Origin: Minisyncoccota bacterium
GTDB lineage: Bacteria > Patescibacteriota > Minisyncoccia > Phycocordibacterales > UBA1550
Assembly (NCBI GenBank): GCA_028712595.1
Contig: JAQTPS010000002.1
Span: forward strand, 1 to 63,201
Length of the DNA: 63,201 nucleotides
Direction of reading: 5' to 3'
Position 1 is the stretch's first letter. Every line of letters begins with the position of its first letter. Position numbers and translations under genes: made by a program. Positions 1 through 63,201 of this stretch are shown here, piece by piece. Under the pieces are notes generated by a model. That model had not been told where the DNA came from, did not search any database, and saw nothing but the letters and a program-made list of their open reading frames with translations.

Positions 1-1629
<1,629 letters not shown>

Positions 1630-1677
1630 AGAAAGACCATTGTACCACAACAAGGCAAAAACTGCATTTAATACAAC

Positions 1678-1706
1678 TTGTAAAAACTGCGTAGATGTGT
1701 CATAAT
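1678..1706 (+). promoter_or_regulatory. sigma70-like promoter, -35 TTGTAA / 17 nt / -10 CATAAT, 9 nt before ATG 1716
   Basis: Hexamers read directly at 1678-1683 and 1701-1706. Confidence 0.4.
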
Positions 1707-1715
1707 CACAAAACT

Positions 1716-2435
1716 ATGGAATCAGTACCCCTCACCTTCCCGGCTAGAATTAACCGTTACCTCGCGCACAAGGGCTTTAGCACGCGCCGTGGAGCCGACG
1801 AACTCATAACCCAAGGTTTTGTCAAAATCAATGGTAAAATCGCAAAATTGGGCGATAAGGTGACTGAAACAGACGTTGTGGAGGTCTCTGAAAACGTCCT
1901 TGCAAAGAATGCCCTGCGTCATCGTTATGTTGCTTACCACAAGCCACGCGGTGTATCAACCGATGTCCAGCACGACTCTAAGTCTATATCATCCGAGCTT
2001 CCGGCGCTTCGCGGACTTTTTCCTTTAGGTCGCCTTGACAAAGATTCTCACGGTCTCATCATTTTGACCAATGATGGTCGTCTTACAGAACGCCTTCTTC
2101 ATCCTTCTCGTAATCACGAAAAAGAATACCACGTGCGTGTCAACAAACCCGTCACTGATACTTTTATCCGACACCTAGAACGAGGAATCCTCATCGAGAC
2201 CTATAAAACCAAACCGGCAAAAGCTCGTCGAAGCGGAGAAACGCTTTTTAATATTACTTTGACCGAAGGTAAGAAACATCAGATTCGCCGAATGTGCACG
2301 GCTGAAGGTTACAATGTAGAAGAACTTACGCGTATTCGAATAATGAATGTAAAATTGGACGACTTGAAAGAAGGTGCTTATCGGAACATCGAAGGTGAGG
2401 AACTTCTAACTTTTCTAAAAACTATAGGATTGTAA
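1716..2435 (+). CDS. rRNA pseudouridine synthase, RsuA/RluB family (S4 domain + PseudoU_synth_2)
   Basis: ORF 1695..2435. RINRYLAHKGFSTRRGADELI is the S4 domain; HKPRGV...GRLDKDSHGLIILTNDG is the catalytic Asp motif. The start is either 1695 or 1716; 1716 fits the promoter. Confidence 0.82.
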   Translation: MESVPLTFPARINRYLAHKGFSTRRGADELITQGFVKINGKIAKLGDKVTETDVVEVSENVLAKNALRHRYVAYHKPRGVSTDVQHDSKSISSELPALRGLFPLGRLDKDSHGLIILTNDGRLTERLLHPSRNHEKEYHVRVNKPVTDTFIRHLERGILIETYKTKPAKARRSGETLFNITLTEGKKHQIRRMCTAEGYNVEELTRIRIMNVKLDDLKEGAYRNIEGEELLTFLKTIGL

Positions 2436-2440
2436 TTCTA

Positions 2441-2785
2441 CTAAAAATGGCGGGAAAAAAGAATCACGCCGATAACCAGAGCTCCAATAGCAACCACGAG
2501 TACGAAACCCGAAGTAATATCTTTAATCTTTCCAATCAAAGGATCTGTTTTGGGCTCTACCTTGTTGCACAAATCTTCAATGGCTGTGTTTATCATCTCT
2601 GCCGACAAAACCGCAACAATACAATTTATTAGAATAATCCATTCAAGAAAATTAATTTTTAGATAAATTCCAAGCGCGATAACCGCAATGGTGACCCAAA
2701 CTTGAATACGAAAACTAGCTTCTTCTAGCCACACGGTATAAATACCATTTATTGCATACAAAAAACTTTTAATTAATCTTTTCAT
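2441..2785 (-). CDS. dgkA: diacylglycerol / undecaprenol kinase (DgkA family)
   Basis: 114-aa protein with 3 TM segments. Motifs SFRIQ and SAEMINTAIEDLCNKV. Overlaps the upstream gene's stop by 4 nt. Confidence 0.8.
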   Translation of the reverse strand: MKRLIKSFLYAINGIYTVWLEEASFRIQVWVTIAVIALGIYLKINFLEWIILINCIVAVLSAEMINTAIEDLCNKVEPKTDPLIGKIKDITSGFVLVVAIGALVIGVILFSRHF

Positions 2786-4902
2786 TTGGGTTGTTTAAGT
2801 GAAATTATATAAAAATTGCCATCTGTAAAAAATGTGTCTCCAGCAAAATTCGTACCCATTGCCGATTTAACAGATTGCTCTTTTTTGAAACTAAGCACAA
2901 GGTTGTTTTTTTGCAAATCAGAAAACAAAAATTCTCGTTCCACATCTATTGCAGGGTCTATTTTATGAGCAATCAGAGATTTAATGCCGATATCCAAGCT
3001 AGCGGTTCCTACGTAAATACTTGCCCCGTCTTTTGTTTGGAAGTCCGTTTTCCAAAACCGCGCATGATGACGTTCGCGGACAGTCATTGCTTCTGTTGGT
3101 TTTTCAAAACCAAAGTCGTGGGTTTTAGCATTCCAAAATGAAGGTGTCATCGGAGCGGTAGTGTAGTTTTCGTTGTAGAATACTCGTTTTGCCAAGATTG
3201 CCATTGAAACAATGTTTGGCTCTTCCGCGAGGAACCATCCTGCTTTTTGCATTGCATTGATCAACTCTTGGTCACTACCGGCAACCAGAATCACATTAAG
3301 AGGTTCTTGTTTGTTGCCAACCAAAGTCTCTGTATAACGAGGTAACTGATAACTTTGAAAAGCACTATCTACGCTTTCCACAACGATTTCTTTTGGAGCT
3401 TCTTTAAGAATAATGGGGATGGGACGATATAAGTAAGAAAAAGTTGCGTAAAAGAAAATTCCGGAAAAAAGTAGGGCTACGGAGAGGAGTTTGATGTGTC
3501 CCACAGGGACAAAAGGTAATTCTTTTTTTGTTCGTTCTTTTGCGATGAGCCACTCGGCAATACCGACCCCGATAATCAACCACAGAAATCCAAGCAAATA
3601 TCCTCCCCATACGTCGCTCAAGAAATGAACGCCGAGATAAAGCCGGCTAAATCCGATTCCAAAAATAATCAATATACCCCAGAACAGAATATTGGTTTTT
3701 TGTTTCCAGCCATGTCGATTTCTATATAGTATGTAAGTAATAAAACCATAAAATGCGACTGCGGTTATGGCATGTACGCTTGGAAACGAAAAAGATTGTT
3801 CCACATAAATTGCAACTTCAGGGCGAGGTCTATGAAATATTATTTTAGTAATAAACCCGGCAAAACAACTACCCGCCAGGGTTATATACATTGGAATAAT
3901 ATAAGCTCTCTTTCCCCATACCAACAAAAGAAGTGATGCAATTGCGCAAAAAATGCCGACCACCTGCCATTTTCCCAAAACAGTTATCCATAAGAAAAAA
4001 CTCGTCAATTCGGGGGCTCGAAAAATTACCAGCAAATTTTCTATTCGTATATCTGACGAAACAACCGGGTCCGACAAAAGTACATTTTGAATAACACCAA
4101 AAAACAGAAAGGATACATATGCAAAAGTGACGGCAAAGAACGTAAGTGGCCTCCCAGAGAGTTGGTCTTTGAGGAAACGTTTCTTCAAAAAACCAAAAAA
4201 GGACGGGTGTTTTTTGATAAAAAGCTGAACCTCTGGGTCAGTGAGGATGGCATCTACGACGGAAGAGAATATCGAACCAATAAACAAAAAGAGGGGCTTG
4301 CTCTTTTTCACCATGAGCCAGATTAAAAATACAAAGAAACAAACCACTATTACCACAACGCTTGCGCGAGTAAGCCATTTTTCTATGCCAACAGAGCCGA
4401 GAGTGCCTCCGAAAAAATATCCCAGCAAAACACTTCCGGGAGCCCACAGTAAAGCGCTCAAAATAATCCACTTAATGAAAGTTTTCCGATCCATCCGTGT
4501 AAGTCCAGCAACAAACGGAATGACAGCTCTAGTCACTCCAGCGAATCGCGCCAACAAAATACTTTTATCACCATGAAGAGCAAAAAACTTTTTGCCCTGC
4601 TCTAAATGAGCCAACTTCAAAAATTTATTCTCGTGCTTAAAAAATTTTGTTCCTTTGGTGCCAAAATAATAGCTTATGGAATCACCAAAAATTGAGCCTA
4701 TGGCGGCAAAAATTATAAGCAACCCGACATTCCAATACCCTTGAGACGCTAAAAAACCAGAAATTACAATAATAGTTGTTCCGGGAATTATAGCCCCAAT
4801 AAAGGCTATGGATTCAAGAAAAGAGATAACCAATATTATCAAATAGCCCCAAGAACCAAGGTACTCAAATATTGGCAAAAAATTGTTAATGAGATTATGC
4901 AT
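2782..4902 (-). CDS. three-domain membrane fusion: DedA (SNARE-associated) + PAP2 lipid-phosphate phosphatase + LssY-like C-terminal domain
   Basis: 706 aa. N-terminus: FLESIAFIGAIIPG...GDSISYYFG...LARFAGVTRAVIPFVAG (DedA). Middle: KIIFHRPRP / FPSVHA / SRLYLGVHFLSDV (PAP2 motifs C1-C3). C-terminus: NVILVAGSDQEL...RHHARFWKT...GTASLD (LssY_C-like). Confidence 0.75.
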   Translation of the reverse strand: MHNLINNFLPIFEYLGSWGYLIILVISFLESIAFIGAIIPGTTIIVISGFLASQGYWNVGLLIIFAAIGSIFGDSISYYFGTKGTKFFKHENKFLKLAHLEQGKKFFALHGDKSILLARFAGVTRAVIPFVAGLTRMDRKTFIKWIILSALLWAPGSVLLGYFFGGTLGSVGIEKWLTRASVVVIVVCFFVFLIWLMVKKSKPLFLFIGSIFSSVVDAILTDPEVQLFIKKHPSFFGFLKKRFLKDQLSGRPLTFFAVTFAYVSFLFFGVIQNVLLSDPVVSSDIRIENLLVIFRAPELTSFFLWITVLGKWQVVGIFCAIASLLLLVWGKRAYIIPMYITLAGSCFAGFITKIIFHRPRPEVAIYVEQSFSFPSVHAITAVAFYGFITYILYRNRHGWKQKTNILFWGILIIFGIGFSRLYLGVHFLSDVWGGYLLGFLWLIIGVGIAEWLIAKERTKKELPFVPVGHIKLLSVALLFSGIFFYATFSYLYRPIPIILKEAPKEIVVESVDSAFQSYQLPRYTETLVGNKQEPLNVILVAGSDQELINAMQKAGWFLAEEPNIVSMAILAKRVFYNENYTTAPMTPSFWNAKTHDFGFEKPTEAMTVRERHHARFWKTDFQTKDGASIYVGTASLDIGIKSLIAHKIDPAIDVEREFLFSDLQKNNLVLSFKKEQSVKSAMGTNFAGDTFFTDGNFYIISLKQPK

Positions 4903-4954
4903 AACGAACAGACTGAACTATTTAGAGCATTGTAACATAACAACACTTCCCAAC

Positions 4955-4990
4955 AAAAAACCGCCGAGCACCATTTCTGGCGCTCGGCGG
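4955..4990 (-). terminator. rho-independent terminator after csp
   Basis: 9-bp GC stem ccgccgagc/gctcggcgg (4961-4969 / 4982-4990), followed on the minus strand by T6. Confidence 0.65.
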
Positions 4991-5006
4991 TTTTAAGCTA
5001 AGCGTA

Positions 5007-5204
5007 TTAAACGCGTGTTACGTTCTTTGCGCTAGGACCCTTCTGGTCCTGGACAACGTCAAAAGTAACTTTGTCGCCTGTCTTGAGGTCGTCAAATGCT
5101 ACTCCGACCAAGTCCTTTGAGTGAAAGAAAAGATCCTTTGCTTCGCCTTCGCGAGAAATGAATCCAAATCCTCTCTCTGTGAGTGTCTTGATTGTTCCTG
5201 TCAT
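5007..5204 (-). CDS. csp: cold-shock protein (CspA family)
   Basis: 65 aa. GTIKTLTERGFGFISREG...DLFFHSKDL contains the RNP1/RNP2 motifs. Confidence 0.93.
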   Translation of the reverse strand: MTGTIKTLTERGFGFISREGEAKDLFFHSKDLVGVAFDDLKTGDKVTFDVVQDQKGPSAKNVTRV

Positions 5205-5271
5205 ATTTTTCTAATTTTTTTGTTATTTTCTGCTTTTACTTCGAAACTCGACTCCATTTTTTAGTGCCCAT

Positions 5272-5300
5272 ATAATAGCATGATACTGAAAAAATTGCAA
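5272..5300 (-). promoter_or_regulatory. csp promoter, -35 TTGCAA / 17 nt / -10 TATTAT, giving a 5' UTR of about 60 nt
   Basis: Hexamers read on the minus strand (5295-5300 and 5272-5277). A long leader is typical of csp genes. Confidence 0.5.
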
Positions 5301-5317
5301 GGGGGCCGATGGGAGTT

Positions 5318-6787
5318 TTATTTCCTTTTCTTTGTAATACTAATTCCAAGCTCTTTTAATTGTGTATCGCTAATGTCAGACGGCGCATTCATCATAAGGT
5401 CTCTTCCCTCTCCGGTTTTTGGAAATGCAATCACTTCGCGAATATTTGGCTCTCCGGTCAAGAGCGTGACAAAACGATCGAGTCCCCATGCAATACCTCC
5501 GTGTGGAGGAGCTCCGAAAGAAAACGCATCGAGCATGTGACCAAAGTTTGATTTAATTTGTTCCTCTTTGTGTCCCATGATTTCTAGAACTTTGATGAGT
5601 GCTTTGGCTTCGTGATTACGAATACTTCCGCCACCGATTTCAAAACCGTTAAGCGCGATGTCATATTGAGTTGTCAAAATTTCGCCAATTTTTTCTTTCT
5701 TCATTAAACACTCATAGTGCTCTGGTTTTGGCGCAGAAAATGGGTTGTGTGTAAATGTCCATCCGCCTTCTTTGTCTTTCTCAAAAAATGGGAAATCCAA
5801 GACCCAGCAAAAAGCCAATAGGTTTGGGTCATTTTTGTCCTTGCGAAGGTCTGGGCGGTCGCTCCCATATTTTTCCATTGACTCCTTATAAGTAATTCTT
5901 GGGAAAGGGATTTGCTGTATTTTTTTCTCTGGAGCAAGCGTTTGAACGAGTTCAATCAAAAGTTTTTCGTTTATCGCTATAACGTCTTCCTGTTTAACGA
6001 AAGACATCTCAATATCGAGCTGAGTAAACTCTGGTTGACGATCACCTCTGGTGTCTTCATCGCGCATACAACGAGCAATTTGGAAATATTTATCTACGCC
6101 TCCAACCATAAGGAGCTGTTTGTACTGTTGGGGAGATTGAGGGAGCGCATAAAACTTTCCCGGTTCAACACGAGAAGGAACAACGTAGTCGCGTGCGCCT
6201 TCAGGGGTAGATTTTGTGAGAATAGGAGTTTCAACTTCTATAAATCCGTGCTTGGTAAGAAAATTACGAATATGAAGAATAATCGCATGACGAATGCGGA
6301 TGTTTCTTTGAAGTCGAGGACGACGAAGGTCAAGGTAGCGGTATTTTAGGCGAATTTCCTCTCCGATTTCCTGTCCGTCTGTTGTTACGTCCATGGGCGG
6401 GGTTTGCGCTTCATTAAGCACCACCATACCTGTTATTTCGACTTCTATATCGCCATTTAAGCCCTCTTTAACCATCTTTGGAGGGCGTTTGTTGACCAAT
6501 CCGGTTACTTCCAAAACCCACTCTGAACGCACCCTGCTTGCAACTTCTACTGCCTCTTTGTGGCTTGGAAGAGCAACCATTTGAACTTTGCCCGACATAT
6601 CTCGAAGATCAAGGAAGATAAGTTTGCCGTGATCGCGGCGAATATCAACCCAGCCGAAAACTTTGACTTCCTGTCCCACTTTTTCTTTCAGATCTTTGAT
6701 GTATGTTCGTTCCACCCCGTTAGAGGCAGGTCGCTGTTGTCCTTCCACATTAGATTCCATTTCTTTTTGATTGTTTTGATTTTTCAT
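5318..6787 (-). CDS. aspS: aspartyl-tRNA synthetase, bacterial type but lacking the GAD insertion domain
   Basis: ORF 5318..6829. FYALPQSPQQYKQLLMVGGVDKYFQIARCMRDEDTRGDRQPEFTQLDIEMSF (motif 2) and GGGSIRNH...FGAPPHGGIAWGLDR (motif 3). The likely ATG is at 6787 (MKNQ...). Confidence 0.9.
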   Translation of the reverse strand: MKNQNNQKEMESNVEGQQRPASNGVERTYIKDLKEKVGQEVKVFGWVDIRRDHGKLIFLDLRDMSGKVQMVALPSHKEAVEVASRVRSEWVLEVTGLVNKRPPKMVKEGLNGDIEVEITGMVVLNEAQTPPMDVTTDGQEIGEEIRLKYRYLDLRRPRLQRNIRIRHAIILHIRNFLTKHGFIEVETPILTKSTPEGARDYVVPSRVEPGKFYALPQSPQQYKQLLMVGGVDKYFQIARCMRDEDTRGDRQPEFTQLDIEMSFVKQEDVIAINEKLLIELVQTLAPEKKIQQIPFPRITYKESMEKYGSDRPDLRKDKNDPNLLAFCWVLDFPFFEKDKEGGWTFTHNPFSAPKPEHYECLMKKEKIGEILTTQYDIALNGFEIGGGSIRNHEAKALIKVLEIMGHKEEQIKSNFGHMLDAFSFGAPPHGGIAWGLDRFVTLLTGEPNIREVIAFPKTGEGRDLMMNAPSDISDTQLKELGISITKKRK

Positions 6788-6838
6788 TTTGTTTGTATTT
6801 AAGTGACCGCGGCCTCTAACGGGGTCCATAAATTTTTA

Positions 6839-7804
6839 TTAAATTAATCCAACTTTCTCGCGCACTTCTTTCATCATCTTTTTTGCTTCTTTGCGCACCA
6901 CTTCCCCGCCGTCTCGCAAAATTTTCAAAACCGCATCGGGGTCTTTTGCGATTTCTTCGCGACGTTTACGCATTGGACCAATAAATGCTTTCATTCTTTC
7001 AACCAAAATATCTTTTGATTCTTTGTAACCGATTGTTCCAGATAGATATCGCTTTTTAAGCTCCGGCAAATCTTTACCGCCCAAAAGCTCGTGGAAGGCA
7101 AAAACATTGCATTTCGTTGGGTCTTTTGGCTCGTTGACGCTTTTTGAGTCCGTAGGAATGCTCATCACGGCTTTCTTGATTTCCTCGTCGCTCGCGAAAA
7201 GACCTATACCATTTCCGTAACTTTTGCTCATCTTGCGACCATCGGTTCCAATAACGGTTTTTACTTCATCCAAAATGATAGGTTCTGGTACTTTGAATGT
7301 GTTCCCAAAAATACGGTTAAATTTTTGCGCAGTGTCACGTGCTATTTCCACGTGCTGTTTTTGGTCTTGACCAACAGGCACGACGTCAGAACCGTAGATT
7401 AAAATATCTGCAGCCATAAGAATCGGATAGTCGAAGAGTCCGACATTCACTTCTTTATTTTTTGCCTCGGCGTCTTTGAACGCGTGAGCGCGCATCAAGT
7501 ACGGTACTGTGGTGATGTTATTAAAAATCCAAGCAAGTTCTGTCACTTCCGGCACATCGGACTGTAAAAAGAGAGTCGTCTTTTTTGGGTCAAGACCTAT
7601 AGCCAGAAAATCCATCGCAATTTCAAGCGAAAGCTTGCGAAGAAGTTCGCTATTAGCGACACTCGTCAAAGCATGATAGTTTGCGATAAAAATGAACGAG
7701 CGATACTTGTCTTGGAAATCAACAAATTGACGCATAGCGCCAAAATAGTTCCCAATATGAAGCTCGCCTGTCGGCTTTATTCCCGAAAGAAGTGTTTTTT
7801 GCAT
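6839..7804 (-). CDS. trpS: tryptophanyl-tRNA synthetase
   Basis: 321 aa. GIKPTGELHIGNYFGA (HIGH-type motif) and KMSKS are both present. Confidence 0.93.
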   Translation of the reverse strand: MQKTLLSGIKPTGELHIGNYFGAMRQFVDFQDKYRSFIFIANYHALTSVANSELLRKLSLEIAMDFLAIGLDPKKTTLFLQSDVPEVTELAWIFNNITTVPYLMRAHAFKDAEAKNKEVNVGLFDYPILMAADILIYGSDVVPVGQDQKQHVEIARDTAQKFNRIFGNTFKVPEPIILDEVKTVIGTDGRKMSKSYGNGIGLFASDEEIKKAVMSIPTDSKSVNEPKDPTKCNVFAFHELLGGKDLPELKKRYLSGTIGYKESKDILVERMKAFIGPMRKRREEIAKDPDAVLKILRDGGEVVRKEAKKMMKEVREKVGLI

Positions 7805-7852
7805 TTCTCTATAGTACCAGAAAACTAGCGTTTTTTAAAGAGTTGCTTCTAC

Positions 7853-9499
7853 TTAAGCATTTTTTGCGTTGAGTTCAATAAAGAATGTTGAGCCCTTGCC
7901 TTCACCTTCTGATTCTACCCAAACTTTACCGTTGTTGGCTTCTATCATTTTCTTCGCAACAAAGAGTCCGAGCCCTGTACCGCTGACATTGGTCTTGCTT
8001 GCATCTTTTGCTCGACTAAATTTAGCAAAAAGTCTCGGCAAGGTTTCTTTGGAGATGCCTATGCCCGTATCTTTCACGGAAACCGTTATCTTCCCATTCT
8101 TTCGTTCCACACGAACTTTCACGCCACCCTTTGGCGTATATTTTATTGAATTGTCCAAAAAGTTTCCAACGATTTGTTTTATTTTCCCAACATCTCCATT
8201 GACCATGAAATCCTTGTCATCGCTATTGCTAAATTCATACACCTCAAAACCTTTCTTTTCAGCATTCGGGCGAAGCTCATTAAAGACCTCAAGCACAAGC
8301 TCTTTGAAGTCAAAATCAGAGAATGTATATTTCATCCCACCCTGCTCGATGCGCGAAATATCAAGGAATTCGCCGACAATCCTAATGAGACTCTTTGAGG
8401 ATTGGTCCATAATTTCGATTGAGTTTTTTACTTCATCTGAAATTGGACCAAATGTTCCTTCCAGAAGCATGGATGCATAGCCATTTATTGCAGTAAGTGG
8501 TGACCTTAGCTGATGTGAAGCAAACGACAAGAATTCTGATTTCAAAAGGTCAAGATCGCGGAGTTTGTTGTTTACTCGTAGCAATTCTTCCGCAAGTCTT
8601 TCAATTTTTTGACGTGCCTTAACTTCCCTCTGGTCACTTCTTATTAAAAGGATTGCAAACCCCAACGACAAGAGAAAAGTAATAACAGTCAATACTTTGT
8701 TGGTACTATTTTCAATAAAGAAAAATTGCGAACCCACCATGATAATAAGTAAATACGCAAGAAGTTGTGTTCCAATTAATCTTAGATTAAATGTCTCTAG
8801 GTTAACAATAGAGTATATAATCATGAACAGGAACAGAGGCAAGACAAACAAGCTATATAAATTAATCTCGTATATGCCCGTTGTGCTTGAAATATATTCC
8901 GTCACAGAAAAAACGGTAAAAAAAAGTAGCATCGCAAAACCTACAATAACAACTTGTTTCCTTTTTGCCACATTACCTTTTATAAATTTCAAAACCCCAT
9001 AAAAAACAATTAAAATGGTTGAAATAATCTCAACCACAAGTTTGTATTGTGTTAACCATTCGTTATTAAAAGATTCGCACAGTGGTTGATCAAATCCGTG
9101 TATCGACTGACCAGAAATTGTTAGCCACCATGAGGGCAATAATAAAATGAACAAAAATAATTTTTGCCATATTGATATATCCTCCTCATTGAGAAATACA
9201 ACAAAGAAGTAAACTCCGGAAAGGAAAAAGAGGATATTTATATAGTCTAGGGGTGCCCAAACAAAGGAGATAAGATTGTAATCTGAAGATATCCAGACAA
9301 GCAAATCACTAATCAGCCATAAAGAAAACCCGGCAACAAACACAGAGAAAATTTTTGCTATTAGAGAAAATCTTGTTTTAGTCAAAGTAAAGAAAACCAA
9401 GATCAGCGCGATAACGACAGGAATAAGGTGAGAATAGTAGATCAAAGAGAAAAACCCTGGGTCTACGCTATTTGCAAATTCAATACAAGTATTTTGCAT
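7853..9499 (-). CDS. sensor histidine kinase with a multi-pass membrane N-terminal domain
   Basis: 548 aa. About 8 TM helices, then a coiled coil, FLSFASHQLRSPLT (H-box), and the N, G1 and G2 boxes (NSIKYTP, DTGIGI, GTGLGL). Confidence 0.87.
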   Translation of the reverse strand: MQNTCIEFANSVDPGFFSLIYYSHLIPVVIALILVFFTLTKTRFSLIAKIFSVFVAGFSLWLISDLLVWISSDYNLISFVWAPLDYINILFFLSGVYFFVVFLNEEDISIWQKLFLFILLLPSWWLTISGQSIHGFDQPLCESFNNEWLTQYKLVVEIISTILIVFYGVLKFIKGNVAKRKQVVIVGFAMLLFFTVFSVTEYISSTTGIYEINLYSLFVLPLFLFMIIYSIVNLETFNLRLIGTQLLAYLLIIMVGSQFFFIENSTNKVLTVITFLLSLGFAILLIRSDQREVKARQKIERLAEELLRVNNKLRDLDLLKSEFLSFASHQLRSPLTAINGYASMLLEGTFGPISDEVKNSIEIMDQSSKSLIRIVGEFLDISRIEQGGMKYTFSDFDFKELVLEVFNELRPNAEKKGFEVYEFSNSDDKDFMVNGDVGKIKQIVGNFLDNSIKYTPKGGVKVRVERKNGKITVSVKDTGIGISKETLPRLFAKFSRAKDASKTNVSGTGLGLFVAKKMIEANNGKVWVESEGEGKGSTFFIELNAKNA

Positions 9500-9502
9500 A
9501 TA

Positions 9503-10342
9503 TTAAAATATACCACTTTTTTTTAATTTTTTATCAACAACCTTAAGAATCTCCGGATGGTGGAACATCCAGAACAAATCTCCATTTGCATCATTTGGTT
9601 CAAGCGCTACAATTAGAGGTTTTTTTCCATTTTTTTTCCATACTTCTATAAATGAAGGAAGGAATTTTTTTTCTATAAATTCCAATTCATCCCCCTTAAG
9701 TACAAAGTCTTCAAATAAAATGCCATTTCTTACAAAAAAAGCTAGAACCCTACAATAGTATTCCTTGATACTACCTGGTTGTGCACGAAGCCATTCAGAA
9801 GCATCAAAAATATATTTAGTACTGTTCGGGAAAACCCTCTCAAGAAGTTGATGGTGAAAATCAACCAGCGGTTGACCCCAAACAGTAACAACCTCTTTAA
9901 TCTTCATCCCATCGCTTTCAGCAAAATTAATAACATTCCTTGATTCCATTTTTATATGAGCTTTTTTCCCTATTCCCTCCTGAAATCTCATTTTGCCCAA
10001 AGAGTTCTTGAGGGGGTTATTAGAAGTAAACTTGTCTTCGTGGTATTCCAAAAATACGGGGTTCACATTAAAAACATCCGGTACATTCATAAAACGTCGT
10101 AATTCATAATTTGGCGTAAAAAGTTGTCTCAAAAGTACCGCATTAAAACCGCCTGCAAGCAACGCTGGAACATCTCCACCAAGATAAGCACGTAACTCCT
10201 TCTCCAACTTTTTATTCTTCCAACGCCTTGGCAATTCTTCCATGGCATCCAAGAGGGGTGTGTACACAAACTCACAAAAAGCTTTTTTGTCAGATATCAA
10301 TTGTTTTATATCAACATTCTCTAAATTAACAACTTTTTTCAT
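9503..10342 (-). CDS. hypothetical cytoplasmic protein (279 aa), no recognisable domain
   Basis: Long ORF with no competing frame. Its stop lies 3 nt before the kinase start. Confidence 0.5.
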   Translation of the reverse strand: MKKVVNLENVDIKQLISDKKAFCEFVYTPLLDAMEELPRRWKNKKLEKELRAYLGGDVPALLAGGFNAVLLRQLFTPNYELRRFMNVPDVFNVNPVFLEYHEDKFTSNNPLKNSLGKMRFQEGIGKKAHIKMESRNVINFAESDGMKIKEVVTVWGQPLVDFHHQLLERVFPNSTKYIFDASEWLRAQPGSIKEYYCRVLAFFVRNGILFEDFVLKGDELEFIEKKFLPSFIEVWKKNGKKPLIVALEPNDANGDLFWMFHHPEILKVVDKKLKKSGIF

Positions 10343-10358
10343 ACAGAATTAATCTCTT

Positions 10359-10724
10359 TTACTGTTGCGAATCTGGAAATACAGTGCAAGTATCTTCGGC
10401 TGAAATGCCACACTCAATAGGTTCACACTTTATTGTTCCGCCTGAACATTTTTCTCCACAAGAGTTATCTGAGCATTTCGTGAAATCATAAGCTTTAATA
10501 TAATATTTTTTGTACACAGAAAGACCGCCTGGTGGACAATCGTCGGGGTTGGTACAATCTCTATAAAAACAATTATCCAGTGCTGGGTCGCACTCTACTT
10601 CAATAAGATAATTATAATCTTTGGTGTAATAGTATTTATAAAAACTAAAGGCAACAGGAAGCGCTAATACTACGAAAAAAAATAATCCAAATATCCACCT
10701 CTTTAAAGCTTTTGAAATAAACAT
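10359..10724 (-). CDS. small membrane-anchored Cys-rich protein
   Basis: ORF 10359..10775; the first ATG is at 10724. One N-terminal TM segment, then 12 Cys in about 85 residues (CDPALDNCFYRDCTNPDDC...CSDNSCGEKCSGGTIKCEPIEC). Confidence 0.5.
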   Translation of the reverse strand: MFISKALKRWIFGLFFFVVLALPVAFSFYKYYYTKDYNYLIEVECDPALDNCFYRDCTNPDDCPPGGLSVYKKYYIKAYDFTKCSDNSCGEKCSGGTIKCEPIECGISAEDTCTVFPDSQQ

Positions 10725-10773
10725 CACATTGAATTGTACCACATCAACACTAAAAATCAAGAACAATACTAAC

Positions 10774-10809
10774 AAAAAACTTGTAGATAAAATTTAATTT
10801 ATCTACAAG
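10774..10809 (-). terminator. rho-independent terminator
   Basis: 12-bp stem cttgtagataaa/tttatctacaag (10780-10809), followed on the minus strand by T6. Confidence 0.55.
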
Positions 10810-10812
10810 CTT

Positions 10813-11319
10813 CTAATTAAGACCAAACAAGAAATGTATAATTTTTAACACCCCAGTAACTAAAAGTGTCCATGAAGTATTACTTACAATAACGCCAGCA
10901 ATAAATACTCCCCAATCCCGTCTTGATAAGCCAGAATAGGACCCCCGTCGAAACAAGAGCGTAAGCTTAAAGGGCTCAATGTATATTGATAAAACTAAGA
11001 CTCCTAGAGCAGTTTTTAGAGTATCTATTTTATGACTACCTTCTTTCTTAAGAAACCATGCAACAAATTTCCATGATTTCATCTTTTCAAAGCCCAGCAA
11101 ATCTTTTCCCATCCAATCATAAACAATAAACTGAGCCCATGTTCCCAAAAAAGAAACGGTCACCATAAACAATCCGCCGTACAGCATTCCACCGATTTCG
11201 ATGGCAATTGGATAAAGCACATATTCAAACCAGTGGTCTGTCAACCAAAGTACCAACCATCCTGTTCCAGCAAGGCCAAACCACTTAAAGAAACTTTTTG
11301 GGTTTTTTACTGTCTCCAT
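10813..11319 (-). CDS. hypothetical integral membrane protein (168 aa, about 4 TM)
   Basis: Hydrophobic-segment pattern, with a terminator immediately downstream. Confidence 0.5.
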   Translation of the reverse strand: METVKNPKSFFKWFGLAGTGWLVLWLTDHWFEYVLYPIAIEIGGMLYGGLFMVTVSFLGTWAQFIVYDWMGKDLLGFEKMKSWKFVAWFLKKEGSHKIDTLKTALGVLVLSIYIEPFKLTLLFRRGSYSGLSRRDWGVFIAGVIVSNTSWTLLVTGVLKIIHFLFGLN

Positions 11320-11418
11320 TTTTTTGCATTATATCATTATTTAAGATGGCCCACTAACGAAAAACTCGTAAATAAATTTAATTTATCTAAAAAGTCAAGG
11401 GCACGTGCGCGGAGTAAC

Positions 11419-11449
11419 AAAAACACCCTCTTTCTCGGCAGAAAGAGGG
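11419..11449 (-). terminator. rho-independent terminator
   Basis: 9-bp stem ccctctttc/gaaagaggg with loop tcggca, followed on the minus strand by T5. Confidence 0.45.
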
Positions 11450-11482
11450 GTTGGGGCAAAGTGTTGCATGTCTCCAGGCGAC

Positions 11483-11626
11483 TTATATTCCACATCCGTT
11501 ATAACAACTGGGTCCACCTTGAACATCTTTGGGGTCATCACGTTTTGGCATTTCTTTTTTGTTTATCCTGTTTTCTGGAACTTTTGGTGTATCCATGTCA
11601 TCGTTTGGGTCTCCGTTGCTATTCAT
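11483..11626 (-). CDS. possible 47-aa small protein (below the ORF-track cutoff)
   Basis: Own translation: MNSNGDPNDDMDTPKVPENRINKKEMPKRDDPKDVQGGPSCYNGCGI*. It is the only minus-strand ORF in a 430-nt gap and is followed by the terminator above. Confidence 0.2.
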   Translation of the reverse strand: MNSNGDPNDDMDTPKVPENRINKKEMPKRDDPKDVQGGPSCYNGCGI

Positions 11627-11751
11627 ATTGTAAATGGGAAGGAAATAAAAAAAGAATATAGAATTCTTGGTTGCAAAACAATCCTACAAATAACTACTCC
11701 CTACTTAGAACGTATCACACGCACCCAAAATGAGTCAAGAGTTGAAATAAA

Positions 11752-12333
11752 TTACTTCTTGCGTGTAATAAAATGAAACTGGTGAAAGCGCTTCAGTTTT
11801 CCGAGGGCGCTTTTCTTTTTTACATCTTTTTCCTCAATTTTTATAATCTCCATACCAGAGAACAGGTCCTCCGTTTGTTTTTTTGATAGATATGTTAACC
11901 GTACACCAGGAATAATACTCTGGTCGTAGTCGCCAAAGATTTGTCCAGCAAAGATACCACCTGTTTTTAAAGACGCCTTAATGCGTTCCATAACAAGATT
12001 AAAATTTTCTGGCGATATGTACGAAAGTGAAAATTGTGCATTTATGACATCAAAATGCTCTTTTGGAAAAGTAAAGTCCTCAAATTTACTCCGCACGAAA
12101 GAAAAGTTCCTGGAATCAATACGTTTTGCGTATTCTTCCGCCGTTTTATCGCTGTCTATGGATGTAACATGTTTGAACCCTTCAGAAAGAAGATGTTTTG
12201 AATCCAACTGAGCCCCAGAACCAAGGTCAAGCGCCTCCCCTTTTGATTTGACAAACTGCAAAGCTTCCACCAAGAGTGGCCTTGTTTTAGATTCACTTGT
12301 TTTATCAATATATTTTTTCCAAGAAGTTTCCAT
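11752..12333 (-). CDS. class I SAM-dependent methyltransferase (TehB-like)
   Basis: ALDLGSGAQLDSKHLLSEGFKHVTSIDSD (motif I and post-I). Confidence 0.72.
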   Translation of the reverse strand: METSWKKYIDKTSESKTRPLLVEALQFVKSKGEALDLGSGAQLDSKHLLSEGFKHVTSIDSDKTAEEYAKRIDSRNFSFVRSKFEDFTFPKEHFDVINAQFSLSYISPENFNLVMERIKASLKTGGIFAGQIFGDYDQSIIPGVRLTYLSKKQTEDLFSGMEIIKIEEKDVKKKSALGKLKRFHQFHFITRKK

Positions 12334-12351
12334 AATTTAAATATTACAACT

Positions 12352-13440
12352 TTAAATCCCCTCTTTGCGTAAATCTTCGATGAGTTTTTGGGCTTGGCGC
12401 GAGAGCTTAGCGGGAGTTTTGACCTCAATTTTTATAAATAGATCGCCACGATGCCTTGTGTCTACCGGAACACCCTTGCTACGCACACGAAGAACGTCAC
12501 CAGTAGAAACACCTTTTGGAATAGTGAGTTCTATTTCGCCATCCAGTGTTTGCACGGGATAAACAGCGCCCAAAATCGCATCCGTGAGTTTGACATTCAG
12601 GTTCATAACAAGATTTTCTTGTTCACGCTTGAAAACAGAGTGAGGAACAACGTGAATTTTTACATACAAATCCCCCGTCGGACCGTTTTTAACTGCTTCG
12701 CCTGCGCCTGTCATACGAAGGGTTTGTCCATTTTCAATACCCGACGGCACTCGGATTGTAATTTCTTCTGCCTTGCGAAGGACTCCATCTCCTTTACAGG
12801 TAGCACATTTTTCGTCAGGAATTTTTCCAGAACCGCCACAAGTTGGACATTCACGAACTTGAGCAAAACTCCCAAGGAATGAGCGTTTGATTTCTTTCAA
12901 ACTTCCCTGCCCTTTACACTCACCGCAGGTCTTCATAGCGCTTCCCGGTCTTGCGCCAGAACCCTTACATGACTGGCAAGCCGAAACTTTTGTTATTGTA
13001 ACTTTTCTTTCTACGCCAAAAACAGCTTCAGAAAAGCTAATTTGCAGGTCTACCGAAATATCTCTTCCACGGCGCGCTTTTCCGGAACTCCTTGCGCTAC
13101 GTCCGCCAAAAAGATCCCCAAAGATGTCATTTAGGTCAATATTTTCAAATCCTTGACCGTTAAAACCGCCACCAAAGCCCGAGAAATCAAATCCTCCGGT
13201 TTGGCCCTGGGCGCCACCAAAGCCCGCGCCACCGCCTACGGAGCCGTAAGTGTCATATTCAGCGCGTTTTTTCTCGTCCGAAAGGACTTGATAGGCCTCA
13301 TTAACTTCCTTAAACATCTTTTCATCACCACCTTTGTCGGGATGATGTTTGTGCGCAAGTTTACGGAACGCTTTTTTGATTTCGTCCGCGGAAGCGTTTT
13401 TTTCTACGCCTAGTGTTTTATAATAATCTTTCTTAGGCAT
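12352..13440 (-). CDS. dnaJ: molecular chaperone DnaJ
   Basis: J domain with HPD ([12 protein letters not shown]), a G/F region, and four CxxCxGxG zinc repeats. Confidence 0.95.
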
Positions 13441-13446
13441 TTTTTA

Positions 13447-15339
13447 TTAGCCCTGCTTTTTGTCATCGCCCTCTTTGAACTCTGCATCTCGAACATTTCC
13501 ATCACCTTCTTTCTTTGCTTCGCCAGAAGATGCCTCCGCATTCTTTGCCATTGCCTCGCCTATCTTTGAAAGTTCAGTTGAAAGTTCCGTTCCGGCCTTT
13601 TTCATAGCTTCAACATCGGTGCCAGCGCTTGCTGTCTTTGCCGATTGAATCTTTGCCTCAACTGCGGTTTTAATATCAGCAGGAACCTTATCGCCATTGT
13701 CGCGAAGCGCTTTTTCAGAACTGTAAACAAGCTGATCGAGTATGTTTTTGTTCTCGGCAATGTCGTGTTTCTTTGCATCTTCAGCAGCATTTACTTCGGC
13801 TTCTTTCTTCATTCGCTCGATATCTTCTTTGCTCAAACTAGATCTTGCTTCAATTCGAATTGACTGCTCTTTGCCGGTGGTTTTTTCTTTTGCTTTTACT
13901 TGCAAAATGCCGTTTGCGTCAACGTCGAACGTTACTTCAATTTGAGGAAGTCCGCGAGGCGCCGGTGGAATGCCGTCCAAGATGAACTTGCCGAGCGACT
14001 TGTTGTCAGGAGCCATTGGACGCTCGCCTTGCACGACGTGGATTTCTACAGAAGTTTGATTGTCAGCTGCAGTTGAAAAAACTTGCGAACGCGATGCCGG
14101 AATGGTCGTGTTCTTCTCAATAAGTTTTGTTGCCACATTTCCGAAAGTTTCAATGCCGAGAGAAAGTGGGATAACATCGAGGAGAAGAACATCTTTGACA
14201 TCTCCCTGAAGAATTCCTGCCTGAATTGCAGCACCAACAGCCACAACTTCGTCTGGGTTGATTGTAAGATTTGGCTCTTTGCCAAATAGATCTTTGACGG
14301 CTTTTACTATAGCAGGCATTCTAGTCTGTCCTCCAACCATTATGATTTCGTCAATATCTTCTTTTTTGAATGGTGATGCGGCAATTGCGCGTTTTGTGAT
14401 TTCAATTGATTTATCAATGTACTCACGAGCAAGTTCCTCAAGTTTTGTTCGAGTGAGTTTGAGTAGCAAGTGTCTAGGGCCAGAGGCATCTGAAGTGATG
14501 AACGGAATGTTTACTTCTGCTTCGAGCGTCGTCGAGAGTTCGTGTTTTGCCTTTTCTGAGGCTTCCTTGAGGCGCTGGAGAGCCATTACGTCCTTCGAAA
14601 CGTCTATGCCTGACTCTTTCTTAAACTCATCGGAAATCCAGCGAATAATCTTTTGGTCAATGTCTTCGCCCCCCATATGCACATCTCCATCCGTTGATTT
14701 GACTTCGATGACATCATCTCCTACTTCAAGAACGGAAATATCAAATGTTCCTCCGCCGAAATCGTATACCGCAATTTTTTCATCTTTCTTTTTATTAAAT
14801 CCGTACGCGAGAGCTGCGGCTGTTGGTTCATTGATAATGCGCTTAACATTAAAGCCAGCAATTTGTCCGGCATCTTTTGTCGCCTGCCTTTGTGAGTCGT
14901 TAAAATATGCAGGAACAGTGATTACCGCTTCAGTAATTTTTTCTCCGAGTTTTGCTTCAGCATCTTGCTTTAGTTTTTGCAAAACCATTGCTGAAACTTC
15001 CTCTGGACGATAGAAGCGATCACCCATTTTCACTTTAACTCCGCCGTTGTCTGCGCGCTCAATTGTGAAAGCGGCATTTTTTTTGTCGCGCTGAACACCG
15101 TCATCGTCGTAGCTGTGACCAATCAAACGCTTGATGCCAAAAAGCGTATTAAGCGGATTTGTTACAGCCTGGCGCTTTGCAAGGAGCCCCACAAGGCGCT
15201 CGCCACTCTTTGAGAGAGCTATAACAGACGGCGTTGTTCTCACGCCTTCAATATTTTCAATTATTCGTGGCTCTCCGCCTTCGATAATTGCCATTGCGGA
15301 ATTTGTTGTTCCTAAATCAATACCTAAAATTTTTGTCAT
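13447..15339 (-). CDS. dnaK: molecular chaperone DnaK (Hsp70)
   Basis: [17 protein letters not shown]-type ([10 protein letters not shown]), and VGGQTRMP. Confidence 0.97.
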
Positions 15340-15390
15340 AATGTTTATTGGTAAATTAAAGTTTTAATAATTTTTTCGACTCTTTTCTTT

Positions 15391-16023
15391 TCATTCTTTG
15401 ACAACACCCACTTTTACTTTTGCCGGACGAATAATTTTGCTGTGTAGCCGATATCCTTTTTGTACCACTTCCACAACGGTGTCTGTGTTGGGAGGACCGC
15501 CTGCCTGCGCGGGCGGATCAATATTTACTTCCTCTACTGTAATATGTAAACGCGGATCTACTTTTTCACCTACTGTACCAATCGAAGCGAGGCCCCTGGA
15601 CTCCAGAACCGAAACTAGTTGACCATAAATATACTCAACCCCTTTTCGCCAATTCATATCTACTTTTTCCCATGCTTCTTTGTTTGCAAAAGCCATTGTA
15701 AAACTATCCAAAACAGGAAGTAAGTCCTCAACAAGGCCTTCGGAAGCAAACTTTATGAGCTCTCCTCGGCGCGCATCATCTTCTTTCCTGGCATTGATAA
15801 AATCGGCGCGCATTCTCTGCCAACCGTCCAGATATTCTTTCTTTTCCTGCTCGCATTTGTGGAGCTTTTCTCTGACTTTTTTTAGAACGAGAGAGCTGTT
15901 TTCGCTTTCTTCCTCATTTTCAAATTCTAGTTCTTCTGAATCAACTGGTACTTCAGGAAGAAGCCTCTCTTCCTCGTCTTTTGTAAGCTCTTCTTTGGGA
16001 TTTTTATCTGTTGTATCTATCAT
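15391..16023 (-). CDS. grpE: nucleotide exchange factor GrpE
   Basis: Acidic N-terminus, coiled coil, and a C-terminal beta domain (KGYRLHSKIIRPAKVKV). Sits in the operon position upstream of dnaK. Confidence 0.9.
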   Translation of the reverse strand: MIDTTDKNPKEELTKDEEERLLPEVPVDSEELEFENEEESENSSLVLKKVREKLHKCEQEKKEYLDGWQRMRADFINARKEDDARRGELIKFASEGLVEDLLPVLDSFTMAFANKEAWEKVDMNWRKGVEYIYGQLVSVLESRGLASIGTVGEKVDPRLHITVEEVNIDPPAQAGGPPNTDTVVEVVQKGYRLHSKIIRPAKVKVGVVKE

Positions 16024-16121
16024 ATTGGAGTAGTATTATAGCATACTTGGACCTATTAAAAAAGATGAATTATCAAGGACAATTTCATCTTTTTTGTTTT
16101 TACAAATCAAACTTAATGCGC

Positions 16122-16598
16122 TTAGCGCTTTGACCACTGTGGAGCCTTGCGGGCTTTCTTCAAGCCGAACTTTCGGCGTTCTTTTACGCGTGGATCACGC
16201 TTCAAAAATCCGAGCTTCTTTAGGCGACTTCTGCTTTCTGCATCGTATTTTACAAAGGCTCGAGAAAGGCCGTGACGAATAGCTTCCGCTTGAGAGTGAA
16301 TTCCTCCTCCGCTTACAATAACAGTGATTGTGAATTTCCCAACAATTTTTGATTTTTCGATAGCATCGTTTACGATGTTTCGCAATTCTATAGTAGGAAA
16401 ATAAGACGGAACGTCTTTGCCATTTACGGTCATGTTCCCTTTTGAGGATTCCGTGAGACGTACGCGTGCAGTTGATGTCTTGCGACGACCAATTGTTTCA
16501 ATATAAGACGAATCTGCCTTTTTTGTAGATTTAGCAGTAGGCTTTTTCCCCTTGATTGCTTTCTCTTCAGTTTTGGTTTCTGTTTTTGATGTCGTCAT
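16122..16598 (-). CDS. rpsI: 30S ribosomal protein S9 with a Lys/Thr-rich N-terminal extension
   Basis: C-terminus GGGIHSQAEAIRHGLSRA...RDPRVKERRKFGLKKARKAPQWSKR. Confidence 0.94.
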   Translation of the reverse strand: MTTSKTETKTEEKAIKGKKPTAKSTKKADSSYIETIGRRKTSTARVRLTESSKGNMTVNGKDVPSYFPTIELRNIVNDAIEKSKIVGKFTITVIVSGGGIHSQAEAIRHGLSRAFVKYDAESRSRLKKLGFLKRDPRVKERRKFGLKKARKAPQWSKR

Positions 16599-16605
16599 AT
16601 AATTA

Positions 16606-16959
16606 TTAATCGGTGACTGTTAAACGCTTCATTCTTTCTTTATGTAAACGATTGCGAGGGACCATTCGCCCTACTGCGTGAATAAAAACTTCTCCATATC
16701 CTTTGTTCTCGATCATATGAGCCACACCTCTCTCTTTTAGTCCTCCTGGGTAACCTGAATACATTTTTGACTGAACTTCTTTGAGTTTTGGGGCGTCGAT
16801 GATTACTTTTGATGCATTTTCAATGACCACCTGAACATCGGCAACTTGATTTTTCTGAAATTTTACTGAAGTTTTTCCCATAAGCACGCTTGCAGCCTCG
16901 GTTGCTACGCGCCCCACGGACTTTCCTTTTGCGTCAATTTTGTATGCTGTAGTTGTCAT
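16606..16959 (-). CDS. rplM: 50S ribosomal protein L13
   Basis: ORF 16606..17007. The ATG at 16959 (MTTTAYKIDAKGKSVGRVATEAA...) avoids overlapping rplQ. YSGYPGGLKE motif present. Confidence 0.9.
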   Translation of the reverse strand: MTTTAYKIDAKGKSVGRVATEAASVLMGKTSVKFQKNQVADVQVVIENASKVIIDAPKLKEVQSKMYSGYPGGLKERGVAHMIENKGYGEVFIHAVGRMVPRNRLHKERMKRLTVTD

Positions 16960-16963
16960 GTGT

Positions 16964-17323
16964 TTATACAAATTCAATAATTGCCATCTTGCTTGCATCG
17001 CCTCCACGACGAGGAAGCTTCATAACCCTTGTGTATCCGCCCGGACGAGTGGCATAGCGAGGAGAAATTTCGCTGATAATTTTTTTTGCAGCTACTTCTC
17101 CTTCTGTTCCTCCAAGTCGCGAAATGATGAGCTGGCGTGAAGCCAAATCTCCCTTACGGCCTTTTGTGATCAAGCTCTCAATAAAAGGACGAAGCTCTTT
17201 AGCTCGCGCTTCTGTGGTTTCTATGTGTTCCTCTCTAACTAGAGCAAGAGCGAGAGATCGCATAAGCGCCAAGCGCCCTGCATGATCTCTTCCGAATTTT
17301 CTCATCGACTTGTGGTGTTTCAT
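16964..17323 (-). CDS. rplQ: 50S ribosomal protein L17
   Basis: MKHHKSMRKFGRDHAGRLALMRSLA...IETTEARAKELR. Confidence 0.94.
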   Translation of the reverse strand: MKHHKSMRKFGRDHAGRLALMRSLALALVREEHIETTEARAKELRPFIESLITKGRKGDLASRQLIISRLGGTEGEVAAKKIISEISPRYATRPGGYTRVMKLPRRGGDASKMAIIEFV

Positions 17324-17342
17324 AAAATTTATCTAAATACTA

Positions 17343-18308
17343 TTATTCCTTGATTGTGATGTTGTACTGTGCGAGGGCGCGCTTGATTTCCTGAATTCCC
17401 TTGTCTCCAAGCCCATCAATCTCAAGGAGATCCTCTTCAGTCTTTCTTGCAAGACCTCCAACCGTACGAATGTTTGCGTTGGAAAGAGCGTTGTTTGTGC
17501 GAGTTGAAAGATTGAGATTTTCGATGCGAACTTTCAAAAACTCGCTGTCTCCCGCATCTTTCTTTGAAGCCTTCTCTGTGGTTGCCTCGCTGGCAACTTC
17601 TTTTGTTTCTTTCGGCTCAACAAAGCCGATAACCGCCTTGAGCTGTTTGATCATAATTTCAATTGACGCCTCAAGCGCGCGACGTGGCAAAATCGTGCCG
17701 TCTGTTTCAATCATTATGGTCAAGCGGTTGTAGTCTGTGCGATCTCCAACACGCATGTTGTCAACTTCGTACTTAACATAACGAATAGGAGTAAAGATTG
17801 CATCTACAGCAATCGTGCCAATATCAATCTTCCCCTTTTGGTGAACTTCCTTGGAAACATAGCCGAACCCTTTTACTATTGTCATTTCAATAACGAGTGA
17901 TGCGCTTTTGGAAGTTAGCGTTGCAATTTTAAGTTCTGGATTTAGAACTTCAACTTGACCAGAAAGAGTAATGTCTCCAGCAGTCACTTCTTTTACTCCC
18001 TTAACGGAAAGAGTCACAACCTGTGGTTCATCTGTTGCTAGCTTAAAACGAATCTTCTTCAAATTGAGAAGAATGGTTATGACGTCTTCCTTAACTCCCT
18101 CAATAGTAGAGAACTCGTGCTCTACTCCTTCAATCTTAACTGTGGTGATAGCTGCGCCCAAAAGAGATGACAAAATTATACGGCGAAGCGAGTTGCCAAG
18201 CGTATGCCCGTAACCAGGATAAAGTTCTCCAATTTCATAAGTTCCCTTAAAACCATCCTCCGAGAGGACTTTTGGTTTTGATGGCAAAGTGATGTTGTAA
18301 TCCTGCAT
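17343..18308 (-). CDS. rpoA: DNA-directed RNA polymerase alpha subunit
   Basis: GYGHTLGNSLRRILLSS-type N-terminal domain, and a C-terminal domain with LNLSTRTNNALSNANIRTVGGL. Confidence 0.95.
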   Translation of the reverse strand: MQDYNITLPSKPKVLSEDGFKGTYEIGELYPGYGHTLGNSLRRIILSSLLGAAITTVKIEGVEHEFSTIEGVKEDVITILLNLKKIRFKLATDEPQVVTLSVKGVKEVTAGDITLSGQVEVLNPELKIATLTSKSASLVIEMTIVKGFGYVSKEVHQKGKIDIGTIAVDAIFTPIRYVKYEVDNMRVGDRTDYNRLTIMIETDGTILPRRALEASIEIMIKQLKAVIGFVEPKETKEVASEATTEKASKKDAGDSEFLKVRIENLNLSTRTNNALSNANIRTVGGLARKTEEDLLEIDGLGDKGIQEIKRALAQYNITIKE

Positions 18309-18370
18309 AATGGTAAAAATTAGACGATGAAACTATACATTATATTCCTAATAAAAGCAAACAAGGAACA

Positions 18371-18981
18371 TTAACGGCTGTAAAACTCAATGACGGATGT
18401 AAGATTGAACGTGTGCTCGCCCTGGGTGGCTTTCGGCTTGCCCTGGACGGTGGCTGTCTGTTTAAGCGGATCCACCTTAAGCCACGTAGGCGCTACTAGA
18501 GCAGTCAGTTTTTCGGTCAATCCAAAAAAAGTACGGAGCCCTTACTGCCTTCGCGAATCGCGACAACATCTCCGGTGTGAAGACGGCGAGATGGAATGTA
18601 GCAACGACTGCCATTTACTGTGATGTGACCATGCGACACAACCTGACGAGCCACCGCGCGGGAAGAAACAAAACCTGCGCGCAAAACCACGTTATCTAAA
18701 CGAGACTCAAGTGTCTCGAAAAGATATTCGGCAGGGTTGATACCTTTTTTGCCGAATGCTTCTTTCACATAGTTCCCGAACTGTTTCTCGCGTAAACCAT
18801 ATGTATTGCGAACCTTCTGCTTCTCACGAAGCTGGTTGCCGTAGTCAGTCTGAGGAGAGCGGTGCTTGCGGTCAGAAAGAAGTCGTCCTGGTGGGTAAGG
18901 ACGAGTTTTAAATGCACACTTCTCACGGCCACAAAGTGACTCTCCGAGACGACGACAAACTTTACATGCAACTCTGGTCAT
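18371..18981 (-). CDS. rpsD: 30S ribosomal protein S4, interrupted: residues 1-154 in frame 0 (18517..18981), C-terminal ~48 residues in the -1 frame (18371..18516)
   Basis: The N-terminal ORF ends ...REGSKGSVLFLD* just after a T7 run (A7 at 18524-18530 on the plus strand). Own translation of the -1 frame gives TEKLTALVAPTWLKVDPLKQTATVQGKPKATQGEHTFNLTSVIEFYSR*, the canonical S4 C-terminus. Confidence 0.88.
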
Positions 18982-18994
18982 ATTTTATAATATA

Positions 18995-19429
18995 TTAAAT
19001 CCTTCTTGGCTTCTTTGGCTTCGGACCATTGTGAGGCACAGGCGTGACATCGCGAATCAAAGTGATATCAATACCTTTTGAGTTGAAAGCGCGGATGGAG
19101 CTTTCACGTCCTGCTCCAACACCTTTTACAACCACATCAACCTCTTTAACTCCCATCATCGCTGCTTTTTCCCCCAATAGTTCGCCAACTTTTGCAGCAG
19201 CAAATGGAGTTCCCTTCTTGGCGCCTCTAAAACCGAGAGACCCGGAAGATGACCAGAGGAGCAAATTGCCCTTCTTGTCTGCAAGCATCAATTTGGTGTT
19301 GTTGTAAGTAGATTGAACAAAAAGGATCCCAGAAACATGCTTCTTTTTTGTACTCTGAGAAAGCGAGCGGGATACCAATCCCTGATCTGCTGTCTGTCCT
19401 TCTTTCTGGATAATTCTTTTTTTGCCCAT
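18995..19429 (-). CDS. rpsK: 30S ribosomal protein S11
   Basis: GSLGFRGAKKGTPFAA...GAGRESSIRAF...DVTPVPHNG. Confidence 0.95.
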   Translation of the reverse strand: MGKKRIIQKEGQTADQGLVSRSLSQSTKKKHVSGILFVQSTYNNTKLMLADKKGNLLLWSSSGSLGFRGAKKGTPFAAAKVGELLGEKAAMMGVKEVDVVVKGVGAGRESSIRAFNSKGIDITLIRDVTPVPHNGPKPKKPRRI

Positions 19430-19456
19430 AGTGATAATATATTGATTCTGAATCTA

Positions 19457-19837
19457 TTATTTCTTTTCTTCTTTGCGACGCCCTGAACCCATTGTCTTTC
19501 TAACGTTTCCACGAACAGTGCGTGAGTTTGTCTTTGTACGCTGTCCACGAGTAGGAAGTTTTTTTGCGTGGCGAGAACCTCGATAAGACTTGATGTCTTT
19601 GAGGCGCTTGATTGCATTCGAAACCTTGCGCTTGAGGTCACCTTCGAGAGTTACTCCTTCGAGTTCCTTCCTAATAGCTACTTCCTCCTCGGCTGTTAAA
19701 TCTTTTGCGCGTTTGCCATAATCAATGCCAGTTTTATCCAAAATGGATTTTGCGCGAGATCTCCCGATGCCGTAGACGGCCGTAAGACCTATTTCTAATC
19801 GCTTTTCATTTGGTAGAGTGACTCCTAAAATACGCAT
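19457..19837 (-). CDS. rpsM: 30S ribosomal protein S13
   Basis: MRILGVTLPNEKRLEIGLTAVYGIGRSRA...SYRGSRHAKKLPTRGQRTKTN. Confidence 0.95.
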   Translation of the reverse strand: MRILGVTLPNEKRLEIGLTAVYGIGRSRAKSILDKTGIDYGKRAKDLTAEEEVAIRKELEGVTLEGDLKRKVSNAIKRLKDIKSYRGSRHAKKLPTRGQRTKTNSRTVRGNVRKTMGSGRRKEEKK

Positions 19838-19857
19838 ATTATAGTATAAATTTAATA

Positions 19858-19971
19858 TTAGCCCTGGCGCTGTTTGTGTTTAGGGTTTGTGCAAATAACA
19901 CGAATGCGGTCGCCCCTCTTGACCGTTTTACATTTAACGCAAATTTTCTTTACTGATGATCTTACTTTCAT
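19858..19971 (-). CDS. rpmJ: 50S ribosomal protein L36 (37 aa; not in the ORF track)
   Basis: Own translation: [37 protein letters not shown]. Confidence 0.92.
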
Positions 19972-20063
19972 AAAAACTCTCTCGTGTTCCCCATAAAAAA
20001 TCAGGGTTCAGGAGAGAAGGCGAAAAAACTACAAACAAACTTACCGAACAAAACAATGGGGCC

Positions 20064-20092
20064 ATTCTATAACACTTTGAAATTAAATGCAA
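20064..20092 (-). promoter_or_regulatory. internal promoter between infA and rpmJ, -35 TTGCAT / 17 nt / -10 TAGAAT
   Basis: Hexamers read on the minus strand (20087-20092 and 20064-20069), inside an unusually long 170-nt infA-rpmJ spacer. Confidence 0.4.
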
Positions 20093-20141
20093 GGGATAGC
20101 TTCATAGAACCGAAAACTGCCCAGAGGGAGTCAAAATGGGT

Positions 20142-20357
20142 TCACAATCGCTTCACAATACGACCTTTTCCGCCGTACGGATCAAGCTTAACAATAACCT
20201 TGTCTCCTATGAGAACCTTGATGCGATGAAGGCGCATTTTACCAGCTAGATAGCAAATCAAAACCTTCCCATCTGGAAACTGGATACGAAAAGTGGCACT
20301 CGGTAATGCTTCAATTACTTCTCCCTGGACCAATTCTTCTTTCTCTGTTTCTACCAT
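20142..20357 (-). CDS. infA: translation initiation factor IF-1
   Basis: 71 aa. GEVIEALPSATFRIQFPDGKVLICYLAGKMRLHRIKVLIGDKVIVKLDPY. Confidence 0.94.
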   Translation of the reverse strand: MVETEKEELVQGEVIEALPSATFRIQFPDGKVLICYLAGKMRLHRIKVLIGDKVIVKLDPYGGKGRIVKRL

Positions 20358-20408
20358 TGTGGAGCTATATGCTAACAGATATAATACCTTGAGTCAACGA
20401 ATCCATTT

Positions 20409-21746
20409 TTACTCTGAAACGAGTTTTACGTAGATTTTTCCGGAATCGACTGGAAATGAGTTTTTCCATGGAGGAAACATACTCACATTTGCTCTTTCTA
20501 TGCTGTTTTGTTTAGAAATTATTTTTGTAAAATCTGTTTTATCCTTTCCGGCAAGATTGGCGCTTAGTTCCTCTGTATTAATTTCACCTACAAAAATAGC
20601 ATCTCCGGTAATGTGAAAACGGACTTTTGCAAGATCAGCAAGAACCACATCGTCCACTTTGTCTACAAAAGTAAATGAAAGATTTTTAAGATTTGAAATT
20701 GAGAGCGTAGAGCCTGTGTATTTTGGGAGAGCATTCTCCGCTATCTTTTTTGTTAGAACTGCTGTATCAAAAAAGAAAACTGATGCTGTGGCGCTTATTA
20801 TTATCTTCTCGTTTTCTCCCACAACAAGTTCTTCGGGCTTTTCTTCAAATTTCAAGACAACACTGCCCGGGAAAAAAGAAAAGTCTTTAGGTATTTGGGC
20901 GGAGGCCTTTTCGAGAATGGTTTTTTTTAATTCTTCTTTGATGTCGTTTTTAGCTTTTAGGGTGTCTTCAGGAGAAGGAACTTCCATAGTTCCAGAAAAA
21001 CCCCCGGAAAGCGGAGCTTCCACATTGGAGCGCGCGGTAAATTTCAAATATTTCGGGTCACCCTTGAATCCCGGAATTACAAAATCAGAGAGACCGATGT
21101 TGTACTCCTTGCCAGGCGCATCAGCATAAATAGATACCACAACACTGCCTGGTTGCGTAACTTTGCCTCCGACTATCTTTGCGCCCGGCACAACCACCGA
21201 GTCGTTGATTCTAAAAATCTTATGGTCGGGTGATTCTAGTCGCGTATTTTTTATTAAACGTTGAGATGCTTCACTATAAAAATTGTAAATCGTTGCTTTG
21301 CCGGAAGCTTTTTTCTGTATGTTCTGCTCCACGGTTCCTTTTACCTCTTTTGTGCCCTCTTCACTTAAACTCATAAACTGAAGCGCAAGGTCACCGGAAA
21401 CCGTTGTACCTTTTGTTGCCGTGAAGTCACTGTCAAGGTGGGCGCTTTGAGTAACCGGGACAATGCTAATAGTTGCAGAAGAAAAATGATCGATTGCTAA
21501 AAAACCAAGCGCCAAAAGAACCAAGATCCCTGCCACCAACAAGAGTAGCTTTGGTCGAAACGGCTGACGAGGATTTTCTTCTATTAAGTGAGTTTTCTCG
21601 CGACGTTCTGTTTTTAAAAATGGGTTTTCTTCTATACGATGCGTTGGTTTGATTTCTGGAACAAATCGAAATTCCTCTGCTCGCAATGGAGTTGGTTTTC
21701 GTTTGATATCACTTATTGGTTTTTGTTTAATTCCATCAATCATCAT
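20409..21746 (-). CDS. hypothetical bitopic membrane protein (445 aa): basic cytoplasmic N-terminus, one TM, large extracytoplasmic domain
   Basis: TM segment LLLLVAGILVLLALGFLAI; repeated H(R/L)IEENP motif in the N-terminus; no recognisable domain. Confidence 0.55.
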   Translation of the reverse strand: MMIDGIKQKPISDIKRKPTPLRAEEFRFVPEIKPTHRIEENPFLKTERREKTHLIEENPRQPFRPKLLLLVAGILVLLALGFLAIDHFSSATISIVPVTQSAHLDSDFTATKGTTVSGDLALQFMSLSEEGTKEVKGTVEQNIQKKASGKATIYNFYSEASQRLIKNTRLESPDHKIFRINDSVVVPGAKIVGGKVTQPGSVVVSIYADAPGKEYNIGLSDFVIPGFKGDPKYLKFTARSNVEAPLSGGFSGTMEVPSPEDTLKAKNDIKEELKKTILEKASAQIPKDFSFFPGSVVLKFEEKPEELVVGENEKIIISATASVFFFDTAVLTKKIAENALPKYTGSTLSISNLKNLSFTFVDKVDDVVLADLAKVRFHITGDAIFVGEINTEELSANLAGKDKTDFTKIISKQNSIERANVSMFPPWKNSFPVDSGKIYVKLVSE

Positions 21747-21780
21747 TGTATTTTTTGTTCAAAATCTTTAAATCCGACCT

Positions 21781-22965
21781 TTAAATCAGAATTTGTGGTA
21801 AAAGTTTCTTGGCAAAAAGAGCTTCAATTATTAAAAACGGGTCTCGTTTAACCTCGGTCTCAAAAAACACAAAATCTGAAACTATAAACTGATCAAAATA
21901 TCGCGCCTGTAAAACAGCACCATTTGGCAAAAGCTCTGATTCGTAAGCCTTTACCATCCCTGCAAACAACTCTGAAATGTCAGAATCACTCGTAAAAAAG
22001 ACCATCTTCGGGAGCGAGCCTTTCTGGGAAAGAGTTGCAAGGGCTTTTTCAAAAAAAATGGTCCACTCATTTTTACTTTGCTCCACAATCTTTTGAACCC
22101 GCATATCACTCTCTTTGTCTAGTTTATCATGAATAAACATTCCAAAAAGTGTTATGGCTTCTTCGTTTGAGGTATTCAATCCGCTTGAAATTTCACGTAT
22201 AAAAAAGTTTTTGCCTCTTGGAAAAGAGATATTTCCTAAAAGAATATCGTTGTTCACAATTGATACTTCGGTGGTTTCGCCGGTTATATCCATAAAGAGA
22301 AAATCCCGATTCAGAGGAAAGATATCACGAATGGCGCTGAATGTTGCCACAGGAAACGAACCAAAATGAACGGAAGAAACCGGAAAGACGTGGTGTACGT
22401 AGCGCTCAATGCTTTGGAGTATCCGTCTCGAGGAAACTGCCACGCTTGCTACAAGCTCCATCTTTTTAGTTATTTTACCAAGCGGGTCTTTGATTTCGTG
22501 CCCGTTTAGCTTAACTTGAATAATCTTTTTTTCTATGATTTCAATATCTTCTGGCGGAATATCTTTGAACTCCCCCTTTAGTTGCTCAATATCTTTGCTA
22601 AAGAAATCATTGAGCATACTTTCGGTAATCTCAAACGGTTTTTCTTCTGAAATTAATATTGGTCTAATTTTTAAAATAAACCAAGGGGAAGAAAGAGTGC
22701 AAAAAATATGGGCCGGGATCGATGGTGTTTTTGTTTGGATTTTTCCCAAAACATTCTCGAGAGCATGGTTCATTGAAATCAAAAATCGCGAAGAAGAGAG
22801 TTTCTCTTGAAATGAAATGTCTTCTCTCTCTGTTGTTAAAATATGAACAGGTTTTTCTCTTTCAATTCTTACTAGAGAAGCGCCCACGCTCGAAGAGCCG
22901 ACGTCAATTAGAAGAGAGAGTCCTTCATCTTGTCTTTGTTTAGTAAAAAAAGAAAATAACCCCAT
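21781..22965 (-). CDS. divergent actin-like ATPase superfamily protein (FtsA/PilM-like)
   Basis: LLIDVGSSSVGASLV (phosphate-1-like) and FLFMDITGETTEVSIV (phosphate-2-like). The assignment is tentative. Confidence 0.45.
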   Translation of the reverse strand: MGLFSFFTKQRQDEGLSLLIDVGSSSVGASLVRIEREKPVHILTTEREDISFQEKLSSSRFLISMNHALENVLGKIQTKTPSIPAHIFCTLSSPWFILKIRPILISEEKPFEITESMLNDFFSKDIEQLKGEFKDIPPEDIEIIEKKIIQVKLNGHEIKDPLGKITKKMELVASVAVSSRRILQSIERYVHHVFPVSSVHFGSFPVATFSAIRDIFPLNRDFLFMDITGETTEVSIVNNDILLGNISFPRGKNFFIREISSGLNTSNEEAITLFGMFIHDKLDKESDMRVQKIVEQSKNEWTIFFEKALATLSQKGSLPKMVFFTSDSDISELFAGMVKAYESELLPNGAVLQARYFDQFIVSDFVFFETEVKRDPFLIIEALFAKKLLPQILI

Positions 22966-23013
22966 GTTAATAGTATAACATGGGGCTATTTACCTTCAAT
23001 GCAAAAACGTTAA

Positions 23014-23373
23014 TTAAAATAGTTTACTGCCGATTTTTGCTTCTACAAGCGGTGTAATAATAGTGGCTTCCCCACTATCTTTTTTGGGATATTGAACGCC
23101 CAGACAAAGAAACTCTGAAATTGTTGTCCCGATCTTTCGAGAACCAAAATTTAGCACCCCAAGGATAAGTTTACCTTTCAATTCTTCCATAGCATGTGTC
23201 GTAAATCGCCCAACAGAAGTTTTTATGCCAAACTTTCCAAAATCAGCTCGTATAACATAAGCCGGCTTCGGCGCCTCCGGAGCGGGCTCAATAGAAATTA
23301 TTTTTCCAAGACGAATTTCTAGTTTATCAAACGTGTCTTCTTTTGAAATAACAGATTTTATTTCGTCAGACAT
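23014..23373 (-). CDS. stand-alone tRNA-binding domain protein (CsaA/Trbp111/EMAP-like OB fold)
   Basis: ORF 23014..23418, ATG at 23373. LEIRLGKIISIEPAPEAPKPAYVIRADFGKFGIKTSVGRFT...LILGVLNF. Confidence 0.8.
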   Translation of the reverse strand: MSDEIKSVISKEDTFDKLEIRLGKIISIEPAPEAPKPAYVIRADFGKFGIKTSVGRFTTHAMEELKGKLILGVLNFGSRKIGTTISEFLCLGVQYPKKDSGEATIITPLVEAKIGSKLF

Positions 23374-23377
23374 ATTT

Positions 23378-25276
23378 TTACGATAGAACGGCCTTGATGC
23401 GTCGTATGCCTTGAGCAACCGCTTCTTCTTTTAGTATTTTGAAGTGTCCGAGCTCGCTTGTATTTTTTACGTGAGGACCACCACAAAATTCCATCGAATA
23501 TGCTTTTTCGTATTGAGGATCTTGCTCCGTTGCCTCTTTAGGGCCAACAGAATAAATGGAAACTCGGTCGGGATATTTCTGCCCAAACTCGTGTTCAGCG
23601 CCAAGCTTCTCGGCTTTTTCTTTTTCTAGCTCCGAACGAACTACCGGAAGCGCTTCTTTTATTTTTTCATTCACAATTTTCTCTACTTCTTTCTTCTGTT
23701 CATCTGTCATTTTTGCTCCATGCAAAAAATCTATTCGTAAACGCTCTTCCGTAATATTTGAACCTCGCTGTTTGACTTCCGGTCCAAGCACAATCTGAAG
23801 CGCCTTGAGCAAAAGGTGGTGAGCGGTGTGTAGGCGAGTTGTTTTTTCTGAAGTATCGGCAAGACCGCCTTTGAATTTTTGTTCTGAACCGGCGCGAGAT
23901 AACTCACGATGCGCTTTATTTAACTTTTCAAAGCCCTTTATGTCAACTGTTTTGATATTTCTAGCGCTCGCTTCTTCTTTTATGAGCTCAATTGGGAAAC
24001 CATAGGTCGTAACTAGCTGAAAAGCATCTTCGGCAGAAATAGAACCGTCTTTTGCGAGGCGCTCAAACTCACGAATGCCTCGAGAAAGCGTCTTACGGAA
24101 ACGATTTTCCTCTTCTGCAATAGTTTTTGTAATATTTTCTAATTGAGCATTAATCTCGGGGTATGAATCCTTATACATTTGCGCAACCGGCAGAACAACC
24201 TCCGAAAGAGTGCTTTTTGTAATGCCGAGCACATCAGCATAACGAACCGCGCGCCTCAAAAGTCGTCTCACGAAATAACCTTGTTCTGTATTCCCAGGAC
24301 GCACGCCATCAGAGATAAGAAACACTCCAGCTTTTATGTGATCCGCTATTATTCTAAATGCTTTAGTTTCCTCGGGATTTTTTCCATATTTTTTCCCTGA
24401 AGCTTTTTCTAGATGAGTAAGTACCGGATGATGACACACGGCAATAATGTCGGGGCTCTTTGTAGACGCCATCACTAAACGTTCGAGACCGCCACCAAAG
24501 TCAACGTTTTGTTTCGGTAAAAGCGCAAAAGTCCCATCATCCTGTTTTTGATATTGCATAAAAACGGAGTTACATACCTCGAGAAAGCGTCCGCAGTCGC
24601 AGTTCGGATGACACTTAGGACCAAATTTCGTATCGTGCGGAGTGCCAAAATCAAAAAATACTTCAGAGTCAGGTCCGCCCGGTTCTCCTGCTGGCATTTT
24701 TTCTGGTTTTCCAGCGCGGCTCCACCAATTTTTCTTTGCATCGTAATAAAAAATGCGTTCGCCGGCTTTTATTCCCTTTTTGTAACCGTCTTCTTCAGAA
24801 CCAATCTCAGATTCTTTTGCGTCTATTCCCTTTTCCTTAAATAATTTTTTCCAAAGCTCTACGGATTCAGTATCGCGAGGCAAATTATTTTTTTCATCTC
24901 CCATAAACGCAGTCACGTAAAGATTTTTTGGGTCAAGTCCAATTTCTTCCGTCAAAAATTTAAAACACCACGATAATTGGTCTTTTTTGAAGTAGTCACC
25001 AAGCGACCAATTTCCAAGCATCTCAAAAAATGTCGTGTGGCGGTTGTCTCCTATTTCTTCTATGTCTTCTGCGCGAAAAGCTTTTTGAGAATCAGCAATG
25101 CGAGCGCCCTCTGGGTGATCTTTCCCCAACAGGTACGGCACCATCGGTTGCATACCGGAACCAGTAAAAAGCGTGGTTGGGTCATTTTGCGGAACGAGCG
25201 AGGCAGATGGAATTATCGCGTGCCCTCTGTCTTTGTAAAATTTCAGATACTTATTTCTTATCTCATTTATATCCAT
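23378..25276 (-). CDS. alaS: alanyl-tRNA synthetase, short form (catalytic + tRNA-recognition + editing domains, no C-Ala domain)
   Basis: 632 aa. FTGSGMQP, WSLGDYFK, editing-domain HxxxH (TAHHLLLKALQ) and CGGPHV. The protein ends right after the editing domain. Confidence 0.93.
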   Translation of the reverse strand: MDINEIRNKYLKFYKDRGHAIIPSASLVPQNDPTTLFTGSGMQPMVPYLLGKDHPEGARIADSQKAFRAEDIEEIGDNRHTTFFEMLGNWSLGDYFKKDQLSWCFKFLTEEIGLDPKNLYVTAFMGDEKNNLPRDTESVELWKKLFKEKGIDAKESEIGSEEDGYKKGIKAGERIFYYDAKKNWWSRAGKPEKMPAGEPGGPDSEVFFDFGTPHDTKFGPKCHPNCDCGRFLEVCNSVFMQYQKQDDGTFALLPKQNVDFGGGLERLVMASTKSPDIIAVCHHPVLTHLEKASGKKYGKNPEETKAFRIIADHIKAGVFLISDGVRPGNTEQGYFVRRLLRRAVRYADVLGITKSTLSEVVLPVAQMYKDSYPEINAQLENITKTIAEEENRFRKTLSRGIREFERLAKDGSISAEDAFQLVTTYGFPIELIKEEASARNIKTVDIKGFEKLNKAHRELSRAGSEQKFKGGLADTSEKTTRLHTAHHLLLKALQIVLGPEVKQRGSNITEERLRIDFLHGAKMTDEQKKEVEKIVNEKIKEALPVVRSELEKEKAEKLGAEHEFGQKYPDRVSIYSVGPKEATEQDPQYEKAYSMEFCGGPHVKNTSELGHFKILKEEAVAQGIRRIKAVLS

Positions 25277-25346
25277 ATAGTAAAGATAGTATCAGAAATA
25301 TCGCTTTGAGCAATATCAGGGCCTCCGGAAAGAATTGGGAAAAACG

Positions 25347-25838
25347 CTATTCTTCTTTCGTGGTAGCTTCGAGATGAGCAAGAGCTTTCACTCTGTTCTC
25401 AAGATGCCAAAGCACTGTAAATACAAAAATTGCAAAAAGTGTCGCAACAACAGCGAGGGTATATAGTCCATAACCAATCGCCATACCAATACCAGCTGAA
25501 ACCCATATCGAAGCGGCGGTTGTGACACCACTTATACTGTCACCTTTTATAAAAATCAACCCCGCGCCGAGGAAACCGATGCCCGTTATAATTTGTCCGG
25601 CGAAGTGGAGAGATTGGATATTTGCATCACTGCCTAAAACTCCTCCGCCACCCGCAATAACTCCGATAATCACAAATAGCGCCGAACCCATCGTGACAAG
25701 GCCATAAGTTCTCATCCCCGCAGTTTTTCCAATAATAGCGCGTTCGATACCGAGAGACATTCCGAGGCAAAGTGCGGTAAAAAGTTTTAAATAAATCTCG
25801 ATGTTCGGATCGCTAAAAAATGTTGTGATGATTTCCAT
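25347..25838 (-). CDS. MgtC/SapB family membrane protein
   Basis: LGIERAIIGKTAGMRTYGLVTMGSALF. Confidence 0.8.
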   Translation of the reverse strand: MEIITTFFSDPNIEIYLKLFTALCLGMSLGIERAIIGKTAGMRTYGLVTMGSALFVIIGVIAGGGGVLGSDANIQSLHFAGQIITGIGFLGAGLIFIKGDSISGVTTAASIWVSAGIGMAIGYGLYTLAVVATLFAIFVFTVLWHLENRVKALAHLEATTKEE

Positions 25839-25870
25839 AAATTAATTCTATCAAAATATTTATAAAACGG

Positions 25871-26728
25871 CTAATTGAACTCTTGACACACCATATCTAT
25901 TTCAGAAGCAATACTTTTTATTCTCTCTCCTGAAAAACCAAGTGTTCTTAAAAGAGAATCATTTTTCTTGAGATCGTGACACATCACCATTCCGCGCGCG
26001 AGCAAATCGGCTTTTTCTTTCGTTGTAAGAGTGGTGAGGAATGTAAGTGGATGCACTCCTGTCTCCAAAATAAGGTCATGAAGGTGGCCTTTCTCCGGAT
26101 AATTCCACCCGATGAGTGTAAGTCCAGCGCAGTTTGCGTATTGAATCGCATCGGCTGTGAGTTTTGTATTTGTAACAAGCCAACCCTCGTGAATTTTTGG
26201 AGAATCAATCTCGTTTAGGTCGTGTCCTTTTGTAAGGTCAAGAAAACGAGCGTGCACGTATAGGGCAACCTTTATATCAACCTTAGCTCCCGGCTGGTTT
26301 CTAAATTTGCATTCAACAAAAACATGTTTGTTGTCTTTTTCCATTAGTATGTCAACTTCGTGCGAAACACAAAATCCCTTTAGCATAACTCCCGTTCGCG
26401 CTGCATAACCTTTGCGACGAAGAATCTCCGCAACATACTTCTCAAAAGGAAAACCGCTCGGCCCAAGCTCCATAACTGCCCTGCGAAGCGAATAACGAAT
26501 TGCAACAGGATATTTTGTCTTCTTTAGCAGAGAAAAAGCGTGTTTATATATTGCAGAAGTCCTCATTCCGTTTTTTATCTCCGGGGTAATATCTGAAACC
26601 ACCATTTCTACGGTTGCAGTATCGGCCCCAGAACGCAAAAGAGAACGACGCAGTTTCTCGAAAGAAAAAGGCTCGCGCTCCCCAGAATTTTTTATAACCC
26701 AAGTTGTATTTACTCCTTGTTTTTTCAT
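25871..26728 (-). CDS. ATP-cone domain fused to a PD-(D/E)xK (Mrr-like) restriction-endonuclease-fold domain
   Basis: N-terminus VIKNSGEREPFSFEKLRRSLLRSGA (ATP-cone). Middle EVDILMEKDNKHVFVECKF (D...ExK nuclease core). Confidence 0.68.
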   Translation of the reverse strand: MKKQGVNTTWVIKNSGEREPFSFEKLRRSLLRSGADTATVEMVVSDITPEIKNGMRTSAIYKHAFSLLKKTKYPVAIRYSLRRAVMELGPSGFPFEKYVAEILRRKGYAARTGVMLKGFCVSHEVDILMEKDNKHVFVECKFRNQPGAKVDIKVALYVHARFLDLTKGHDLNEIDSPKIHEGWLVTNTKLTADAIQYANCAGLTLIGWNYPEKGHLHDLILETGVHPLTFLTTLTTKEKADLLARGMVMCHDLKKNDSLLRTLGFSGERIKSIASEIDMVCQEFN

Positions 26729-26792
26729 ACTTAATCATATCATCTCATATTTTGGAGAAATATGAAATGAACGATTTAGGCGTGGAATACCC

Positions 26793-27887
26793 TTATATAT
26801 CCTCAACAATACCGCCACCAAGACATAAAAGACCATCGTATACGACGGCGGATTGCCCCAAAGCCACTACAGCAGGTTTTTTAAGGCGAAGAAGAAGTTT
26901 TTCCCCGGCCAATTGCCCGAGAGTGCATTCGTAAGGTTCACCATGATATCTAACAGCCACATTATATTTCTTTTTCGTGTCAGGATTAATTCCGGTACAA
27001 AAATTCACATCGCTTAAAGTTATTTCCTTGGTGGCGCATTCTAGTGGGTTTTTTGAAACTGCGCTAGCAACCGTGAGAGTATTCTTCAAGATATCTTTTG
27101 CAATAACATAATAAGGCGAATCGTTTGTTTCTTTTTTTGTGATTGTAAACCCGTGTCGCTCGCCGAGAGTGTAAAACCAGGCACCGTGATGCGTGCCTAT
27201 CACTTCGCTCTCCTCATTCAAAACGGCGCCTTCTTTTTCTTTTATAAAATGAGCGAGAAAATCTTTCATCTCAAGTTTCCCTACAAAACAAAGGCCCTGA
27301 CTGTCTTTTTTGGTCGCTGTGGGTAAGCCAAATTTTTTTGCAAGCTTGCGTACTTCGGATTTCTTAAATTTGCCTACAGGAAACAAGGTTTTTGACAGTT
27401 CTTTTTGCCCAAGCGTCCACAAAAAATATGACTGGTCTTTTGTTTCGTCTATACTGGCAAACATTTCATACAATCCAGTTTTTTTGTTTTTTCTAACCTC
27501 TGCATAATGTCCCGTAGCAACAAAATTCGCGCCCTCTTTTATTGCGCGCCTGAAAAATGCTCCAAATTTTATTTCTTTATTGCACATCACGTCTGGGTTT
27601 GGAGTTCTTCCTGCTTTGTATTCAGAAATCATATAGTCGGCTACTTTTTCTTTGTACTCGCGTTCAAAATCCCAAGTGAGAAGTGGTATTCCAAGATGAG
27701 CAGAAACACGCATAGCATCGAGACGTTCTTCTCTCCAAGTACACGGCAAAAACGAGGGGTGCCATACCTTCATAAAAACCCCGGTGACGTCATATCCTTG
27801 CCTTTGCAAAAGAGTTGCGGTAACAGAGCTATCAACCCCGCCAGACATTGCCACAAATACTTTTCCTTTTGTTTTTTTGAATGCCAT
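26793..27887 (-). CDS. mnmA: tRNA 2-thiouridine(34) synthase MnmA
   Basis: VFVAMSGGVDSSV PP-loop, and ...TGHYA.... ATG at 27887 (the ORF-track start 27926 is a TTG). Confidence 0.92.
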   Translation of the reverse strand: MAFKKTKGKVFVAMSGGVDSSVTATLLQRQGYDVTGVFMKVWHPSFLPCTWREERLDAMRVSAHLGIPLLTWDFEREYKEKVADYMISEYKAGRTPNPDVMCNKEIKFGAFFRRAIKEGANFVATGHYAEVRKNKKTGLYEMFASIDETKDQSYFLWTLGQKELSKTLFPVGKFKKSEVRKLAKKFGLPTATKKDSQGLCFVGKLEMKDFLAHFIKEKEGAVLNEESEVIGTHHGAWFYTLGERHGFTITKKETNDSPYYVIAKDILKNTLTVASAVSKNPLECATKEITLSDVNFCTGINPDTKKKYNVAVRYHGEPYECTLGQLAGEKLLLRLKKPAVVALGQSAVVYDGLLCLGGGIVEDI

Positions 27888-27929
27888 AGGAGATTCTGGT
27901 ATACCAAGAAAATTGAGTGGCGTCAAAGC

Positions 27930-28952
27930 TTAACGCAAATATTTTGCTTTGTTTTCTTTGTGTTCTTCAAAAGTTTTTGCGTAGTGCATTACGCCGTTTT
28001 TATCCGAAAGATAATAGAGAAATGCGGTTTTTTGAGGGAAGATTGCAGAACGTATTGCTCCTAACCCTGGATTGCCTATTGGGCCTTCCGGAAGACCACG
28101 ATTAATGTATGTGTTGTAGGCTGATTTTATTTTTAGGTCCGCCAAAGTGAGTTCGTTCGATTCTTTTCCCAAAAGATAATAAAAAGGAGCGTCAACTTGA
28201 AGTGGCATAAGGTTGTCTATTCTTTTCCATAAAATTCCAGAAACAATTGCTTGATCCTCTGGTGTTTTTGCTTCTTTTTCTAAAATTGAGGCCATAATTA
28301 TGATGTCGCGGAGCGAGTGGCCAGATTCTTTTATCTCGCCCAGAAGCGGTTCTATTTTTGTTTGAAAATTGTCAGTGAATATTTTTTCTACATCTTGCAC
28401 ACTGGCGCGACTGGAAAACAAATATGTGTCGGGGAATAAATAACCTTCATGTGGAGCTAAATCTTTTAGAAAAAGAGACGCGTCGAACCCCGGCAAAGAT
28501 TCTGCGAGGATTACAGATATGCCTTTGTTTGAAGTGCCTTCTGGAATAGTGACTTTGGCCGACGGAATTCCGGAAATTCCATGAATAGTGCGCCAGGCAA
28601 TTGTGCATACAGAAGCTGGCTTTTGGAAAAGGTATTCTCCGGCCATTACGCCCTTCCCAACCCCAAGAGAAACCATGCAAAAGTCAAAAGCTATCTCTGA
28701 TTTAATGATGTGCTCGTTCTGTAGGAGTGTGGAGATTTCTTTGAGCGACTCCCCTTTTGGTATAGTGATCAGTTTCTCTTTCGGGAAATCAGATGGTGGC
28801 GCAAAAAAAATGAGGGAAAGAAGCCAAAGAAATACTACTACTCCGATCACAACGATTAAAACAGTTTTTGAAAAACGGGGTTTAATTTTGGAAAAATAAA
28901 ATTCTAATATTTTTGTTTTTATCTTCTGTATTTTTGAAGGTATTTGTTCCAT
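27930..28952 (-). CDS. mltG: endolytic murein transglycosylase MltG (YceG-like), paralog 1
   Basis: N-terminal TM segment; SILEKEAK...LQVDAPFYY...YNTYINRGLPEGPIGNPG. Confidence 0.87.
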   Translation of the reverse strand: MEQIPSKIQKIKTKILEFYFSKIKPRFSKTVLIVVIGVVVFLWLLSLIFFAPPSDFPKEKLITIPKGESLKEISTLLQNEHIIKSEIAFDFCMVSLGVGKGVMAGEYLFQKPASVCTIAWRTIHGISGIPSAKVTIPEGTSNKGISVILAESLPGFDASLFLKDLAPHEGYLFPDTYLFSSRASVQDVEKIFTDNFQTKIEPLLGEIKESGHSLRDIIIMASILEKEAKTPEDQAIVSGILWKRIDNLMPLQVDAPFYYLLGKESNELTLADLKIKSAYNTYINRGLPEGPIGNPGLGAIRSAIFPQKTAFLYYLSDKNGVMHYAKTFEEHKENKAKYLR

Positions 28953-28985
28953 GTTTTCGTATTATACCTCACAGTGCCCGATAAT

Positions 28986-29014
28986 AGAAAAACCCGTTCT
29001 TGCGAGCGGGTTTT
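28986..29014 (-). terminator. hairpin terminator after the 94-aa gene
   Basis: aacccg...cgggtt stem around a GCAA-type loop, followed on the minus strand by a T-run. Confidence 0.45.
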
Positions 29015-29029
29015 CGGGGGTGGCATTTA

Positions 29030-29314
29030 TTAGCCATGCGCAGATAGTGATCCATCTTCACGAAATTTTTGTTCACATTCTGAACAAAATACATTTCCTT
29101 CTGCATCACAACTCATTGTGTCGTTGATGTGACGACACACATTTTCGTCTTCATCCAGATATTCTTTGCCATCCGCGATAGGAACAAACACTTTAGCGCA
29201 ATGGACACAGAATGTCTTTCCTCCTGGAACACGATATATTTCGTGGGTTCCCAATGTGTGTTTAGGACATCGCGTGTCGATTTTCGGTTCAGGGAAAGTA
29301 GCTAATATACTCAT
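29030..29314 (-). CDS. small Cys/His-rich (zinc-ribbon-like) protein, 94 aa
   Basis: Paired Cys/His clusters: CPKH, CVHC, CRH...C, CSEC. Confidence 0.5.
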   Translation of the reverse strand: MSILATFPEPKIDTRCPKHTLGTHEIYRVPGGKTFCVHCAKVFVPIADGKEYLDEDENVCRHINDTMSCDAEGNVFCSECEQKFREDGSLSAHG

Positions 29315-29390
29315 AAAAAATTTATGAGAAAGAGATAAAGATCAAGCCTGTCCTTGAGTAGGGTCTCACATTCACTTCTCTTTGTCAAAC

Positions 29391-29417
29391 AAAAAAACCC
29401 GGGTCAGCGGACCCGGG
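29391..29417 (-). terminator. rho-independent terminator
   Basis: Perfect 8-bp GC stem cccgggtc/gacccggg (29398-29417), followed on the minus strand by T7. Confidence 0.65.
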
Positions 29418-29447
29418 CATGTAGTGTGTAAACTAAAAAAAATCTCT

Positions 29448-29669
29448 TCAGAAACCCGTAGGAATGCGAGGGTCAAAGGTACTGCGGGGCTTTTTCTTAA
29501 AAGGCGATAAAATTCTGTTTTCTTTTCTCCACGAGCTTTGATCCCAAAGTGTCTCCTCGTATTCTCTCATCCTCTTTTTTTCTTCTTCGGTCAAACAGGT
29601 GGATGGGTGTTCCGCTATTTCAAGTTTATCCCGAAGAGCTTGGTATTCTTGGTCGGTTAATAAAACCAT
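29448..29669 (-). CDS. hypothetical small protein (73 aa from ATG 29669)
   Basis: ORF 29448..29705 with its own terminator. Charged, helical-looking sequence. Confidence 0.4.
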   Translation of the reverse strand: MVLLTDQEYQALRDKLEIAEHPSTCLTEEEKKRMREYEETLWDQSSWRKENRILSPFKKKPRSTFDPRIPTGF

Positions 29670-29771
29670 AGAGGGGTGTGGAAAAATGTAAAACGAGACT
29701 ACCAAAAAACTGTTCTAGATGAGAACATAACATACGATACTATCTTTGTCAAATTTGTTTGGGTAAAATTA

Positions 29772-29806
29772 AAAGAGCCAAAACTTGTGATAAGTTTTGG
29801 CTCTTT
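29772..29806 (-). terminator. long perfect hairpin (14-bp stem), bidirectional terminator-like
   Basis: aaagagccaaaact / agttttggctcttt. Confidence 0.55.
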
Positions 29807-29822
29807 ATTTGGGACGATTATG

Positions 29823-30011
29823 CTAACCTTTCTCTTTTACCCTTTCAACTAGCCTGCTCAACGAATCGGAGGCGTCAACACAATTACCGTCCTCGTCGCG
29901 CGCCACAAACTTGTGGTCGCCAAGCAGAACCCCAAGGGGGCTAGGATCCGCCTTTTCGATACCATATTTATGATTATCTGTATAGACGGTGTCAACAACC
30001 TTGTTAGCCAT
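29823..30011 (-). CDS. hypothetical small protein (62 aa)
   Basis: ATG-initiated ORF, followed by the hairpin above. Confidence 0.4.
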   Translation of the reverse strand: MANKVVDTVYTDNHKYGIEKADPSPLGVLLGDHKFVARDEDGNCVDASDSLSRLVERVKEKG

Positions 30012-30184
30012 ATAGATATGGGGGAAAAATACAAAAACAATAGTACTCTGCCTTGGCCGATGTTGTAAAGATCAAGTTCTCTGCATAGGGCAAAGGTGGA
30101 GAAATGAATAATAGTTTCTATCTGAAACTAAACTATACAGTAACAAATGAACTTGTCAATGGTTACCCAATGGAAAAACATTGG

Positions 30185-31423
30185 TTAAATAGGCAAATTG
30201 ATTGGAGCTTCGCTCTTTTTGGACGGAATACGACCAAAGGTTGGAGTTTGCGCAACTCCTCCGGGGAAGTGGAATATAGTCGCCAGCTCTTCGGACGTTA
30301 GCAAAAACGACTTTCGTGGATGAGGCGGATAAAACCAGGAGCGATGCTTGTATGCTTCAAATTGTTCTTTTCGGTTTTGGTTGATATGCGCCATACCATC
30401 TGTGAAAAATTCGGGTATTAAAACAAAGCGGTCAAAGGAATAATATTTCTGCCATGGAAAATCAAATCCAATAGTATGGCCCGTTGGCTTGAAACCGTTT
30501 GCATTGCTATTGCTAAATGGCTTAAGAAGACCAAGAAGTGGCGCAATATTGCCGTAACTAAATTTCTCTTTCTTTGCAACGTAGAGAGCTCTGATGCCAC
30601 AGTCAAAACCGAGCTTTCCCATATGTCGTTCTATGTTTTCTACTGCTTGCGATTCACCTTTTGTTAATATTGGCGGAGGAGCTTTGTCATCTTTGCTTTT
30701 TTTGTTGCGTCCAGCCATTTCTTTTACCAGCTCTGCGCCTTCTTTCTTCCAGTCGTCGCCTGACGCTCTGACAAGGATTTGTATCCAAAATTGCTCATCT
30801 TTCCCCATAGAACCCAGATATTCGATTATAGAAGTTAGTGGATCAATTTTGAATTCCTCTTCAACCTCCTGTCTGTCCAACCCATAATCCACATAAGTTC
30901 TTATAGGCAATGGGTCTGCTTTCGTAAGTTTATATTCGCTTCCAAATACATCCCACTCTCCTTTCATTCCCTTAAAATCAATGTACCTAGTATAATCAGG
31001 AACTTCAAAAATTTCTATGTCAGGATATTGAGCATAAAACTGTGTTTCAATAAGATTTTTATATTTTTTTATACAACGAACAAAAAATTTAACGTGCCCC
31101 TCAATGGAAACCATCTCCAAAGAAAACCAGTCTTTTACTTTGCCGTGCCAATACTTATCGTGCCACTCGCCTGCGCTGGACTGATACAAAGCACCAAGCG
31201 CAATCTCCATAGCAAGCGGAGTTTTTTGGATTTCTTTTGGAAGTTTTATTTCGAGAAGCACCCACTCCATTTTGGCTCTAAAATCAGCCTGAATATAATA
31301 CATCCACTCGTTCCAAAATATGGATATAAGAATGATCGGCCCCCAAAGAGGAAACCATTGAAAAAGGAAAGAGAAAAAGGCGCCAACTTGGGAGACGAGC
31401 TCTATGAGACCTAGAGAATTCAT
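30185..31423 (-). CDS. hypothetical membrane protein (412 aa from ATG 31423): two N-terminal TM segments + large soluble domain
   Basis: ORF 30185..31510 (31510 is a TTG). TATAAT at 31431-31436 lies 7 nt before ATG 31423. WVLLEIKLPKEIQKTPLAMEIALGALY... has no domain I can name with confidence. Confidence 0.55.
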   Translation of the reverse strand: MNSLGLIELVSQVGAFFSFLFQWFPLWGPIILISIFWNEWMYYIQADFRAKMEWVLLEIKLPKEIQKTPLAMEIALGALYQSSAGEWHDKYWHGKVKDWFSLEMVSIEGHVKFFVRCIKKYKNLIETQFYAQYPDIEIFEVPDYTRYIDFKGMKGEWDVFGSEYKLTKADPLPIRTYVDYGLDRQEVEEEFKIDPLTSIIEYLGSMGKDEQFWIQILVRASGDDWKKEGAELVKEMAGRNKKSKDDKAPPPILTKGESQAVENIERHMGKLGFDCGIRALYVAKKEKFSYGNIAPLLGLLKPFSNSNANGFKPTGHTIGFDFPWQKYYSFDRFVLIPEFFTDGMAHINQNRKEQFEAYKHRSWFYPPHPRKSFLLTSEELATIFHFPGGVAQTPTFGRIPSKKSEAPINLPI

Positions 31424-31499
31424 GATATTTATTATACAGGAAAGTGTGAGAATAGAAAAGCCCAGCGTCGTTTGTGGCACTGGGCTTTTCAGAATTGTA

Positions 31500-32534
31500 T
31501 TATCCTTCAATTAAAGAATATTTGCCGTCTTTTGCCTTTTTGAAAAGCTTTGTGTCTTGGAGATTAACAAACACAGTATTTTCTTTGACGTATCGCTCTT
31601 TTAAGACGCGGTCAATGATTTCTTTTTTTGTAAGCGGACCTTCTTTCTTTAGAATTTTTGTAATCACATCTTTGACCACTCCTTTCTCATAACCCCACGA
31701 TTTGAGAGCATAAAGACCGCGACCCACAAGCACAAAGCGGTCGTCTTTTATCAATTCATTGTGAGTAGTAGCAACATGCGCTTTTCTGTTGAACACTTCA
31801 CCGATGGACTTTGCGACCTCGGTAAAGTGCATTGGAGAACCGTGTTTGCGGATAACCAAGTATGCATAATCACGCATTCCGCGAGCACTTACGTTGTGAG
31901 ATTTGGACTTTCCCCATTCTCCAAGAGGATTTTTTGAAATATCTTTGGAAAGGTTGAGCCACCTTTTAACAATTTCTTCATTCTTGTAACCATCTGAAAC
32001 TTCTTTCAGGTGGGTAAGAAATCCAGCCATGATTTCACTTTCAGGAATGAGGTCTTCGTTAGAAAGCTTGTCATAAAGTTTCCGAAGCGCATCATGAACT
32101 TTCATTGATGTTTTGTCGTCTACAATCCAGCGATGCTTGAAGTGTTCGTCTTCTCTTTCTCGAGAAAACTCATGACCAAGAACAAGGAGGAAGTAAATAT
32201 GATTTTGAATACTTTCATCTCGCGAGATGTGCATAAGAAAATCTTCCTCGCACACAACACCACCCATTGCTACGATAAGTTTGTGAAGTTCTGCAAAAAC
32301 AGGGGCTTCTTTTTTGAAAGCGTCTGACTTTTTTATGACGGAAAGAGAAAAATTCTCAATCTGACGAACACGCTCACGAGTAATTTTATAGGAAGCACCA
32401 ATACCCTCAAGGGTCATTCTTCCCGTAGTTTCTCCGAGACCATATCGTTTTGTGATGACATCGAGTGCTCGCGGTGAAAGTGGCGCGAGAAGACGTTTGA
32501 CGACTTGCTTTGGTTTGAATGTGATTGATACCAT
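31500..32534 (-). CDS. DNA-binding protein: sigma-70 region-4-like HTH + C-terminal HARE-HTH/winged-helix
   Basis: LEGIGASYKITRERVRQIENFSL (region 4.2-like) and MRDYAYLVIRKHGSPMHFTEVAKSI (HARE-HTH-like). ATG at 32534. Confidence 0.6.
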   Translation of the reverse strand: MVSITFKPKQVVKRLLAPLSPRALDVITKRYGLGETTGRMTLEGIGASYKITRERVRQIENFSLSVIKKSDAFKKEAPVFAELHKLIVAMGGVVCEEDFLMHISRDESIQNHIYFLLVLGHEFSREREDEHFKHRWIVDDKTSMKVHDALRKLYDKLSNEDLIPESEIMAGFLTHLKEVSDGYKNEEIVKRWLNLSKDISKNPLGEWGKSKSHNVSARGMRDYAYLVIRKHGSPMHFTEVAKSIGEVFNRKAHVATTHNELIKDDRFVLVGRGLYALKSWGYEKGVVKDVITKILKKEGPLTKKEIIDRVLKERYVKENTVFVNLQDTKLFKKAKDGKYSLIEG

Positions 32535-32667
32535 AAAAATTAAAAAAGACGCTAAAGATGAATTTCCACGTACTAAAATTTGGTACACTCTAGCATTAAA
32601 GGCGTTTTAAGTCAATAGTTTCTATTTGGTAAATAATTTCCCCCAAAAACCCTTGTATTATATAGGT

Positions 32668-35127
32668 CTATCCGGCGACTACAAGGCTAAGGAGTTTGCC
32701 CTGAACGAAGATTATTTTCTTTATTTCCTTGCCCTCGACCCATTTCAATACTTTCGGACGAGCAAGAACCATTTCTTTAATCTTCTCTTCTGAAGTATCA
32801 AAAGGAAGAACAATTGTGTCGCGCACTTTTCCGTTCACTTGTACTGCAATCGTCATCTCCCGCGCAACAATTTTTGCAGAATCAAACGAAGGCCATTTCT
32901 CTAAATGTATAGATGTTCTGTTGCCAAGGTCGCTCCAAAGTTCTTCGGTGATGTGAGGAGCAAACGGAGCAAGAAGAACCAGCAGTGTCTCATAGTTGGC
33001 CCTCGAAACAGATGGAGCTTTTTCCATATCATTCAAAAGAATCATCAAAGCCGAGATAGCTGTGTTGAAACTAAACGAAGCAATATCTTCGCCTACTTTT
33101 TTTACTGCTTTGTGCAAAGATTCTTCAATGATCCTTTCGTCGGCAATATCTCCAACTTTTTCCTTGAGTCGCCAAACGCGTTCCAAGAAACGTCGTGGCC
33201 CTATTATTGTTTTTGAACTCCATGCTTTCATATCTTCGATTGGCCCAAGGAACATTTCGTGTAGACGAAGTGTGTCAGCGCCGTACATCTCTTTAATCTC
33301 ATCCGGACCAATCACATTACCCAGAGATTTGGACATTTTGCGACCATCTTCCGCAAGTATCATCCCCTGGTGACGAAGTTTCAAAAATGGCTCGTCGAAT
33401 TTAATATATCCAAGTTTGTTTAGCACTTTTGTAAAAAAGCGGGCATACATAAGGTGAAGCACGGTATGTTCAGCGCCACCCATATACATATCAACTGGTA
33501 GCCATTTTTCTATCGCTTCTTTTGAGGCAAACTCTTTTTTGTTTTTTGAATCGGCAAATCGGAAATAGTACCAGCTAGAGCAAACGAAAGTATCCATTGT
33601 GTCAGCTTCCCTGCGTGCGGGCTTTTTGCATTTTGGACAAACAACATTGTTAAATGTTTTTGAATACTTGAGTGGCGATTCCCCCGTAGGACGAAAATCA
33701 ACATCGGTAGGAAGAAGCACGGGCAAATCTTTCTCCGGAACAGGTATTTCACCGCATTTGTCGCAATAAATAATCGGGATTGGCGCGCCCCAATAACGCT
33801 GGCGGGAAACAAGCCAGTCACGAAGGCGATAGTTTATTTTCTTGACGCCCAATTTTTCTCCCTCGAGCCACGAAGCCATTTTTTCTCGCGCTTTTAGAGA
33901 AGTAAGTCCATTGAAGTTTCCGGAGTTCGCCAATTCCCCATCGTCAATAAAACATTCAGAAACAATGCGAAGGTCTGACTTTGCCCCCACGGCTAAATCT
34001 TCTGCAGACCTTGGAATAGCAAGTATCGAAGGAGGAAGAACGACTTTTTTGATAGGAAGTTTAAACTTTTTTGCAAACTCAAAATCGCGCAGATCGTGAG
34101 CCGGCACTGCCATAACTGCCCCCGTGCCATAATTTCCGAGAACATAGTCGCTCAAAAAAACCGGAACTTTTTCTTTGTTGAATGGATTCACCGCAAAAAC
34201 TCCTTCGAGCTTAACTCCTGTTTTTTCTTTTCCAAGTTCTGTCCGTTCAAGCTCGGTCTTCTTTTCTGTGGCGCGAATATAATTTTCTACTTCTTTTTTA
34301 TTTTTTATTTGAGACTCTAAAGTTTTTACCAATGAATGTTCCGGCGCAAGAACTACATACGTCATACCAAAAACAGTATCAATGCGGGTTGTGTAGACGG
34401 AGATAACTTCCCTTGTGTCAAAAACTGGCATATTAAACTCCACCCCTTCCGACCGTCCTATCCAATTGCGTTGTGCAGACACTGTCGAGGCTGGCCAATC
34501 AACCTTGTCGAGGTCGTTTATAAGACGGTCAGCGTAATCTGTAATTTTGAAGAACCACTGCTCAAGGTCTTTTTGAATTACCTGATTTTTGCATCGTTCA
34601 CAAATGCCTCCTTCGGCTTGTTCGTTTGCAAGAACTGTTTTGCATGATTCGCACCAATTCACTTTTGCTTTGCTCTTGTATGCGAGGCCATTTTTATAAA
34701 GCAAAAGGAAAAACCATTGCGTAAAAGCGTAGTAGTCCGGGCTCGAAGTATCTATCTCGCGAGTCCAGTCATACGAAAGACCTAGGCTTTTTATTTGCTT
34801 GGTAAAATTTTTAATATTTTTATGAGTACTGACATCTGGGTGTGTGCCAGTTTTGATAGCATAGTTTTCGGCGGGCAAACCAAACGCATCCCACCCAATA
34901 GGGTGAAGGACATTCTGGTCATTCATTCTGCTCCACCTTGAGTAGATGCAAGTGGCTGTGTAATTTTCTACGTGTCCTAGATGTAGTCCATCGCCTGATG
35001 GATATGGAAACATATCGAGTATGTATTGCTTCGGTTTTTTACTGTCGTCGCTTGCTTGATAAATTCCCGAGGCTTCCCAGGCGTCCTGCCATTTTTTTTC
35101 TATGGTTTTGTGGTCGTAGTTTTTCAT
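32668..35127 (-). CDS. leuS: leucyl-tRNA synthetase
   Basis: PYPSGDGLHLGHV (HIGH), KMSKSLGN, and the CP1 editing domain. ATG at 35127. Confidence 0.96.
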   Translation of the reverse strand: MKNYDHKTIEKKWQDAWEASGIYQASDDSKKPKQYILDMFPYPSGDGLHLGHVENYTATCIYSRWSRMNDQNVLHPIGWDAFGLPAENYAIKTGTHPDVSTHKNIKNFTKQIKSLGLSYDWTREIDTSSPDYYAFTQWFFLLLYKNGLAYKSKAKVNWCESCKTVLANEQAEGGICERCKNQVIQKDLEQWFFKITDYADRLINDLDKVDWPASTVSAQRNWIGRSEGVEFNMPVFDTREVISVYTTRIDTVFGMTYVVLAPEHSLVKTLESQIKNKKEVENYIRATEKKTELERTELGKEKTGVKLEGVFAVNPFNKEKVPVFLSDYVLGNYGTGAVMAVPAHDLRDFEFAKKFKLPIKKVVLPPSILAIPRSAEDLAVGAKSDLRIVSECFIDDGELANSGNFNGLTSLKAREKMASWLEGEKLGVKKINYRLRDWLVSRQRYWGAPIPIIYCDKCGEIPVPEKDLPVLLPTDVDFRPTGESPLKYSKTFNNVVCPKCKKPARREADTMDTFVCSSWYYFRFADSKNKKEFASKEAIEKWLPVDMYMGGAEHTVLHLMYARFFTKVLNKLGYIKFDEPFLKLRHQGMILAEDGRKMSKSLGNVIGPDEIKEMYGADTLRLHEMFLGPIEDMKAWSSKTIIGPRRFLERVWRLKEKVGDIADERIIEESLHKAVKKVGEDIASFSFNTAISALMILLNDMEKAPSVSRANYETLLVLLAPFAPHITEELWSDLGNRTSIHLEKWPSFDSAKIVAREMTIAVQVNGKVRDTIVLPFDTSEEKIKEMVLARPKVLKWVEGKEIKKIIFVQGKLLSLVVAG

Positions 35128-35191
35128 ATACTTGAATCGCAATTATAACAGATAAAAAATGGTTAGACAATGAATGAATTCTGGGCATTTT

Positions 35192-35220
35192 TTCACAAAA
35201 TTCATTTTGAGTGGTATGAT
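35192..35220 (+). promoter_or_regulatory. promoter, -35 TTCACA / 17 nt / TG-extended -10 TATGAT, 7 nt before ATG 35228
   Basis: Hexamers read directly. Confidence 0.45.
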
Positions 35221-35227
35221 ACGGCAC

Positions 35228-35596
35228 ATGAATACATCCAGAAACGGAAACAATAAAATTAAAGAAGAGAGCAAAATAGAAAGAATGTCTGATGGTGCTA
35301 CAAAATGGATCGGATCTACAAGCTCTTTAGTGATTCACACCGTATTTTTCGTAGCGATATTTTTTTTAATCCTGCTAGGTTGCGGTCTAGATAGAATTCT
35401 TCTTTTCCTAACGACTGTTGTTTCTCTCGAGGCAATTTATTTATCCATTTTCATTCAAATGGCAGTAAACAAAAATACCCGCCAGCTTCATGAAGTTAGC
35501 AGGGACATTGATGACATCCAGGAAGATGTCGAGGATATTTCTGAGGATATCGATGAGATTCAAGAAGACGTCGAGGATATTTCTGAGGAGGACTAA
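35228..35596 (+). CDS. DUF1003-like small membrane protein with an acidic tandem-repeat tail
   Basis: ORF 35174..35596. SDGATKWIGSTSSLVIHTVFF plus 2 TM segments. The tail is DIDDIQEDVEDISE / DIDEIQEDVEDISE. Confidence 0.55.
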   Translation: MNTSRNGNNKIKEESKIERMSDGATKWIGSTSSLVIHTVFFVAIFFLILLGCGLDRILLFLTTVVSLEAIYLSIFIQMAVNKNTRQLHEVSRDIDDIQEDVEDISEDIDEIQEDVEDISEED

Positions 35597-36690
35597 ATTC
35601 TGAACTCAATTACATCGCCGTCTTTTACAATATATTCTTTGCCTTCGATGCGTACGAGCCCTTTTTCGCGAGCCTTTGCATATGAGCCCGCATTAATAAG
35701 GTCTTTCCAAAATATAATTTCTGCGCGAATAAATTTATCTTTGAAGTCCGTGTGAATTGCTTGTCCAGCGACAGGAGCTGTCGAACCAACTTTTACTGTC
35801 CACCCCCTAGTTTCATCTTCTCCGGTCGTAAAATAGGACATCAACCCCAACATCTCATAGCTCTTTTTGATAAGGTTGTTTACTCCGTCATCTTTTACAC
35901 CAAGTTCGCTACGGAAAAGTTCTTTTTCTTCGCCCTCGAGAGCCGACAAATCTTGTTCAACGCCGGCATCCACGACGACATGGTGGGCGCCGAGATTTTT
36001 TAAACAAGACATCAATTTTTCAAAACGCTCATCACCAAGTTCATCCAAATTTCGTCCGTGGGCTTTTTTATTTAGAACATACAAAATTGGCTTCATCGTG
36101 AGGAGCTGAAGGTTCCCGACAATTTGTATTTCATCGGCAGTCAATTGCACAGAGCGAGCAAGGTTTCCTTTGCTTAACGCATCGGATATTTTTTCGAGTA
36201 ATTCTTTTTCTTTTATTGCTTCTTTTACTCCGCGTTTTACATCCTTTTCAATAGTACCCAAATGTTTGGTCACCGTTTGAGCATCCGCAAAAATGAGTTC
36301 TAGGTTTATTGTTTCAATGTCCCCTGTTGGGTCAATTTTCCCATTAACGTGAACTATGTTGTCGTCTTCGAAAATACGCACCACTTCGGCTATTGCGTCC
36401 ACTTCGCGAATATGCGCAAGAAATTTATTTCCAAGACCTTCACCTTCACTTGCTCCTTTTACCAACCCCGCAATATCCACGAACTCGACTGCAGCAGGAA
36501 TGGTTTTTGCAGAATTTGAAAATTTAGAAAGTATCTCCAGGCGCTCGTCAGGCACAGCAACAACGCCTACCGATGGATCGATGGTGCAAAACGGATAGTT
36601 TTCCGCAGGAACGGATTTTTTTGTGAGAGCATTAAAGAGCGTTGACTTGCCAACGTTCGGAAGCCCTACGATACCTATTGAGAGTGCCAT
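35593..36690 (-). CDS. ychF: ribosome-binding ATPase YchF
   Basis: [18 protein letters not shown], a TGS-like C-terminus, and ...DGDVIEFRI. Confidence 0.94.
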
Positions 36691-36698
36691 GATATAGA

Positions 36699-36929
36699 TT
36701 ATTTACCTGTGAGAATTTTTTGAAGTTCGCCTTGATGCGCGCGCATCACTTCCATAGTCGCGGCCTGCTGTGAACGACCTGCTTTGGTTTTCACTTTGAT
36801 TTCATCGCCGATTTTTTTGAAAAACTCTGGATTTTTGCCCACAAGCTCCACGATACGATCAATCTCAGCCTCTGGCATTCCCTTTAGCTGACGCTTTATA
36901 ACCTGCTTAAGTAAAAATTCTTTAAACAT
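36699..36929 (-). CDS. hypothetical small protein (76 aa)
   Basis: ATG at 36929 within ORF 36699..36965. Tightly packed between ychF and the transporter. Confidence 0.4.
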   Translation of the reverse strand: MFKEFLLKQVIKRQLKGMPEAEIDRIVELVGKNPEFFKKIGDEIKVKTKAGRSQQAATMEVMRAHQGELQKILTGK

Positions 36930-36985
36930 ATGGTGGAGCTTAACAAAAAATAATAAATTTAACAAATGAGCGAAGCGGTAATAGG

Positions 36986-38026
36986 TTATACGGCTTTTTC
37001 TTTTGAGACCGAAGAATTGTGCACCTCAAGCAACGCAAAAAGCAAACTCACGACAAGCGGGCCCAAAATTAAACCACTAGGTCCAAAAAAGGCGATGCCC
37101 CCAAGAACTGCTAAGAGAACCAGAAGCGGATGAAGCTCCATTCCTCTTCCAATCAAGTGGGGAGCAAGGAAATTATCCACGAGCCCAACGGCACTTACAG
37201 CCCAAATCAAAAGGCCAAACCCCTGAAACGTTTGGTGAGTAAAAAATAAAAAGATTATCGCTGGCACAAGCACAATACTCGTCCCAAATCCAGGAATAAA
37301 TGAGGTAAACGCCGCAACGCTACCCCAAAAGACCGGCTGAGGGATACCAAACAAGGCAAACCCAATAGAGGCAACAGTTCCCTGAATAAGCGCTATAAAC
37401 AAACTACCCCTCACAACGGAAGTGGCGGAGCGTTCGAGTTTGTTCAAAATCATTTCATCGTAAACATCATCAAGCGGGCTCAAAACGAGTAGCGCTTTTT
37501 TCATCTTTGCGCCATCTTTAATGAAATAGTAAAGAGAAATCAAAAATACACAGAGACTCATGAAAATTTTTGTAACATTAGAAAAGATAACGGTGAAATT
37601 TTGAAGAATGATATTGAGACCTTGTTTTATGTACTCGCCTACATTGACCAAAGAAATGTGCGCTTCTGGGAAAAATTTCTGCATATCCGCAAGCCACATA
37701 TTAAGGGCAACAAGCACACCGCCAACCCCATTGCCGTTTGTTAAAGATCCATATATCTGCCCGACCTCCTGAAAGATCTCCAAGCATAGGAGTACGAGTG
37801 GAACCAAAAGCCCAAATGCGACAATAAAGGTTGTCACGAGTGCCGAAAGTGTACGCCATTTACCGAAAAACTTGCTTACTCTTTTATTGATGGGATTGCA
37901 GACAAGAGCAAACACGATAGCAAAAACTACCGCGTAGAGAAAGGGCTGAAAGATAAAAAAAGTAAGCACAAGGGTCGCCAAGATAGCTCCCGGCAAAAAA
38001 TAAATTCCAATTTTTTTATTAAACAT
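36986..38026 (-). CDS. AI-2E family transporter (PerM-like permease)
   Basis: 346 aa, about 8 TM segments. SFIPGFGTSIVLVPA...LVDNFLAPHLIG. Confidence 0.85.
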   Translation of the reverse strand: MFNKKIGIYFLPGAILATLVLTFFIFQPFLYAVVFAIVFALVCNPINKRVSKFFGKWRTLSALVTTFIVAFGLLVPLVLLCLEIFQEVGQIYGSLTNGNGVGGVLVALNMWLADMQKFFPEAHISLVNVGEYIKQGLNIILQNFTVIFSNVTKIFMSLCVFLISLYYFIKDGAKMKKALLVLSPLDDVYDEMILNKLERSATSVVRGSLFIALIQGTVASIGFALFGIPQPVFWGSVAAFTSFIPGFGTSIVLVPAIIFLFFTHQTFQGFGLLIWAVSAVGLVDNFLAPHLIGRGMELHPLLVLLAVLGGIAFFGPSGLILGPLVVSLLFALLEVHNSSVSKEKAV

Positions 38027-38079
38027 AATTGTATTATAACACTAAATACCCTCTTGCGAATGTTGTACTTCTAAAAATA

Positions 38080-39039
38080 TTAACTTGTTTCGGGCGGGAC
38101 GACACAAGCATTGAATGCCTGAACTTCCCCGTTGTACTTAAGTATCAAGGCATGATTTATTGATATAGAATCCTCGTACTGCTTAATGAGAGAGTTGTAT
38201 TCCACTACATAAGTATTATAAAACGGGTTGACCGGAGAAGTTTTGTCTATCAAAGCTTTTTTAGCATCTATTGCTGTTCTCAAATTTGCGATTTCGGTAT
38301 TATTTGTATCAATTTGAACTTTCAGGTCCTTCTCAAGGGTGGGGCACGCAGAAAGTGGCATACCAAAACTTTGAACCGCTAGCCACGTATTGTTCCCCTT
38401 ATACATTCCTTTTCCAACAGCAACCCCTATTTCTTGAAAACGCGTGTTTAGAATATTTGCGCGGTGTCCAGGACTATTCATCCAAGCGTCAACTAGTTTC
38501 GCATCATTTCCAAAGTCGCCAAGCGCGAGATTTTCTCCAACCAAAACATAAGCATAGCCAGCCCTATTTGCAAGTTCGGCTGGCCCATCGCCTGTCGGCG
38601 AAATATGCTCAAAATATTGTTTTGCAAACATATCATCGAGCTTCATTTTGGCATCTTGGTCAAGAAATAAATTTTCGGTCAGAGCAGGAAGACCCCCGTT
38701 CTGCGCGCGAGCAAGATTGGTGTATGCAATGACTCCATTTGTCGAGAGCGTGTCGGACGATGGAGCCGAAGAAACGGGCGCGCTAAGTGGCGTTGGCGCA
38801 ATTACGACAAGAGAAGGTTCTGTTTGGGATGCAACTTTTGGCAACGAGCTGGCTTTTGCAGTTACTACTTTTGGACTTGCAACTTTTTTTGTAGTAGTAG
38901 CAACCCCTCGCGCCACGAATGGAATTTCCACAGGAGCTTGTGGGATTAGATTTTGTTCAAGAGATGTATAAAGAGATGTGGCTCCTGCGCCGATGGCGAG
39001 GAGAATGCTAAATACGATCTCAACTAGTTTAGTTAACAT
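38080..39039 (-). CDS. secreted CAP/SCP (YkwD-like) domain protein with a C-terminal coiled-coil region
   Basis: YTNLARAQNGGLPAL...HISPTGDG...WMNSPGHRANIL. Confidence 0.75.
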   Translation of the reverse strand: MLTKLVEIVFSILLAIGAGATSLYTSLEQNLIPQAPVEIPFVARGVATTTKKVASPKVVTAKASSLPKVASQTEPSLVVIAPTPLSAPVSSAPSSDTLSTNGVIAYTNLARAQNGGLPALTENLFLDQDAKMKLDDMFAKQYFEHISPTGDGPAELANRAGYAYVLVGENLALGDFGNDAKLVDAWMNSPGHRANILNTRFQEIGVAVGKGMYKGNNTWLAVQSFGMPLSACPTLEKDLKVQIDTNNTEIANLRTAIDAKKALIDKTSPVNPFYNTYVVEYNSLIKQYEDSISINHALILKYNGEVQAFNACVVPPETS

Positions 39040-39081
39040 AATGATATTTTAGCACAACAAAATGACAAAAATTAAAAAGTA

Positions 39082-39897
39082 TTACTTTTGAGCCGACTTC
39101 TGCGCTTCTAGAAATAGAAAAAGTGGAATTTCCATACGCGCGCGATCTTCTGCTTCTTTGCGAGGACCTTCCTCGCTCTCTCTGTGAGAAAGCCACTCCT
39201 CCAAGCGCGCAACACTAAACCCAGCATTTGCAAGAGTTTTGAAATAATATTGAAGAGGTCGATGAAAGGACAGCGTTGTAACTATGCCGGGATGGCTTGG
39301 GTTCATATCTATAACCGCTTTGCTTTCGGTCATATAGCGATCAATCCGCCTGTACTGCGTTTTTGTTTCTTCGTCGTAAGCCCAAGAACTTTCTTTTGGA
39401 ATACGAAAAGCCGGATGGTTCAAAACAATAAAAAGTTTTCCGCCTGGAGCTAAAATGCGTGCGCATTCTTTGAAAACTTTATGCGGAGCTTCTATATTTT
39501 GCAAAGAAAGAACAATGGTAATTTTCTCAAAATATCCATCTTGAAAAACTCCGAGGTCGTCTGCTGCACGTACAAAATATCTAATCTCTTTCGGAGATTG
39601 TTTTTGAGCAAGCGCTATGAGTTCTTTTGAAATATCTACTCCGGCAACTTCCGCTCCTTCGAGAGCAAATGCGCGAGAAAAGAAACCTTGACCGCAAGCC
39701 AAGTCAAGCACTCGAGCACCTTTTTTGATGCTCATCGCTCGGACCAAGTTTGGCAAAATTACCTTTGTTTGGTAGGTGTCGTCGCCCTGTTCGAGTAATT
39801 TGTCATACCAGCCGGCAACCCCGCCCCAAGAGGTCTTTTTTGCCACAAATGTGCCCTTTTTAGACGTCTTTTTGGTTTCTTTTTTGTCTCCTATCAT
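39082..39897 (-). CDS. class I SAM-dependent methyltransferase
   Basis: VLDLACGQGFFSRAFALEGAEVAGVDIS. The ATG at 39897 avoids overlapping the upstream gene. Confidence 0.75.
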   Translation of the reverse strand: MIGDKKETKKTSKKGTFVAKKTSWGGVAGWYDKLLEQGDDTYQTKVILPNLVRAMSIKKGARVLDLACGQGFFSRAFALEGAEVAGVDISKELIALAQKQSPKEIRYFVRAADDLGVFQDGYFEKITIVLSLQNIEAPHKVFKECARILAPGGKLFIVLNHPAFRIPKESSWAYDEETKTQYRRIDRYMTESKAVIDMNPSHPGIVTTLSFHRPLQYYFKTLANAGFSVARLEEWLSHRESEEGPRKEAEDRARMEIPLFLFLEAQKSAQK

Positions 39898-39932
39898 ATT
39901 AAAAATGATTCTAGCATAAACACGGAGCAATC

Positions 39933-41423
39933 CTATAAATTCTCGAGTGTCCTCCAAATAGCGTACATTGCATAGCTATCTAAGCCGCAGTATGTTTTCA
40001 AGTCTTTAATAATTTTATTCTTCTCTGTTTTTGAAATTTTGGTTGTGGTAATTTTGTTCCAACTCTCTGATGCGGTTCCACCTTCTTTTATTGCAAGATT
40101 TTTGTATGAAAGTTCGGGCGCAAGCACAGGCAAAATTTTCTTTATAGATGTGCTTCCGCGAAAATTTTTATGCACATAAAACTGTTTTTTAAAAACATCC
40201 ATTAGGTCGTAAAGTCGAGCGTTCACAGAATCCATAAATTCTTTAGCTTCTGGAATTCTTTCTGCTATTTCTTCATTTCGCCCACGCTCAAAACCCTTAT
40301 TCCATACAATAACGCTTCCCGTGGGTCCAATGTCCTCTTGCAAGGCTTCTGCAAGCGCCATACTCGGGTCATCTTTTTCGGAATACAAAAATTCAAAATG
40401 TTCTGGTTCTTTATCGTCTGGCGAATGAAGCACGTGCAACGAATACTGGAAAGGAATGTGGTCGTAAGGGGAAAATCCATCAAAACGAGGAATCGCCGAT
40501 GGGAATGTTTCGTAATCCAAAAAATAAAGCGGAAAGGTTAGTTTCTCAAGCTCCTCTCGTATGCTTTCTCTATCAATAGTTATTTTGTCAAAGACGTGAG
40601 CATCAATTTGGTTTTGTTGAATTTCAGAAAAGTCCATACTTTCTGGAATGTTGTGAAGTTCAAAAATATTTCCATCAATAAGTTCTCGAAGTTTTGCTTT
40701 GCTTAACCCAATCCGTGAAATGTCGTGGACGCTATATTCCGGTATATTCGGATTTGAATAATCAAACGTGGTGCAATGACCTGACCTGCCTTTAAAAATG
40801 CAAGAACAAGGGCCCTTTGGTTCAGTTTTATTTGAGAGATACGAGAGGGCGGTCTCCATCTCCTCCGCTACATCTTCGCACAAATCTTCTATTTCAGAAG
40901 TAACGTCGTCTATCTTAAATAATTTTGTTATTTCGAGTTCGCCTTCGCGCACATAATCTTTATTCAAATACAAAAGTTGCATTTTGCCGACATCCAAACC
41001 GCACATACGAAGCAAATTTACTTGAAAAGCCAGGTCGTAATAGTGAATATTTTCGTCTATATCGTTGGACGCTTTGATTTCACAAATAGTGTACCTCCCT
41101 GTTTCCTCGTCCAATTTCAAAACGTCAACAGCCGCCAGAAATCCTTCTTTGTGAAAGACCGGTTGAAAAAGAGTTTCTTCTTTTGCCTCCAAGTATTCAG
41201 CAGTTTCTTCCTCCGCGTCTTCGTCGCGACCATGAATTAAAACGCCTGTTGGAAAAAGCTCTCGAGCCACTTCTTCAACCTCATTTCCTGTTTGTATAAT
41301 TAGTTTTTCAAAAGACGACAGCGGGTATTTCTTGTAAATATCCGGTCGATGCTTTTTAAGCCAAGCATTCTTGGGGCAATCTCGATAAACAAGATAATCA
41401 GTTTTTGATATAGTCATTGGCAT
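39933..41423 (-). CDS. DUF2779 family protein (Cas4/RecB-like PD-(D/E)xK nuclease fold with a Cys cluster)
   Basis: N-terminus ISKTDYLVYRDCPKNAWL, CEIKAS nuclease motif, and GPCSCIFKGRSGHC. Confidence 0.7.
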   Translation of the reverse strand: MPMTISKTDYLVYRDCPKNAWLKKHRPDIYKKYPLSSFEKLIIQTGNEVEEVARELFPTGVLIHGRDEDAEEETAEYLEAKEETLFQPVFHKEGFLAAVDVLKLDEETGRYTICEIKASNDIDENIHYYDLAFQVNLLRMCGLDVGKMQLLYLNKDYVREGELEITKLFKIDDVTSEIEDLCEDVAEEMETALSYLSNKTEPKGPCSCIFKGRSGHCTTFDYSNPNIPEYSVHDISRIGLSKAKLRELIDGNIFELHNIPESMDFSEIQQNQIDAHVFDKITIDRESIREELEKLTFPLYFLDYETFPSAIPRFDGFSPYDHIPFQYSLHVLHSPDDKEPEHFEFLYSEKDDPSMALAEALQEDIGPTGSVIVWNKGFERGRNEEIAERIPEAKEFMDSVNARLYDLMDVFKKQFYVHKNFRGSTSIKKILPVLAPELSYKNLAIKEGGTASESWNKITTTKISKTEKNKIIKDLKTYCGLDSYAMYAIWRTLENL

Positions 41424-41501
41424 ATTTACACTAATTGTACCACAGCACGCAAGTTTGGTCTTGTGTTTTTCGGGGTTATTTTTATTCCTTCCAATTTAAT
41501 T

Positions 41502-42137
41502 CTAGAGTCCGTTAGAAAATAAATTATAATCTTTGGGAAAAAACTTTTTCGCCATATGAAAAATTGTGTAAGTGATGAAAAAAGCGGACAATACGTCTAT
41601 TGAATAGTGCAGATGTCCGAGCAGTACTACAACAGCAAAAATAAATGAAGATGCAATAAACACGTATCGCAATTCCTTGTTATTCCAAAACATAAGCGCG
41701 AGGAGAAACGGGAGACCTACGTGGCCAGAAAAAAATAAATCAGCGCCAAATGTGAAATTTCTGAAGAAAAATACATCGGGATTAAAAGCAACTGTTCTAG
41801 GAAAAGGACCCATATGGGTTAGCGTGATAAACACCGAGCGGATGACGGTAAAGAGAGCAACACTCTTCAAAACAAAAGGAATCCTGTTGGGTTCTACAAT
41901 GCAAATATAAGCCACAAACAACCAAAGAATTAATGGCCCGTAGGTAAAAATGCCGTCGACATTAAAAACAGGAGTATTGCTCAAAACAATGTCAGTCACT
42001 GGGTTGCTGGCGATTTCTGTGGCATACATTCCAGCATAGAAATTTACGAACATACTTAAAGCAAGAAAAGCGACAGAGGTAGCGCACGCCAATAAAAAGC
42101 TTTTTTGTGTAAAATAGAATTTATTTTTTTGAAACAT
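41502..42137 (-). CDS. PAP2_C / sphingomyelin-synthase-like membrane phosphotransferase
   Basis: FGADLFFSGHVG and HYSIDVLSAFFITYTIFH match the SMS D3/D4 motifs (CGDxxxSGHT; HYTxDVxxxYxxxxxxFxxYH). Confidence 0.6.
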   Translation of the reverse strand: MFQKNKFYFTQKSFLLACATSVAFLALSMFVNFYAGMYATEIASNPVTDIVLSNTPVFNVDGIFTYGPLILWLFVAYICIVEPNRIPFVLKSVALFTVIRSVFITLTHMGPFPRTVAFNPDVFFFRNFTFGADLFFSGHVGLPFLLALMFWNNKELRYVFIASSFIFAVVVLLGHLHYSIDVLSAFFITYTIFHMAKKFFPKDYNLFSNGL

Positions 42138-42167
42138 ACGAATTGTACAATGATAACACGTTGCTTT

Positions 42168-42833
42168 TTACAAAGTCCACTGTATTCCCTTTTCGCCTTG
42201 TTTTTCAAGGTATGCGTTGGTCTTACTAAAAGGTTTGGAACCAAAAAAAGCGGTCGCCGAAAATGGCGATGGATGAGCCGATTCAAGTACGAGATGTTTA
42301 TCTACATCAATAAGTTTTTTCTTCTCCCTCGCGTATCTTCCCCACAAAATAAACACGATATGCTCTTTTTTGTCGGACAATGTGCGAATGACCGCATCCG
42401 TAAAGTTTTCCCAGCCTTTGTTTTGGTGAGAACCAGGATTACCGGCGCGAACGGTCAGCGTGGCATTCAAAAGAAGCACTCCTTGTTTTGCCCAGTGTTC
42501 AAGGTTACCGTGCGCCGGCATTTTCCCGCCAACATCGTCAATAATTTCTTTATAAATATTCCGGAGGGACGGTGGCATGGCCACTTTTTCAGGAACCGAG
42601 AAGGACAACCCATGCGCTTGTCCCGTGCCGTGATATGGGTCTTGACCCAAAATGACAACTTTAACTTTGTCGAACGGGCATAACTCAAATGCATTGAAAA
42701 CAAATTTTGGTGGCGGATATACTCCCCCATTTTTGTATTCACTTTTTACAAATTCCGCGAGTTCCGAAAAATAAGGAGCTTCAAATTCTTCTTTAAGCGC
42801 CTTTTTCCACGACTGTTCAATGCGGACTTCCAT
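42168..42833 (-). CDS. ung: uracil-DNA glycosylase, family 1
   Basis: VKVVILGQDPYHGTGQAHGLSFSV and HPSPFSA. Confidence 0.93.
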   Translation of the reverse strand: MEVRIEQSWKKALKEEFEAPYFSELAEFVKSEYKNGGVYPPPKFVFNAFELCPFDKVKVVILGQDPYHGTGQAHGLSFSVPEKVAMPPSLRNIYKEIIDDVGGKMPAHGNLEHWAKQGVLLLNATLTVRAGNPGSHQNKGWENFTDAVIRTLSDKKEHIVFILWGRYAREKKKLIDVDKHLVLESAHPSPFSATAFFGSKPFSKTNAYLEKQGEKGIQWTL

Positions 42834-42855
42834 ACAAACAAAGATAGCACAAAAT

Positions 42856-43836
42856 TTAGTTTGCTATATATTTTTTGTTGATTCTAATCGAGACATAACC
42901 AAGCCCAATAAATATAAAACCAAGAACAATGAGAGAAATTGGCCAACCAACGGAATCTGCAAAATATTCGCTTGTGATATACGAAACATGGGCAATAAGG
43001 AAAATGGTGCTCACAACTAAAATGCTACGGCTTTTCATATACACCGACAAATAAAGACCTCCAATCACAAGAAGGAAGTAAACCATCTGCCATGGGACCG
43101 AATCGAACACCTGCGAAAACGCAGCACCAAGAAATCCAGCTATACCGAAAAAGTAAAGAATCCCAATAAGCTGTTTATTCCAGCCGTCACGGAAGGCATG
43201 CGCGAGTAAAAGATAGCTTGCGCCTATCGCCATAGTGAGATAAGCGTACAAATCCTTGAACATATAAGATTCGCCATCAACAATCGCTCCAACGACAAGA
43301 TAAACAAATGCTGTGCCGTTTGCTATCGCAAAAAAAGTCAAAATGGCATTTTTGTGAACATAGTTCAACAATAGATAAAACGCAAAGATAATTCCAAAGG
43401 TGATTGCAACTGGCCACAATGAGACAAAATCTGTATTAAGTTCAGAAAGGGTTACCATTGCTCCTCCGGGAATCAATACGCCCCCGATAAAATGGAAAAT
43501 TGCCCCAAGTTTCTCCTCTGGTTTATTTTTGAGCAACATCGAACCAAGGAAGGCAAAGAGAAAGCCGAGCCCCAGTGTAACCGAGATGCGCCCCAAAGAC
43601 CCTATGTCATACCAAATTTGACGAACAAAAAATACAATCCCAACAATCACGATAGCTGCGCCCAAAATATACAACATCTTTGTCACGGAAAAAGGTGTGG
43701 CATTTTTTGAATTTCCACCCACAATTTCTCTCTGTGCGTTAGTCGCAATGCCAAAACGACTTGCGACTTCTTCGCGACTTATCTCTCCTGTGCTTATTTT
43801 GGCAGAAAGCTCTTGTAACAATTGTTCTTTATTCAT
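42856..43836 (-). CDS. hypothetical polytopic membrane protein (326 aa)
   Basis: Soluble N-terminal helix, then about 9 TM segments. Confidence 0.5.
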   Translation of the reverse strand: MNKEQLLQELSAKISTGEISREEVASRFGIATNAQREIVGGNSKNATPFSVTKMLYILGAAIVIVGIVFFVRQIWYDIGSLGRISVTLGLGFLFAFLGSMLLKNKPEEKLGAIFHFIGGVLIPGGAMVTLSELNTDFVSLWPVAITFGIIFAFYLLLNYVHKNAILTFFAIANGTAFVYLVVGAIVDGESYMFKDLYAYLTMAIGASYLLLAHAFRDGWNKQLIGILYFFGIAGFLGAAFSQVFDSVPWQMVYFLLVIGGLYLSVYMKSRSILVVSTIFLIAHVSYITSEYFADSVGWPISLIVLGFIFIGLGYVSIRINKKYIAN

Positions 43837-43854
43837 AAAATAAATTTTTTATTA

Positions 43855-44442
43855 TTAATTTCTTCCAGGTAGCACCCATCCAATAAATTGAAAATTGTTT
43901 TGGTAATAATACTGATCGGTATTATTTATGAGGTTAATCTTGCTCCTACTTTTTCCTTTTGTAAGATAATAACCAAAGGAAGAGTATCCTCCATCAAAAG
44001 GGAAAAAGTCTCCACCGCTTCTATCATAGTAGCTCGAAACTGTAACACCGTCAGGAGATGTTAAAAGATTGCTAAGTGTCATCGCTTGCGCTTCAGTAAG
44101 TGTTATTTCCCTACTCTCATTCTTTTCTGTATCGTGTAAAAAGATTCGATCGGTATATTTTTCATTAAAATCCAAGATACCGTTTTTGTTGAGGTCTTGC
44201 GTCATGTCAACGGGGTTAACGACAAACTTATCGCCAGCAACTGAATATCGTTTTTGGAGATAACTGTCGCAACGGTACGAATAATAATTATTGCCATCGG
44301 TGCAAGCTGTGTATACAAAGTTGTATTTAGTGGAAAGGAAAAGCGATGGGAGATAAGTACTCAAAGCAACAACAACTATCAATACGATTGGTAATATAAA
44401 AGCAAGCAATATGGCGAAGTTTTTCTTTATAAATTCTTTCAT
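43855..44442 (-). CDS. hypothetical membrane-anchored extracytoplasmic protein (195 aa)
   Basis: N-terminal TM segment; Tyr/Asn-rich ectodomain. Confidence 0.45.
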   Translation of the reverse strand: MKEFIKKNFAILLAFILPIVLIVVVALSTYLPSLFLSTKYNFVYTACTDGNNYYSYRCDSYLQKRYSVAGDKFVVNPVDMTQDLNKNGILDFNEKYTDRIFLHDTEKNESREITLTEAQAMTLSNLLTSPDGVTVSSYYDRSGGDFFPFDGGYSSFGYYLTKGKSRSKINLINNTDQYYYQNNFQFIGWVLPGRN

Positions 44443-44528
44443 AGTTTAATTATACCACTATTTGACGGAGTAGTTAATCTTCTCAATACATGGCTCGACA
44501 ACCCTGTAATTAGGACGTTCTCCTGTCT

Positions 44529-47117
44529 CTATTGGTTACAACCATCAAAAAGACTTTGTTTTGCAAGCCATTTGTAAATTTTTTTCTCGTCCTTTTTCAA
44601 CCACAATATATTTGAATTAATCTTCTCAAGCGCTTGGAGAATAGTGCGGTCTGCGCTAGGAAGCGGATTCTCTTTGAAGAAAGTTTTTATATCGTCATGC
44701 ATCGATTTAAGTGTGTTGCGGTTGAGAACCGATACAATGGTTGACAACATATGGTTTCTTTTACCATATTCTTTTGTTATTTTTTTCCAATTTTTCTTTA
44801 TAAATTTCCAACCAAGAATACGGCCATACGGATTGATGAGCACGTACGCAAACCCGTATACCTTGTCCTGTAAACGAATATGGTCAGTCATAATAAATGC
44901 GAGTGCCTGCTTAAGGATTTTTCTGTCACGAGACGCCGTGAGCGCAAAGAACAGGCGGTCTTTTTCTTCGGGCATATTTTCTTTTTCACAAAGAGCCCTG
45001 ACTTCATCAAATTCTTTCTGACCACCATTCCGAACAATGCTTGCGTATATTAAACTGCGAAAATCTGCTCCGATTGGTTTGATTTTTCTATTTTTGAAAC
45101 GATTTTTTGCTTCTTCCACTACTTCGATATTCTCAAATGACGCCCCAGCGCTAAGAACAAGGATGCGTAAAAGCGCGTCGTTGTGTGGTTCTCCTTTTCG
45201 GGGCTCCCAGCCGACATAACTTATAATCTTCGACAAAATATTCTGCGCGTAAACTTTGAAAAGTTCATAGGATTTTGAACCGAATAAAAGATTATGGAGA
45301 GAAGCAAGCCCAGAAATGATTTCAACCCAAACAATATATTCTTTTTCATTTCTATAAGCCAAAAGCATTTCAAGCAAATAGACAACATCGGATTGTTCAG
45401 CTTCAGCAAGCGCAAATAAATCACGAATAATACCAAGTCTGTCTTGTGGTGTGAGCTTTTCTTCGGAAAGCGCTACTTTGAGCTTTGCCAAGAGATTACC
45501 GTCATACTGCGTGCGATACATTGAACCCTCAAAAGGATTAAGCTTTATGAAGGAGAGCGGAGCGGGTATTGAAATACTCTTTTTATCCATAAGCCCAAGT
45601 GATTCAACACCGTTTGAACTTATAAATGAAAGTGGTATCGGCCAAAGTGTTTTTTGTCCCGATTCCCTGGCGCTAACCCTGCTTGAAAAATACCGCTTTT
45701 GTGAAATATCCAACTTTTTACTTTTTTGATTGATTGACACAGAGACAAGCGGATAGCCCGACTTTTCTGTCCAGATTTCCATCATTTTTTTGACAGGTTT
45801 TTTGGAAATTTTTTCAAAAGCATCCCATAAATGGATAGTTCTCGTATTTTTGTAACTATGTTCTTTCAGATAGAAACGCAAGCCGTCACGAAAATCTTTT
45901 TCACCCAGATAGCTTGCAAGCATACCTATTACCGTAGCTCCCTTGCTGTAAGAAATAGCGTCAAACATTTCACAAATCTCGTCTGGGTTATGTATTTGAA
46001 CTTCTACAACGGGGTGAGTGTTTTTAAGCGCATCAAGCTTGAGCGAACGAGCGAGGTCGTCTGTCACAAATTTTTCCCAAATTTTCCATTCAGGGAAAAG
46101 CGTATCGATTACAATGTATGGCATGTACGACGCAAATCCTTCATTGAGCCAAAGGTCCGCCCACCATTCCATAGTGACTAAATTGCCAAACCACTGGTGT
46201 GTAATCTCGTGGACAATAACATTCGCAACACTTTCTCGCGCGGACGTAGAACTGTGTTCCTTGTCAACCAGAAGCAATTCTTCACGAAATGTTATGGCTC
46301 CCCAATTTTCCATTGCGCCAGCGGCAAAATCCGGAACTGCAATCAAATCAAGCGTATTGAGGGGGTATGGAATATCAAAATATTTTTCATAAAATTCCAA
46401 GGTACGAACTGCAACATCAAGCGCAAATTTCCCCTGCTCTTTTTTCCCAGGAACCGCGATAACTCGGACAAGGACGCCCGAGCTTGTTTTTTGCTCTAAC
46501 CATTCAAAATCACCAACAAGGAAAGCGAGAAGATATGTGGACATCTTCGGTGTCGGAGCGAAAGAGACGATTTCGAAACCAGCTCGATGCTTATTTGTTG
46601 CAACAGGCAAAGTGTTTGATACTGCGGTTTTATTTTTTGGAATAATCAAGTGCACTGCAAAAACTGCTTTCTGCGCTGGCTCGTCAAAACAAGGAATACA
46701 TCTACGCGCATCGGTCGCTTCAAACTGTGTTGCGGCCATAAAACGATTCTTCCCGCCCACCGCATACTTACTTTTATAAAAACCTCGCATATTATTTGCC
46801 AATATCCCAGAAAATTGAAGGTGAAGTCTTGTTTCACCTTTCTTTATTTGTTTTGAAAAGACGAATGTCGCTGTTTCTAATTCTTTGTCGTATAAAATTT
46901 TTTGTGCTTTTATTTTTTCTTTACCACACAAAAGATTGGCGCTCGTGATGTCTAAATCGTTTGAGTGCATGGTGATTTCTTTTACGTTTTTCTCCAGTTT
47001 AATCGTTATCGTTTCTTCCCCCTTAAAAGTATGAGCTTCAAGGTCTGGTTCAAGTGTAATTTCATAGTGGACCGGAAAAATATGTTTAGGCAGTCGTTCC
47101 GATTTATTTTTATCCAT
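44529..47117 (-). CDS. M1 family aminopeptidase (aminopeptidase N / ERAP-like, with an ERAP1-type C-terminal domain)
   Basis: GAMENWG and HEITHQWFGNLVTMEWWADLWLNEGFA (HExxH-18-E). Confidence 0.9.
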   Translation of the reverse strand: MDKNKSERLPKHIFPVHYEITLEPDLEAHTFKGEETITIKLEKNVKEITMHSNDLDITSANLLCGKEKIKAQKILYDKELETATFVFSKQIKKGETRLHLQFSGILANNMRGFYKSKYAVGGKNRFMAATQFEATDARRCIPCFDEPAQKAVFAVHLIIPKNKTAVSNTLPVATNKHRAGFEIVSFAPTPKMSTYLLAFLVGDFEWLEQKTSSGVLVRVIAVPGKKEQGKFALDVAVRTLEFYEKYFDIPYPLNTLDLIAVPDFAAGAMENWGAITFREELLLVDKEHSSTSARESVANVIVHEITHQWFGNLVTMEWWADLWLNEGFASYMPYIVIDTLFPEWKIWEKFVTDDLARSLKLDALKNTHPVVEVQIHNPDEICEMFDAISYSKGATVIGMLASYLGEKDFRDGLRFYLKEHSYKNTRTIHLWDAFEKISKKPVKKMMEIWTEKSGYPLVSVSINQKSKKLDISQKRYFSSRVSARESGQKTLWPIPLSFISSNGVESLGLMDKKSISIPAPLSFIKLNPFEGSMYRTQYDGNLLAKLKVALSEEKLTPQDRLGIIRDLFALAEAEQSDVVYLLEMLLAYRNEKEYIVWVEIISGLASLHNLLFGSKSYELFKVYAQNILSKIISYVGWEPRKGEPHNDALLRILVLSAGASFENIEVVEEAKNRFKNRKIKPIGADFRSLIYASIVRNGGQKEFDEVRALCEKENMPEEKDRLFFALTASRDRKILKQALAFIMTDHIRLQDKVYGFAYVLINPYGRILGWKFIKKNWKKITKEYGKRNHMLSTIVSVLNRNTLKSMHDDIKTFFKENPLPSADRTILQALEKINSNILWLKKDEKKIYKWLAKQSLFDGCNQ

Positions 47118-47170
47118 ATGTCTGGCACTATAACAGAAATCTCCATCTTGGGGAAATGCGCGAGTTTGTG

Positions 47171-47303
47171 TGGAACCAAGAGGATTCTCCTTCGACTAAA
47201 TTTTTGTCGTCACAAAAATTTGTCTAGGCACTGGCTCGCGGCCTTCGACAGCTTCCCCGACATCGCTCCGCCATTCGAATCCTCTACAAAAGCAAAACTT
47301 TTG
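47171..47303 (-). repeat. tRNA-linked structured module, Val copy (antisense tRNA segment - conserved core - hairpin - sense copy of the tRNA 3' end)
   Basis: See findings. Core 47222-47273, antisense T-arm copy 47274-47285, sense copy 47171-47187. Confidence 0.6.
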
Positions 47304-47377
47304 TGGATCCAAGAGGATTCGAACCTCTGACCTTTCGCGTGTGAAGCGAACGCTCTAACCAGCTGAGCTATGAATCC
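47304..47377 (-). tRNA. tRNA-Val (anticodon CAC), no encoded CCA
   Basis: Hand-folded cloverleaf: GGATTCA/TGGATCC acceptor, GCTC/GAGC D-stem, TTCGC-TTCACAC-GCGAA anticodon arm, AGAGG-TTCGAAT-CCTCT T-arm. Confidence 0.93.
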
Positions 47378-47426
47378 GTATTGAAATTTCCGCGGAAGCA
47401 TCCCATGCTTCCGGTTGAGAACAGTG

Positions 47427-47498
47427 TCGGGGTGCCGAGATTTGAACTCGGAGTCTCACGAACCCGAATCGCGCATGTTACCGTTACACTACACCCCG
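47427..47498 (-). tRNA. tRNA-Pro (anticodon CGG), no encoded CCA
   Basis: CGGGGTG/CACCCCG acceptor, CGCGA-TTCGGGT-TCGTG anticodon arm with G37, CCGAG-TTCAAAT-CTCGG T-arm. Confidence 0.9.
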
Positions 47499-47511
47499 AC
47501 ACTGTTCTCAA

Positions 47512-47548
47512 CCCCAAATCCCGCATGTTACCGTTACACTACGCCCCG
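47512..47548 (-). pseudogene. 5' half of a tRNA-Pro(UGG)-like gene (acceptor 5' strand through anticodon loop), with no 3' half
   Basis: 33/37 identity to the first 37 nt of the adjacent tRNA-Pro. The anticodon position reads TGG. No T-arm or CGCCCCG acceptor strand follows. Confidence 0.6.
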
Positions 47549-47605
47549 TATTGCTCTAGCAACATTCAGGTTACCAATTTTGCACCTTGTTGGCAATATA
47601 AAACT

Positions 47606-47636
47606 AAAAAGCCCACGCGATAATGTTGCGTGGGCT
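47606..47636 (-). terminator. rho-independent terminator after the 112-aa gene
   Basis: 8-bp stem gcccacgc/gcgtgggc, followed on the minus strand by T5. Confidence 0.6.
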
Positions 47637-47659
47637 TCAGTACAAAAAATTCGTTCTCG

Positions 47660-47998
47660 TTATGCAAGAGCAAACTTCTTGCTATTTTGTTCCATTCTCC
47701 AATTGTAGATTGCAGCTCCCTGCTCCCATATCTGGTCTAGTAGAATCTCGGCGCTTTTTTGCATATATTCGGTGATTTCTTCAGATGATTTGCGTTTTGC
47801 TAGGGCAAGACACTTTTTGATTATCTTGTCATCAAGTGGAATATTATCTCCTGTTTTTTCTTCCATAATTTTCGCCCACAAATGAGCGAAAATAACAACG
47901 CTGTGGTCATTTTTTTCTATCTGCGCAGAAATAAACCCTTCCATGCTTTTCAAACCTTGACGATACTTGATCTGTGGAAGTTTTACATGGTTTTCCAT
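47660..47998 (-). CDS. hypothetical protein (112 aa)
   Basis: ATG ORF with its own terminator; no recognisable domain. Confidence 0.45.
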   Translation of the reverse strand: MENHVKLPQIKYRQGLKSMEGFISAQIEKNDHSVVIFAHLWAKIMEEKTGDNIPLDDKIIKKCLALAKRKSSEEITEYMQKSAEILLDQIWEQGAAIYNWRMEQNSKKFALA

Positions 47999-48171
47999 AT
48001 AACATACTGGGGAAAAAGAAATAAAAAGAAACTGGGTTTTATAAAGAACTGGGCTTGGAATGAAAATTCCAATTAGTAGAAAACTGTATCACAAGACAGG
48101 ATTTTAGTCAAAACATCCCATAAATACTTGTGTCTTGTGGAAAAATGTTCGCTATTCGACAAAAATAGCTG

Positions 48172-48177
48172 TATAAT
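48172..48177 (+). promoter_or_regulatory. -10 box TATAAT, 8 nt before ATG 48186
   Basis: Read directly (ctgTATAATatatgtaaATG). Confidence 0.4.
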
Positions 48178-48185
48178 ATATGTAA

Positions 48186-49172
48186 ATGGAAAGCACTACG
48201 GTGGAACTTAAAAAAAGGGGTTCGTTTTGGATCAAAGTCGTCGCCCTTGGATGTGTATTTTTTCTTTTGTGTTATCTCCTCTGGCCAAACGGCGCTCCAT
48301 ACCAAAAGTACGAACAGTATTTTAGCGCCGAGAACGCCACACCCAAACAAATTGCTGACGAGCTTTATACGAAGGGCTATTTGAAAAATCGACTTTCATA
48401 TTTTACTTTGCTTATACAAAATGAAATTTTAAAAGGAATAAAAACAGGTGGATATTTTTTGTCAGCAAGTATGAACGTCGCAAGCATTTATGACTCCCTC
48501 TCACATCCGGAATACAAATCCATAACAATCGCGGAAGGTCTTCGCAAAGAAGAAATTGCGCAAATATATCAAAAAAATCTCAACTGGACAGACGCTGAAA
48601 CAGAAACGTTCGCAGAATCTCGGGCGTGCTATGCTGATGACTCCGAAGGGTATCTTTTCCCATCAACATACTATGTTGCTATTGATTCAAAACCAGAAGA
48701 AGTAAAGGAGCAAATGAAAAAACGTTTTGAGGAAACAGTTGGGTCGCCTATCGGGAGCAAAGACCAAGGCATTTTAAATCTTGACACCACGATTACCATT
48801 GCTTCTATCATCCAGCGAGAATCGGGGGGCAAAAAAGATATGAACCTCATTTCAGGAATCATCTGGAATCGCATTTTTGACAATATGGCTCTCGATATCG
48901 ATGCGACACTTCAATATGCTAAAGGCAATGATGGAAAATGGTGGCCAAAAGTTAAGCCTGAAGACAAATACATCAACTCTCCTTACAACACATATCAAAA
49001 TAAAGGTCTTCCACCGGGCGCAATCTCAAATCCAGGACTTGCGGCAATAGACGCGGCTCGCAATCCAGAAGACACCGATTGCTTATTTTATTTGCATGAC
49101 AAAAACAGAAAGATTCACTGCTCAAAGACATACGAGCAACACCTAGCGAAAATAAAGATTTATCTTAAATAG
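48186..49172 (+). CDS. mltG: endolytic murein transglycosylase MltG (YceG-like), paralog 2
   Basis: SIIQRESGG...DIDATLQYA...YNTYQNKGLPPGAISNPG. Confidence 0.82.
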   Translation: MESTTVELKKRGSFWIKVVALGCVFFLLCYLLWPNGAPYQKYEQYFSAENATPKQIADELYTKGYLKNRLSYFTLLIQNEILKGIKTGGYFLSASMNVASIYDSLSHPEYKSITIAEGLRKEEIAQIYQKNLNWTDAETETFAESRACYADDSEGYLFPSTYYVAIDSKPEEVKEQMKKRFEETVGSPIGSKDQGILNLDTTITIASIIQRESGGKKDMNLISGIIWNRIFDNMALDIDATLQYAKGNDGKWWPKVKPEDKYINSPYNTYQNKGLPPGAISNPGLAAIDAARNPEDTDCLFYLHDKNRKIHCSKTYEQHLAKIKIYLK

Positions 49173-49195
49173 TCCAGCTAGTTGGTGGGTCCAAC

Positions 49196-49242
49196 AAAAC
49201 AAGGACTGTCCTTTCTAAATTCTTAAGGACAGACCTTGTTTT
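49196..49242. terminator. bidirectional hairpin between convergent genes
   Basis: 18-bp stem with one mismatch: aaaacaaggactgtcctt / aaggacagaccttgtttt. Confidence 0.55.
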
Positions 49243-50402
49243 TAGCGTTGTTTTTTAAAAGTTTTAGCAATTGCTTTTACCACCCCCTTATCAAAAGGTT
49301 TAGGCAGAATACAATCTACTGTCGGCTTTTTTACGCACGAAGCCAGGGCTTCGGCAGATTTTACGAACATTTTTTGTTCAAATTGCGGTATTTTGCTATC
49401 TAATATTCCACGGAAAATGCCGGGGAAACCGAGAACATTATTCAGTTGGTTGGGAAAATCTGAACGACCGGTTGCAACAATAAAAGCCCCAGCGCTTTTG
49501 GCTTCATCCGGCATAATCTCCGGAGTTGGATTAGCCAAGGCAAAAATTATCGGCTTTTCATTCATAGTCCTTACCATATCTTTAGAAAGTAAGCCGGCCT
49601 TGCTTACTCCAATAAAAATATCTCGTCCTTTTATGGCGTGAGCTAAATCACCAGAAATTTTTTCATAGTCGCCAGTTTTTTCTTTGATGAATTGAAGTAG
49701 CTTTTTCTTTTCATTATTCAAATCCGAACGATTTTCTGACACAATTCCCCTACTATCAACTACAATTATTTTTTTGAAACCGTACAGGGCAAGCATCTTT
49801 GCGATAGCTGTTCCCGCTGCTCCGACTCCATTTATTAAAATTTTAACGTCACCCTTGCCGATCTTTCTTAATTTCAAAGAATTTATCAAACCAGCCAAAA
49901 CCACCGTCGCAGTCCCGTGTTGGTCATCATGCATTACAGGAATATCCAATTCTTTTCTTAACCTCTCTTCTATTTCAAAACAACGTGGAGCAGAGATGTC
50001 TTCCAAATTAATACCACCAAAAACCGGAGCGATTTGTTTGACTGCCTTAATTATTTCTTCCGTATCTTGCGTGTCTAAACAAATTGGAAAAGCGTCCACG
50101 CCAGAAAATTCTTTGAACAAGAGCGCCTTGCCTTCCATCACCGGTATCGCCCCCAAAGCTCCTAAATTACCCAAGCCCAATACAGCCGAACCGTCAGAGA
50201 CAACGGCAACCATATTTTTCTTAACGGTGTAGTCGTAAACCTTCTTGTGGTCTTTGGCAATTTCAAGACAGACCCCTGCCACACCCGGGGTATAAGCCAA
50301 AGAAAGATCCTCCTTGTTTTTTACTGCGACCTTGCTTTTTATCTCAATTTTACCCGAATGCTTTTTATGCAAAGCCAGCGACTTAGTATATATATTTTTC
50401 AT
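49242..50402 (-). CDS. NAD(P)-dependent malic enzyme (short, single-module form)
   Basis: LSLAYTPGVAGVCLEI...VAVVSDGSAVLGLGNLGALGAIPVMEGKALLFKEF. Confidence 0.9.
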   Translation of the reverse strand: MKNIYTKSLALHKKHSGKIEIKSKVAVKNKEDLSLAYTPGVAGVCLEIAKDHKKVYDYTVKKNMVAVVSDGSAVLGLGNLGALGAIPVMEGKALLFKEFSGVDAFPICLDTQDTEEIIKAVKQIAPVFGGINLEDISAPRCFEIEERLRKELDIPVMHDDQHGTATVVLAGLINSLKLRKIGKGDVKILINGVGAAGTAIAKMLALYGFKKIIVVDSRGIVSENRSDLNNEKKKLLQFIKEKTGDYEKISGDLAHAIKGRDIFIGVSKAGLLSKDMVRTMNEKPIIFALANPTPEIMPDEAKSAGAFIVATGRSDFPNQLNNVLGFPGIFRGILDSKIPQFEQKMFVKSAEALASCVKKPTVDCILPKPFDKGVVKAIAKTFKKQR

Positions 50403-50419
50403 GTGGCAAAATTATACCA

Positions 50420-51607
50420 CTATTTTTTCTTATTTTTTCTCCAAATAACCAAAAATGAAGCGAGAAGAATAGCTATCATTATCCACGCGCCAGTATTCCA
50501 AGTTATTACACCATTTCCGAAAAAAGCAGAAGCAGCTTGGTTTGAATTGTCTACTGCATTATTGTTTGCCGTAACTCCCGTCGAAGATGCTTGGTTCCCC
50601 TCTCCGTTTTGATTGCCTGTTGGTTCTCCGACACGGAAAGTGTTTGCGCCCGGCACGGCTACTTCTCCTTGAGCCACTGGATTATTTTGTTCCTCGGTTG
50701 GTGTAGCGAGAGCAAGCGTTGGATTGGTTTCAATTGTACCGTCTTTTCTCAACATAAAAGTATGCTCGTAGCTCACCGTTGGCGGAGATGCTCGCGATAT
50801 GACTCTATAAGAATATATTTGCTCCGGCACGAGTCCGAGAAGTGTAACGGTATGGTATGTCACTTTTGTTAAATCTTGAGCCGTCCCCTGTGGATACCCA
50901 AAATTGTCTAGCGTGAGATTTAATACGTACGGGCCACCTGAAGCCAAGCCGTAAACAACCTGACTTGTCGAAAGCAAGTTTGTATTCCAAGTTACAACCG
51001 CGCTATTCGTCTGTGGTGGCAAAGTGCTGTTTATGGACTCGTCACTTATAACAAGATATTTTGGGCCGATAATTATTGGTCCACCGCCAGCGCCTCCACC
51101 CACAGGATTTTGTTTGCCGACGGACACAGTTGTATCATCAACCACTACATCGAGGTCCTCAAAACCTATTTGAAGGTTAAAACCCATCGTGCTGTTTTGA
51201 TATTCATCGCCTGCCGTAGTTTTGAAAGTAGCGGTAAAGTCAAACTGCACCGATGAATTTGCCGGCACTTGCGGTAAGACTATTTCCGGTTTGCTAAACA
51301 AATCAGAGAAAGTATCGTCGTATAAAATCGTACTGTCTTGCTTTATTACAAGTCCTACGACACTTTTCAAATCCCCTGTGTTGCTTACATTAATAGTGCG
51401 CAAAATGGCGCGATGCGGAACTCCAGTCGTGTTGTTTAGTTTTACCCACTTGGTAACAGAATCACCCGGAACAAAATTCACACTGTTAAAAAGCGGACTT
51501 TGCTCAAATTGAACGGTCGACGCCTGTGCATTTGCCGGGCTGAAAGAACTCGCAAAAACCGTTGCTAGCAATGTTAGATATATTAAATTTTTAGTGATTT
51601 TATTCAT
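50420..51607 (-). CDS. exported protein: AxA signal peptide, TasA/camelysin-like N-domain, Gly linker, Fn3-like domain, C-terminal TM anchor + KKK
   Basis: SPANAQAS cleavage-like site, FVPGDSVTKWVKLNNTTG, VVTWNTNLLSTSQVVYG, and C-terminal WIMIAILLASFLVIWRKNKKK. Confidence 0.55.
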   Translation of the reverse strand: MNKITKNLIYLTLLATVFASSFSPANAQASTVQFEQSPLFNSVNFVPGDSVTKWVKLNNTTGVPHRAILRTINVSNTGDLKSVVGLVIKQDSTILYDDTFSDLFSKPEIVLPQVPANSSVQFDFTATFKTTAGDEYQNSTMGFNLQIGFEDLDVVVDDTTVSVGKQNPVGGGAGGGPIIIGPKYLVISDESINSTLPPQTNSAVVTWNTNLLSTSQVVYGLASGGPYVLNLTLDNFGYPQGTAQDLTKVTYHTVTLLGLVPEQIYSYRVISRASPPTVSYEHTFMLRKDGTIETNPTLALATPTEEQNNPVAQGEVAVPGANTFRVGEPTGNQNGEGNQASSTGVTANNNAVDNSNQAASAFFGNGVITWNTGAWIMIAILLASFLVIWRKNKKK

Positions 51608-51613
51608 GGTGAT

Positions 51614-53035
51614 TTATGGGGTTACGGGTGCTTCCGCTACGGCAGGCGTTTCTACCACAACCGCTGGCTCTGGTTCCGGAACGACTACCGGCTCAACCAC
51701 GGAAACAGGCTCTACGACAGGAGAATCGGGCTCTGCGATAGTCTCCTCTGTGGCTGTTGGTTCAACAATTGGAGCTACTGGTTCTGTTTCTGGAATCGCC
51801 TCGTCTTCTTGCGACGAAGAAGGGTCAACTGTCGGTGGTGTAGCCTCCGGAGGAGCCGAGATGCTTTCATCTGCATCAATCTGTTCAGGTATTGCGGGAG
51901 GAAGTGTGTCGTCGGGCACAACCTCATCAGTTGGTGGGTTTTGAACATCTGGAGGCGCGATCACTTCCGCCCCACCGCCACCCGTCGTCGCATCAGGCAA
52001 AGCATTCACCACTACTTCTTCTACTTTGTTTGACGTTCCAGGTGTTGGTATTGGATCAACCCAAGCTCCCACGCCATCAGGAATTCTAGCGTAAGAAAAT
52101 CCTTCTGGTTTTTCTGTGGTCCAAGAGTAGGAATCAACCAAAACTCCACCAAGACTAATTCTATTCGTAAACAATCTAATGCTATCCGCATCATTATTTA
52201 GAATAAAGTCACCATCGCCATTGCGGTAAACCACAAGGAATCCATGAGAAGCTATTGTGGTGCCACTGCCAGTGTGCGCATTATCCACCGGCACTTCTCC
52301 AACATCAGTAGAATCATAAATATACCAACCGTTCAGATCGAAGCTGACGTTGCTGTTGTTGTAAAGTTCCACCCATTCACCTCCCGGCATTGGCGCATCG
52401 TCTAGTCCAGTCGGATTTGGTAATACTTCGTTTAGTACCACCGCTTTGCCGATTCGAATAGAGCCCAGTTTTTCCTTTACGCTCGAAAAACCGGTGGACG
52501 AATTTGGTAAATCACCTTGCCAAGCTGTATAAGTCCATTTGAAGAAACAGGTTTTCCCCCACACGCTGGGCGGAGTGCTTGGGGCAACCGTAAAACCGAA
52601 ATTCCAAGCAGTGTTTGTTGTTGAGGTCGCGGTGGAAGTAAAATCTTTTATGAGTCCCGTGTAAGTGCTCGTCGGGCTGGTTGCAGTCATTGTGACATAG
52701 TCGCAAGCTGACACGTTGGCGCCAGAAAGTGTGGTTTTCGCAATATATTGAGAACCTAAACTGCCGGTATTTGAAATATTTATTGAAGTAGAAGTGCTGT
52801 CCGTCGGATACAACAAATCCGAATTAAAGGCGGTTGTAGAATCCATACCCAGAGTCAGAGTTCCCGCGGTTAAAGTATTTCCAACGGAGGACTCTGTATC
52901 ACTATAATATGCGACAGTTTCATTGACATTCAGAACGCCAGAGAAAATTGAGACGACAACCAAAACTGCTAACAATTTAGAAAATTGTTTTTTACTCCAA
53001 AAAAGATATTTACTGTTGTTCTGTAACATTTTCAT
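51614..53035 (-). CDS. exported protein: SipW-type signal, TasA-like N-domain, lamin-tail (LTD) domain, Pro/Glu/Val-rich tail
   Basis: VAYYSDTESSVGNTLTAGTL, VVLNEVLPNPTGLDDAPMPGGEWVELYN (LTD), and C-terminal PVVEPVSVVEPVVVPEPEPAVV. Confidence 0.6.
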   Translation of the reverse strand: MKMLQNNSKYLFWSKKQFSKLLAVLVVVSIFSGVLNVNETVAYYSDTESSVGNTLTAGTLTLGMDSTTAFNSDLLYPTDSTSTSINISNTGSLGSQYIAKTTLSGANVSACDYVTMTATSPTSTYTGLIKDFTSTATSTTNTAWNFGFTVAPSTPPSVWGKTCFFKWTYTAWQGDLPNSSTGFSSVKEKLGSIRIGKAVVLNEVLPNPTGLDDAPMPGGEWVELYNNSNVSFDLNGWYIYDSTDVGEVPVDNAHTGSGTTIASHGFLVVYRNGDGDFILNNDADSIRLFTNRISLGGVLVDSYSWTTEKPEGFSYARIPDGVGAWVDPIPTPGTSNKVEEVVVNALPDATTGGGGAEVIAPPDVQNPPTDEVVPDDTLPPAIPEQIDADESISAPPEATPPTVDPSSSQEDEAIPETEPVAPIVEPTATEETIAEPDSPVVEPVSVVEPVVVPEPEPAVVVETPAVAEAPVTP

Positions 53036-53573
53036 CTTTTTTTAATGCAACCTTTCCTTCCCTCATTTTTTTAATTTCCTTGATGATTTTTTGTATTTCA
53101 TCATAAACGATGATGACTGCCGGAATAACTATCACGAGCATCAAACCAACCGGCTTCTTCAAAAAATCCACAATGTACCCGAGAAATGGTATTGAAAAAT
53201 AAACCTTGCCCAAAACTTCTTTTTGCGAAACTTCCTTGCTGTCTTCGGAATTGTTGGCGTCGCCTCTTGTTTTGTAAACAATCTCGCCACTTACCGCTTT
53301 CATTTCTGCGATACGATGAGTGGTTGGAATTTCGGTTTTTGTATTTTTTCCGAAAGTTATAACATCCCCAATCTTATAATCAGAAATTGGTTTAATTATC
53401 ACCACACTTCCGGTATGAATGGTTGGCTCCATAGATCCGGACAGCACCGAAAGCACCTTGATATTGCCCGTAATTGGAAAAACAGAAACTATAAGCAAAG
53501 ACGCAAAAAATAATATTGCGATGAGTGCTATGTAGTAAATTGTTTTGAAGGTTTTTTGCATAGGGTACGTCAA
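53010..53573 (-). CDS. sipW: signal peptidase I, SipW/archaeal-ER type (S26B)
   Basis: LSGSMEPTIHTGSVVII...THRI...TRGDANN, plus a C-terminal TM segment. Confidence 0.8.
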   Translation of the reverse strand: MTYPMQKTFKTIYYIALIAILFFASLLIVSVFPITGNIKVLSVLSGSMEPTIHTGSVVIIKPISDYKIGDVITFGKNTKTEIPTTHRIAEMKAVSGEIVYKTRGDANNSEDSKEVSQKEVLGKVYFSIPFLGYIVDFLKKPVGLMLVIVIPAVIIVYDEIQKIIKEIKKMREGKVALKKDENVTEQQ

Positions 53574-53639
53574 AACTTAACTCAAAACCCCCATACTCAA
53601 TCCCTCTTGTTAGAGAGATTGAGAAGCGAGATTCGAAGT

Positions 53640-54317
53640 TTATTCTGTCACTCCACCACTGCCACCAACCTGTTCAAGAGAGGTGAGAACATCAAAACCT
53701 AGGGTATCTGTCTGTATGATATTTTGATTATATGCTGGATAAGTCCATGCTGTTGGAAGTTGCCACATAACAACTAGATCAACAGATTGATCAGCTGTCA
53801 TTGTCATTATATCGTTCCATCCTGTTAGCATATTGCTCACACTAGTGTAGTGAAAGTCACCACCCCAGAATCCTGGATAAATTGCTTTTTGTCCGCCATA
53901 GGCAAGCTGATAATCTCCGGCGTCAAAAACTCCATTTCTGTTCACATCGAGATAAGCGGCAATCACAAATGATAAATCCAAATCACCTCCGTTGTCATAG
54001 TCGCCAGCTTTTATTTCTGGATCAGTCAGAGGACCACCTTCAGATTGAACCATATTTGCGATTTTTACATCCAAATCACCATTCAAACTGCCTGTAGCGT
54101 TTGTCAGAGTAACTTTGCCTGTGCCAGATTGACCAGGATAAAGATTTGCAACGCTAAATGGAATTGGATTGCCAGCACCAAGCACTAAGTCCAATTTCCC
54201 AGCACTAAAGGTATTTCCTGTTGATGTCTCCGTATCCGAGAAGTAAGCGCGAGTTGCGCCGACTGCTCCGATGGCGACGGCTGCGATAACACTCAAGCTT
54301 AAGATAATTCTTTTCAT
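53640..54317 (-). CDS. TasA/CalY (camelysin, peptidase M73-like) family exported protein
   Basis: ATRAYFSDTETSTGNTFSAGKLDL SipW-type N-terminus, and LYPGQSG...VTLTNATGSL. Confidence 0.7.
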   Translation of the reverse strand: MKRIILSLSVIAAVAIGAVGATRAYFSDTETSTGNTFSAGKLDLVLGAGNPIPFSVANLYPGQSGTGKVTLTNATGSLNGDLDVKIANMVQSEGGPLTDPEIKAGDYDNGGDLDLSFVIAAYLDVNRNGVFDAGDYQLAYGGQKAIYPGFWGGDFHYTSVSNMLTGWNDIMTMTADQSVDLVVMWQLPTAWTYPAYNQNIIQTDTLGFDVLTSLEQVGGSGGVTE

Positions 54318-54334
54318 AGTTTATTTCTTAATTA

Positions 54335-54838
54335 TTATTGTTGAACAGCATCAAAGGTAACACCCAAGTTGCCACTCAATCCCTGATAGCCGTTTCCAGC
54401 ACCTGCAGGGAAAGTAATGTCTACTTCACCTGCGTCACTAGCGTCAGTACCACCAACTGCTGACAAAGCTTCGGTAGTAGTGGCTACACCATCAACTCTA
54501 ACCGCACTGACAACTGGCGCATTTGGATTTTGTAACCCGGAAGTAGCTAGATCTTCATCAACTGACATAATAGCCCCACTAAGTGCTGTTGAAACAGTGT
54601 AATTAAGTGGCAAAGATCCTACATTGTTAACATTAAGAGTTAACGTTTTTACATCGCCCGGTTTCATATTTGTAACATCGGTTGTATAAGTAGCTGTACC
54701 AAGTGTTATATCCAAAGTTCCAGCTGTAAACGTATTTCCTGTGGATGTCTCTGTATCCGAGAAGTAAGCGCGAGTTGCGCCGACTGCTCCGATGGCGACG
54801 GCTGCGATAACACTCAAACTCAAAAGAATTCTTTTCAT
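54335..54838 (-). CDS. TasA/CalY-like exported protein, short paralog
   Basis: The first 38 residues match the neighbouring paralog except at positions 4-5 (II vs IL). MKPGDVKTLTLNVNNVGSLPL. Confidence 0.65.
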   Translation of the reverse strand: MKRILLSLSVIAAVAIGAVGATRAYFSDTETSTGNTFTAGTLDITLGTATYTTDVTNMKPGDVKTLTLNVNNVGSLPLNYTVSTALSGAIMSVDEDLATSGLQNPNAPVVSAVRVDGVATTTEALSAVGGTDASDAGEVDITFPAGAGNGYQGLSGNLGVTFDAVQQ

Positions 54839-54906
54839 ATTTTTACTTTATTTCTAAACTAATTAATTTCTAATAATATTCACCTGATAAAACTTTTCTA
54901 CTTTAC

Positions 54907-54943
54907 AAAAAGCAAGCGATTGGTTCCCAATCGCTTGCTTTTT
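54907..54943. terminator. strong bidirectional terminator hairpin
   Basis: 17-bp stem aaaaagcaagcgattgg / ccaatcgcttgcttttt with a 3-nt loop. Confidence 0.6.
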
Positions 54944-55314
54944 TAATGAACTATCTTCATAAAACTTCGCTCTCGCAAGTTAGTTTTATCTGCATATAAA
55001 TATATACCATACCTGTAGGGTGTCAATCGAAAATAGCGTTTGTTCTCTTTATTTTTTGCTGGTTTTGTCGCTCCCCTCGCACGAGGACTTTACAATAGTT
55101 GTGGACTGTGTTTCGGTACCAAACTAGCCCCTTATTTTGATGCGTTTTCTATCGGACATTCAGATGTCCGATAGAAAGTCAATCTGGGAAGGACGGTCCT
55201 TCCCAGATTTCGGGAGAGAGAATCTCCTTCGAGTAAATTCCTCGACGCAAAGCAAGCAATTGCTTTGCTACTATCTTGTGTGGTCACAAGTTACTAAATT
55301 TTGCCGTCAAAGAA

Positions 55315-55461
55315 GCCGGGAGAGAGAATCTCCCGCGACTCAAAGTTCGTCGTCACTCACTTTGGTCTGGGCACTGCCTCGTCTGTTTCGCAAGCTTGCG
55401 AAACATGACTGCGGCATTCGATTCTCTACGCAAGACGCACCAGCGTCTTGCTCTCCCGGCA
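55315..55461 (-). repeat. tRNA-linked structured module, Leu copy
   Basis: See findings. Antisense copy 55417-55461 (split by a hairpin), core 55366-55416, sense copy 55315-55330. An extra sense copy lies at 55211-55224. Confidence 0.58.
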
Positions 55462-55476
55462 CAAAAACGCGAACCC

Positions 55477-55504
55477 AAAAAGAGTGGACTGCTCCACTCT
55501 TTTT
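55477..55504 (-). terminator. hairpin terminator right after tRNA-Leu
   Basis: agagtgga/tccactct stem extended by an A5/T5 tract. Confidence 0.55.
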
Positions 55505-55512
55505 CGTTTTTG

Positions 55513-55594
55513 TGCCGGGAGAGAGAATCGAACTCTCATGGATTACTCCGCACGATTTTGAGTCGTGTGCGTCTACCAATTCCGCCATCCCGGC
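55513..55594 (-). tRNA. tRNA-Leu (anticodon CAA), long variable arm, no encoded CCA
   Basis: GCCGGGA/TCCCGGC acceptor, CACGA-CTCAAAA-TCGTG anticodon arm, 13-nt variable arm, GAGAG-TTCGATT-CTCTC T-arm. Confidence 0.93.
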
Positions 55595-55667
55595 AATCAA
55601 TCAATAGTATCAGAAAAGCGACGAAAATCAATCGCGTTTGTGAATAGATTATGAAAAGGCTCTAGTG

Positions 55668-55673
55668 TATAAT
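55668..55673 (+). promoter_or_regulatory. -10 box TATAAT, 6 nt before ATG 55680
   Basis: Read directly (agtgTATAATatatgtATG). Confidence 0.4.
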
Positions 55674-55679
55674 ATATGT

Positions 55680-56645
55680 ATGAACAAAATCAGGGTGGGC
55701 GTAATGCGTGGAGGACTTGGTGGAGAATATTATGTATCGCTCAAAACAGGAGCCAATGTTCTCGCAAACTTGCCAAGATATCGTTATGAACCGCACGACA
55801 TACTCATAACAAATATGGGCGAGTGGAACATAGACGGCATTCCCACATCTCCGTCAAAACTTATGCAACGTGTTGACGTTGTTTTTAATGCTCTTCACGG
55901 TGAGTTTGGTGAAGACGGTAAAGTGCAAACTATTCTCGAACGTCACAATGTTCCTTACACCGGCTCGGCTCCTCTCGCGTCAGCTATTGGTATGAACAAA
56001 GAGCTTGCGAAGAAATATTTTTCTTCGGTTGGCATAAAAGTGCCTCGTGGCGTTGTGGTGTCGCGAGGAGAAGAAGTGGGCGAAGTTGTGGACAAAGTTA
56101 CAGCCGAAATAAAAGCTCCCTACGTTGTGAAGCCACTTACTGGTGGATCGTCAATCGGACTTTCTTTCGTGCAAGCAGAAAAAGAACTTGTGCCTGCAAT
56201 AGAGACCGCGCTCGCGCATTCCGAAAAAGCTCTCATTGAAGAGTATGTGCACGGGCGTGAAATTACTGTCGGAGTTATTGATTCGGGGAATGATGAAATT
56301 GCGTATGTGACACCACCGATGGAAGTGCTCCTTTCTTCTGGAGTTCTTTTTGATTACAACAAAAAATACCGCGACGCTAAACATCCAGTAGGTCCTGCTC
56401 GTATGAACGAAGCGGAGCGCAAATCAATCGAGGAAGTAGCGCTTCTTGCGCACAAAAAACTTGGAATCCGCCACTATGCAGAATATGATTTTATCTTGAC
56501 CGAGAATGGTCCATACCTACTCGAAGTCAATACGCTTCCAGCCCTTACAGAAACTTCGTTACTCAAGAAATCTCTTGACTTGCATGGTTTGTCATTCCCG
56601 GATTTTCTTGATTACGTGTTGACACTTGCATTACGGAAAAAATAA
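55680..56645 (+). CDS. ddl: D-alanine--D-alanine ligase
   Basis: ORF 55665..56645, ATG at 55680. FNALHGEFGEDGKVQ, VVKPLTGGSSIG, and EVNTLPALT. Confidence 0.92.
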   Translation: MNKIRVGVMRGGLGGEYYVSLKTGANVLANLPRYRYEPHDILITNMGEWNIDGIPTSPSKLMQRVDVVFNALHGEFGEDGKVQTILERHNVPYTGSAPLASAIGMNKELAKKYFSSVGIKVPRGVVVSRGEEVGEVVDKVTAEIKAPYVVKPLTGGSSIGLSFVQAEKELVPAIETALAHSEKALIEEYVHGREITVGVIDSGNDEIAYVTPPMEVLLSSGVLFDYNKKYRDAKHPVGPARMNEAERKSIEEVALLAHKKLGIRHYAEYDFILTENGPYLLEVNTLPALTETSLLKKSLDLHGLSFPDFLDYVLTLALRKK

Positions 56646-56683
56646 GGTAGAATATCGAAACAAGGGCTAAATACCCTTTAGTT

Positions 56684-56757
56684 GGGCCCGTAGCTCATTT
56701 GGCTAGAGCGCCTGTTTTGCACTCAGGAGGTAAGGAGTTCGACTCTCCTCGGGTCCA
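56684..56757 (+). tRNA. tRNA-Ala (anticodon TGC), G3:U70 present, no encoded CCA
   Basis: GGGCCCG/CGGGTCC acceptor with G3-T70, anticodon loop TTTGCAC, AGGAG-TTCGACT-CTCCT T-arm. Confidence 0.93.
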
Positions 56758-56760
56758 CAT

Positions 56761-56802
56761 CAAACAAAAAAGCCGGAGAATCATCTCCGGCTTTTTTGTT
56801 TG
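56761..56802 (+). terminator. rho-independent terminator (19-bp perfect stem, bidirectional shape)
   Basis: caaacaaaaaagccggaga / tctccggcttttttgtttg with loop atca. Confidence 0.7.
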
Positions 56803-56812
56803 ACTATTGGTT

Positions 56813-57073
56813 CCTCGAGGAGAGTCGAATGGCGGAACGATGCCGAGCAAGCTTGCGAGGCCGTGAGCCAGTGCCCAGCCCGAGCCGAGTGGCGACGAGG
56901 CGAGAGGCGCGGGCGACTCTCCTCGGGTGGCGAGCCAGTGCCCAGAGTTTCTCGAGCGACGGCGAGAGAAAACTCGAGGGCAAGAAATAAAAGAGTACAC
57001 CACTAAAACCGTGAGCCAGTGCCCAGCCCGAGCCAAGTGGCGACGAGGCGAGAGTCGCGGGCGACTCTCCTCG
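56813..57073 (+). repeat. tRNA-linked structured module, Ala copies (one full unit 56813-56928 plus a second rearranged unit; 65-nt direct repeat 56861-56925 / 57009-57073)
   Basis: See findings. G+C-rich, and carries the same core as the Val and Leu loci. Confidence 0.6.
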
Positions 57074-57091
57074 AGCTTTCTGTTTTCCCAT

Positions 57092-57119
57092 TTGCCAATT
57101 TTCCCCATTTGTTTAGTAT
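57092..57119 (+). promoter_or_regulatory. promoter, -35 TTGCCA / 16 nt / -10 TAGTAT, 8 nt before ATG 57128
   Basis: Hexamers read directly. Confidence 0.4.
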
Positions 57120-57127
57120 CTATACTA

Positions 57128-58021
57128 ATGACCCCCAAACTCCTCGTAATCCTCGGCCCAACCGCCTCAGGCAAAAGCGACCTTGCTGTGGAAATAGCAA
57201 AGCTCGTTAACGGTGAAGTCGTTAGCGCCGATTCTCGTCAGGTATACAAAAAACTTGACCTAGGAACTGGAAAAATAACAAAGCGTGAAATGCGTGGCGT
57301 TCCCCACCACCTACTCGATGTCACCAACGCGAAAAAAAGATTTTCAGTAGCAGAGTATCAACTCCTAGCAACAAAAGTAATCACAGCTATTATAAAACGC
57401 GGAAAAATCCCAATCCTCTGCGGAGGCACAGGTTTTTATATTGAATCAATCGTAAAAGGAACAGTTATTCCTGAAGTTATCGAGAACAAATCTCTCCGCA
57501 AAAAGCTTGCCGGAAAAAGCGCCAAGGAACTTTTCGGAATTTTATCAAAGCTAGACCCAAAACGAGCTGAAGAAATTGATGCAAAAAATCCTGTGCGTTT
57601 GATCCGCGCGATTGAAATTGCAAAAGAGCTTGGGGCTGTTCCACGCCTCGCAAAAGAATCTTCCAATTATGAGATTTTGCAGATAGGTATTGCGGTTGAC
57701 CGCGAAACCCTGCTTAAAAGGATTACTGCTCGTCTCCACAAACGACTAAAGCTCGGAATGATTGCCGAATCAAAGCAACTTCACAAAGAAGGGCTATCGT
57801 GGAAACGAATGCACGAGCTTGGACTTGAATATCGCTATATGTCAGAATTTTTGACAAACAAAATTACAAAAAGCGAACTTGAACAGGAAGTAATAAAAGG
57901 AAGTATGGATTATGCGAAGCGTCAGATGACATGGTGGAAGAGAGACAAAAGTATAAAATGGTTTCCGCTTGAACAAAAACCGAAAATATTGAAAGAGGTC
58001 AAAAAATTCCTTAATCTTTAA
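57128..58021 (+). CDS. miaA: tRNA dimethylallyltransferase
   Basis: ILGPTASGKSDLAVEIA (P-loop) and VSADSRQVYKKLDLGTGK. The ORF-track start 56927 runs through the repeat region and is not credible. Confidence 0.92.
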   Translation: MTPKLLVILGPTASGKSDLAVEIAKLVNGEVVSADSRQVYKKLDLGTGKITKREMRGVPHHLLDVTNAKKRFSVAEYQLLATKVITAIIKRGKIPILCGGTGFYIESIVKGTVIPEVIENKSLRKKLAGKSAKELFGILSKLDPKRAEEIDAKNPVRLIRAIEIAKELGAVPRLAKESSNYEILQIGIAVDRETLLKRITARLHKRLKLGMIAESKQLHKEGLSWKRMHELGLEYRYMSEFLTNKITKSELEQEVIKGSMDYAKRQMTWWKRDKSIKWFPLEQKPKILKEVKKFLNL

Positions 58022-58240
58022 ACTAAAATAAAAAAAGGACCCACCTTGTGATTTGGCTTGCACAAATCAGTTAGGTGGGGTCCAGGTGCGGGTTTTTCGC
58101 ACTGAGCTTTCGCTCTAAATTCTAGGGGATTCTTAGCTATTTATAGCTCTTTTAAGAGATATTCCTCATGAGGATTTAGCAAGCGTTTTCTTCATGACGA
58201 CATCTCTCTAAGGGGCACAATACAATATGTAAATAATTTG

Positions 58241-58867
58241 TCAAGTTCTAAGGTCAGTTTTCTTCCAATCCACAAGAGCGCCGGCCTTTCGTTCAAGCAA
58301 ACTAGCTTTGCGAATAAATCTTTCATTCCCTTTCGGCACGAATCGAATATATGGCGTATCAAATATTTTTTCAGCAATATCCCAAAGGTCTTCCTCTTCT
58401 GTTGCCCACTTCGTTCCAAACTTTTTTAGATTTATTGGCCGAGAATATCCAAGCAAAGTTTTTTTGCCGTTCGAATTCAAAAAATACTCGTGGAAATACG
58501 AAAGGGCAAGTTCGCGTGTTGTTTTGTAAATCGGGTCACGGAATCGTAGCACAGCGTGGTTAGTTTTACTTATCGCTCCCCAATATCCATTTTGTTTAAA
58601 CAAGATGACAATGTGGTCCTTGTCCCCTTCCATGACTTTTAAATTAAGGATGAGAGGTTTTTTGTTTTGAAGCATCAGTGCAACAGAGGCCAAGAACGCG
58701 CCCTCAATGCAGTGGGCTTTCCGCTCTCGCAATACTCGCCGTGGCGACATGCATGTCACATCTCTTTTTTCATAATTAATCGGAAGTGCATCCAAAAAAT
58801 CTTGAATCTTTGCGGGAGTGTTTAATCTCTTTAACGTTGTGAGCTCTTTTGAGTTAAGTCCAAACAT
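58241..58867 (-). CDS. hypothetical protein, possibly transglutaminase-like Cys-protease fold
   Basis: KAHCIEGAFLA ... DHIVILF ... spacing resembles a Cys-His-Asp triad. Weak assignment. Confidence 0.45.
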   Translation of the reverse strand: MFGLNSKELTTLKRLNTPAKIQDFLDALPINYEKRDVTCMSPRRVLRERKAHCIEGAFLASVALMLQNKKPLILNLKVMEGDKDHIVILFKQNGYWGAISKTNHAVLRFRDPIYKTTRELALSYFHEYFLNSNGKKTLLGYSRPINLKKFGTKWATEEEDLWDIAEKIFDTPYIRFVPKGNERFIRKASLLERKAGALVDWKKTDLRT

Positions 58868-58876
58868 ATTTTTATG

Positions 58877-60010
58877 TTATTGGTACTGTATATATATCGG
58901 TCGTGGAATCAACCGGAGCAAATCATTCGGAGTCATTAGTGTAGTTCCGGGAGTCAAAACATCGTTCTTGTAAAACAACTTGAAGCCCGTGAACTGAACA
59001 GGGTCCTGGTAGATAAAAGCTTCGTATGTATCAAGCTTGCGTTCTTTGCCTCCCCATCCGTCCATATCCATCACAATCTGCACCTCTGGCAGTGGTTTTA
59101 TTTTACGATAATTTGTGACCATCGCTTCTGTATAACGGTGAACAACAAATATTTTAGGGGTAAGATTATTTTGCTTTACAATGTCGGCTAAATAATTTGC
59201 CACAAAGTTTATGTCTTCAGCGTCAAAGGTTCCAACAACTGTTCCCGGTTTTGCGCCTGTCTTCATAGAAAATTCCGGATCAATACCGAGGTGCACGTTG
59301 GGCATTTTAAGATATTTCTCTAAAAGCGGAATTTCGGTTTGTACGTTGCTTAGTCCAACCTGCACGTCCAAAAAAACAATAGCATTTATTTTTGAAGCCA
59401 TTGCCAAAACTTTGTCTATCTGCGAGTCGGGCATACGAAGTCGGTACTTGCCGTCTTCCCCTTTACTCATTTGAGCAGTTACCGCAATGTAGTGTAGGGC
59501 TGGGATTGCGGGAGTTTCTGGGTCGGCAGTATTCCATTTTTCCACTTCCGCTTGAAGCTTTGCTAGCATCTCGTCTTCTGGGTATTCGCCCAAAACCCCC
59601 ATTCTTGTGGAATAAAGGTTGCCATAGTAAGCAACTATTCGGTTGAACGGAAGTAACGCTCCAGCGTTTGGATAAACTGTTTTTGCTGGCCAGAGACGGG
59701 GTTTCGTAGACGTAGCGGTGGTAGAAGTAGCGGTTGGTTCCGTGCTCGTCGAAACCTTGTAGTTCGCAAGTTTGTTCATCTTTAGGTCGTAGAGCGCAGT
59801 GTCGAGAACAATCTTTTTCGGCACAAAGATTTTTTTTACGATTTTTGTCCCTGCCGGAACAACTTCTTTTTTCTCTGTGAAAATATTGTTGTCAGAAAAA
59901 TTAGTGGCCACAGAAAACAAAATGTCTATAAAAGCCACGAAGCCGACAAAAAACCAGAAGTATCTATTCGTTAAGATACTTTTCCTCTTATTGCTAGAAT
60001 AATTTCCCAT
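58877..60010 (-). CDS. hypothetical membrane-anchored extracytoplasmic protein (377 aa)
   Basis: N-terminal TM segment, Thr/Ser linker, and a conserved-looking globular domain (HLGIDPEFSM...). Confidence 0.5.
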   Translation of the reverse strand: MGNYSSNKRKSILTNRYFWFFVGFVAFIDILFSVATNFSDNNIFTEKKEVVPAGTKIVKKIFVPKKIVLDTALYDLKMNKLANYKVSTSTEPTATSTTATSTKPRLWPAKTVYPNAGALLPFNRIVAYYGNLYSTRMGVLGEYPEDEMLAKLQAEVEKWNTADPETPAIPALHYIAVTAQMSKGEDGKYRLRMPDSQIDKVLAMASKINAIVFLDVQVGLSNVQTEIPLLEKYLKMPNVHLGIDPEFSMKTGAKPGTVVGTFDAEDINFVANYLADIVKQNNLTPKIFVVHRYTEAMVTNYRKIKPLPEVQIVMDMDGWGGKERKLDTYEAFIYQDPVQFTGFKLFYKNDVLTPGTTLMTPNDLLRLIPRPIYIQYQ

Positions 60011-60092
60011 TTATAAAGAGTATACGCAAAATTTGGCTTATTAGCAAAATTTTGCGTTTGATTGGTATATATAACCTGTTATACTCCTCCCT

Positions 60093-60587
60093 ATGACACT
60101 CACAACGCACGCGATAACGGGAGCTGCCATAGCAAGTTTTTTTCCGGGGCACCCTGTACTTGCATTCTCTCTTGGATTTGGAAGCCATTTCTTGCTTGAT
60201 ACTATTCCGCACGCAGATTACAAAATTCTATCTGACTCAATAAATCCAGACATAGGGGATAAAACGAAATTTGATAAGTTATTTTTTCTTGATATTTTGA
60301 GAATAGGAACAGATTGCTTTTTGGGAATTATTCTCTCTTTAATATTATATTCGTCTCCTATTCTTTTCTGGGCTGTTCTTTGGGGCGCTATTGGTGGTAT
60401 TGTGCCGGATTTTCTTCAGTTCGTGTATACAAAGTTTCGCCATGAGCCACTTTTGAGCTTACAGCGTTTTCATCAATACATTCACACCGACATACGTTTC
60501 AAAAATAATCTCGTCTTCGGATGGACCACACAAATAGTTTTTGTTCTCGTTGTTATTTCCCTCTCGTTCTATCTTCATTCTTTTTAA
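60093..60587 (+). CDS. YdjM-like (DUF457) membrane-bound metal-dependent hydrolase
   Basis: MTLTTHAITGAAIA...GSHFLLDTIPHADY. TATACT lies 7 nt upstream of the ATG. Confidence 0.6.
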   Translation: MTLTTHAITGAAIASFFPGHPVLAFSLGFGSHFLLDTIPHADYKILSDSINPDIGDKTKFDKLFFLDILRIGTDCFLGIILSLILYSSPILFWAVLWGAIGGIVPDFLQFVYTKFRHEPLLSLQRFHQYIHTDIRFKNNLVFGWTTQIVFVLVVISLSFYLHSF

Positions 60588-61332
60588 GGGCTCCCTCATG
60601 TTTTGTGCTCCATGCATAAAGAGCGACAGCGCTCGAAGCCGCAACGTTTAGGGATTCACATTGTGGATTTATTGGAATTGAAACCAAAATGTCGCACACA
60701 GCGCGAGTTTTTTCGCGAAGACCTTTTTCTTCGTTGCCTAAAATAAATGCTGTCGGAGTATCAAATTTTTGTTCCGTAACTGTTTCTTTTGCCTCGCCAG
60801 CAAGTCCGTAAATCCAAAAGCCAAGTTCTTTGAGGTCGCGAGCTGTGGTGTTGACGTTGCCAATAGAAACCAGAGGGACGCGAAATGCCATTCCAGCAGA
60901 AGCTTTGATGACTGCGCCGGTCACTGGCGCTTGGTTGTGCTCCGGAACAAGCACACCGGCAACTCCAAATGCTGCTGAAGAACGAATAATTGCTCCGACG
61001 TTTTGTGGGTCTTGAAGTTCTCCCAAAATGACAAGGACCGTATCTCCGTTAACGTTCAATGTCTCTATAAAATCTCTGTACGGGATTACAAGATTTTCAA
61101 CAGACATTTGTCCAATGACGCCCTGATGCACAGCCAATTTATCCATACCCGGAAGAACTTCATTCATTCCCAATGTAAACGTTGGAATGCCTTTTGCCTG
61201 CAACATATCGCGAAGCGAGTCATCGTTAACTTCTTTTTCTATAAAAACTTTTTTTATGCTTTTTGGCGCGTAAGAAAGCGCCTCCAAGAGGACTTTTTTG
61301 CCATAAATATAGATTTTTTCTTGGTTTGCCAT
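60553..61332 (-). CDS. rlmB: SpoU/TrmH-family RNA 2'-O-methyltransferase (RlmB-like)
   Basis: N-terminal L30e-like substrate domain, then QDPQNVGAIIRSSAAFG, LGNEEKGL, and IPINPQCESLNVAAS. Confidence 0.85.
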   Translation of the reverse strand: MANQEKIYIYGKKVLLEALSYAPKSIKKVFIEKEVNDDSLRDMLQAKGIPTFTLGMNEVLPGMDKLAVHQGVIGQMSVENLVIPYRDFIETLNVNGDTVLVILGELQDPQNVGAIIRSSAAFGVAGVLVPEHNQAPVTGAVIKASAGMAFRVPLVSIGNVNTTARDLKELGFWIYGLAGEAKETVTEQKFDTPTAFILGNEEKGLREKTRAVCDILVSIPINPQCESLNVAASSAVALYAWSTKHEGALKKNEDRTRGK

Positions 61333-61399
61333 AAGTATTAATCAGTATACATAAAATCCTAAAAAATCATAAAATGAAAATCTGCGTGTATTAAATTTT

Positions 61400-62083
61400 T
61401 TACTGATTGTTTTTATTGTCCCCCGCAATAGGAATTGTACTACCTAAATATTTTGGAACTCTTAAAAAAGCTAGGTCAAACACGGCTCGCACATTCGCAA
61501 ATAATTCTCGGAAATAATTTTTTATTGAGTAGCTCCCACTGTCAGCGCTGAAACCATAAGCTTTTATATCCAAGCTGTGAGCAATAAAAATTGCTCTAGG
61601 AAGATGAAATGATTGAGTAGCAACAATAATCGAGCTCACCAAAAAAACATCTCTTGCCCTATACATACTGCTGTATGTGTCAAAACCCGCGTGGTCCAAA
61701 AAAATGACTTCATCCGGAATACCTTATTTTAATAAATATTCCCTCACAGGGTTGACCTCGTTATGAGCAAGCGTGCTGTTGTCTCCAGAGACAAGAATCT
61801 TTGTTACTTTTCCAGAGTTATATAGAAGGGTTGCTGCATTTGCTCTGTCTCTTAGGATAGGAGAAAGTTCACCACTATACAATATCGCCGCGCCGGGAAT
61901 AAGAACTGTTTGAGCTCTTGGAATAGAATTGATGTCGCTATAGATGTAGGCTTTCGTTTTTATATTTACAATAAAAGATGTGGTTAAAATAGCCAGAACT
62001 ACTAATATGAAAATCGATAAGATCCACCAAACGAACCGCCTCAAAAGAGGAAGCGATTTGGCAAAAATAGGAAGATAGTTCAT
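61400..62083 (-). pseudogene. sanA: SanA/YdcF (DUF218) family gene with an in-frame TAA at 61724-61726
   Basis: The two ORFs (61724..62083 and 61400..61699) are in the same frame. Read-through gives ...VNPVREYLLK*GIPDEVIFLDHAGFDTYSSMYRARDVF..., one contiguous DUF218 domain. Confidence 0.72.
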
Positions 62084-62144
62084 ATCGTTTCCAAAAATGC
62101 TCTAGACCACGTCAATTTATGGAAGTAAAAGACGCTCCATTTGA

Positions 62145-62666
62145 TTATTGCACAATAATCACTCCGCTGTCACCTGTGCCGTGATTGTGGAAACCCCATG
62201 TACCAACCTTTTCAAACGTAAACGAGTAAGCATTATCCTCAGAACACTGGTCAAATGCTACGCCGGCCGTGTCGGGACAATGTTCGGAAAGTGTAGTTCC
62301 GCTGTAACCATTGTGAGCTGGGTGTGGGTCAGAAGCAACCCACATTTTTTTGCTACTCTTGTTAATAAACAAAACGGTATCCCCTTTTTTAATTGTTGTT
62401 GAAGAAGGCGAGAAACCAGAATCTGTGAGAGCAACTAGCGCTGGAAGAACCATCTTTACCGATACAGTTCCATTGCTGTCAGGGCTGACTACGACTGGTT
62501 TATTGCTCGAATCAGTAGTGGTTGCGCTGGTATCTTTAGGGGTGCCTTCTTCAGTTTTAACCGTTGGAGTAACAACCAAGTCCTCCTTTTTTGCTCCGCC
62601 GGGCAACAAATAATAACCTACCGCAAGAACCACTATCACTGCTACACCAATTAATAATTTTTTCAT
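62145..62666 (-). CDS. membrane-anchored cupredoxin-like domain protein
   Basis: ATG at 62666. TM segment and Thr/Ser linker, then SGFSPSSTTIKKGDTVLFINKS...HPAHNG...HCPD...FHNHG. Confidence 0.55.
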   Translation of the reverse strand: MKKLLIGVAVIVVLAVGYYLLPGGAKKEDLVVTPTVKTEEGTPKDTSATTTDSSNKPVVVSPDSNGTVSVKMVLPALVALTDSGFSPSSTTIKKGDTVLFINKSSKKMWVASDPHPAHNGYSGTTLSEHCPDTAGVAFDQCSEDNAYSFTFEKVGTWGFHNHGTGDSGVIIVQ

Positions 62667-62727
62667 ATTTTTAATACAATTAATTTCCAATCAAATATAT
62701 CGCAATTATATCACAACACGCGACTCG

Positions 62728-62931
62728 CTAGGATTTACTCGTGTCGGGAGTAGCCGTAGAATCGGGTTTGACCGAGCTAGGAATAAAGATAGTTGGATGC
62801 GGACTTCCTAAAAGAATTGGGTTGGGTACTACTTCCGGAGAAAGTTTTTGCTCCCCTTGAAAATATCTAATAAAAAAGACACCGACAACAAGAACGACAA
62901 TAATGATAATTAATATTTTATATTTATTCAT
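62728..62931 (-). CDS. small membrane-anchored protein (67 aa from ATG 62931)
   Basis: MNKYKILIIIIVVLVVGVFFI TM segment. Confidence 0.35.
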   Translation of the reverse strand: MNKYKILIIIIVVLVVGVFFIRYFQGEQKLSPEVVPNPILLGSPHPTIFIPSSVKPDSTATPDTSKS

Positions 62932-62944
62932 ATGACTCTCTGGA

Positions 62945-63201
62945 TTATTCGGAAGTTTTACCGTCAAAGCTTTCCTCGTCGCTTTCGGCTTCGACTTTTG
63001 TCTTGTGTATCACGCCGTCACGATGATTTGGCGGTGAATATACGGTATAAAGCTTCATCGGTTTACTTCCTGATATATTTATTATATTGTGCTTCGTCCC
63101 TGCTGGAACAACGACAGCATCTCCAGAGAGCATCGGGTGTTCTGTCCCCTCCAAAATTGATTTTCCTTGCCCTGCCTCGCACTTAATAAACTGATCGAGC
63201 T
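62945..63201 (-). CDS. cupin-domain protein, C-terminal part (the 5' end lies beyond the window end)
   Basis: The frame stays open to the window edge: ...LDQFIKCEAGQGKSILEGTEHPMLSGDAVVVPAGTKHNIINISG... Confidence 0.65.
   Translation of the reverse strand, partial: LDQFIKCEAGQGKSILEGTEHPMLSGDAVVVPAGTKHNIINISGSKPMKLYTVYSPPNHRDGVIHKTKVEAESDEESFDGKTSE

Follow-up and report, generated by a model that had tools for sequence, protein, structure and literature searches.

A folded, non-coding module at tRNA 3′ flanks in a Parcubacteria clade, closed by arms that match the adjacent tRNA

Directly behind a tRNA-Ala gene of a Minisyncoccota contig lies a short structured segment flanked by an antisense and a sense copy of the 3′ end of that same tRNA. 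What kind of RNA or DNA element borrows the sequence of its neighbor on both sides? A sequence-only reading of the stretch of 63,201 nucleotides analysed here (the window) had recognized a constant core with locus-specific flanks and proposed either a miniature mobile element or a cis-acting RNA switch. The module comprises about 115 non-coding bases that form a three-way junction, in which P1 consists of the antisense and sense tRNA copies and P2 and P3 are conserved arms. At the tRNA-Ala locus the features, all on the plus strand, are as follows.

56684..56758, plus: tRNA-Ala(TGC), found by ARAGORN and by Rfam (RF00005, 61 bits).
56760..56803, plus: terminator-like hairpin, a perfect palindrome with 20-bp arms, a 4-nt loop, an A-tract and a T-tract (inverted-repeat search, terminator scan).
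56804..56815, plus: putative degenerate antisense copy of the acceptor 3′ strand of tRNA-Ala, ctattggttcct as compared with the perfect complement tgtggaccc (sequence reading).
56816..56829, plus: antisense arm, the 5′ strand of P1, cgaggagagtcgaa; its 14 nt are the exact reverse complement of 56738-56751.
56830..56870, plus: P2 arm, with the outer helix TGGC/GCCA, a conserved GGA/GA internal loop, an ACG/CGT helix, an AT bulge and an inner hairpin with an AAGCTT loop (folding, alignment).
56871..56913, plus: junction GTG followed by the P3 arm, with CCC/GGG, a conserved A/GN loop, a variable stem and the tip GAGTGGCGACGA (folding, alignment).
56914..56928, plus: sense arm, the 3′ strand of P1; a 15-nt exact direct copy of tRNA positions 56740-56754 (T-loop C56 to acceptor position 70).
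56928..56980, plus: internally deleted second unit, with P2 collapsed to TGGC|GAGCCA, then GTG-CCCAG and a P3 of its own (AGTTTCTCG/CGAGAGAAAACT, tip AGCGACGG, TCGAGGG), without a sense arm (GAGCCAGTGCCCAG present three times; sequence reading).
57009..57075, plus: third unit, truncated at the 5′ side, with the P2 3′ strand, P3 and a sense arm at 57062-57075; 97% identical to 56861-56925.

Both arms derive from tRNA positions 56738-56754, which cover the T-loop, the T-stem 3′ strand and the acceptor 3′ strand. The antisense arm spans the T-loop from T54, the T-stem 3′ strand and 2 nt of the acceptor, and its final three bases, GAA, form the junction J1/2. The terminator hairpin is the centre of a longer, imperfect palindrome that extends from the T-loop of the tRNA to the antisense arm. 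The middle stem of P3, GAC/GTC in other copies, is substituted in the Ala copy, whose G+C content of 0.71 exceeds the value of about 0.41 for the window; the early reading had noted this richness from a hand count in the repeat. All features described in that reading were confirmed at its coordinates, among them the exact antisense and sense copies and the 65-nt repeat, in which 56861-56925 recurs at 57009-57073. The third unit is matched in addition by the covariance model described below (56966-57080, 42.5 bits). The partial unit at 56928-56980 sits between the two units of the early reading, by which it had been missed.

The same core had been placed on the minus strand 3′ of tRNA-Val and tRNA-Leu, each time with flanks specific to the locus. 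The covariance model matches both places, and both copies carry their own arms.

47303..47498, minus: pair of tRNA-Pro(CGG) and tRNA-Val(CAC) (ARAGORN, Rfam).
47169..47286, minus: Val module, with the antisense arm at 47274-47285 (12 nt exact), P2 at 47232-47273, GTG, P3 at 47189-47228 and the sense arm at 47169-47187 (folding; model match 47170-47286).
55512..55594, minus: tRNA-Leu(CAA) (ARAGORN, Rfam).
55451..55511, minus: Leu trailer and terminator hairpin (55477-55504), running into an antisense copy of the trailer and the acceptor 3′ strand (55451-55469) (inverted-repeat search, terminator scan).
55431..55450, minus: hpX (caagacgctggtgcgtcttg), an optional fourth hairpin between the antisense-acceptor and antisense-T-arm segments (sequence comparison).
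55313..55430, minus: Leu module, with the antisense arm at 55417-55427 (11 nt exact), P2 at 55375-55416 (TGCC/GGCA, 9-bp inner stem), GTG, P3 at 55332-55371 and the sense arm at 55315-55330 (16 nt exact) (folding; model match 55313-55428).
55211..55314, minus: degenerate second Leu unit, with a truncated P3, a P3 3′ tail of type 2 (ACTTGTGACCACA, 55279-55291), an hpX-like hairpin (55247-55268) and the tail TCGAAGGAGA (repeats; comparison with the relatives L031 and L037).
55181..55209, minus: terminator-like hairpin at the end of the tRNA-Leu/module array (terminator scan).

At the Pro/Val pair the module comes 3′ of the last tRNA, Val, and no terminator separates the two. The Val sense arm (19 nt, one mismatch) extends 2 nt beyond the discriminator base; the antisense acceptor segment is absent from this copy. 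At the Leu locus, 55451-55469 and 55505-55523 are perfect inverted repeats of each other over 19 nt. The degenerate second unit contains the tRNA-Leu 3′ segment for a third time, at 55211-55224 (minus strand). The hpX hairpin is homologous in copies beside different tRNAs and in several genomes.

The three window copies alone served to build a covariance model, which was searched against 232 kb of sequence, as the sequence-only reading had suggested. It matched 40 copies, distributed over about 10 genomes or metagenome contigs of related Parcubacteria, and the independent copies in other genomes had E values of 1e-14 to 1e-24. Each of the 40 lies on the same strand as a tRNA gene and no more than 420 nt 3′ of it, a zone to which only 4.8% of the searched strand-positions belong; the tRNAs concerned represent at least 16 species. 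The module is located within the tRNA unit, ahead of the final terminator, and a strong terminator usually precedes it, between the tRNA and the module. Two subtypes of the same architecture exist and the family persists across genera. About 75% of the copies are structurally intact, and 8 of the 12 tRNAs seen in one genome carry a module, as do all three tRNA units of the window. Some tRNAs lack it, including orthologous tRNAs of relatives. Chance matches were set aside: a Pirellulales match (L005; one of five in a scan of a genome collection), with neither a model match nor a tRNA, and 13 of 26 pattern matches of a metagenome scan, which fall in coding DNA of high G+C content. The module is a lineage-restricted, multi-copy, non-coding family confined to tRNA 3′ flanks in a Parcubacteria clade.

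The Ala, Val and Leu copies each fold independently into one common three-way junction (z = -4.4, -2.4 and -4.6, respectively), and the type-2 subtype adopts the same fold as type 1. The compensatory changes noticed at the outset proved extensive. In the three window copies double changes were already present in 17 of 35 pairs; in 22 distinct copies they affected 29 of 35 pairs, with 93.1% of the cells paired and a covariation score of 0.556, compared with 0.19 in shuffles and about 0.09 in slid controls. The covariation of the module is strong. Beside 582 Watson-Crick cells there are 11 G:T, 9 A:C and 11 G:A, so that wobble pairs are not enriched, which speaks for the formation or maintenance of the helices in DNA. 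One G:T pair, in the P2 arm of type 2, is conserved. In the terminator palindromes, symmetric double changes are the sole differences between relatives. P1 measures 9-17 bp. The unpaired conserved bases (GAA, GGA/GA, GTG and the tandem GA beside the P3 tip) are purine-rich on the tRNA-sense strand; with DNA parameters, a single-stranded DNA fold is predicted for both strands.

The arms co-vary with the resident tRNA. Nearly every copy has an antisense match that is exact over 10-16 nt (in one gapped alignment, 25 of 29) as well as an exact direct repeat of 12-29 nt of the tRNA 3′ segment that starts at T-loop position 56/57; overall, direct repeats are between 7 nt and about 40 nt long, with a spacing of 106-211 nt. 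The left edge of the sense copy is fixed inside the T-loop, at 56/57 in type 1 and 55/56 in type 2, and the right edge varies from acceptor position 70 to 22 nt of trailer. Differences between genomes at T-loop positions 57, 59 and 60 are reproduced in the arms, which follow the tRNA-Ala variants TTCGACT, TTCGATT and TTCGAAT as well as A57 in tRNA-Leu and tRNA-Pro. The antisense arm is a perfect complement of the tRNA 3′ strand even opposite a G:U pair of the tRNA, as in G2 tRNA-Leu(TAG) and G8 tRNA-Arg. Since it complements the 3′ strand where the tRNA 5′ strand makes G:U, it is templated from the 3′ strand. It is not a copy of the T-stem 5′ strand of the tRNA itself, for it has A opposite T where the tRNA has G. 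Three further ideas were rejected. Arrest of copying at m1A58, analogous to that at retroviral primer-binding sites, does not fit the inclusion of the tRNA-specific base 57 in both arms; the IS91 target GTTC agrees with the type-1 edge at 56/57 but not with the type-2 edge at 55/56; and simple fold-back at the host terminator fails since the hairpin that follows the tRNA is not the same as the terminator behind the sense copy.

Relatives differ in which tRNAs are occupied and in the cores that occupy them. In one metagenome-assembled genome the Val and Leu cores are 98% identical and their arms entirely different. The closest relative (Ddl 84% identical) has its module 3′ of tRNA-Pro instead of tRNA-Val, and its Ala and Leu cores are not the nearest neighbors of the Ala and Leu cores of the window. 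Nearest neighbors even differ between the P2 and the P3 of copies. One locus contains an exact 178-nt tandem duplication, and truncated and internally deleted units occur elsewhere; in one relative the tRNA-Leu site is empty and a core-less remnant lies at tRNA-Ala. Inverted copies without a core (L035 tRNA-Tyr, L029 tRNA-Ala) were considered as independent events, but they look like deletion remnants. The copies are subject to turnover, and the cores of relatives are mosaic and non-orthologous.

Known families and partner genes were sought without success. At the gathering thresholds of Rfam 15 only tRNA passes in the window, and the early reading had likewise been unable to assign the segment to an RNA family; at E <= 10 the other matches in 56600-57150 overlap the terminator hairpin or the tRNA far below threshold, and none lies on the module. 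A type-2 copy likewise yielded tRNA only, and neither ARAGORN nor Rfam called the module tRNA-like. Two pattern scans of viral contigs gave no match, and blastn against phages and plasmids nothing but trivial terminator-like matches. The 59 ORFs of the 63-kb window contain no recombinase, integrase, transposase, HUH nuclease, reverse transcriptase or Cas domain in a Pfam scan, nor were proteins of the TnpB/IscB type (OrfB_IS605, RuvC, HNH), IS110 type or Y1_Tnp found there. The gene tables of the relatives L032-L037 list no Phage_integrase or recombinase domain, and no reverse transcriptase domain occurs near any copy examined. The window modules neighbor tRNA genes, ddl, miaA, pepN and yceG. 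Literature searches returned nothing specific on a tRNA-linked motif like this one or on an RNA-guided recombinase that targets tRNAs. A ribozyme of the hammerhead, hairpin or twister type was rejected for junction sequences that disagree with such ribozymes and for the lack of an Rfam match, and so was a K-turn in P2, where one base is bulged and not three. The layout of the module matches no described RNA family or mobile element.

The reading that we favor, with a probability of roughly 40%, is a self-propagating, non-autonomous structured cassette that is specialized for tRNA 3′ flanks and in which template switching renews the arms from the resident tRNA. The constant parts of the unit are P2, P3 and the optional hpX, with their conserved purine-rich junctions and bulges; the locus-specific parts are the complement of the tRNA 3′ strand, from T54 outward, and the direct copy, from 56/57 outward, the pairing of which closes the junction. 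The cassette may spread and be replaced among tRNA flanks as DNA by a factor encoded elsewhere, with the universally conserved, partly palindromic GTTCGA of the T-loop serving as junction or microhomology. The arms would not be guides that target the cassette from site to site. Instead, replication template switching or gene conversion would copy them afresh from the tRNA gene at the site, and this could produce the sense-antisense-sense zigzag of tRNA 3′ end, hairpin, inverted copy, core and direct copy. The conserved junction may be recognized as a folded single strand, either RNA or ssDNA, and upon co-transcription the sense copy would hold the antisense arm paired and so prevent it from invading the upstream tRNA. 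We infer from this pattern that the cassette moves as DNA, that its arms arose by template switching and that a trans-acting factor recognizes it. Template switching is an established single-event origin, and means of repair, of perfect stems (PMC8794818), and the module shares with such hairpins the perfect reverse-complement arms and multi-base compensatory changes made in one step, for which no G:U intermediates are needed. Template switching is, however, a mutational mechanism and not an element; it accounts for the arms and stems but not for the core or the restriction to tRNA flanks.

Several known mobile systems resemble this cassette in part. With integron attC sites and the CTXphi attP(+) site it has in common two inverted, target-like segments about 90 nt apart, a predicted hairpin that would imitate a duplex target, a structure conserved more than its sequence, and arrays. 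The order expected from single-strand integration (target copy, element, inverted arm, spacer, hybrid target copy) is the order of the module. Unlike these sites, the alignment contains no R′′/R′ boxes (GTTRRRY) or dif-like XerC/D arms and the window no IntI; the spacer has a conserved, branched fold of its own, each target brings different arms, and the ssDNA form is hypothetical here. Like REP/REPIN-RAYT sequences and MITEs (Correia, RUP, ERIC, RPE), the module is short, non-coding, multi-copy and hairpin-forming, and such elements are non-autonomous, can be long-persisting and often lie at the 3′ ends of transcription units. In contrast to MITEs, the inverted repeats of P1 differ at each locus and equal the local tRNA, shared terminal inverted repeats are missing and no target-site duplication of fixed length is seen; in contrast to REP/REPIN-RAYT, there is no constant REP palindrome with a 5′ GTAG, no RAYT/Y1_Tnp in the window, and all copies lie at tRNA 3′ ends. 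A closing inverted repeat recalls a1/a2 of retron msr-msd, but no reverse transcriptase is found near the copies examined. The miniature mobile element at tRNA 3′ ends proposed initially survives in part: the turnover (different occupied tRNAs in relatives, mosaic cores, tandem and truncated units) and the att-like sense copy fit it, whereas the 63-kb window holds no recombinase, TnpB or IS110-type gene.

Arguing against the cassette is that no enzyme is linked to it among the 59 ORFs of the window. The mostly intact copies, the persistence across genera and the very high occupancy fit a selected function equally well. The interleaving of hpX and core with three tRNA-specific segments is hard to achieve by one simple template switch, and gene conversion limited to the core could give near-identical cores with different arms without any transposition. 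The purine-rich unpaired bases on the tRNA-sense strand, typical of functional RNAs, and the conserved G:T pair in P2 of type 2 likewise speak against it.

These points lead to the strongest rival, a co-transcribed functional RNA domain of tRNA units that would serve in protein binding, 3′ processing, termination or stability, and whose closing helices copy the acceptor and T stems, which make up the top half of the tRNA. It may be processed by RNase P, RNase Z or the CCA-adding enzyme, as in plant mitochondrial t-elements, or it may toggle between the tRNA 3′ end and the sense copy. We regard this as unlikely on balance, but as a serious competitor. The strict tRNA orientation, the position before the final terminator and the direct succession of tRNA-Val and module support it, as do the high occupancy, the maintenance of one architecture by two subtypes across genera with about three-quarters of the copies intact, and the conserved purine-rich bulges and junctions. 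Moreover, hpX, where present, sits exactly at the 65/66 boundary, the place in a real tRNA where the acceptor/T minihelix meets the D/anticodon domain, and in several copies the sense copy would pair with the antisense acceptor and an antisense trailer into a longer stem that resembles an acceptor. Long forms of the module in this way resemble t-elements, the tRNA-like domain (TLD) of tmRNA and mascRNA, in that they rebuild the coaxial acceptor and T-stem helix with an authentic 3′ strand and discriminator base and have a side hairpin where the D/anticodon domain would branch. They are unlike these tRNA mimics in that the P2/P3 junction replaces the T-loop, the helix is copied from the adjacent tRNA and the acceptor is missing in many intact copies and absent or degenerate in those of the window. 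Against this rival, the acceptor mimic is incomplete or absent in many intact copies, the Ala sense arm ending at position 70 and Val lacking the antisense acceptor. A strong terminator usually stands ahead of the module, and no promoter-like site is predicted for it; G:U is not enriched over A:C; the module is missing at some tRNAs and at relatives' orthologous tRNAs; cores are shuffled between loci; and no function requires tRNA sequence in the stem. The cis-acting switch envisaged at the beginning may apply, although the helices, which show no excess of G:U pairs, are more in keeping with formation or maintenance as DNA.

Less probable still is a self-retargeting system in which the arms of the scaffold are written anew from the adjacent tRNA by snap-back or template-jumping synthesis, so as to constitute either a new class of mobile element, specific for tRNA flanks, that makes the copies of its targeting arms itself, or a per-tRNA guide RNA that would lead a protein to the T-arm and 3′ end of the cognate tRNA or of its gene.

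Improbable and unsupported is a programmable guide-plus-scaffold RNA, whose antisense segments, those to the T-arm and in long forms also to the acceptor 3′ strand, would lead a scaffold-bound protein to the transcript or the gene of the cognate tRNA, with an auto-inhibitory sense copy; the protein could be a recombinase or an enzyme of modification or processing. A constant scaffold with up to three target-matching segments rewritten for each tRNA, and cores up to 98% identical with fully retargeted arms, suggested such an RNA and recall the bridge RNA (seekRNA) of IS110/IS1111 and the omega-RNA of TnpB/IscB, which combine a constant scaffold with short DNA-target-matching segments that are rewritten between copies. 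Of the guide-plus-scaffold layout read from the letters alone, the constant structured scaffold with locus-specific tRNA-matching segments is upheld; the segments are, however, not free guides in open loops but pair with each other (9-17 bp) as P1. The proposal that the antisense copy is a target-recognition segment is not supported: it covers the same tRNA positions as the sense copy, with which it closes P1, and is part of the longer palindrome around the terminator loop. As a target, the T-arm and acceptor are poorly accessible in a folded tRNA, no candidate effector is linked to the module in the window, and G:U is not enriched. The defining features of the known guide RNAs are lacking as well. 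The module does not lie at an IS end beside a DEDD/serine recombinase gene, and its matching segments cover the same positions (57-65 and beyond) and form P1, unlike those of bridge RNA; unlike omega-RNA, it has no tnpB or iscB nearby, bears matching segments on both sides of the scaffold instead of one terminal guide, and has no Rfam match.

Very improbable are remnants of prophages, ICEs or IMEs inserted by a tyrosine integrase, with the sense copy as attR and the core as a conserved attP arm left over after deletion of the interior. As in such elements with their attL and attR, direct repeats of the tRNA 3′ segment that begin in the T-loop, the classical crossover zone of integrases, flank an insert, the tRNA stays intact, units occur in tandem and a host-like terminator follows the distal repeat. 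Yet the unit measures 130-200 nt at all 40 sites, one family serves at least 16 tRNA species, and no larger version, integrase or cargo was seen. The right edge is variable, the extra inverted target copy, that is the antisense arm, goes unexplained, and the covarying junction in the interior is unexpected for protein-binding arm sites in duplex DNA. Phage, plasmid and viral collections gave no match.

Least probable is a functionless by-product, an inverted triplication of tRNA 3′ ends by template switching between the T-arm and terminator palindromes, which would account for the sense-antisense-sense order with junctions at two short inverted repeats and, by a known mechanism (PMC8794818; PMC10766183), for perfect Watson-Crick stems without wobble enrichment, but which is largely refuted by a core of about 95 nt with covarying stems that is conserved in its junctions and bulges across genera and subtypes, and by the homologous hpX at different tRNAs.

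If the favored reading is true, most tRNA genes in a clade of ultra-small, genome-reduced CPR bacteria would be followed by a conserved folded module that takes on the sequence of its neighboring tRNA automatically, a well-supported family of structured nucleic acids absent from Rfam. Should the module be merely a selfish repeat, it would serve as a marker for annotation and strain typing and as a caveat for predictions of tRNA fragments and att sites in CPR genomes. It would otherwise be a case for template switching as the process that writes and maintains perfect helices, which bears on the use of covariation as evidence of RNA function. As a natural constant scaffold with target-matching arms written by the locus, it might, through its partner protein, reveal a new recombination, retro-copying or tRNA-processing activity.

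The tRNA-Ala gene is followed by a module whose parts were located as follows:

56684-56758, plus strand: tRNA-Ala(TGC) (ARAGORN, Rfam)
56760-56803, plus strand: perfect hairpin with 20-bp arms after tRNA-Ala (inverted-repeat search, terminator scan)
56816-56829, plus strand: antisense arm, exact reverse complement of tRNA 56738-56751
56914-56928, plus strand: sense arm, exact direct copy of tRNA 56740-56754
56928-56980, plus strand: partial unit, the third at this locus, lying between the other two, with a collapsed P2 and its own P3
57009-57073, plus strand: recurrence of 56861-56925 at 97% identity

On the minus strand, the same core (P2 and P3 with their junctions) lies 3' of tRNA-Val and tRNA-Leu, with arms that match each own tRNA. 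The antisense arm, the sense copy, the repeat and the minus-strand cores had all been claimed in a sequence-only reading and were found where it had placed them. When folded separately, each of the three window copies yields the same three-way junction, in the order P1, junction GAA, P2, junction GTG, P3 and sense arm:

P1: antisense arm paired with the sense arm
P2: outer helix TGNC/GNCA, internal loop GGA/GA, AT bulge and variable inner hairpin
P3: CCY/RGG, A/GN loop, GAC/GTC, bulged A, variable stem and GACG-type tip

This fold is real. Double changes are present in 17 of 35 pairs in the three window sequences alone (RNAalifold), and R1, the covariance model built from these copies, had no matches in the 63-kb window other than them and the partial Ala unit. 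In an alignment of 27 matches, 22 of them distinct, paired cells amounted to 93.1% and 29 of the 35 pairs had changed on both sides, which bears out the compensatory changes claimed from the sequence. The covariation score of 0.556, as against 0.192 for shuffles, was reached by none of 500 shuffles and fell to about 0.09 when partners were slid by 1-3 columns. The fold is strand-symmetric, the mirror structure being obtained from either strand with DNA parameters.

The modules thus folded form a structured, non-coding family. An Rfam search of the module gave no family match, and nothing similar was found in phage, plasmid and viral-contig collections. A strict pattern scan covering 185,579 species genomes gave five matches. 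One was due to chance; the other four are true loci and come from three Parcubacteria MAGs (Yonathbacteria, GW2011_GWA1_47_8 and one that is labelled Saccharibacteria). A looser scan of metagenomes gave 13 true loci and as many chance matches, the latter in high-G+C DNA. Relatives were gathered via the Ddl protein, encoded between tRNA-Leu and tRNA-Ala. In the closest (Ddl 84% identity, 583-kb contig), modules follow tRNA-Pro, tRNA-Leu and tRNA-Ala. Four more distant relatives (Ddl about 70% identity) carry a second subtype, type 2, at tRNA-Trp, Leu, Ala and Val; it keeps the P1/P2/P3 architecture with a different P3 (GGGGTCGAGAGTACTTA...TTAGTAACTCGTGACCG), and its sense arm begins at C56. Eight type-2 copies folded to the same junction (RNAalifold), 13 of the 29 pairs being compensatory.

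The module is linked strictly to tRNA 3' flanks. When the covariance-model scan was extended beyond the window (232 kb searched), all 40 matches lay on the tRNA strand and at most 420 nt downstream of a tRNA, a zone comprising 4.8% of the strand-positions searched. Matches occupied this zone at 36 of 53 tRNAs. Modules are present at 8 of the 12 tRNAs seen in the 583-kb genome and at all three tRNA transcription units of the window.

The arms are derived from, and co-vary with, the resident tRNA. Nearly all antisense arms are exactly complementary to the segment from T54 of the T-loop to T-stem position 64/65 (11-12 nt), and some extend through the acceptor strand as far as the trailer. Sense arms begin at T-loop position 56/57 in type 1 and 55/56 in type 2; their far end lies anywhere between acceptor position 70 and a point 22 nt into the trailer. 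The claim that the flanks match the neighbouring tRNA holds across genomes: where the tRNA-Ala T-loop reads TTCGACT, TTCGATT or TTCGAAT, the antisense arm reads AGTCGAA, AATCGAA or ATTCGAA, respectively, and at A57 tRNAs (Pro; Leu in a relative) it contains TTGAA. Opposite the T of a T-stem G:U pair the arm has A rather than the tRNA's own G; it is therefore templated from the 3' strand, which rules out a duplicate of the tRNA 5' strand. A long palindrome with the terminator loop at its centre ends in the antisense arm; its order is tRNA 3' end, trailer, loop, antisense trailer and antisense tRNA 3' end. The layout thus reads sense, antisense, sense; the first turn is a simple hairpin and the second is the P2/P3 core. 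Many copies contain a conserved fourth hairpin, hpX, exactly at the boundary between antisense acceptor and antisense T-stem (positions 65/66), and these hairpins are homologous among copies at different tRNAs. Terminator-like hairpins separate tRNA and module at Ala and Leu, and another follows the Leu array; at tRNA-Val the terminator scan found none ahead of the module. The terminator palindromes of the window and the closest relative differ only by symmetric double changes. Promoter prediction revealed no promoter-like site for the modules.

Turnover and mosaicism of the modules are evident. The cores at tRNA-Val(GAC) and tRNA-Leu(TAG) of one MAG are 98% identical and their arms completely different; the tRNA-Leu(TAG) locus of this MAG contains an exact 178-nt tandem duplication. 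A module follows tRNA-Val in the window and tRNA-Pro in the closest relative. At the shared Ala and Leu loci the cores of these two genomes are not mutual nearest neighbours; the Ala P2 of the relative resembles the Leu P2 of the window, and the nearest neighbours of P2 and of P3 differ. Arrays include truncated, internally deleted and mixed type-1/type-2 units. In another relative the tRNA-Leu flank is empty and tRNA-Ala is followed by a core-less remnant. In L029, a relative in which the module downstream of tRNA-Ala has decayed to such a remnant, the first 20 nt of tRNA-Ala are repeated at 7626-7645, about 110 nt upstream of the intact gene.

Other repeats were seen as well. On the minus strand, tRNA-Pro(CGG) is bounded on both sides by a perfect 22-nt inverted repeat (47413-47434 / 47492-47513) that lengthens its acceptor stem through leader-trailer pairing. 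Just upstream, 47506-47548 is an 86%-identical copy of a tRNA-Pro 5' half, of TGG type by its anticodon-loop TTTGGGG. The closest relative, L032, has two such halves (8400-8480). In this lineage, therefore, fragments of tRNAs build up upstream as well as downstream of tRNA genes. A second repeat family, terminator-like double palindromes on AAGGACAGTCCTT, occupies unrelated intergenic sites in the window and the 583-kb relative:

49196-49242 and 55181-55209: window
10639-10675: L031, a sequence from the related genomes or metagenomes
738-750, 11421-11457 and 13031-13071: L032

The module belongs to no known family, and no enzyme gene is linked to it: integrase, transposase, HUH nuclease, reverse transcriptase and Cas genes were found neither among the 59 window ORFs (Pfam) nor in the gene tables of the relatives' module loci. 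The window genes are housekeeping genes (several aminoacyl-tRNA synthetases, DnaK/DnaJ/GrpE, RpoA, Ddl, MiaA, PepN, YceG and others) beside a few unannotated proteins. Relative to L032 7297-9593, the window has two extra gene blocks directly beside tRNA/module loci (42856-47117, 49242-54838), one with DUF2157, a 195-aa ORF and a PepN-type aminopeptidase, the other with malic enzyme, LTD and Pur_ac_phosph_N proteins, signal peptidase and three camelysin-like proteins; their far ends carry no additional tRNA-fragment repeats. The three adjacent genes with a Peptidase_M73 (camelysin-like) N-terminal domain (51614-54838, minus strand) include two tandem paralogues with a 146-nt stretch 88% identical (54177-54322, 54698-54843). 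A 112-aa ORF between tRNA-Pro and yceG (47660-47998, minus strand) weakly matches Tad4, a Thoeris inhibitor family, below threshold (E = 2e-4, 21.9 bits, cut-off 25). The 1.2 kb at 28953-30184 lack an ORF of at least 100 aa and any Rfam match and hold only short minus-strand ORFs, among them a 94-aa cysteine-rich, zinc-ribbon-like one (29030-29314). In L007, from a related genome or metagenome, a short ORF between two tRNA-plus-module units (about 960-1440, minus strand) resembles, by eye, the YraN/UPF0102 nucleases. These are PD-(D/E)xK proteins resembling Holliday-junction resolvases; a tie of the ORF to the branched modules would be speculative.

We tentatively regard the module as a non-autonomous, self-propagating cassette specialised for tRNA flanks, with a probability of about 0.4. 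CTXphi and integron cassettes integrate as folded single-stranded hairpins, and by analogy the order of the module parts would be that expected from such an event. Template switching or gene conversion would write the arms at the DNA level from the resident tRNA; the T-loop, which is conserved and partly palindromic, would serve as junction, and a trans-acting factor would recognise the conserved junction in the form of a folded single strand. Reverse-complement arms and multi-base compensatory changes have been documented to arise from template switching in a single event (PMC8794818). Perfect Watson-Crick stems without wobble intermediates are explained by such one-event writing.

The main rival, a co-transcribed functional RNA, is somewhat less probable. 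It would account for the very high occupancy, the persistence of the family across genera, the intactness of most copies and the purine-rich conserved loops; moreover, long forms recreate the top half (acceptor and T stems) of the adjacent tRNA, and hpX takes the place from which the D and anticodon domain would branch off. Arguing against an RNA function are the terminators preceding the modules, the acceptor part that many intact copies lack, the shuffled cores and the base pairs themselves: strong matches contain 11 G:T, 9 A:C and 11 G:A cells among 582 Watson-Crick cells, so that wobble pairs are no commoner than other mismatches.

The guide-plus-scaffold layout proposed in the sequence-only reading has become improbable. 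The module does share with bridge RNAs and omega-RNAs a scaffold plus matching segments, but the two tRNA-matching segments are base-paired to one another. Remnants of classical integrative elements, given the constant small size and covarying core, and functionless template-switch products, given the conserved core, are both very unlikely.

In its general kind the module is a structured non-coding repeat at gene ends. It has direct repeats in common with tRNA-targeting integrative elements, folded inverted arms with attC and CTXphi attP, small non-coding hairpin repeats with REPINs and MITEs, and a single feature with tRNA-like processing signals, but fails at least one defining feature of each of these and of bridge/omega-RNAs. 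No report of repeat arms copied from an adjacent tRNA was found in the literature, and it is this property, apparently unreported as far as we could find, that makes the module unusual.
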